Assembly: GCA_046292385.1 (NCBI GenBank)
Contig: JBKBRF010000001.1
Coordinates: 5,996-31,204, forward strand
Direction: 5' to 3'
Source of the DNA: Armatimonadota bacterium
Lineage (GTDB): Bacteria > Armatimonadota > SYMT01
DNA length: 25,209 nt
Below the pieces are notes generated by a model. That model saw nothing but the letters and a program-made list of their open reading frames with translations, was not told where the DNA came from and ran no database searches. Below are positions 1-25,209 of the stretch, piece by piece; the first letter of the stretch is position 1, and each line of letters starts with the position of its first letter. Position numbers and translations under genes: made by a program.

Positions 1-65
1 GGCACTGCCGGTGCTCCGAGCGCGCACCTACCTCTAGGGGTGGGCAAGAGTTCTGCCGGATGCCC

Positions 66-116
66 GCCTCGGACTAAAGTCGAGGCTACTGAGAGCGAAG
101 CCCGCCTGCGCGGGCT
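66..116 (-). repeat. GTAG-type REP-like palindromic element
   Basis: The minus strand reads GTAG followed by an imperfect palindrome (gcctcg-gactaaagt-cgaggc, 66-86). A second hairpin agcccgc-ctgc-gcgggct lies at 99-116. It is extragenic, just downstream of the kinase stop. Confidence 0.55.
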
Positions 117-161
117 CAGACCTGCCGGTATGAAAAGCTGGCGTTGCTTTCTTCCTGCCGC

Positions 162-3029
162 TTATGCGGCGGGCGGTGCGAGGGCCGCGAGCGCATCCTC
201 CAGCAACTCCACGGCCGGCCCCAGCTGCTGCAGATACGCACGCGCCGCCGCCGGGTCGCCGGCCTGCAGCGCCGCTTCCAACTGGCGCGCCAGCTCTACC
301 AGGCGAGGCGATTCCAGACCCATGAAGAGGCCCTTGAGAGCATGGCAAACCTCCAGCGCCTCGGCGGCTCGCTCCGCCCTCACCGCCGCGTCGAGCCTTT
401 CGTGGAGCGGTGGGTACTCGGAGAGGAGGTCCTGACGCAGCTGCCGGAGGAAGCACCGGTCGCCGCCCACGCGGTGGAGCAGCGCGCGCGCATCCAGGAG
501 CGTCAGGCCGGCAACTCGGCCGGCGTGCGCGTCCCTTCCGGGCAGAAGCCGGCAGACGGCGGTGAGGACCGCCTGCCGCTGGATCGGTTTCGTGAGAAAG
601 TCGTCCATCCCGGCAGACAGGCACCGTTCACGGTCGGCGGGCGACGCGCTAGCGGTCACGGCGAGGATCGGCACGTGCTCTCCGGCGGGCTCCCGCTTCC
701 GGATCTCCCGGGCGGCGGTGAAGCCATCCATCTCCGGCATCCGGCAGTCCATCACGATCAGATCGTACGCCGTCCGCCGCGCCCTCTCGACTGCCTCCCG
801 CCCCGTACTGACCAGGTCCACCCGAAAGCCGGCTTGCTCCAGGATCAGGCGCGCCAGGCTCTGGCTGCAGCGATTGTCTTCCGCCACCAGCGCCCGCCCT
901 GCCGCGGAGATTGCCGGAGCGGAGTGCGCTCCGGGGTCAGCGGCTTCCGACGCGTCCCGGAGCGTCTCGGCCTGCTCCGGCTCCCGGGTCTCCGCGTCCG
1001 GCGCTTCCGCGTCCGAGAGTGTCTTCCGAAGCTCGTCCGTGTGAACGGGCCGGACGAGATACCGCGCGTCATGCTCTCCCGCGAGGTGCGGGAGGATGGC
1101 GGACTGGCAGAAGATCACCACCCGGATCCCCCGGAGCCGGGGATCTTCACGCCAGCGCCTGATCTCCTGGAGATCGAGGTCCGGTAGGTCGCCGTCGAGC
1201 AGGACCGCCGCGGGCGGGCTCTCGCTCCGCACGCAGTCCTTGAGCTGGCGGAGCACCTCGCCGGCAGTGCCGCAGTCGACGACACGCGCCCCCCAGCTCT
1301 CGAGCTGCTCCCGGAGGGTGCGCCGCGCGATCTCTCCGTCGAGCGCCGCCAGGACGAGGCGCCCCTGCAGGCCGGAAGACGGGAGGCTGGGCGGCCAGGC
1401 GCCCCGATCCAGCGGGAGCCGGAGTGAGAGCCAGAAGGTAGAGCCTCTTCCGGGACGGCTCGTGACGGAGAGCGTCCCGCCCATCAGCACCGCGAGCTCG
1501 CGGCTGATCGTCAGCCCCAGGCCTGTTCCCCCGAACCGCCGGGTGGTGGTGCGGTCGGCCTGGCTGAACTGCTCGAAGATCCGCTCCTGCGCGGCCTCCG
1601 CGATCCCGATGCCGGTATCTTCCACCCCGATAACGAGCTGCGCCTGCTCCTCGGTCGCGAGACCTTCCACGTTCACCAGCACGTGCCCGCGCTCGGTGAA
1701 CTTGATCGCGTTGTCGACCAGGTTCAGCAGGATCTGGCGAATGCGGCCCGCATCCCCGACTACGAAGCGCGGCACCTCGGGAGCGTAGCGGACCACCAGG
1801 TCGACACCTTTCTGATCCGCTCGGGAGGCGGTGAGGTCCCCGACCTGTTCCACCACGGAGAGGAGATCGAACGGCACCGGCTCGATCTCCAGCCGGCCCG
1901 CCTCTACCTTCGAGAAGTCGAGGGTGTCGTTGATCACCGTGAGGAGCGCTTCCCCGGACTGGTGCATGATCTCCGCCAGGTGGCGCTGGGCCGGCGGCAG
2001 CGGGGTGTCGAGGAGCAGCCCCGCGGCCGCGATGACGCCGTTCAGCGGCGTGCGGAGCTCGTGACTGACGGTGGCGAGGAACTCCGACTTGAAGCGAGAG
2101 GCTTCCTCCGCTCTCGCCAGGGCGAGCTCCAGCCGCTCTGCCTGCTTCACGAGCTGCGCGGAGAAGCGGTGCGCTTCGATCCCCAGCGCCAACTGATGCG
2201 CCGCGGAGTCGAGGGCATGCAGCATGGCGTCCGACACGGGGGCGCTCACGAGGAGCGAGCAGACTCCCACCAGGCGATCCTCCACCAGCAGCGGCTGGCA
2301 GATGAAGGTGCGCTCTCCGGGAAGCTGGAGCAGCTCCTCGTCGGCCACGCTCGGGTCCGCCGGCACGGTGGAGGTGACGAGCTTCCGGCCGGCTTCCGCG
2401 ATCCTTCCGACGGTCAGCTCTCCGAGCGACACCTGCAGTGAAGCGGGGCGGCGCGCGTGCGAGCCGCGGAACTCCACCTGCAGCTGAAGGAGCTGCTCAC
2501 CGGGATGATAGAGCCAGATGCGGAACAGCTCCGTCGACAGACCGGCCGAGAGGATCTCCCCGGAGCGGTGCAGCATCATCGGGAGGGCGGATCGCTCGGT
2601 GACGGTTTGCCCAATCTCGGCGGTGAGCAGCGCCAGGCGCGCCTGGTTTCGGAGCTCGGCCTCTCCTCGCCGGCGTGCCTCGGTCAGCGAGCTGATCAAC
2701 AGGGCGGTCAGGGTAAAGATCGCCATCCGGACGCCCGTCGCGAGACCAATCTCGATCCGCCCGAGCGGGGGAATGAAGAGCAGGTCCATCACGGCGACCG
2801 AGACGAAGCCGCAGACCACGCCGGGAACGAAGCCGCCCCACCAGGCAGAGAGAAATACGGCCAGGAAGAAGAAGGAGGCCGGCGCCGGCTGCCAGTGGGA
2901 CGCGAGCAGGTGCGTGATCGTCGCCGCAGCCAGGGCAAACCCGGGAGCCAGCACCGCCCGCCGCAGTTGCGGCGCCAGCGTGAAGCTCGGCGGCGGAGCC
3001 ACGGGTAGTCTCGGAAGGTGCTGGTGCAT
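162..3029 (-). CDS. Hybrid sensor histidine kinase (DUF4118-like TM region, GAF, HisKA, HATPase_c, degenerate REC, REC, HPt)
   Basis: H-box FLATVSHELRTPLNGV; N-box QILLNLVDNAIKFT; G-boxes VEDTGIGI and GGTGLGL; REC LVAEDN...LIVMDCRMP...LTKP; HPt CHALKG. Start taken at ATG 3029 with GGGAG upstream; the ORF-track start at 3194 overlaps the regulator. Confidence 0.93.
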   Translation of the reverse strand: MHQHLPRLPVAPPPSFTLAPQLRRAVLAPGFALAAATITHLLASHWQPAPASFFFLAVFLSAWWGGFVPGVVCGFVSVAVMDLLFIPPLGRIEIGLATGVRMAIFTLTALLISSLTEARRRGEAELRNQARLALLTAEIGQTVTERSALPMMLHRSGEILSAGLSTELFRIWLYHPGEQLLQLQVEFRGSHARRPASLQVSLGELTVGRIAEAGRKLVTSTVPADPSVADEELLQLPGERTFICQPLLVEDRLVGVCSLLVSAPVSDAMLHALDSAAHQLALGIEAHRFSAQLVKQAERLELALARAEEASRFKSEFLATVSHELRTPLNGVIAAAGLLLDTPLPPAQRHLAEIMHQSGEALLTVINDTLDFSKVEAGRLEIEPVPFDLLSVVEQVGDLTASRADQKGVDLVVRYAPEVPRFVVGDAGRIRQILLNLVDNAIKFTERGHVLVNVEGLATEEQAQLVIGVEDTGIGIAEAAQERIFEQFSQADRTTTRRFGGTGLGLTISRELAVLMGGTLSVTSRPGRGSTFWLSLRLPLDRGAWPPSLPSSGLQGRLVLAALDGEIARRTLREQLESWGARVVDCGTAGEVLRQLKDCVRSESPPAAVLLDGDLPDLDLQEIRRWREDPRLRGIRVVIFCQSAILPHLAGEHDARYLVRPVHTDELRKTLSDAEAPDAETREPEQAETLRDASEAADPGAHSAPAISAAGRALVAEDNRCSQSLARLILEQAGFRVDLVSTGREAVERARRTAYDLIVMDCRMPEMDGFTAAREIRKREPAGEHVPILAVTASASPADRERCLSAGMDDFLTKPIQRQAVLTAVCRLLPGRDAHAGRVAGLTLLDARALLHRVGGDRCFLRQLRQDLLSEYPPLHERLDAAVRAERAAEALEVCHALKGLFMGLESPRLVELARQLEAALQAGDPAAARAYLQQLGPAVELLEDALAALAPPAA

Positions 3030-3135
3030 GCGCTCCCTGCAGGATCGGCTGGCCGCCATGCTGCCGGCATGGCGGCCGGTTGCTCGAGCTCGACGCCGGA
3101 AGTCCGTCCGAAGCGTCTCCCTCACCGGGCCTGGA

Positions 3136-3783
3136 TCAGCGCTCCTGGAGGACGTGCTTGACCAGCGACGCCCGGGTGCGCGGCTCGCAGCCAAGCTTGT
3201 TCAGGGAGCGCTCCAGCGCGCGCTTCACCGCAGTCTCCGTGACCGGCTCGTTCCACTCGGCGGAGAGCGCTCTGGCGACCTGGCGCAGGGTCAGAGAGGT
3301 GTCCATCACCTTCAACACCACGCCTTTCTCGCGCTCCGTGAGGCGGGCCCGCCGCGCCACGCGCTCGACCGCCTCGGCAGCGCTCGCGGCGGAGCTCGTG
3401 CCCGCCTCGTCCGGCGACTTTTGTAAATAGGCGCGGCGGACGGTTGCCGCCAGCTCTTCCGGCGCACAGTTCTTGCTCAGGCAGCCCCATGCCCCCGCCA
3501 GGCGTCCGAGCTCCACCAGGTTCTCATGCGCGGTGAGGACGATGACCCGCGAGTGCGGAGAGCATACCCGGATCCGGGTGGTGGCCTGGGCGCCGCTGAG
3601 GTGGGGCATGTCGAGGTCCATCAGGATGACGTCCGGATGCAGCTCGGAGGCGATCTGAACCGCCTCCCGGCCATCCGCCGCCTGCCCGACGATGCAGAAG
3701 TCCGGCTCGGCACTGAGCTGCCGGGCGAGGAGCGAGCGGAGCAGCCGGGTATCGTCGGCAATCACAATGCGGATCGGCGGCAT
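3136..3783 (-). CDS. NarL/LuxR-family response regulator (REC + atypical LuxR-type HTH)
   Basis: MPPIRIVIADD...VILMDLDMP...VLTA...LSK receiver; C-terminal LTEREK...LRQVARAL...TAVKRALERSLNKLG. Start ATG 3783. Confidence 0.9.
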   Translation of the reverse strand: MPPIRIVIADDTRLLRSLLARQLSAEPDFCIVGQAADGREAVQIASELHPDVILMDLDMPHLSGAQATTRIRVCSPHSRVIVLTAHENLVELGRLAGAWGCLSKNCAPEELAATVRRAYLQKSPDEAGTSSAASAAEAVERVARRARLTEREKGVVLKVMDTSLTLRQVARALSAEWNEPVTETAVKRALERSLNKLGCEPRTRASLVKHVLQER

Positions 3784-4151
3784 CTTCGGATCGGCCTGGT
3801 CTCTCCGTTGCTGGACTACGCCAGAGGCAGGAGCCGGCGGCTGGGGCCGCGGGGGAGCGAGGCGCACCACACATGGTCGCGGTACTTCCACAGCAGAGTT
3901 GCGTGCGCGAGTGCATGGTGTGCAATGACCCGCAGGTCCGCCCCGCCGGGCCCGCGCGTCTAGAATCGCTCGTAGAGCTGAGAGCCGGAGCTGCTCGGGG
4001 AAAGTAGCAGAGGCGGCTTGGACCCGAAAGCAGACGCCACAGGCCGAGCCGCCGCCGAACGAAACGCGCGGGCGACGGCCCGGATCCGGATCACGGGCGA
4101 GGATCTGTGCGCACCCTCGGCGAATGACACGCCAGGAGAACTCAGCGCACT

Positions 4152-4352
4152 ATGTCCGTCATGAAGCGATTACTGGTCAGCATCGGGGTGACCCTCGCTG
4201 CCGCCATCCTCTTCGCCCTCATCTACCCGGCGGTTCGGGGAGAGGCCGCGAACAGTCCGAACGACGCATTGGGCTACTGGCTGGGCACCCTCGGCATCCC
4301 CGCGGTCTTCCTGGTCAGCTTCTACGGGTCGCTCTATCTGGCGCGGAAATAA
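4152..4352 (+). CDS. Small two-TM membrane protein, unknown function
   Basis: 66-aa ORF with two clear hydrophobic helices, GC-rich third codon positions and AGGAG upstream. The start could be 4161. Confidence 0.65.
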   Translation: MSVMKRLLVSIGVTLAAAILFALIYPAVRGEAANSPNDALGYWLGTLGIPAVFLVSFYGSLYLARK

Positions 4353-4444
4353 TCGGACACGGAGGCTGTCGCCGGCGAGTTGTCGGGTGATGAGGCCCGA
4401 CCCCGGAGGGCTCCGCGTCCAGCCTCTGGCGCTCTGCCTGGCCG

Positions 4445-4768
4445 GTGGACTTTCTGCCAGTGGAAAAGCTACTGATCGTGAGCGAATGCCAGGAAGAGGC
4501 CGACTGGATGTCGAGGAGTCTGCAGGCCTTGGGGTTTGACGTGGCGACTTGCAGCGACGGAAGCAGGGTAGCCCCGGCAGTCCTTCAAGCGCGACCCGAC
4601 GCAGTCGTCTCCGCACGCCCGCTGGCGATGGCAGTCACCTTCGCACTGGGAGCAGCAGTCGCGGGAACGCTCGTCACAGGCCGTCTCTTTGACGCCACTC
4701 CCCGGTATCTCAGGTTCTGCTTTGCGGTTCTAGCGGGAGTCCTGGTCGGAGCACTTCTACGGGAATGA
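4445..4768 (+). CDS. Hypothetical protein: N-terminal half of a receiver-like domain joined to two TM segments (possible pseudogene or chimera)
   Basis: KLLIVSE...SLQALGFDVATCSDG...RPDAVVS resembles REC beta1-beta3 without the phospho-Asp, followed by hydrophobic segments. Codon usage is atypical. Confidence 0.4.
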   Translation: MDFLPVEKLLIVSECQEEADWMSRSLQALGFDVATCSDGSRVAPAVLQARPDAVVSARPLAMAVTFALGAAVAGTLVTGRLFDATPRYLRFCFAVLAGVLVGALLRE

Positions 4769-4793
4769 CTCCGGCGGCCGACACAGGAGTGTG

Positions 4794-5318
4794 ATGGACA
4801 GACAGCTACAGATCCACGTGCGCGGCGGAGTCGGTCTCCTACTCCTGATCGTCTTGAGCTCTTCGTGTGTCACGAACAAGCGAGCAGCAGCTCCATCGTT
4901 CGCTGGCCAGGAGCGTGTCCAGAGCAGGGACCCGCAGGAGACGGCGAGCGCAGTGCAGGAACAGGTCGGCCAGGCGGAGGCGGTAGTGGGGGAGTACCTG
5001 CAGCGGATTCGGCAGGGCAAGCTCCAGGCCACTTACGGCCTTACAGCACCGGAATTCCGCCGGAGGACGCCGCTGAAGGTGCACGTGCGCTTCAGCCGGC
5101 TGCTGCTCCGCAGCTTACAGCGCTATCCGGAGCCGGTGGTGACGGACCGGCGGATCGGCATTGATCCCGCCTCACCCCACGTGAAGCTGACCTATCGCGT
5201 CGGCCCCGAGTGGAAGGCTGCCCCGCTCATCTTCTACGTGGTGCCGATTGGCGACAAGTGGTACGTCAGCAGCATCCACTTCGACGCCGGCAAGCACTCC
5301 AAGATCGAACGCACGTAA
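4794..5318 (+). CDS. Exported or lipoprotein-like hypothetical protein (possible NTF2-like fold)
   Basis: AGGAG RBS; hydrophobic leader ending LSSSC (weak lipobox); the pattern YLQRIRQGKLQATYGLTAPEFR...KWYVSSIHF is typical of small NTF2-like extracellular domains. Confidence 0.65.
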   Translation: MDRQLQIHVRGGVGLLLLIVLSSSCVTNKRAAAPSFAGQERVQSRDPQETASAVQEQVGQAEAVVGEYLQRIRQGKLQATYGLTAPEFRRRTPLKVHVRFSRLLLRSLQRYPEPVVTDRRIGIDPASPHVKLTYRVGPEWKAAPLIFYVVPIGDKWYVSSIHFDAGKHSKIERT

Positions 5319-5351
5319 TGCCGCCGCGCTTCGATGCCGGGGCAGAAAGCG

Positions 5352-5381
5352 AAAAGAGCCGCCAGGATGACCTGGCAGCTC
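5352..5381 (-). terminator. Rho-independent terminator downstream of tRNA-Asp
   Basis: The minus strand reads gagctgccagg-tcat-cctggcggctc followed by TTTT. Confidence 0.8.
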
Positions 5382-5389
5382 CTCTTCAG

Positions 5390-5463
<74 letters not shown>

Positions 5464-5477
5464 TCGCGACAGGCAGA

Positions 5478-5506
5478 ATATTAGCAGATGGCCCCTGGGC
5501 GCGCAA
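5478..5506 (-). promoter_or_regulatory. Sigma70-type promoter of tRNA-Asp
   Basis: TTGCGC - 17 bp - TAATAT with an extended TGn motif, 14 bp upstream of the tRNA 5' end. Confidence 0.65.
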
Positions 5507-5555
5507 TACCTGTTTTTGCGCCGATCGCCGGCCCTGCGGCCGGGCGGAGCCGGGA

Positions 5556-5564
5556 TGGTAGAAT
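5556..5564 (+). promoter_or_regulatory. Extended -10 element for the TPR/methyltransferase operon
   Basis: TGGTAGAAT (TGn-TAGAAT) about 50 bp upstream of ATG 5613, divergent from the tRNA promoter. Confidence 0.45.
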
Positions 5565-5612
5565 GCGGGAGAGCGTGCCGGCGGTCGACACGCGCCGCTC
5601 CGGAGCCACCCG

Positions 5613-6233
5613 ATGCCCGCCGAAGATCCCCGCGCTGAAGCCGAGCGCTACTACCAGGAGGCCCGCGCCCGCGGCCTGGAGGGGAACGTCACCGGGGCGC
5701 TGCCGCGCTACCTGCGGGCGCTGGCGCTGCTGGAGGGGCTGGACGAGGCTGCCTGGCGGGCGGAGATCGCCTTCGAGATCGCGGCGATGAACCAGGAGTG
5801 CGGCGACTCCGGCGAGGCGCGCCGCTGGTACGCGGAGGCGCGGCGGCAGTTCCGGGAGTTGGGCGACCGTTCCCGGGCGGCGGCGGTCGTCTTCCGGCAG
5901 GCGCAGGTGGAGCAGGGGCGGGGCGACATGCCGGCGGCGGAGGCGCTCTTTCGCGAGGCGGAGGCGGCGTGCGCGGAGCTGGACGACCTCGCCGGCGCGG
6001 CGCGTGCCCGGGCGGCGCTGGGGCTGCTGCTCTGGGAGCTGGGCCGGGAAGAAGAGGCGGTCGCGCTGGCGCTGGCGTCTCTCGCCGAGCTGCGGCGGCT
6101 CGACCCGGCCGCCGCGCGCCCGGTGCGGGAGGCGGTGCGGGCCTGGTCCGAGCGGATCGGGCGCGTCCGCTACCGCCGGCTGCTGCAGGCTGCCGGGGCC
6201 GGGCCGGAGCTATTGACCGACCTGATGGAGTGA
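5613..6233 (+). CDS. Tetratricopeptide-repeat protein
   Basis: Repeated helical units with A/L spacing (GDSGEARRWYAEARRQFRELGD; GDMPAAEALFREAEAACAELDD; GREEEAVALALASLAELRRLD). Confidence 0.85.
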   Translation: MPAEDPRAEAERYYQEARARGLEGNVTGALPRYLRALALLEGLDEAAWRAEIAFEIAAMNQECGDSGEARRWYAEARRQFRELGDRSRAAAVVFRQAQVEQGRGDMPAAEALFREAEAACAELDDLAGAARARAALGLLLWELGREEEAVALALASLAELRRLDPAAARPVREAVRAWSERIGRVRYRRLLQAAGAGPELLTDLME

Positions 6234-6937
6234 GCAACTTGGACGTACCGAAGCCGACCGATCCCGCCGCGCGCGTCGACGGCGAGCTGCAGCGCTGGAG
6301 CCGCATCTACGCGGGCGAGGAGTACTACTACGGGGACGACGCGGGCCCCGTGGCGCGCCGGGCGGTGCGCTATCACCGGCCATTCGCCCGTCCCGGAGCC
6401 ACGGCGCTCGACACCGGCTGCGGCGAGGGGCAGGACCTCGCCTACCTGGTAGAGGTGGGCTACGAGGTGACCGGCGTCGAGTTCACCGACGGCGGCGCGG
6501 AGAAGTCGCGGCGGCTGCTGCGCGACCGGGGCCTGGCGGGCGAGGTGCGGCAGGAGGACTTGCGCGAGACGCTGGGACTGCGGGGCGGGGCGGGGCTCGA
6601 CCGCCAGTTCGACCTGGTCCTCTGCGTCAACGTGCTGCAGTTTCTCGGTGCGGACGGCCTCCCCGCCCTGCAGGCGCTGAAGGAGCGCGTGTCGCCCGGC
6701 GGCGTGCTCGGCCTCAGCCTCTTCGGCCGCGCGCCGGAGCAGCCGGAGGTGCGCGGGACCCTATGGTTCGTCACGCTGCCGCAGGTGCTGGCGCTGTTCG
6801 AAGGCTGGCAGCCGATGGAGGCCGCGAGCCTCTATCAGTGGAACCTGGCAACGAACGAGCCGCAGCCGTTCGTAACACTGATAGTGCGGAAGAGCGCGCC
6901 TTCGGGGAGGGTCCAGGGTTTAGGGTCTAGGGTCTAG
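6230..6937 (+). CDS. Class I SAM-dependent methyltransferase (TehB/TPMT-like)
   Basis: Motif I ALDTGCGEG, VTGVEF, FDLVLCVNVLQF and VSPGG. The GTG start overlaps the TPR stop (GTGA). Confidence 0.9.
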   Translation: MSNLDVPKPTDPAARVDGELQRWSRIYAGEEYYYGDDAGPVARRAVRYHRPFARPGATALDTGCGEGQDLAYLVEVGYEVTGVEFTDGGAEKSRRLLRDRGLAGEVRQEDLRETLGLRGGAGLDRQFDLVLCVNVLQFLGADGLPALQALKERVSPGGVLGLSLFGRAPEQPEVRGTLWFVTLPQVLALFEGWQPMEAASLYQWNLATNEPQPFVTLIVRKSAPSGRVQGLGSRV

Positions 6938-7087
6938 ATCTAGCGGTTGCGGATGCGCCCGTGCGTACGCGAGGCATCTCTTTTGGGTGGCTTGATCCGG
7001 TGCAACCACACGACCGAGAGCCTGGCCAATCGCACGGCGAACCCGCTCCCACAGCCCTAAACCCTACCCCCTAAACCCTAGACCCTA
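6908..7087. repeat. Inverted heptamer tandem arrays (AGGGTYY x4 ... NNCCCTA x5)
   Basis: 6908-6935 agggtcc agggttt agggtct agggtct; 7053-7087 agcccta aacccta cccccta aacccta gacccta. Confidence 0.85.
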
Positions 7088-7091
7088 CGAA

Positions 7092-8564
7092 ATGACTGCC
7101 ACCCAGCCCCGCCTGCGAAGGGCCGCCTCCCGCACCGCCGGCTTTCTGGCGCGCCTGCTCGCGACGGCGCGGCTGGAGGCGCGGCTGGCGATCGGGAGCC
7201 CAGCGCCCTGGGTGGTGGGGGCGATCCTGGGGCTGCTCGGCTACATCGCGGTGCGGGCGGCGCCGGATCCGGCGTCGTTCCCGATCGGGGTCACCCTCTC
7301 GCAGGAGCTGGGGCCGCTGGCGGGGGCGCTGCTGCTCTTCCTGGCGGCCAGCTTCGCGCACCGGCCGGTGCGGTACGAGGTGACGGAGCTGCAGGACACC
7401 AAGCGCGCCGGCTCGGAGGAGCTGCTGCTGGGGCGCTGGCTGGGAATGGCGGCGGGAGTGCTGGTGCCGCTGCTGGTGGAGTACGCCGTGGCGATGGCGG
7501 CGCAGAAGTACCACTCGGACCAGCCGGTGGTGCCCGCCGCCTACCTGGGGTCGCTGCTGCGGCAGCTTCCGCCGGTGCTCTTCCTCACCACGCTTTCGTT
7601 CTCGCTGGTCGCCTCTACCCGCGTGCTGGTGCTGGGCGCCGGCCTGGCGGGGCTGCTCTGGTTCGCCATCTTCTTCGGGGAGAGCTACTACCCCACGGTG
7701 CTGCGGATCCAGCTCTCGCAGAACGCGCCGGTCTTTCTGGGGCTGACGGCGACGGTGCTGCTGACGATGCTCTGGGGCTACCAGGGCGGGCGGCGGGTGC
7801 GCGGCTCGCGGGTGGGGCGGCTGCTGGGCGCGGCGGCGGTGCTGGCGCTCTGCGCGACCTCGCTGCGGGGCGTCTACCAGTCGCTGGCGCTCCCCGGCAA
7901 GCACTCCGCCGTGGCGACCTGGCAGCGGCTGCGCGACTCCCGCCGGCTGCCGGAAGACCCGCCGCCGAACTTCGCCTGGACCGATATTGAGGGCCGCCGC
8001 GTCTCCCTCGCCACGCTGCGGGGGGAGCCGGCGCTGGTGGTCTTCTTCCAGCCCAAAGACGGAGAGCTGATCTCCCTGCTCCGGCGGCTGGCGGCGCTGC
8101 GGAGAGAGTACGCCCCGCGCGGCCTGGAGGTGCTCGCCGTCTGCCTTTCGGAAGACCTGCACCTGGCGCGGGACGCCGCTCGGCTGGCTGGCGCCCCGCT
8201 GACGCGGGAGCTGCCGATCGTCACCGATTGGGGCCTGCCGAATGCCGACGGGTTCCCAATGGAGAAGCCGCCGTCGGTCGTCTCCCGTGCCCTGCGGATC
8301 GGCGCTACCCCGACCGCCCTGCTTTTCGATCCGGAAGGCCGCGAGATCCAGCGCGGGCTGCCGGTCGACGCCGCCTCGCAGGACCAGTTGAAGCTGCGCC
8401 TGGAGGCGGTGCTGAAGGGCGACTACTCCGCGCCGCCGGAGCCGGAGCAGCCGGAGAACCTGCCCGGGCAGGGCGAGCCGGGCCGCCCGGAAAGCGGAGC
8501 GGGAGACGCGAGCGGCTCACCCCCGCAGGCCCCGGCCCCCGGGGAGGAGGCGCCCGGCCGATGA
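7092..8564 (+). CDS. ABC-2-like multi-TM permease fused to a C-terminal TlpA/redoxin-like thioredoxin-fold domain lacking CxxC
   Basis: The N-terminal ~270 aa are polytopic (ELLLGRWLG is ABC-2-like). The C-terminal part reads PPNFAWTDIEGRRVSLATLRGEPALVVFF...GLEVLAV...IGATPTALLFDPEGR, followed by a Pro/Glu-rich tail. Confidence 0.8.
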   Translation: MTATQPRLRRAASRTAGFLARLLATARLEARLAIGSPAPWVVGAILGLLGYIAVRAAPDPASFPIGVTLSQELGPLAGALLLFLAASFAHRPVRYEVTELQDTKRAGSEELLLGRWLGMAAGVLVPLLVEYAVAMAAQKYHSDQPVVPAAYLGSLLRQLPPVLFLTTLSFSLVASTRVLVLGAGLAGLLWFAIFFGESYYPTVLRIQLSQNAPVFLGLTATVLLTMLWGYQGGRRVRGSRVGRLLGAAAVLALCATSLRGVYQSLALPGKHSAVATWQRLRDSRRLPEDPPPNFAWTDIEGRRVSLATLRGEPALVVFFQPKDGELISLLRRLAALRREYAPRGLEVLAVCLSEDLHLARDAARLAGAPLTRELPIVTDWGLPNADGFPMEKPPSVVSRALRIGATPTALLFDPEGREIQRGLPVDAASQDQLKLRLEAVLKGDYSAPPEPEQPENLPGQGEPGRPESGAGDASGSPPQAPAPGEEAPGR

Positions 8565-9271
8565 TCGCGCAGCTCCGCTACAACCTGAAGATCGTGGCGC
8601 CGACCCTCCTCTGGAGCGGCATCCTGGTCGGCGCGCTGGTGGCGCTGGTGCTCTGGGTCCAGTTCCGGAACACGGAGCCGTTCTCCGCCGGCACCGCCTC
8701 CTCGCTCGCGGAGCAGCTGGTGCCGGTGATCGCCGCCTTCTTCTCCGCCGGGGTGCTGGACGCCGAGATGAAGCGCGGCGCGCACGAGCTGCTCCGGAGC
8801 AAGCGGCGGCCGCTCTGGCACACCGTCGGCTACCGGGTGCTGGTGGCGGTGGCGGCGGCGCTGCTGGTCGGCCTCGGCATGCTGCTGGCGCTCCACTTCG
8901 GGCTCCGCCGCGTGCCGCTCGGCATGATCCTGCTCGCCTGTATTCCACCCTCGCTCTGCCTGGCGCTCGTCTCCCTCTGGACCCGCGTCCGTCTCGGCAA
9001 CGCCTTCATCGGTTACGTGGTGGCGCTCGCCGCCTGGCTCGGCATCTTCTTCACGGAAGGGGTGCTGGGGCCGGTGCTCGGCATCCGCATCAACCCGCTG
9101 CTCACCTTCTCCAGCTACACCGACCTCCTCAACGCCCGCGCCGCCGGCGCGGAGGCGGCCACTCCCTACGTCGACTGGTGGTGGGCCAGCAAGGTCGCCC
9201 TGCTCGTCGTCTCCGCGGCCGTCTTCGTGAGCATCACGCGGCGGGTAGAGAATCTGGTGGAAGGCGATTGA
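8561..9271 (+). CDS. ABC-2-like membrane permease subunit
   Basis: About six TM helices, EMKRGAHELLRSKRRPLW loop typical of ABC-2 permeases, ATGA overlap with the upstream gene. Confidence 0.78.
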   Translation: MIAQLRYNLKIVAPTLLWSGILVGALVALVLWVQFRNTEPFSAGTASSLAEQLVPVIAAFFSAGVLDAEMKRGAHELLRSKRRPLWHTVGYRVLVAVAAALLVGLGMLLALHFGLRRVPLGMILLACIPPSLCLALVSLWTRVRLGNAFIGYVVALAAWLGIFFTEGVLGPVLGIRINPLLTFSSYTDLLNARAAGAEAATPYVDWWWASKVALLVVSAAVFVSITRRVENLVEGD

Positions 9272-9335
9272 GCCGGGGGACGGGGGCTGGGGACACCCGG
9301 ACCTCGCCCCCCGGCGGAGCCTGCCGGAATCGGCG

Positions 9336-10778
9336 CTAGGCCAGCAGCGATTTCAGGAGCTGCGCCTCGTGCACGTCGGTCAGCCGCTCGTCGCGGTTGC
9401 CATGGCGGAAGGTGACCCGCTTGTGGTCCAGGCCCAGCAGGTGGAGCAGCGTGCCGTGGAGATCGGCGACGGTGACCACGTCCTGCACGGCGCGGTAGCC
9501 GAACTCGTCGGTGGCGCCGTGGGTGACGCCGCCCTTGATGCCGCCGCCCGCCAGCCACATGCTGAAGCCGCGCTTGTGGTGATCGCGCCCGTCCTTCCCT
9601 TCCGCAAACGGAGTGCGGCCGAACTCTCCGGTCCAGACCACCAGCGTCTCGTCCAGCAGGCCGCGCTGCTTCAGGTCCGCCAGCAGGCCGGCGACCGGCA
9701 GATCGGTCTGGCGGCAGAGCGAGCGGTGCCCCTCGGTGTTGTTGGCGTGGGTGTCCCACGGCTGCCCGGCCATCATCACCTGGACGAAGCGGACCCCCCG
9801 CTCCACCAGCCGCCGCGCCATCAGGCACTGCCGGCCGTAGGTCGCCGTCTCCCCCTGGTCCAGACCGTAGAGCGCGCGGGTGGTCGCCGGCTCTTTCGAG
9901 AGGTCGAGGGCGTCGGTCGCCGCGAGCTGCATCCGCGCCGCCAGCTCGAAGTTGGCGATCCGCGCCTCCAGCTCCAGGTTGTCTTCCCGGCCCTTACGGT
10001 GCTCCCGGTTCAGCTTCTGGAGCAGCTCCAGGCGGGCGCCGGCGGCGTCGCGCGGGACCTTCGGCTCCAGGTTCAGGATCGGCGAGGTATCGGTAGCGCG
10101 GACCGGCATCCCCTGGTAGAGCGGGGGCATCCAGCCGCTCGACCAGTTCCGCGCGCCGTCGACCGGCAGCCCGCCGGGGTTCAGCAGTGCCACGTAGGCG
10201 GGGAGGTCCTGGTTCTCGGTCCCGAGCGCGTAGGTGATCCAGCTCCCCATCGTGGGCCGGCCGGCGACCGGCGAGCCGCTGTGCATGTGGCAGCACGCCT
10301 GCTCGTGGTTCTCGTGCTCCGAGACCATGGAGCGGATGACGGAGACGCTGTCCGCGTGCTTCGCCAGCTCCGGCAGTAGCTCGGAAAGCTCCAGTCCGGA
10401 CTGCCCGTGGCGCGCGAACTGGAACGGGGTGCCGAGCCAGACGCCGGTCTTCTTCGGGTCGACGTCGTTCACGAACCCCTCGCCCGGCTTCTCCCCCGCG
10501 CGGCGGTTCAGCTCCGGCTTCGGGTCGAAGAGGTCGACCTGGCTCGGCCCGCCGTTCTGGAAGAGATAGATCACCCGCTTCGCCTTCGGCGCATAGTGCG
10601 GGGGCCGCGGCGCCATCGGGTTCGCCCCCTCCGCCGGCGGAGCCTCGGCGCGCGCCTCCTCCGCCAGGAGCGCGGTTAACGCCAGCGCGCTCGCCCCCAT
10701 TCCGAGTCGGGAGAAGAGCTCCCGCCGGGAGAGCTGCCGCAGCAGCCGCGCGCGCTGTCTCAGGTCAAATTCACTCAT
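9336..10778 (-). CDS. DUF1501 domain protein (Tat-like leader)
   Basis: LSRRELF leader; AKRVIYLFQNGGPSQVDLFDPKP; ARRLVERGVRFVQV; WDTH; VVWTGEFGRTP; GRDHH; LLGLDH. Start at ATG 10778 with GAGGA RBS (alternative 10790). Confidence 0.93.
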   Translation of the reverse strand: MSEFDLRQRARLLRQLSRRELFSRLGMGASALALTALLAEEARAEAPPAEGANPMAPRPPHYAPKAKRVIYLFQNGGPSQVDLFDPKPELNRRAGEKPGEGFVNDVDPKKTGVWLGTPFQFARHGQSGLELSELLPELAKHADSVSVIRSMVSEHENHEQACCHMHSGSPVAGRPTMGSWITYALGTENQDLPAYVALLNPGGLPVDGARNWSSGWMPPLYQGMPVRATDTSPILNLEPKVPRDAAGARLELLQKLNREHRKGREDNLELEARIANFELAARMQLAATDALDLSKEPATTRALYGLDQGETATYGRQCLMARRLVERGVRFVQVMMAGQPWDTHANNTEGHRSLCRQTDLPVAGLLADLKQRGLLDETLVVWTGEFGRTPFAEGKDGRDHHKRGFSMWLAGGGIKGGVTHGATDEFGYRAVQDVVTVADLHGTLLHLLGLDHKRVTFRHGNRDERLTDVHEAQLLKSLLA

Positions 10779-10786
10779 CGTTTTCC

Positions 10787-11767
10787 TCATACTCGCCCGG
10801 AGGCCGACCTGGCGAGGCCGTCCAGCGCCGAAAGGCTGTCCTCGATCCGCTTCAGATCGGCGCCGAGCATCACCAGCTCCGGGTGGAACTCCGAGACCAG
10901 GGCGCGAGTCCAGCACTTCATGGCGCGGTGGACCAGCACCTCTTCCAGCGCCGTCTCGTACTCGCGAGAAGGGGCCGCGGGGGCCGCGCCTTCGATTCGG
11001 ATCAGCTCGGCGAGCCGCGTCTGGTACCGCTCCATCTCGGCACAGATCCGCTGCATCGCGACCGCGAATTCATACCGGGTGAGAGTCTTCCTGCCGGCAA
11101 AAGTACCGTCCGGATAGCCGGTGAAGATCCCGGCCGCCCCGAGCTCGTTGACGATCTCGTAGGCGGGATGGCCGACGTCCTGCGCGACGACCAGCGGAAC
11201 GTCCTCGAAGGCGCTCGGAGGCTTCTCGGCGGACGCCAGTGCGTGCGGCCTTGCGAGCGCGGCAAGCCGTTCCACCCTAGCCGTCCACGCCGCCAGCTCC
11301 TGCTGCCGGCCGTCCGGCTCCGCCTTCATCAGCTTCAGGACCGGCGTGGACTGATCCAACAGCACGCGGTGCCATCCGAGCACCGCCCGCAGCCGCCCCG
11401 GCTCTGCGGAGCAGGCGAGCAGCTTCTCCCGCACCCCACCCGGCTTGCTCCCCGCCTGGAGCGAGGTGACGACCCTCCGCAGATGGTCGTGCATCCCCTG
11501 CGCTACCTGCGCCACCTGGTGACGCGTCCAGCCGCCATCGTAGCTCCCCAGAAGCGCAGCCCCCAGCGGCAGTCCGCACCCCAAGTCGAGGTACGACGCC
11601 ACCTGGAGGAGCAGCCGCGACTCCGGGTGCGCTTCGAACGCATTCCCGGCTGCCGGGGCGGGTCGGGTCAGCTCCCGGGGCAGGAGCGGCTCGGCGCGCG
11701 CAGCGGCCCCGGGCATCGCCAGCCCGAGAAGGGTCCACCGCAGCACGTCGCGCCGGGAGCTTGTCAT
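10787..11767 (-). CDS. Tat-exported protein with one S-layer homology (SLH) domain
   Basis: MTSSRRDVLRW...AARA twin-arginine signal; SLH motif FEDVP...HPAYEIVNELGAAGIFTGYPDGTFAGRKTLTRYEFAV (about 11046-11209). Confidence 0.8.
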   Translation of the reverse strand: MTSSRRDVLRWTLLGLAMPGAAARAEPLLPRELTRPAPAAGNAFEAHPESRLLLQVASYLDLGCGLPLGAALLGSYDGGWTRHQVAQVAQGMHDHLRRVVTSLQAGSKPGGVREKLLACSAEPGRLRAVLGWHRVLLDQSTPVLKLMKAEPDGRQQELAAWTARVERLAALARPHALASAEKPPSAFEDVPLVVAQDVGHPAYEIVNELGAAGIFTGYPDGTFAGRKTLTRYEFAVAMQRICAEMERYQTRLAELIRIEGAAPAAPSREYETALEEVLVHRAMKCWTRALVSEFHPELVMLGADLKRIEDSLSALDGLARSASGRV

Positions 11768-11784
11768 CGCCGGACTCTCCGATC

Positions 11785-14529
11785 TCAATCGACGTAGAGG
11801 AACTCGTTCGCGCTCAGGAGCGCCTGGCAGAGATCGGCCCAGGTCAGCTGCCGCGCTTCCGCTGCTGCTTTCCCCGCCGCGCGGTAGCGCGCCTCCTGCT
11901 CCGGCAGGAAATCGAGCACCGCGGCCAGCTCGGCCGGCGACGGCCCGCGGCCGAGCGCGAGACGGTAGGCGCGGTCGGCCGCGGCCCGGACGCCCTGCTC
12001 CGGCGGCGCTTCTTTCAGCACGCGCGCGGCGAAGTTCCCGGACTGCGCCGTGATGAAGGTGCTGTTCATCTGCGCCAGCGCCTGCGTGGCGGTGGTGGAG
12101 ACGACCCGCCGCGTGCAGTTCGTCTCCATTACCGGCGCGTCGAAGGTGTTGAGCAGTGTTACCGGCATGGAGCGGCGCACCAGCAGGTAGATCGAGCGCC
12201 GGCCGGGGCCCGCTTCTCCCGCGGCGATGATCTCGCCGGTCGCTACCGTCTCCGTCCCCACCGGCTCGCCGAATAGCTTCAGGTCGAGCGTCCCCGCCGC
12301 GGCGAGCACCGCGTCCCGCACCGCCTCCGCCTCCAGCCGTCGCGCTCGCTGCCGCCAGAGCAGCCGGTTCTCCGGATCTTTCGCCGCCGCCTCCGGCCGC
12401 AGCGCGGACGCCTGCCGGTAGACCGCGGAGGTGACGATGAGGCGGTGGAGCGCTTTGATCGACCAGCCGAATCCACTCGACGGAGAGACAGAGAGACGGA
12501 GTGACGGAGAGAGCTGTGCCCGCGTGGCAGGCTGCGCTTCTCGGGAAGCGGCGGTTCGGACTCGCACTATCCCTCTGTCTCTCCGTCCCTCTGTCCCTGA
12601 AGTCCCTCTGTCACTCTGTCTCTCTGTCGCTACCGCATCAGGGGTAACCGGCGCCGTGAAAACAGAAGCGAGAAAGTCGAGAAGCTCCGGGTGCGAGGGC
12701 CGATCTCCGGAGCGGCCGAAGTTGTCGAGGGAGCGGACGATCCCCTCCCCGAAGTGGTGAGCCCAGACGCGGTTCACCAGCACGCGGGCTGTCAGCGGGT
12801 GGTCCGGACGGGTCAGCCACTGCGCCAGGGCGGTCCGGCGGCCGGTGGTGGCGGCATCCGCGGCGGGAGTGGGCAGGGTAAAGCCGCCGGTCGCCTCCGC
12901 CAGGATGGCCGGGATGCCCGGCTCCACCGGATCGCCGGGGCGCAGCCAATCGCCGCGGTTCAGCAGGGGGGTCGGCGGCGGGGTGGCGTCCTGGTCGTAG
13001 AAGGCGCGGATCTCCGGGTAGACGATCCGCTTCTTCGCCTCCGCCTCCCGGGCGGCGCGGATCTCTCCCTGCGCCTTCGCAAACTCCGGGTAGGCGGCGG
13101 CGAGCTCTTCCGCCGTCGGCGCGGCTATAGACTTGTTCTTCTCGATGAGCGCCTTCTGCTCCGGGGTGCGCTTCGCCTCTTCGACCGCCAGCGCGGCGCG
13201 GAGGGCGGACTGCTCCTCCACCGGGAGCGACGGCAGCCTCGCCTCCAGGTGGCGGGCGGCGTGGTCCCGCAGCAGCGCCGCGCTCTTCTTCTCCAGCTCC
13301 GCGAGCGCGGCATCGACCGCGGCGTTCACCCGCTTCGCCTCTTCCTGCTGGGCGGCGGTGGCGGCGACGATCTGCCGCCGGTAGGTGGGGAGCAGCGCGC
13401 CGCGAGGACGAACGGCGCCCATGAAGAGCGCCTGCAGGCGGTAGTAGTCTTTCTGGGAGATCGGCTCGTACTTGTGGTCGTGACACTGCGCGCACTGGAC
13501 CGTGAGCCCCAGCACCGTGGTGGAGACGATCCGCTGCGTATCGTGCAGCATCCGGTACTGGTACTCGCCGAACTGGTGCGGGTTGAAGTCGTCCCGGGTG
13601 GCGTCGACCGCCGTCCGCAGGAAGCCGGTGGCGGTGACCGCCTCCAGCACCTCCGGCGTGAACTCCTTCGCGGTGCGGTAGCCGGAGAGCTCGTCCCCCG
13701 CCAGCTGCTCGCGCAGGAACCGGTCGTACGGCTTGTCCGCGTTGAAGCTGCGGATCACGTAGTCGCGGTAGCGCCACGCGTTCGGCCGGAGGCGGTCCTC
13801 CTGCAGCACGCCTTCGCTGTCCGCATAGCCGGCGGTATCGAGCCAGTGCCGCGCCCAGCGCTCTCCGTAGTGGGGAGAGGCGAGGAGCGTCTCGACCAGC
13901 CGCTCGTAGGCGTCCGGGGCGGGGTCACTCACGAACGTCTCCACCTGCTCCGGCGTGGGGGGCAGGCCGAGCAGGTCGAAGTAGAGCCGGCGGACCAGCG
14001 TCCGGCGGTCCGCTTCCGGCGAGAGGCCGAGCCCCTGCCGCTCCAGCTCCGCCAGGACGAAGCGGTCAATCGGGTTCCGCACCCGGTCTTCCGCGCGGAC
14101 CTTCGGCGCCGCCGGCCGCGCCGGTGGAATGAAGGCCCAGTGGCCCTGCTCCGGACCCTTGCCGGGCGCGCCGGCGCGGATCCAGTCCGCGACCTTCGCC
14201 AGCTCCGCGGGAGAAAACTTGCCGCCGCCCTTCGGCATGCGGCCGTCCGCCAGCATCTGGTAGAGCAGACTCTGTCCCGGGTCGCGGCCCGCCACCGAGG
14301 GGCCGGAGGCGCCGCCTTCCAGCACGTCGCCCCGCTGCCGGAGGTCGAGGCCCGCGGCCGGGTTCACCGCGCCGTGGCAGCCGATGCAGCGCGCCTGGAA
14401 GAGCGGCAGGATGTCGCGCTCGTAAGACGGCGCCGCCTTGCCGGTCGCGGCGAGCGCCAGGACCGGCGCGCCCGCTCCCAGCGCGATCGCGACCCCCGCC
14501 GGAAGCCACCTTCGGATCAGATCTCGCAC
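11785..14529 (-). CDS. Planctomycete-type cytochrome c + DUF1549 (PSCyt2) + DUF1553 (PSD1) protein
   Basis: Signal peptide; CIGCH heme motif; HWAF, NPIDRF, SPHYGERWARHWLD, CAQCHDHK; PLTARVLVNRVW, HPELLDFLA, RRLEAEAVRD, RRSIYL, EFLYVD. Start taken at GTG 14529 (AGGAG upstream). Confidence 0.93.
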   Translation of the reverse strand: MRDLIRRWLPAGVAIALGAGAPVLALAATGKAAPSYERDILPLFQARCIGCHGAVNPAAGLDLRQRGDVLEGGASGPSVAGRDPGQSLLYQMLADGRMPKGGGKFSPAELAKVADWIRAGAPGKGPEQGHWAFIPPARPAAPKVRAEDRVRNPIDRFVLAELERQGLGLSPEADRRTLVRRLYFDLLGLPPTPEQVETFVSDPAPDAYERLVETLLASPHYGERWARHWLDTAGYADSEGVLQEDRLRPNAWRYRDYVIRSFNADKPYDRFLREQLAGDELSGYRTAKEFTPEVLEAVTATGFLRTAVDATRDDFNPHQFGEYQYRMLHDTQRIVSTTVLGLTVQCAQCHDHKYEPISQKDYYRLQALFMGAVRPRGALLPTYRRQIVAATAAQQEEAKRVNAAVDAALAELEKKSAALLRDHAARHLEARLPSLPVEEQSALRAALAVEEAKRTPEQKALIEKNKSIAAPTAEELAAAYPEFAKAQGEIRAAREAEAKKRIVYPEIRAFYDQDATPPPTPLLNRGDWLRPGDPVEPGIPAILAEATGGFTLPTPAADAATTGRRTALAQWLTRPDHPLTARVLVNRVWAHHFGEGIVRSLDNFGRSGDRPSHPELLDFLASVFTAPVTPDAVATERQSDRGTSGTEGRRDRGIVRVRTAASREAQPATRAQLSPSLRLSVSPSSGFGWSIKALHRLIVTSAVYRQASALRPEAAAKDPENRLLWRQRARRLEAEAVRDAVLAAAGTLDLKLFGEPVGTETVATGEIIAAGEAGPGRRSIYLLVRRSMPVTLLNTFDAPVMETNCTRRVVSTTATQALAQMNSTFITAQSGNFAARVLKEAPPEQGVRAAADRAYRLALGRGPSPAELAAVLDFLPEQEARYRAAGKAAAEARQLTWADLCQALLSANEFLYVD
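12479..12628. repeat. Inverted octamer tandem arrays (GACRGAGN) inserted in frame within the DUF1553 domain
   Basis: 12479-12513 gacggaga gacagaga gacggagt gacggaga; 12570-12628 tccctctg tctctccg tccctctg tccctgaag tccctctg tcactctg tctctctg. The span is 150 bp. Confidence 0.85.
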
Positions 14530-14791
14530 CGCCACTCCTACTCGCCACGCAGAAAAACCGTTCACGCGCCCGCAGGGACCCGCGGAGGATTGGACACCCC
14601 TCCCGCGGGCCGGTTGCGGCGCCTTCTCCCCCGCGGTCGCTGCAAAAGCGTGGTCGCGGGAGCTGTATCGGCGCAGCAGCGGGTCCGGGCGCTCCCCGCC
14701 CAGCTTTCTCTCTTGCCAGGCAGGGAGTCGCTCCTACTCCTACGAACCGAGCTAATACGCGGGTTAGTCATAGAAAGGATAGGGGGTGGGA

Positions 14792-15883
14792 ATGTCGTTG
14801 TCTCGGACTGTAAGCTGGGGATTGCGAGTCTTTCTGGTCGGGTTCGCCGCGGCAGGCGGGGTCGCGGCGGTGGGCGACACGCCGGTTGCGGCGCGGGCGC
14901 CGAGCCTGATCGCAGAGCTGGAGCCGATCGAGGGCGTCGATTTCATTTGGGTGACGGCGCTCAACAACCGCGGACAGGCCGTGGGGGCTGGGGTCCGGGA
15001 GCTCCAGGATGAGCCCGGCCTCTGGACCGGCCTGTCGTGGCGCAGCACCGCCCCCATCCTGCTGCGGGTCCCGGAAGGGGCGCGCGGCACCTGGCCGCAC
15101 GCGATCAACAACCGCGGGCTGATCGCGGGAGAAACCGATTTCGGCGACCGCACCCAGGCCACTCTCTGGCGGAAAGGCAAGCCGAAGCTGCTGCCGGAGC
15201 TTCCGGACGGCCTGGGAAGCACCGCGCTGGCGCTCAACGACCGCGGCCAGGCCGCTGGCACGGTGCTGACTGCGGATGACTACTGGCTCGCCGCGGTCTG
15301 GACCGGGAGACGCCTCCGCACCCTCCCTCCGCTGCCGGAGACGACCCACTCGGAAGCCCATGCTCTCAACAACCGCGGCAAGGTCGCGGGCGTATCGTTG
15401 ACGTTCAGCGAAGGCACCGAAGGCGAGATTATCGTCCGGCGGGCGACCAGCTGGCACGGCCGGCACGCCACGGCGCTCGGTGAGCCCGAGGGCACCACGG
15501 AGAGCGACGTGCTAGACCTGAACGATCGCGGGGACGTGGTAGGCTGGGCGGCGGGCGATTCCGGAATGGTACTCCCAGCCGCCTGGAGCAAGCGCGGCCC
15601 CCGGCTGCTGCCGCTGCCCGAAGGGGCGATCGGCGGGATGGCATCCGCGGTCGATTCCCGGGGACGGGTCGTAGGCTGGGTTGGAGACGACAACGGAGTC
15701 CGGATGCTGCTCTGGACCGCCCGCGGTACCTTTGACCTGAGCGCGCTGGTGCCGGAGAGCCTGGGTTGGACCACTCTCTTCCCCGAGGACCTGAATGATC
15801 GGGGCGAGATCGTCGGCCAGGGCGATCTGAATGGAAAGCGCGCCGCCTTCCGGCTCCGGATTCCCAAGCGGCTGCTCCGCTGA
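14792..15883 (+). CDS. Secreted HAF-type repeat (beta-propeller) protein
   Basis: Signal peptide followed by about seven repeats of AxALNxRGQxxG...A.xW; C-terminal LNDRGEIVGQGDLNGKRAAFRL. Confidence 0.85.
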   Translation: MSLSRTVSWGLRVFLVGFAAAGGVAAVGDTPVAARAPSLIAELEPIEGVDFIWVTALNNRGQAVGAGVRELQDEPGLWTGLSWRSTAPILLRVPEGARGTWPHAINNRGLIAGETDFGDRTQATLWRKGKPKLLPELPDGLGSTALALNDRGQAAGTVLTADDYWLAAVWTGRRLRTLPPLPETTHSEAHALNNRGKVAGVSLTFSEGTEGEIIVRRATSWHGRHATALGEPEGTTESDVLDLNDRGDVVGWAAGDSGMVLPAAWSKRGPRLLPLPEGAIGGMASAVDSRGRVVGWVGDDNGVRMLLWTARGTFDLSALVPESLGWTTLFPEDLNDRGEIVGQGDLNGKRAAFRLRIPKRLLR

Positions 15884-15946
15884 GGCGACGTCGCTCGCCC
15901 GGAGACGCGGCCAGGATGAATACGCTGGCATCTCCTGCTGACGCAG

Positions 15947-15982
15947 CCTCACCCCCGGCCCCTCTCCCGCGGGGAGAGGGGC
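15947..15982. repeat. CCTCACCCC-CCTCTCCC/GGGAGAGGGG palindromic repeat
   Basis: cctcacccccg-gcccctctccc-gcg-gggagaggggc (11-bp stem). It resembles a widespread extragenic palindrome family. Confidence 0.6.
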
Positions 15983-16017
15983 GCTATCGGTGTGGAGCCT
16001 ACTCCTCGCCTCCCGGC

Positions 16018-16052
16018 CGGCAGGGTTTTCCGATCTCTGGGAAACCCTGCCG
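16018..16052. terminator. Hairpin between convergent HAF gene and pafA (probable terminator)
   Basis: cggcagggttttcc-gatctct-gggaaaccctgccg forms a 14-bp stem 10 bp after the pafA stop; there is no strong U-tract. Confidence 0.55.
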
Positions 16053-16062
16053 CTGAGCTCCC

Positions 16063-17538
16063 TTATCCCAGGCTGCCGGTAAAGCGCGCCGCTTCCTTGC
16101 GGTAGTCGTGGAACGGGTTGCGGAGGTCGAGGTAGCGGTCCCGGTCCAGGTAGATGCTGTCCCAGTCGATCACGTAGCGGGGCGACCGCTGCTCCAGGAG
16201 CTTGCCGATCACCTCGCCGCGGGCGGCGGCGCGGGTATCGGCGGGTGGGGTAGTGCGGGCCGCCTCGATCTTCTCCTCATCCAGGACGCGCAGCATCTGC
16301 CCGGCTTCTACCAGTCCGTGGAAGAGGCCTCGCTCCGGGTCGATGTTGTGGTACTCCAGGTCGAGGCTCTGCATCACGTCGTCGTGCCAGCCCGCGCCTT
16401 CCGACTGCCGGTACAGCTCCAGCAGCTTCCGCTTCGCCACCCAGTCGACCCGGTCATCCAGCAGCATCGGGTTCGTCTCCAGGCCGGTGAGCGCGTAGTC
16501 CCACTCCCGCAGCACCCAGTCGGTCTGCTCGTCCCGGCCCGCCAGGTAGCGCTGCGCCGTCTCCAGGTAGAGCCGCTGGAGGTCGACCGCCGGCATGGTA
16601 CGGCCGTCCGCCATCTTGACCGGCCACTGCCAGGACGGGTCGCGGGAGACGGAGCGGAGCGTCTTGATCGGGTCGCTCACCCGCACCTCTTCCGGGATCA
16701 GGCTGTCTTCCAGCAGGTCGAGGACCAGCGAGGTGGTGCCGATCTTCATCACCGTGGCCCACTCGCTCATGTTCGCCTCCCCGAAGAGGAGATGGAGGCG
16801 GTGCATGTCGCTGAAGTTGTAGTAGCTGTCCCACTTGGGGTTGATGATGGCACGGTTGAACCGGACCTTGGAGGCGACGCTCTTGAGGATGTGGTCCGCG
16901 CGCTGGGAGAGCTGGAACTCCACGCTCCGGTCGATCTCGACGGCGTAGAAGTTGTGGACCCAGATGTAGTCGACCTCGTGCTCGCCGATCTCCATCACGT
17001 TGTTGCGGAAATCGGTGCGGTTCAGCCGGTGCCCGCCCACGCGGCCGACCCCGGCGTAGATCTGGCGGGTCACCAGGAACGGCAGCAGCAGCGCCACGGC
17101 GTCCCGGAAGAACTCTTCGTTCAGGCGGGCCAGGTAGTTCTCATGGCAGCCGAAGGTGTGACCGCCGAAGTGGTCGACGCTGTTGTTGTGGAAGCTGACC
17201 TGCCCGTCCAGCCCCAGGTCCCGCAGCGCCTGCTGGAGGATGCGGTGCCCGGCCCGCTCGTGCGCGGCGACGTCGAAGAAGCTGCTGCACTCAGCGGTGG
17301 CGTACTCCTCGTGGTCGCCGACCGCGTCGATGTAGAGGCGCCCGCCGTTGCGCAGGAAGCCCCCGGCCCGCGCCGGCTCGAAGGTGTAGTCGCGCGCGTG
17401 GAGATCGATCAGGCCGAGCTTCTGCTCCAGGAAGACGTGGTTCTTGACCGCCTCCACCATCCGCTCCGGCTCGCCCAGCTCCGGGTCGTGCACCAGACAG
17501 CCGAACTCGGTCTCGATCCCAAAGATGCGTCGTTCCAT
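16063..17538 (-). CDS. pafA: Pup/UBact--protein ligase (PafA family)
   Basis: RRIFGIETEFG; FLRNGGRLYIDAVGDHEEYATAEC; FGCHENY; LPFLVTRQIYAGVG; QLSQRADHI; RLHLLFGEANMSE; DWVAKRKL; LDLEYH. It lacks the Dop loop. Confidence 0.9.
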   Translation of the reverse strand: MERRIFGIETEFGCLVHDPELGEPERMVEAVKNHVFLEQKLGLIDLHARDYTFEPARAGGFLRNGGRLYIDAVGDHEEYATAECSSFFDVAAHERAGHRILQQALRDLGLDGQVSFHNNSVDHFGGHTFGCHENYLARLNEEFFRDAVALLLPFLVTRQIYAGVGRVGGHRLNRTDFRNNVMEIGEHEVDYIWVHNFYAVEIDRSVEFQLSQRADHILKSVASKVRFNRAIINPKWDSYYNFSDMHRLHLLFGEANMSEWATVMKIGTTSLVLDLLEDSLIPEEVRVSDPIKTLRSVSRDPSWQWPVKMADGRTMPAVDLQRLYLETAQRYLAGRDEQTDWVLREWDYALTGLETNPMLLDDRVDWVAKRKLLELYRQSEGAGWHDDVMQSLDLEYHNIDPERGLFHGLVEAGQMLRVLDEEKIEAARTTPPADTRAAARGEVIGKLLEQRSPRYVIDWDSIYLDRDRYLDLRNPFHDYRKEAARFTGSLG

Positions 17539-17573
17539 GTACTACCTTGCGTGAAGCCGGTGCCGCTGGGTGC

Positions 17574-18131
17574 CTACCGGAACAGCCGGTCGAGTTCGAT
17601 CTTCAGGCCGGGAAAGAGTGGGGTGGTAAGGACCTCGCCGCGCGCTAAGATCCCCGTCTCCGCGTAGGCGCCGTCCCGAAGCTCCAGCGTGGCGACCGTC
17701 TTTCGGGACGGATCCAGGATCCAGTAGTGGGGGATCCCCGCGCGGGCATATTCCTCCCGCTTCACTACCAGGTCGCGCGCCGCATCCTCATCCGAGATGA
17801 CTTCTACCACCAGCGTCGGTACCCCCGTGACACGGTTCGCGTCAAGATCCACCCGCTTTGCCGCATCCTCTCCAGAGAAGTAGGCAAAGTCCGGGCGGCG
17901 CCCGGAGTAGGGGACCGTCGGGATGTCGAGCTCCACGGCCCAGAAACCGCGCGGGTCGTACTGCTCCAGGTAGGGATCCAGCAGCGAGAAGATCTTTCCG
18001 CCGGTCCAGCCATGCCGCGGCTTCGGGGACACGAGCTCCTCCAGTTTTCCGTTCACGAGCTCGTATCGGCCCTCGAGGTCGAGTGCAGTGAACTCCTCAA
18101 ACGTCATCAAGCGCGTTGCTGCTTCGGCCAT
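17574..18131 (-). CDS. Uma2/DUF820 family PD-(D/E)xK endonuclease-like protein
   Basis: MTFEEF...RYELVNGKL...PKPRHG...RRPDFAY...PTLVVEVIS...KREEYARAGIPHYWILDP...LFPGL. Confidence 0.92.
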   Translation of the reverse strand: MAEAATRLMTFEEFTALDLEGRYELVNGKLEELVSPKPRHGWTGGKIFSLLDPYLEQYDPRGFWAVELDIPTVPYSGRRPDFAYFSGEDAAKRVDLDANRVTGVPTLVVEVISDEDAARDLVVKREEYARAGIPHYWILDPSRKTVATLELRDGAYAETGILARGEVLTTPLFPGLKIELDRLFR

Positions 18132-18198
18132 CGCTCTACCTATTCCGGCGCCCGATCCCCAACAGTCCGGACTGAGGACGCTGCCTATCGGTCCCGAA

Positions 18199-18341
18199 TT
18201 TGGAGTGCGGTAGCTTGCTACCGCTTTCGCCGACGATTACGTCTCCAGCCCGCCGGCGTCTGCGAAAGCTTGCTTTCGCCCCTATACGGTTCGCATGGAA
18301 GGGAGGCTCCTCAAAGCGGAAGCAAGCTTCCGCACTCCAAA
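18199..18341. repeat. REP-like composite palindrome (TGGAGTGCGG...CCGCACTCCA type)
   Basis: 29-bp inverted arms at 18199-18227 and 18313-18341 (27/29 match), each internally palindromic. A third core gcgaaagcttgctttcgc lies at 18262-18279. Confidence 0.85.
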
Positions 18342-18391
18342 AACCGTCCCGAAGTGCCGATCCCGTGCTACGGAAACTTCCCTGGCGCAGC

Positions 18392-19189
18392 CTACGACCG
18401 GTACTCCGCCGTCACGCCGTCCAGCTCCTCCGCGGTGAGCAGCCGGAACTTGCGCTCGCGGGAGGTGCGGCGGTCGAGGAAGCCGACTTCCAGCTTGCCT
18501 TCCGCCAGCTCCGCGCGGAGCACGTCGGCGGCGGAGCGGGCGGCACGGGTCTCCTCTTCCTCTGCTTCATCAGTCCGGCCGCGGCCGGCAAAGCCCCGCC
18601 GCTCCGCGTGCAGCCGGCCGGTGCCCCACGCCTCCAGCGCCAGGCGGAGGGCGGAGGTGCGGTCGGTCGCGCCGTCGATCCCGGCGTGCAGCACCTCCAG
18701 CATCCGGTTCTCCGCCTCCAGCGTGCCGCCCGCCACGGAGTAGCGGTTCTCCGACCGGAACTCGCCGTCGAAGCCGAGGGCGTAGAACTGGTCCTCGTCC
18801 TGGCGCGCTCCCATCTCCGCGAAGAGCCCCCGGAAGATGAGAGGAGCCGTGAACGGGTCCGCGAAGGCACGCTTCAGGGCGGGGGAGAGGACGGAGCCAA
18901 CCAGCCGGTGCGCCGTCACGTCGTCCGGGCTGCGCTGGAAGCCCTCCTGGTGCGCGAAGTCGATCGAGGCGTTGCGCATCGTCTCCACGTCGGACGGATG
19001 TCCGATGCCGCTGAAGATCAGGCGGTCGTACACCTCGTAGACCTTCCGCTGCGCGCGGTGGACGCTCAGGAGCAGCACGCCGTCCGGGATACCGAGCCCC
19101 ACCACGGGGCTCCCGTCCCGGAGTCGCTCCTCGATGTACTCGGTCCGCGTCTGGATCGACTGGTTCCAATCGTAGGGGGTCAGGGACAT
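18392..19189 (-). CDS. prcA: 20S proteasome alpha subunit
   Basis: GSPVVGL...DGVLL...RKVYEVYDRLIFSGIG...FYALGFDGEF...LEVGFLDR...RKFRLL aligns by eye to actinobacterial PrcA; operon position after prcB. Confidence 0.9.
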   Translation of the reverse strand: MSLTPYDWNQSIQTRTEYIEERLRDGSPVVGLGIPDGVLLLSVHRAQRKVYEVYDRLIFSGIGHPSDVETMRNASIDFAHQEGFQRSPDDVTAHRLVGSVLSPALKRAFADPFTAPLIFRGLFAEMGARQDEDQFYALGFDGEFRSENRYSVAGGTLEAENRMLEVLHAGIDGATDRTSALRLALEAWGTGRLHAERRGFAGRGRTDEAEEEETRAARSAADVLRAELAEGKLEVGFLDRRTSRERKFRLLTAEELDGVTAEYRS

Positions 19190-19196
19190 TTTCTTT

Positions 19197-19290
19197 AGGG
19201 GTCAGGGGCCAAGTGTCAGGGGCCAGCGTTCCGAACCCTGACACCAGCGGTAGTCAACCTGCAACTTGCAACCTGCCAACCTGCTAACCG
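19197..19290. repeat. Heptamer-array element between prcB and prcA
   Basis: aggggtc aggggcc aagtgtc aggggcc, core gttccgaaccc...gtc, then caacctg caacttg caacctg ccaacctg ctaacc. Confidence 0.8.
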
Positions 19291-19294
19291 AGCA

Positions 19295-20122
19295 TTACGC
19301 GATAGGTCGGGCCAGGCCGGCGTCTTCGCGCGGGTGGATGCGCGCCACGATCTCCCGCATCTGCTCCGCGGTCACGTCGAAGATACCGTCCTGGCTCACG
19401 CCGCGGGCGACCGGCAGCACCTTGGCGAAGCCGCCGGTGGCGGCGTCGAGATCGGCGGCGATGTCGAGGAGCACCAGGCATTCCTGCAGCGCTTCCTCCA
19501 GCGACATCTCCCGGAACGGCTTGCGAGTGCGGACGATGTAGTCGAACGCGCCGCGGATCCGCTCGCTGCCGGAGCCGGCGGCGCCGAAGTCGGTCGTCTC
19601 GAAGCGGGCGCCCATGCCGTCGTAGAAGAAGATGCGACCCTCGTTGGTGCGGCGGTCGTAGGCGCTCACGATCGGGATGAAGGCGCCGATCCCCTGGAGC
19701 GCCATCGGCAGGTTGTTCGCGATGGCGCGGGAGACTTCGCTCACCTTCCCGTCCAGGCTCATCTCCTGCAGCTCGCGCCGCTCGTAGTACTTGAAGGCGT
19801 GCTTCAGGTAGCGCACGATCTCCAGGGCGCGTGCGAACGAGCCGGAGATGGCGATGAGCGTGCTGTCGTCCAGCGCCAGGACCTTCTCCGCGCGGTCGAA
19901 CATCACCCCCATGCCGGCGGTGGCGCGCCGGTCGCCGACGTTCAGCACGCCGTCGCGGTACTTCACCGCGATCACGGTGGTGCCGTGGGTGTCGAGCTCG
20001 CGCGCCGGCTCCGCGCCCCGGACGCCGCCGGGATGCGAGAAAGGCGCGTCCGCGACGCGCCCACCCTGGGACGGGAGCCCGTAGGCGAGCTCCCAGAAGC
20101 TGCCGGGTTGTGACTGGATCAT
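19295..20122 (-). CDS. prcB: 20S proteasome beta subunit (47-aa propeptide)
   Basis: HG|TTVIAVKY processing site; Thr1, Asp17 (GDRRAT) and Lys33 present at exact spacing; AAGSGS and DAATGG motifs. Confidence 0.93.
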   Translation of the reverse strand: MIQSQPGSFWELAYGLPSQGGRVADAPFSHPGGVRGAEPARELDTHGTTVIAVKYRDGVLNVGDRRATAGMGVMFDRAEKVLALDDSTLIAISGSFARALEIVRYLKHAFKYYERRELQEMSLDGKVSEVSRAIANNLPMALQGIGAFIPIVSAYDRRTNEGRIFFYDGMGARFETTDFGAAGSGSERIRGAFDYIVRTRKPFREMSLEEALQECLVLLDIAADLDAATGGFAKVLPVARGVSQDGIFDVTAEQMREIVARIHPREDAGLARPIA

Positions 20123-20174
20123 CGTGGTGTGTCAAACCCTCCGTAAACGGTAGGTCCTGCTCCGCTCTGGTTCC

Positions 20175-20259
20175 AAGTTAGCAGGTTGCAGGTTGCAGGT
20201 TCCGAACCCCGCCTGCCGGGGCGTCCAACCTGTAACCTGCCAACTTGCCGACCTGCAAC
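20175..20259. repeat. Inverted CAGGTTG/CAACCTG heptamer-array element between ubact and prcB
   Basis: aagttag caggttg caggttg caggtt - ccgaaccccgcctgccggggcgtc - caacctg taacctg ccaacttg ccgacctg caac. Confidence 0.85.
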
Positions 20260-20285
20260 AACGCTTTCCCGACCAATGACGATAG

Positions 20286-20477
20286 CTATTCGCCGCTGCG
20301 CTGGCGGTAGCGCTTGGCCTGCTCCGGGTCGACGCGCCGCATCCGCTTGAGCAGGTCGCTCGGGTCGGGACGCTTTACGTCCGGCGGCTTGGGGCCGCTG
20401 TCATCCGCCGGCTTGGTAAACGGCTCGGCGGGACCGCCGGGCCGCTGGATTCGCTCTTCACCCTTGATCGGGAACAT
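20286..20477 (-). CDS. ubact: Ubiquitin-like protein modifier UBact (Pup functional analogue)
   Basis: 63 aa, Pro-rich and probably disordered, with C-terminus LLKRMRRVDPEQAKRYRQRSGE (R[S/T]G[E/Q] signature); GAGGAG RBS; located between dop and prcB. Confidence 0.88.
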   Translation of the reverse strand: MFPIKGEERIQRPGGPAEPFTKPADDSGPKPPDVKRPDPSDLLKRMRRVDPEQAKRYRQRSGE

Positions 20478-22023
20478 CGCTCTCTCCTCGCGGCGCCCCA
20501 GAGGCGGGTGCCGCGTCTGACGTTGTTTTAACGGCGGCGGGAGCCGGAAGCAAATCGCCTGCCTCTGCCGGCAGCCCGGCGCCCGGTTCTACGGGAAGCC
20601 GCACGCGCCGGCTCTCGCCCCCGTGCCGAAGCTCCACCTGCCCCCAGCTGATGCGAGTGATATCCCGCGAGTAGCGCCGTACCAGTTCTCCCCGGAGCCC
20701 GCCGCGGGTAGTCCGCGGCCCCTCTGCCAGCGCCCGGCAGATATCGTCCTCTTCCGTCAGGCGGACCATCTGCCCGCCTTCTTCCAGCGCGTAGTAGAGC
20801 CCTTCCGCCGGGTCGACGTTGTGGTACTCCAGGTCGAGGCTCCGGATCACGTCGCTCTCCCACCAGAGACCCTCCGCCTCGATGTAGGTCTCCAGCAGAC
20901 GCCGCTTGGCGACCCAATCGAGCCGGTCTTCCAGCCGGTAGACGTCGGTCTCCAGGTCGTCCAGCACGCGCTCCCACTCCCGCAGCGTCCAGTCCGCGTC
21001 GGCGCTGGAGCCGGCGAGCAGCTTCCGCGCGTCCTGCAGGTAGATCCGCTGGAGATCAGTGGCGCGCATGGTGCGGCCGTCCTCCAGCTCCAGCACCCAC
21101 CGCATGGAGGGATCGCGGGAGACGATCTTGATCGCGTCGACCGGGTTCCGCAGCCGGAAGAGCGGCTCCCAACCCGCTTCCACCAGGGAGAGGACCAGGC
21201 TTGTCGTTCCCGCCTTCAGGGCGGTGGCAAACTCGGAGAGGTTGGCGTCCCCGCAGATCACGTGCAGCCGGCGATAGCGGCGCGAGTCGGCGTGGGCCTC
21301 GTCGCGGGTATTGAAGATCGGCCGCTTCGCCAGGGTGTCGACGCTGGCGATCTCCGTGAAGAAGTCGGCGCGCTGGGAGAGCTGGAACTGGCAGCTCTCG
21401 CGCAGCGGCCCGGCGGTCTCCACGCCGGTTTTGCCCGCCCCCACGTAGAGCAAGCGGGTCACCAGGAACGGCAGCATCCCGTAGAGCAGGCGCTCGAACG
21501 GCACGGCGCGGTCGCAGAGGTACGCCTCGTGCGTGCCGTAGCTCATGCCGTGGAAGTCGGTGTTGTTCTTGTAGAGGCGGACTTCTCGCCCGGTCTCCCT
21601 CGCGCGCAGCCGGGCGCACTCCAGTACCACCCGCTCCCCGGCGCGGTCGTGCGCCACCAGCTCCCGCAGCGTCCGGCACTCCGGCGTGGCGTACTCGGGG
21701 TGGCCGTGGTCGTTGTAGAGCCGGGCGCCGTTGGCGAGGGCGCGGTCGGAGCGCTGCTGCTCGCCCGTCAGGTGGCTGGCGGAGCCCTGGCGATCGAGCT
21801 GAGCGTCCTGCGTGTCATAGTTGAGGTGGTCGACCTGAAACCCGCGCATGTCGCAGCGAGGGTCCTCCGCGCGGTAGTCCCACGGTCCGGCCCAGGCACG
21901 CGGGTAGGCGCGCACCAGCAGGCGCGACTCGTCCATCAGGTCGCCCGCGCCCCGGCCTTCCACCCAGATCCCGTATTCGGTCTCGATCCCGAACAGCCGC
22001 TCGCCGGCTTCCGAGCGTCGCAT
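20458..22023 (-). CDS. dop: Depupylase/deamidase Dop family
   Basis: RLFGIETEYG; Dop loop WDYRAEDPRCDMRGF; LANGARLYNDHGHPEYATPEC; LYKNNTD..G.SYGTHE; RPIFNTRDEAHAD; YRRLHVICGDANLSE; GGAGG RBS. Confidence 0.9.
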   Translation of the reverse strand: MRRSEAGERLFGIETEYGIWVEGRGAGDLMDESRLLVRAYPRAWAGPWDYRAEDPRCDMRGFQVDHLNYDTQDAQLDRQGSASHLTGEQQRSDRALANGARLYNDHGHPEYATPECRTLRELVAHDRAGERVVLECARLRARETGREVRLYKNNTDFHGMSYGTHEAYLCDRAVPFERLLYGMLPFLVTRLLYVGAGKTGVETAGPLRESCQFQLSQRADFFTEIASVDTLAKRPIFNTRDEAHADSRRYRRLHVICGDANLSEFATALKAGTTSLVLSLVEAGWEPLFRLRNPVDAIKIVSRDPSMRWVLELEDGRTMRATDLQRIYLQDARKLLAGSSADADWTLREWERVLDDLETDVYRLEDRLDWVAKRRLLETYIEAEGLWWESDVIRSLDLEYHNVDPAEGLYYALEEGGQMVRLTEEDDICRALAEGPRTTRGGLRGELVRRYSRDITRISWGQVELRHGGESRRVRLPVEPGAGLPAEAGDLLPAPAAVKTTSDAAPASGAPRGESDVPDQG

Positions 22024-22051
22024 CCGTCCTCCGTCCTGTGGGCAGTTTCCT

Positions 22052-22126
22052 GGTTAGCAGGTTGCAGGTTGACACCCGGGAGGCGGGGGTTCAAAACCTG
22101 TAACCTGTAACCTGCTAACCTGCAAC
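22052..22126. repeat. Inverted CAGGTTG/TAACCTG heptamer-array element between the sirC-like gene and dop
   Basis: ggttag caggttg caggttg - acacccgggaggcgggggttcaa - aacctg taacctg taacctg ctaacctg caac. The core resembles the reverse complement of the 20175-20259 core. Confidence 0.85.
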
Positions 22127-22783
22127 GCCTTCCCGGATCAGGCGCAGCTCTTCGGCGATAATCCGCTCCGCCAGCTCGCGGGCGGCCTCCGCGCGCCCCT
22201 CGCGGAGGAGCAGGAGCGCCTCGCTGTAGACGATCCGCTCGAAGATCCGCTGCCGCTCCGGCTGGGTGAGTCCTTCCAGCTCCTTCACCCGCGGACGCAG
22301 CTCCGCCAGCAGCTCCGCCAGCTCCCCGTACTCCGGCCCCAGCCAGCCCTCCAGCTCCCGCCGCACCCGCCGCGCAAACGCCGGGGCGGTGCCGTGCGTG
22401 AAGATCGAGACGGTGAGGGGCCCCCGCTCCACCTTGGAGGCGAAGATGTAGCTGCAGTGGGGCGGATCGTCGCACACGTTGACGAGCTGTCCCCGCGCGC
22501 TCGCCTCTTCGTAGACGGCGGCGTTCGTCTCCGGCTCGTTCGTCGCCACCGCCACCAGGAACGCGCCTTCGGCGTCGCCCTCCGCGTACCGCCGCTCGCG
22601 CAGCGTGATCCGTCCCTGCGCCGCCAGTTCCCGCAGCGGCGGGCTCACCTCCGGGCTGATCACGGTCACCACCGCGCCGCAGGCGAGCAGCTCCGGCACG
22701 CGGGCGGTCGCCACGCTGCCGGCGCCGACCACCACCACGGGCCGGCCTTCCAGGTTGAGACAGATCGGTAGATAGCGGGTCAT
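22115..22783 (-). CDS. Precorrin-2 dehydrogenase/sirohydrochlorin ferrochelatase (SirC/Met8p/CysG N-terminal type)
   Basis: YLPICLNLEGRPVVVVGAGSVA (Rossmann motif), VTVISPE, LVNVCDDPPHCSY, GPLTVSIFTHGTAPAFARRVR. There is no methyltransferase domain. Confidence 0.9.
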   Translation of the reverse strand: MTRYLPICLNLEGRPVVVVGAGSVATARVPELLACGAVVTVISPEVSPPLRELAAQGRITLRERRYAEGDAEGAFLVAVATNEPETNAAVYEEASARGQLVNVCDDPPHCSYIFASKVERGPLTVSIFTHGTAPAFARRVRRELEGWLGPEYGELAELLAELRPRVKELEGLTQPERQRIFERIVYSEALLLLREGRAEAARELAERIIAEELRLIREGVAG

Positions 22784-22977
22784 TTGCCTCAGTCTATCGC
22801 CCGCAGTGCGTCGCCGCTTCAGGGGATGAGCCGATCGTGCAGCCCGTGCGCCTGCTTTTCACGCGGCCTCACCCCCGTCGTTCTTTCTCGCGAACGGCAG
22901 AGCCGCTGAGCCAACGCGCGCCAGATCCTGTCGACGCCCGGAGGAGCAGCCGGAGGCTGTGCCGGAGGGTGTCCCTT

Positions 22978-23167
22978 GTGACCGCCCCTGGGCGTCAGGG
23001 GCGGTCGCTCGACGGCGGACGATTCAGCCCGTGAACACAGCCTGAGTGGAGATCACGAGAGTGGCGCGGGAAGAGCTCGCCGGGATGCACCCCCGGAGCG
23101 GCCTGCTAGCCCGCAGGGCGTGAAAAGGCCGCGGAGGGCCCTCGGCGCGGGAAGGCTGAATCGTCCG
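22978..23167. other. Hairpin-rich noncoding segment (candidate structured RNA or REP doublet)
   Basis: Hairpin at 22978-23008 (13-bp stem); perfect 14-bp inverted repeat at 23016-23029/23154-23167; direct repeat ggcgcgggaag at 23063 and 23144. Confidence 0.45.
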
Positions 23168-23220
23168 ACTAGGGCGCGGGGTCGGTTCCCCGATCTGGAC
23201 GCTGACCTCCGACAAGCAGC

Positions 23221-23236
23221 ACAAAAACCGTGCCAG
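23221..23236 (-). promoter_or_regulatory. Possible sigma54-type -24/-12 promoter facing the sirC-dop-ubact operon
   Basis: The minus strand reads CTGGCACG-GTTT-TTGT. The -24 box is perfect, but the -12 has GT instead of the conserved GC. Confidence 0.25.
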
Positions 23237-23452
23237 CGCACTTCCCACCAGACCGTTTGACCTTCAAGGGCCTGCCTGCCGACTTAGAACCCGTGCGTCC
23301 ATCGAGATTGGGTTCTCCGGCCAAGCACTGGCCGGTCCCACAAACCGGGCGCCGCTATACTGCTAAATTGGCAAGCAATGGGGGGCTTCTCGAGCCTTCG
23401 GGAGCTCCTCCGGCGCCGCCGCGGCGCCGGGCGAACGATAGATCGGCTGATC

Positions 23453-25195
23453 ATGCATCCCCGCTACCTCTTCTGGATTCCCCTGCTGCTGGGGACGCTG
23501 GCCCTCGGCGCCTCGGCTAAGACCGAGACGCCGACGCTGGAGATCTCACCGGACAAGGTGACACTGCAGCTCGGCGAGGGCCGGCAGTTCAAAGCGAAGG
23601 TGAAGGGCCGCGACGTCACCGTCAAGTGGGAAGTGGCGGCGGGATCCGTCGGCGCCGTCACGCAGGCGGGGTATTACCAGGCGCCGTCCGAGGGAGAGAC
23701 TCCGGCGACGATCCGGGTGCTGGCGAGCACCACGGAGGAGCCGGCGCTGAAGGCGGATGCGCTCGTCTTCCTGCAGCCGGTGGCGCTGGAGTTGAAGCCG
23801 GGAAAGGTGCAGCTCTCCACGGCCGAGACGTACCAGTTCCAGGCGAAGGTGACCGGCACCGGCGACCAGCGCGTGCGCTGGAGCGTGGACGGGGGCGACG
23901 ACAACGGCCGCATCTCGGCCAGCGGGCTCTACGCGGCGCCGCCGCGGTTCCTCACCCCCGGCACGGCGACAATCCGCGCCACCTCGCTCGCCGATCCGTC
24001 GAAGAGCGCCACCGCCACGGTGGAGATCGGCGCGATCAGCATCGAGGTAACGCCGAAGGAAGCGCAGATCCAGCACGGAGAGACGCGGCGCTTTATGGCG
24101 AAGGTGCAGGGCACCTCCAACACCTCGGTCGAGTGGAAGGTGCTGGGAAAGGACCAGGGGGAGGTCTCCGACTCCGGTCTCTACTCCACTCCCGCGACGA
24201 TGACGACGCCGTCGGTCGTGACGATCGTGGCGACCAGCGTGGCGGACCCGACCAAATCGGCTTCCGTGCAGGTGAAAGTGGCGGCGATCCAGGTAGGAGA
24301 GGCCAAGGTCGGAAAGAAGAAAAAGAAGGGGAACGGGGGCGTGATCGGCGTCTCCACGAAGCTGCTGCGGGCCGCCGCCAGCCGCGTCAGCCGGATCTAC
24401 CTGCCGTTCAACCCGCTCGACTTCGTCGTGAAGGGGCCGGTCTTCCGCGGGAAGTCGGGCAAGCTCTACGTGCCGCTCGGCGGCGGGGTGCCGCTCGACG
24501 TGAACGTGAGCAACAGCACCAATGATCGGCTGGTGTGGGAGCTGGAGGGGCTGAAGCTCGGCGAGCTCTCCGCGGACGGCTTCTACCAGGCGCCGGAGAA
24601 GCTCACCACTCCGCAAGTGGTCCAGGTGCGGGCGACCTCCGTCGCCGACCCCTCCAAGTCGGTCCTCTATACCCTCCACATTCCGCACGTGGTGGTGGAG
24701 GCGAAGGTTGCGAAGCTCCCCTGCCAGCTCGGCGGCGCCGTCCAGCTGGCGGCGACGGTGGAGAATACCGAGAACGACCGCGTGCTCTGGAGCGTGGAGG
24801 GCGGCGATGCCTTCGGCTCGATCTCCGAGACCGGCCTCTACCACCCGCCGGCCCGGATCTCCACCCCCGCCGTGGTGCGGGTGCGCGCCGCCAGCGCCGC
24901 CGATCCGACCAAGTTCACGCTGCTGCAGGTCGACATTCAGGAAGCGAAGGTGGAGCTCTCCCCGGGCAGCGCGGAGCTGAAGCCGGGTCAGAGCGTGCGG
25001 CTCAAGACGAAGGTGAAGGGCTGTGTCGGCAACCCGGAGGTCGTCTGGAAGCTCACGCCGGAGGTCGGCTCCATCACCCCGGACGGCGTCTACGTCGCCC
25101 CCGAAGCGGGCGGCGCGCAGGTGGTGCAGGTCACCGCCTCGCTCAAGTGCGACCCCACCAAGACGGCCGCCGCGGCGATCCGGGTGAAGCCCTGA
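23453..25195 (+). CDS. Secreted protein with six Ig-like (Big_2-type) repeats
   Basis: Signal peptide MHPRYLFWIPLLLGTLALGASA; six ~85-aa repeats with V.W...G.I...G.Y.AP; the last five end in (A)TS.(A/C)DP(S/T)K. The ORF track starts at 23378. Confidence 0.88.
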   Translation: MHPRYLFWIPLLLGTLALGASAKTETPTLEISPDKVTLQLGEGRQFKAKVKGRDVTVKWEVAAGSVGAVTQAGYYQAPSEGETPATIRVLASTTEEPALKADALVFLQPVALELKPGKVQLSTAETYQFQAKVTGTGDQRVRWSVDGGDDNGRISASGLYAAPPRFLTPGTATIRATSLADPSKSATATVEIGAISIEVTPKEAQIQHGETRRFMAKVQGTSNTSVEWKVLGKDQGEVSDSGLYSTPATMTTPSVVTIVATSVADPTKSASVQVKVAAIQVGEAKVGKKKKKGNGGVIGVSTKLLRAAASRVSRIYLPFNPLDFVVKGPVFRGKSGKLYVPLGGGVPLDVNVSNSTNDRLVWELEGLKLGELSADGFYQAPEKLTTPQVVQVRATSVADPSKSVLYTLHIPHVVVEAKVAKLPCQLGGAVQLAATVENTENDRVLWSVEGGDAFGSISETGLYHPPARISTPAVVRVRAASAADPTKFTLLQVDIQEAKVELSPGSAELKPGQSVRLKTKVKGCVGNPEVVWKLTPEVGSITPDGVYVAPEAGGAQVVQVTASLKCDPTKTAAAAIRVKP

Positions 25196-25209
25196 CGTCG
25201 GACTAAAAG

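Follow-up and report, generated by a model that had tools for sequence, protein, structure and literature searches.

UBact-proteasome gene clusters of Gram-negative phyla are said to have been described by Lehmann, Udasin, Livneh and Ciechanover in 2017 (BBRC 483:946). The UBact family is present in hundreds of public genomes and has curated HMMs (PF20513, NF033388); no conjugate, substrate or activity is reported for any UBact system in the searchable literature. Similar genes appear in Iyer, Burroughs and Aravind (2008), where small G[EQ]-ended proteins, encoded beside proteasome genes and either one or two paralogues of PafA, are described from Verrucomicrobia, Nitrospirae and Planctomycetes and, in the part of the text available, treated as Pup orthologs (PMC2588565).

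We analysed a stretch of 25,209 nucleotides (the window) from an Armatimonadota bacterium (GTDB SYMT01; GCA_046292385.1, contig JBKBRF010000001.1, positions 5,996 to 31,204). The cluster within it resembles the set of Iyer et al. in gene content, although Armatimonadota are not among the lineages named in the available part of that text (PMC2588565). Its six genes are all open reading frames on the minus strand:

16063..17538, minus strand: putative PafA-like ligase of 491 aa with catalytic D71 in YIDAVGDHEEY and without a Dop-loop, YIDAVGDHEEYATAEC (Pup_ligase 441.8 bits)
16819..16842, minus strand: NPKWDSYY replacing the NTRDEPHA motif in the PafA-like enzyme, with K235 for Arg and Y239 for His (alignments)
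16924..17034, minus strand: insert at about residues 169-205 of the PafA-like enzyme, lineage-specific (unaligned to Dop and PafA structures)
17574..18131, minus strand: Uma2-family gene between prcA and the PafA-like gene (PF05685 118.4 bits)
18392..19189, minus strand: 20S alpha subunit of 265 aa, carrying an acidic insert and a C-terminal extension that is conserved (TIGR03691 87.5 bits, E 8.6e-25)
19295..20122, minus strand: 20S beta subunit, 47-aa propeptide, Thr1 = T48 at 19979-19981 (Pfam Proteasome 93.2 bits)
20286..20477, minus strand: UBact modifier, 63 aa, ending KRYRQRSGE (PF20513 74.9 bits, NF033388 78.6 bits)
20289..20363, minus strand: UBact residues 39-63, predicted contact with the PafA-like enzyme, Glu63 in the active site (complex model)
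20458..22023, minus strand: putative Dop-like deconjugase/deamidase, 521 aa (Pfam Pup_ligase 516 bits, E 1.2e-154)
21745..21903, minus strand: Dop-loop in the Dop-like enzyme, spanning about residues 41-93 and including W48 (alignment to the 4b0r Dop-loop)

Gene cluster and related loci

We consider it very probable, at roughly 85%, that the locus is a UBact-proteasome system, which in Gram-negative phyla corresponds to actinobacterial pupylation. The original prediction of a UBact-type conjugation and 20S proteasome operon is correct, judged by Pfam and NCBIfam matches (E 1e-21 to 1e-154 across the cluster genes), by distribution (UBact family in 38 of 61 sampled Armatimonadota genomes versus 0 of 14 control genomes) and by gene order (dop-ubact-prcB-prcA in 58 of 80 related loci). 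Among the points that count against this reading is that the NCBIfam equivalog cut-offs for Dop, PafA, alpha, beta and Mpa are all missed. As far as sequence can show, the five functional genes are intact and their order is kept across Armatimonadota and Verrucomicrobiota.

With the UBact clusters of Gram-negative phyla the locus shares the modifier family, the R-S-G-[EQ] end and the dop-ubact-prcB-prcA-pafA order; it differs in having its mpa on another contig and Uma2 inserted before pafA. The genome has 20 dispersed Uma2 matches, and only two of the 80 related loci, both from close kin, have Uma2 at this place; Uma2 is thus best taken as a multi-copy passenger insertion and not as a component of the system. 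All six predicted genes are present at the coordinates given for them, uma2 being no part of the system, and the unfoldase is missing from the cluster, being encoded on contig 54.

In the actinobacterial Pup-proteasome system (Pup, PafA, Dop, Mpa/ARC and PrcBA) the enzymes, the unfoldase and the 20S core are homologous to those here, and their genes stand in the same order. Pup-type loci are also found in a non-actinobacterial lineage, Candidatus Moduliflexus / KSB3 (L132-L140), with the six-gene order mpa-dop-tag-prcB-prcA-pafA. Unlike the window, these loci have an acidic Pup that ends QRGG[EQ], with E as the last residue in 8 of 9 distinct tails, and an unfoldase with a GQYL tail. Their PafA (P0025), in contrast to the window enzyme, belongs to the canonical PafA clade. 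They are Pup systems acquired by transfer, not the UBact type.

The modifier and its predicted groove

The start of the UBact gene overlaps the stop of the Dop-like gene by 20 nucleotides, with GGAGAGAG upstream of its ATG. In HMM searches, suggested as a check with the original prediction, the protein clears the cut-offs of PF20513 (27.8 bits) and NF033388 (35 bits) and matches both to the last profile position, and Pup_ligase matches both enzymes. Homologues with a conserved end do exist: all 30 UBact loci taken from relatives have the C-terminus YRQRSG[EQ], and the alignment has sixteen invariant columns, most of them within residues 39-63. Like Pup, UBact is disordered and ends in Glu or Gln, but it has no detectable sequence similarity to Pup (the UBact profile has no PDB match at E up to 10, and there is no Pfam Pup match either) and it ends RSG[EQ] instead of GG[EQ].

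Among the 29 distinct UBact sequences of the phylum, the last residue is E in 21 and Q in 8, one of the latter from the window's own family. As the window UBact ends RSGE, deamidation is not needed here, just as had been predicted; as some relatives have a terminal Gln, the Dop-like enzyme would be needed there as a deamidase. The accompanying ideas, among them Dop acting mainly as a de-conjugase, agree with the computed results.

A complex of UBact residues 26-63 with the PafA-like enzyme, ATP and two Mg, modelled as a further check suggested with the original prediction, gave ipSAE values of 0.90, 0.89 and 0.89 (0.02 for the best of three controls), with contacts agreeing to at least 89% between runs and a partner pLDDT of at least 72; the interface comprises UBact residues 39, 41-43 and 45-63. 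Of solved complexes, 116 of 157 reach the mark applied, as do 2 of 215 mismatched pairs; these counts are only rough for this model with its user-made alignments and ligands. Solved PafA-Pup and Dop-Pup complexes exist and the pass may reflect likeness instead of binding. With this reservation, the model supports binding of UBact to the PafA-like enzyme.

The last 30 residues carry a charge of +4 to +7 in 29/29 UBact sequences; for Pup, the ORFs from 36 Pup-type loci have -6 to -10. The contrast between a basic tag and acidic Pup thus holds as predicted, whereas the different ligase-binding surface expected from it does not: UBact is predicted to bind in the homologous groove, whose charge is inverted, with the terminal residue placed in the active site as for Pup. 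At 30 predicted groove positions the charge is -4 to -9 in 24/24 UBact-linked enzymes; in canonical enzymes it is +1 to +3 (7 PafA) and +1 to +5 (11 Dop). UBact systems, with basic tag and acidic grooves, have the reverse of the tag/groove charge pairing of Pup systems.

The Dop-like enzyme and the 20S core

Within NCBIfam the Dop-like enzyme scores 434.1 bits with Dop (TIGR03688, below the cut-off of 492.3) versus 350.0 with PafA, and it matches solved Dop 4b0r over residues 9-494 (E 2.2e-106). Its catalytic Asp is D105 in NDHGHPEY, and NTRDEAHAD is retained; NTRDE[PA]H is present in 62 of 64 Dop-like proteins. The counterpart of W48 in the 4b0r alignment is W47, a residue whose role is described in the available part of PMC8599861. 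In the alignment, the Dop-loop occurs in 13/13 Dop-like and 0/9 PafA-like proteins. Of the two marks proposed for telling the paralogues apart, Dop-loop and DHGHPEY, the Dop-like enzyme has both, and the PafA-like enzyme lacks the loop.

The beta subunit (TIGR03690 149.5 bits, below the cut-off of 191.9) has the predicted intact catalytic residues Thr1, Asp17 and Lys33 at T48, D64 and K80, as found by alignment to mature solved beta chains, which begin at T48. For the alpha subunit, a Pfam search gave no match and the TIGR03691 score is below the cut-off of 139, but the call is supported by the TIGR03691 E-value and by solved M. tuberculosis PrcA chains (E 2.7e-12). Its C-terminal extension is kept in 10/10 aligned proteins.

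The putative ligase, the unfoldase and competing explanations

The PafA-like enzyme could be something other than a ligase, either another hydrolase or a paralogue that binds UBact without catalysis, with the Dop-like enzyme performing both reactions. It matches solved Dop (257 bits) better than solved PafA (194.5 bits), it groups in the tree with UBact-type Dop-like enzymes apart from canonical Dop and PafA, and it has other residues in place of the NTRDEPH motif and, with V225/R226, of both conserved alpha-loop threonines. Lys235 replaces Arg207 of canonical PafA, where R207A abolishes FabD pupylation according to the available part of PMC10465538. Unlike in actinobacterial PafA, the substrate-guiding basic rim is not conserved: positive charge is kept at one of five C. 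glutamicum PafA positions (R137 to L139, R207 to K235, R218 to H246, R442 to S461, K444 to Y463). The structure match, Lys235, the replaced threonines and the rim all count against the UBact-proteasome reading. However, the replacements are functionally conservative (Lys for an Arg contacting phosphate and substrate, Tyr for a stacking His); GIETE, the catalytic Asp, H-x-E-Y, GCHENY and RLH-x-x-x-G-E-x-N are invariant in 9/9 PafA-like proteins; and the Dop-loop, which favours hydrolysis according to the available parts of PMC7947786 and PMC8599861, is absent here and kept by the Dop-like enzyme. In favour of the UBact-proteasome reading, the window enzyme has PafA-type states, mapped by hand on alignments, at discriminating positions taken from the available part of Hecht et al. 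2020 (PMC7947786): Ala80/Ala82, His216, Ser223, Asp458, an insertion plus Gly after the catalytic Asp, and no Dop-loop. We regard a non-ligase as quite improbable. The enzyme scores 319.7 with PafA (TIGR03686, cut-off 551.3) and 300.3 with Dop, both under cut-off, and the AU test does not reject orthology (p 0.13). Orthology of the predicted PafA to actinobacterial PafA is not established. Among 51 PafA-like proteins the insert spacing is 40 residues in 40 (Armatimonadota type) and 20 in 11 (Verrucomicrobiota type); the motif is NPK[WQR][DE] in 37 and NARDEP in 11, the pattern giving no usable motif in the remaining 3.

Tagging might also be uncoupled from the proteasome, with UBact mainly a reversible regulatory mark or the 20S core fed by another route. 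The one Mpa homologue of the genome (452.9 bits; two OB domains and AAA; best PDB match M. tuberculosis Mpa, E 1.6e-97) adjoins unrelated genes on contig 54, and that it is unlinked to the operon and lacks the GQYL/HbYX tyrosine counts against the UBact-proteasome reading. In 52 of 53 related loci the UBact-type unfoldase has [VI][VI] as its last two residues, and in none of the 53 is there a Tyr among the last four, whereas Pup-type unfoldases have GQYL in 17/17 loci, a tail required for gate opening in mycobacteria according to the available part of PMC12288473. Yet mpa lies directly upstream of dop in the prcBA operon in 45 of the 50 related loci with at least 4 kb there, and since these copies share the [VI][VI] tail, it is the normal state of the proteasome-linked gene. 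UBact is, moreover, always between dop and prcB, and the alpha ring retains its pocket lysine, K49, aligned to K52 in PrcA of M. tuberculosis; uncoupling is unlikely. That the cluster is a remnant in decay, broken up by a mobile Uma2 gene, is hardly credible: despite the insertion and the unlinked mpa, every ORF is full length with intact catalytic residues, and close kin sharing the insertion keep all genes at 54-82% identity. In RNA data from two studies (three libraries), short contigs match stretches of five cluster genes, which likewise speaks against decay; this is the only transcription evidence, and the libraries may contain DNA, a point against the UBact-proteasome reading.

In the UBact-proteasome system that we favour, the disordered, proline-rich UBact would fold its last ~25 residues as two short basic helices in the acidic groove that residues 117-132 and 372-412 of the PafA-like enzyme form, with Glu63 beside catalytic Asp71 and the GIETE strand. 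The enzyme would spend ATP to phosphorylate the Glu side-chain carboxylate, and attack by a substrate lysine would give an isopeptide bond, the tag being already Glu-ended. The Dop-like enzyme, with its Dop-loop Trp, NTRDEAH and similar acidic groove, would take UBact off again and would also deamidate the Gln-ended tags of relatives. The Mpa-type ATPase of contig 54 would unfold tagged proteins for degradation by the PrcAB 20S core, a Thr1 protease. The cluster is an intact copy of an already described tagging and proteasome system and as a system ordinary, but its basic tag is paired with acidic predicted grooves on both enzymes.

Gene content and distribution of the operon

Positions 16063-22023 of the window, which has a G+C content of about 70%, are occupied by six consecutive ORFs, all on the minus strand. 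The original prediction had read these six genes as a UBact-type conjugation and proteasome operon, and ORF, Pfam and NCBIfam analyses bore out every detail of the genes and their coordinates: in the profile searches it had proposed, Pup_ligase matched both enzymes, Proteasome (for the beta subunit) and UBact scored above cut-off, and Pup was not matched.

Genes of the operon with their profile matches
20458-22023, minus strand: Dop-like Pup-ligase-family enzyme (dop); Pup_ligase 516 bits, NCBIfam Dop 434.1 versus PafA 350.0
20286-20477, minus strand: UBact; PF20513 74.9 bits, NF033388 78.6 bits, profile matched to its last position by both
19295-20122, minus strand: proteasome beta subunit (prcB); Pfam Proteasome 93.2 bits
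18392-19189, minus strand: alpha subunit (prcA); TIGR03691 E 8.6e-25, no Pfam match
17574-18131, minus strand: Uma2-family protein; PF05685 118.4 bits
16063-17538, minus strand: second Pup-ligase-family enzyme (PafA-like), without Dop-loop; Pup_ligase 441.8 bits, NCBIfam PafA 319.7 versus Dop 300.3

UBact is encoded between the Dop-like gene and prcB. Its start overlaps the Dop-like stop codon by 20 nt, and the sequence upstream of its ATG is GGAGAGAG. A scan of the window found no promoter-like sites and six terminator-like sites (3.3 expected), none of them usefully placed. Matching contigs are present in three metatranscriptome libraries that may hold DNA, two of one study (X10, X13) and one of another (X19): contigs of 238-469 nt with at least 95% identity correspond to stretches of the PafA-like gene, prcA, prcB and dop and to the whole UBact ORF together with the 3' end of dop. 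Being assembled contigs only, these matches are compatible with transcription and nothing more; two joints in X19, each represented by one contig with a short side (21 and 25 letters), were disregarded.

The UBact model PF20513 has a match in 38 of 61 sampled Armatimonadota genomes, the window's own counted, and in 35 of the 55 high-quality genomes of this sample; none of 14 control genomes has one. Scanning a single genome per species gave at least 597 pattern matches, at least 539 of which tblastn confirmed as relatives; the best 80 of these, from Armatimonadota and Verrucomicrobiota, were kept. The order dop-ubact-prcB-prcA is found in 58 of these best 80 of at least 539 relatives, and an Mpa homologue is encoded upstream of dop in 45 of 50, within 300 nt in 32, the 50 being those of the best 80 in which a Dop-like gene is preceded by 4 kb of sequence or more. 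Given these two counts, the canonical UBact operon is mpa-dop-ubact-prcB-prcA-pafA. In some Armatimonadota lineages (loci L047, L049, L050 and L051, of the genomes G055, G043, G031 and G014), only dop-ubact-prcB stay together, with or without prcA, and the 20 kb fetched contain no PafA-like gene. The loci of Candidatus Moduliflexus / KSB3 (L132-L140) differ: these non-actinobacterial loci carry the canonical Pup-type operon in full, their Pup is acidic and ends in QRGG[EQ], and their unfoldase has a GQYL tail. Systems of the Pup type and of the UBact type are therefore distinct packages, both present in Gram-negative phyla.

Upstream of dop, the window has a siroheme-synthase N-terminal-domain gene (22115-22783) instead of mpa. 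The genome encodes a single strong Mpa homologue (452.9 bits; the next match has 146.6), on contig 54 (L001:1297-3027, plus strand) among unrelated neighbours. In close kin, dop has mpa upstream at a distance of 3.8 kb or 2.0 kb, or the locus lacks mpa; the operon was loosened step by step in the window's lineage. Uma2 stands between prcA and the PafA-like gene in two of the 80 kept loci (the best 80 of at least 539), both of the window's family, and one relative (L042/L055) has a tandem Uma2 pair at the same spot. The genome has 20 PF05685 matches, spread over many contigs and with one inside the proteasome operon; Uma2 is a passenger and no component of the system. With these two trivial local rearrangements, the locus is a further member of a known, annotated family.

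Small proteins ending in G[EQ] that adjoin PafA paralogues and proteasome genes are described in passages of Iyer et al. 2008 for Verrucomicrobia, Nitrospirae and Planctomycetes (PMC2588565). Pup and UBact are named as prokaryotic tags in a passage of PMC11354881, and the reference list of PMC12751074 has an entry for Lehmann et al. 2017. A whole-word literature search for UBact met the word mostly as an abbreviation for unrelated things and, among the papers searched, found no biochemistry of the tag, including its covalent attachment to target lysines.

Elsewhere in the window, a hybrid histidine kinase (162-3194, minus strand; DUF4118, GAF, HisKA, HATPase, receiver and Hpt domains) adjoins a response regulator (3136-3891, minus strand). 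Unrelated to the operon is an adjacent pair of a DUF1501 and a PSCyt1/PSCyt2/PSD1 (DUF1549/DUF1553) gene at 9336-10916 and 11785-14565, both on the minus strand; such a gene pair is typical of Planctomycetes-like genomes.

UBact and its two enzymes

Curated Pfam and NCBIfam models for UBact have existed for years; the tag was reportedly named in 2017 by Lehmann et al., and the C-terminal motif of its family is R-[ST]-G-[EQ]. The window's UBact exceeds both curated cut-offs (74.9 versus 27.8 bits for PF20513 and 78.6 versus 35 bits for NF033388) and ends in RSGE. The conserved R[S/T]G[E/Q] tail that had been expected beside prcB in homologues was found, with UBact ending in YRQRSG[EQ] at each of 30 loci from relatives. 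The last residue is Glu in 21 and Gln in eight of the 29 distinct UBact sequences; one of the Gln-ending tags comes from a member of the window's own family (L030). The UBact profile has no match among all PDB chains at E up to 10, and a Pfam search of UBact at the same threshold matched UBact alone. At the level of HMMER, UBact has no detectable similarity to Pup, and the two may still be distant homologues.

The Dop-like enzyme scores 434.1 bits against TIGR03688, under the equivalog cut-off of 492.3, and the solved Dop (4b0r) aligns with it end to end (E 2.2e-106). The Dop-loop before strand beta2 is present, with W48 on W47 of 4b0r, and is found in 13 of 13 Dop-like proteins; the catalytic Asp lies in NDHGHPEY, with no insertion. 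The motif NTRDEAHAD keeps the Arg and the His of NTRDEPH, and NTRDE[PA]H is present in 62 of 64 Dop-like proteins of the kept related loci. According to passages of PMC8599861, this Arg holds the catalytic phosphate in Dop and this His stacks, and T217, on which a Thr of the window's enzyme aligns, hydrogen-bonds the last residue of the tag.

The PafA-like enzyme scores 319.7 bits against TIGR03686, under the equivalog cut-off of 551.3, and 300.3 bits against the Dop model; solved Dop matches it at 257 bits and solved C. glutamicum PafA at 194.5 bits. The positions that separate Dop from PafA in the relevant section of Hecht et al. 2020 (PMC7947786) were mapped onto its alignments. It has the PafA-type states A80, A82, H216, S223 and D458, no Dop-loop (missing from nine of nine PafA-like proteins aligned) and an insertion and a Gly after the catalytic Asp (DAVGDH versus D-VGSH of the solved PafA 4b0t); at the mapped positions of the alpha-loop, its states are mostly neither of Dop- nor of PafA-type. 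Unlike both canonical enzymes, it has additional sequence at about residues 169-205; NPKWDSYY replaces NTRDEPHA (K235 for Arg and Y239 for His), V225 and R226 replace both conserved alpha-loop threonines and GEAN replaces GDAN. All these changes are invariant in the nine Armatimonadota proteins aligned. Among the 51 full-length PafA-like proteins of the kept loci, 40 have the longer spacing and 37 an NPK-type motif, with three (L064, L094 and L106), in which the NPK-type pattern was misplaced or unmatched, counted as neither type. The 11 PafA-like proteins of Verrucomicrobiota keep NARDEPLAD and GDSN and have no insertion after the Asp; the 10 of these 11 that the pattern matched read YLDMGHIE[YF].

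Among the residues not kept is Arg207 (C. glutamicum numbering), which is K235 here. Passages of PMC10465538 describe R207 as the main substrate-recognising residue of C. glutamicum PafA, with R207A abolishing pupylation of FabD and not the reaction with free lysine, and as one of five basic rim residues (R137, R207, R218, R442 and K444); in their places the window's enzyme has, counted on the alignment, L139, K235, H246, S461 and Y463. We read the PafA-like enzyme as an active ligase with a conservatively rebuilt phosphate and substrate site that probably chooses its substrates by different rules.

The PafA-like enzyme (9-row alignment) was modelled in complex with UBact residues 26-63 (29-row alignment), ATP and two Mg. 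Three runs scored 0.90, 0.89 and 0.89, compared with 0.02 for the best of three controls; the runs had at least 89% of their contacts in common, and the partner pLDDT was at least 72. The score mark is reached by 116 of 157 solved complexes and two of 215 mismatched pairs, counts that apply only approximately here given the custom alignments and ligands, and the pass may only reflect likeness to the solved PafA-Pup and Dop-Pup complexes. On the UBact side, residues 39, 41-43 and 45-63 make up the predicted interface; on the enzyme side, it consists of the active-site strands (E11, D71, H76, H132, N233) together with a groove built from residues 117-132 and 372-412. This predicted groove is of the same kind as that of Pup on PafA and Dop.

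What differs is the charge. The net charge over the model's 30 groove positions is -4 to -9 in 24 of 24 UBact-linked enzymes (12 Dop-like and 12 PafA-like, of both phyla), in contrast to +1 to +3 in seven PafA and +1 to +5 in 11 Dop that score over the NCBIfam cut-offs. Conversely, the last 30 residues of the tag carry +4 to +7 in every one of the 29 UBact sequences and -6 to -10 in Pup ORFs ending in Q[KR]GG[EQ] from Actinomycetota and KSB3 loci. From the basic tag, the original prediction had deduced a different ligase-binding surface: the charge counts agree with it in that the electrostatic match is inverted, whereas the groove itself is, in the model, homologous. Its mechanistic inferences are reasonable, backed as they are by the controlled complex model and the charge counts.

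Proteasome core and unfoldase

Mature solved beta chains align with the beta subunit from ORF residue T48, leaving a propeptide of 47 residues, and on this alignment the triad Thr1/Asp17/Lys33 is intact, as had been claimed, in T48, D64 and K80. The subunit passes the Pfam cut-off and scores 149.5 bits against TIGR03690, under the cut-off of 191.9. The alpha subunit matches TIGR03691 under the 139-bit cut-off (E 8.6e-25) and M. tuberculosis PrcA chains at E 2.7e-12. Its K49 lies, counted on the alignment, on K52 of M. tuberculosis PrcA, the pocket lysine for activator tails, whose role with these tails is described in a section of PMC12288473. The C-terminal third of the alpha subunit (gene at 18392-19189) has an acidic run EEEE followed by L-E-[VA]-x-x-L-[ED]-R-x-x-x-R-E-x-[KR]-F-R-L-L; all 10 alpha subunits aligned keep this segment, which aligns only weakly to M. 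tuberculosis PrcA.

In the unfoldase encoded on contig 54, two OB domains of the proteasomal-ATPase kind and an AAA module (PF17758, PF16450 and PF00004) follow a coiled-coil N-terminus that was seen by eye only. Among solved proteins, the unfoldase matches M. tuberculosis Mpa best (E 1.6e-97), and its 452.9 bits against TIGR03689 are under the cut-off of 504.75. The tail reads ...RRSIV, and the C-terminal GQYL (HbYX-like) is absent. VI, II or VV ends 52 of 53 full-length Mpa homologues of UBact-type loci among the kept related loci, and a Tyr is missing from the last four residues of all 53; Mpa genes of Pup-type loci, in contrast, end in GQYL in 17 of 17. Since GQYL is missing from UBact-type unfoldases and is required for gate opening in mycobacteria, as a passage of PMC12288473 states, the UBact-type unfoldase must presumably dock differently, although the lysine of the alpha ring is kept.

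Origin of the ligase and meaning of the locus

With the PafA-like enzyme as query, a search of 1.84 billion representative proteins gave 5221 matches at E up to 0.001; 106 of the best 150 of these were 430-600 aa in size, and 92 of the 106 were scanned with NCBIfam. The tree alignment has 75 rows, made up of the window's two enzymes, the Dop-like and PafA-like proteins of six Armatimonadota and five Verrucomicrobiota loci and 51 representatives; fragments and the remaining representatives are left out of the trees, and named Nitrospirota do not occur in the sample. IQ-TREE was run on a 49-row subset of 529 columns with LG+C20+F+G4 by PMSF. All trees place the UBact-type PafA-like and Dop-like proteins on one side and canonical PafA and canonical Dop on the other, and the two canonical groups are joined by a branch with a UFBoot of 96 and an SH-aLRT of 95.

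This topology suggests that the UBact hydrolase/ligase pair may stem from a duplication of its own, separate from that of the actinobacterial Dop and PafA, which we regard as a tentative and rather doubtful proposal. A single clade of UBact-type PafA-like proteins and canonical PafA is not rejected by the AU test (delta lnL 12.27, p 0.131), the groups of which were named after the first tree had been seen, and in the part of Hecht et al. that treats them (PMC7947786), Nitrospirae Dop and PafA fall inside the respective actinobacterial clusters. Co-evolution of the grooves was discarded as the cause of the topology: it stays when the groove segments (PafA-like residues 115-133 and 365-415) are removed, with weaker support in what was a quick search only (SH-aLRT 86). 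The PafA-like proteins of Verrucomicrobiota lack the insertion after the catalytic Asp, which would therefore have arisen within the UBact-type clade; this fits convergence.

The full reading, to which we give a probability of roughly 0.3, combines a duplication of the pair's own with a tag ligase that would have evolved twice and with a parallel rewiring of every recognition interface. Each ligase would have come from a Dop-like ancestor by loss of the Dop-loop, with the insertion after the catalytic Asp gained as well in Armatimonadota. The rewired interfaces would comprise a basic tag facing acidic grooves on both enzymes, an [IV][IV] tail of the unfoldase and a rim without substrate-selecting arginines.

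With at least 539 relatives in the species-level genome collection, a single locus adds little; its value is that of a well-preserved test case of the UBact pathway. The contrasts with pupylation, namely the inverted charge of tag and groove, the tyrosine-less unfoldase tail and the Lys in place of the substrate-selecting Arg, are each a concrete mutational hypothesis. Specialists might be surprised only by the coordinated rewiring of the interfaces and by the possible separate origin of the ligase. If the independent duplication were true, the UBact pair would provide, as a replicate made by nature, the hydrolase-to-ligase transition reconstructed in the mutagenesis of Hecht et al.
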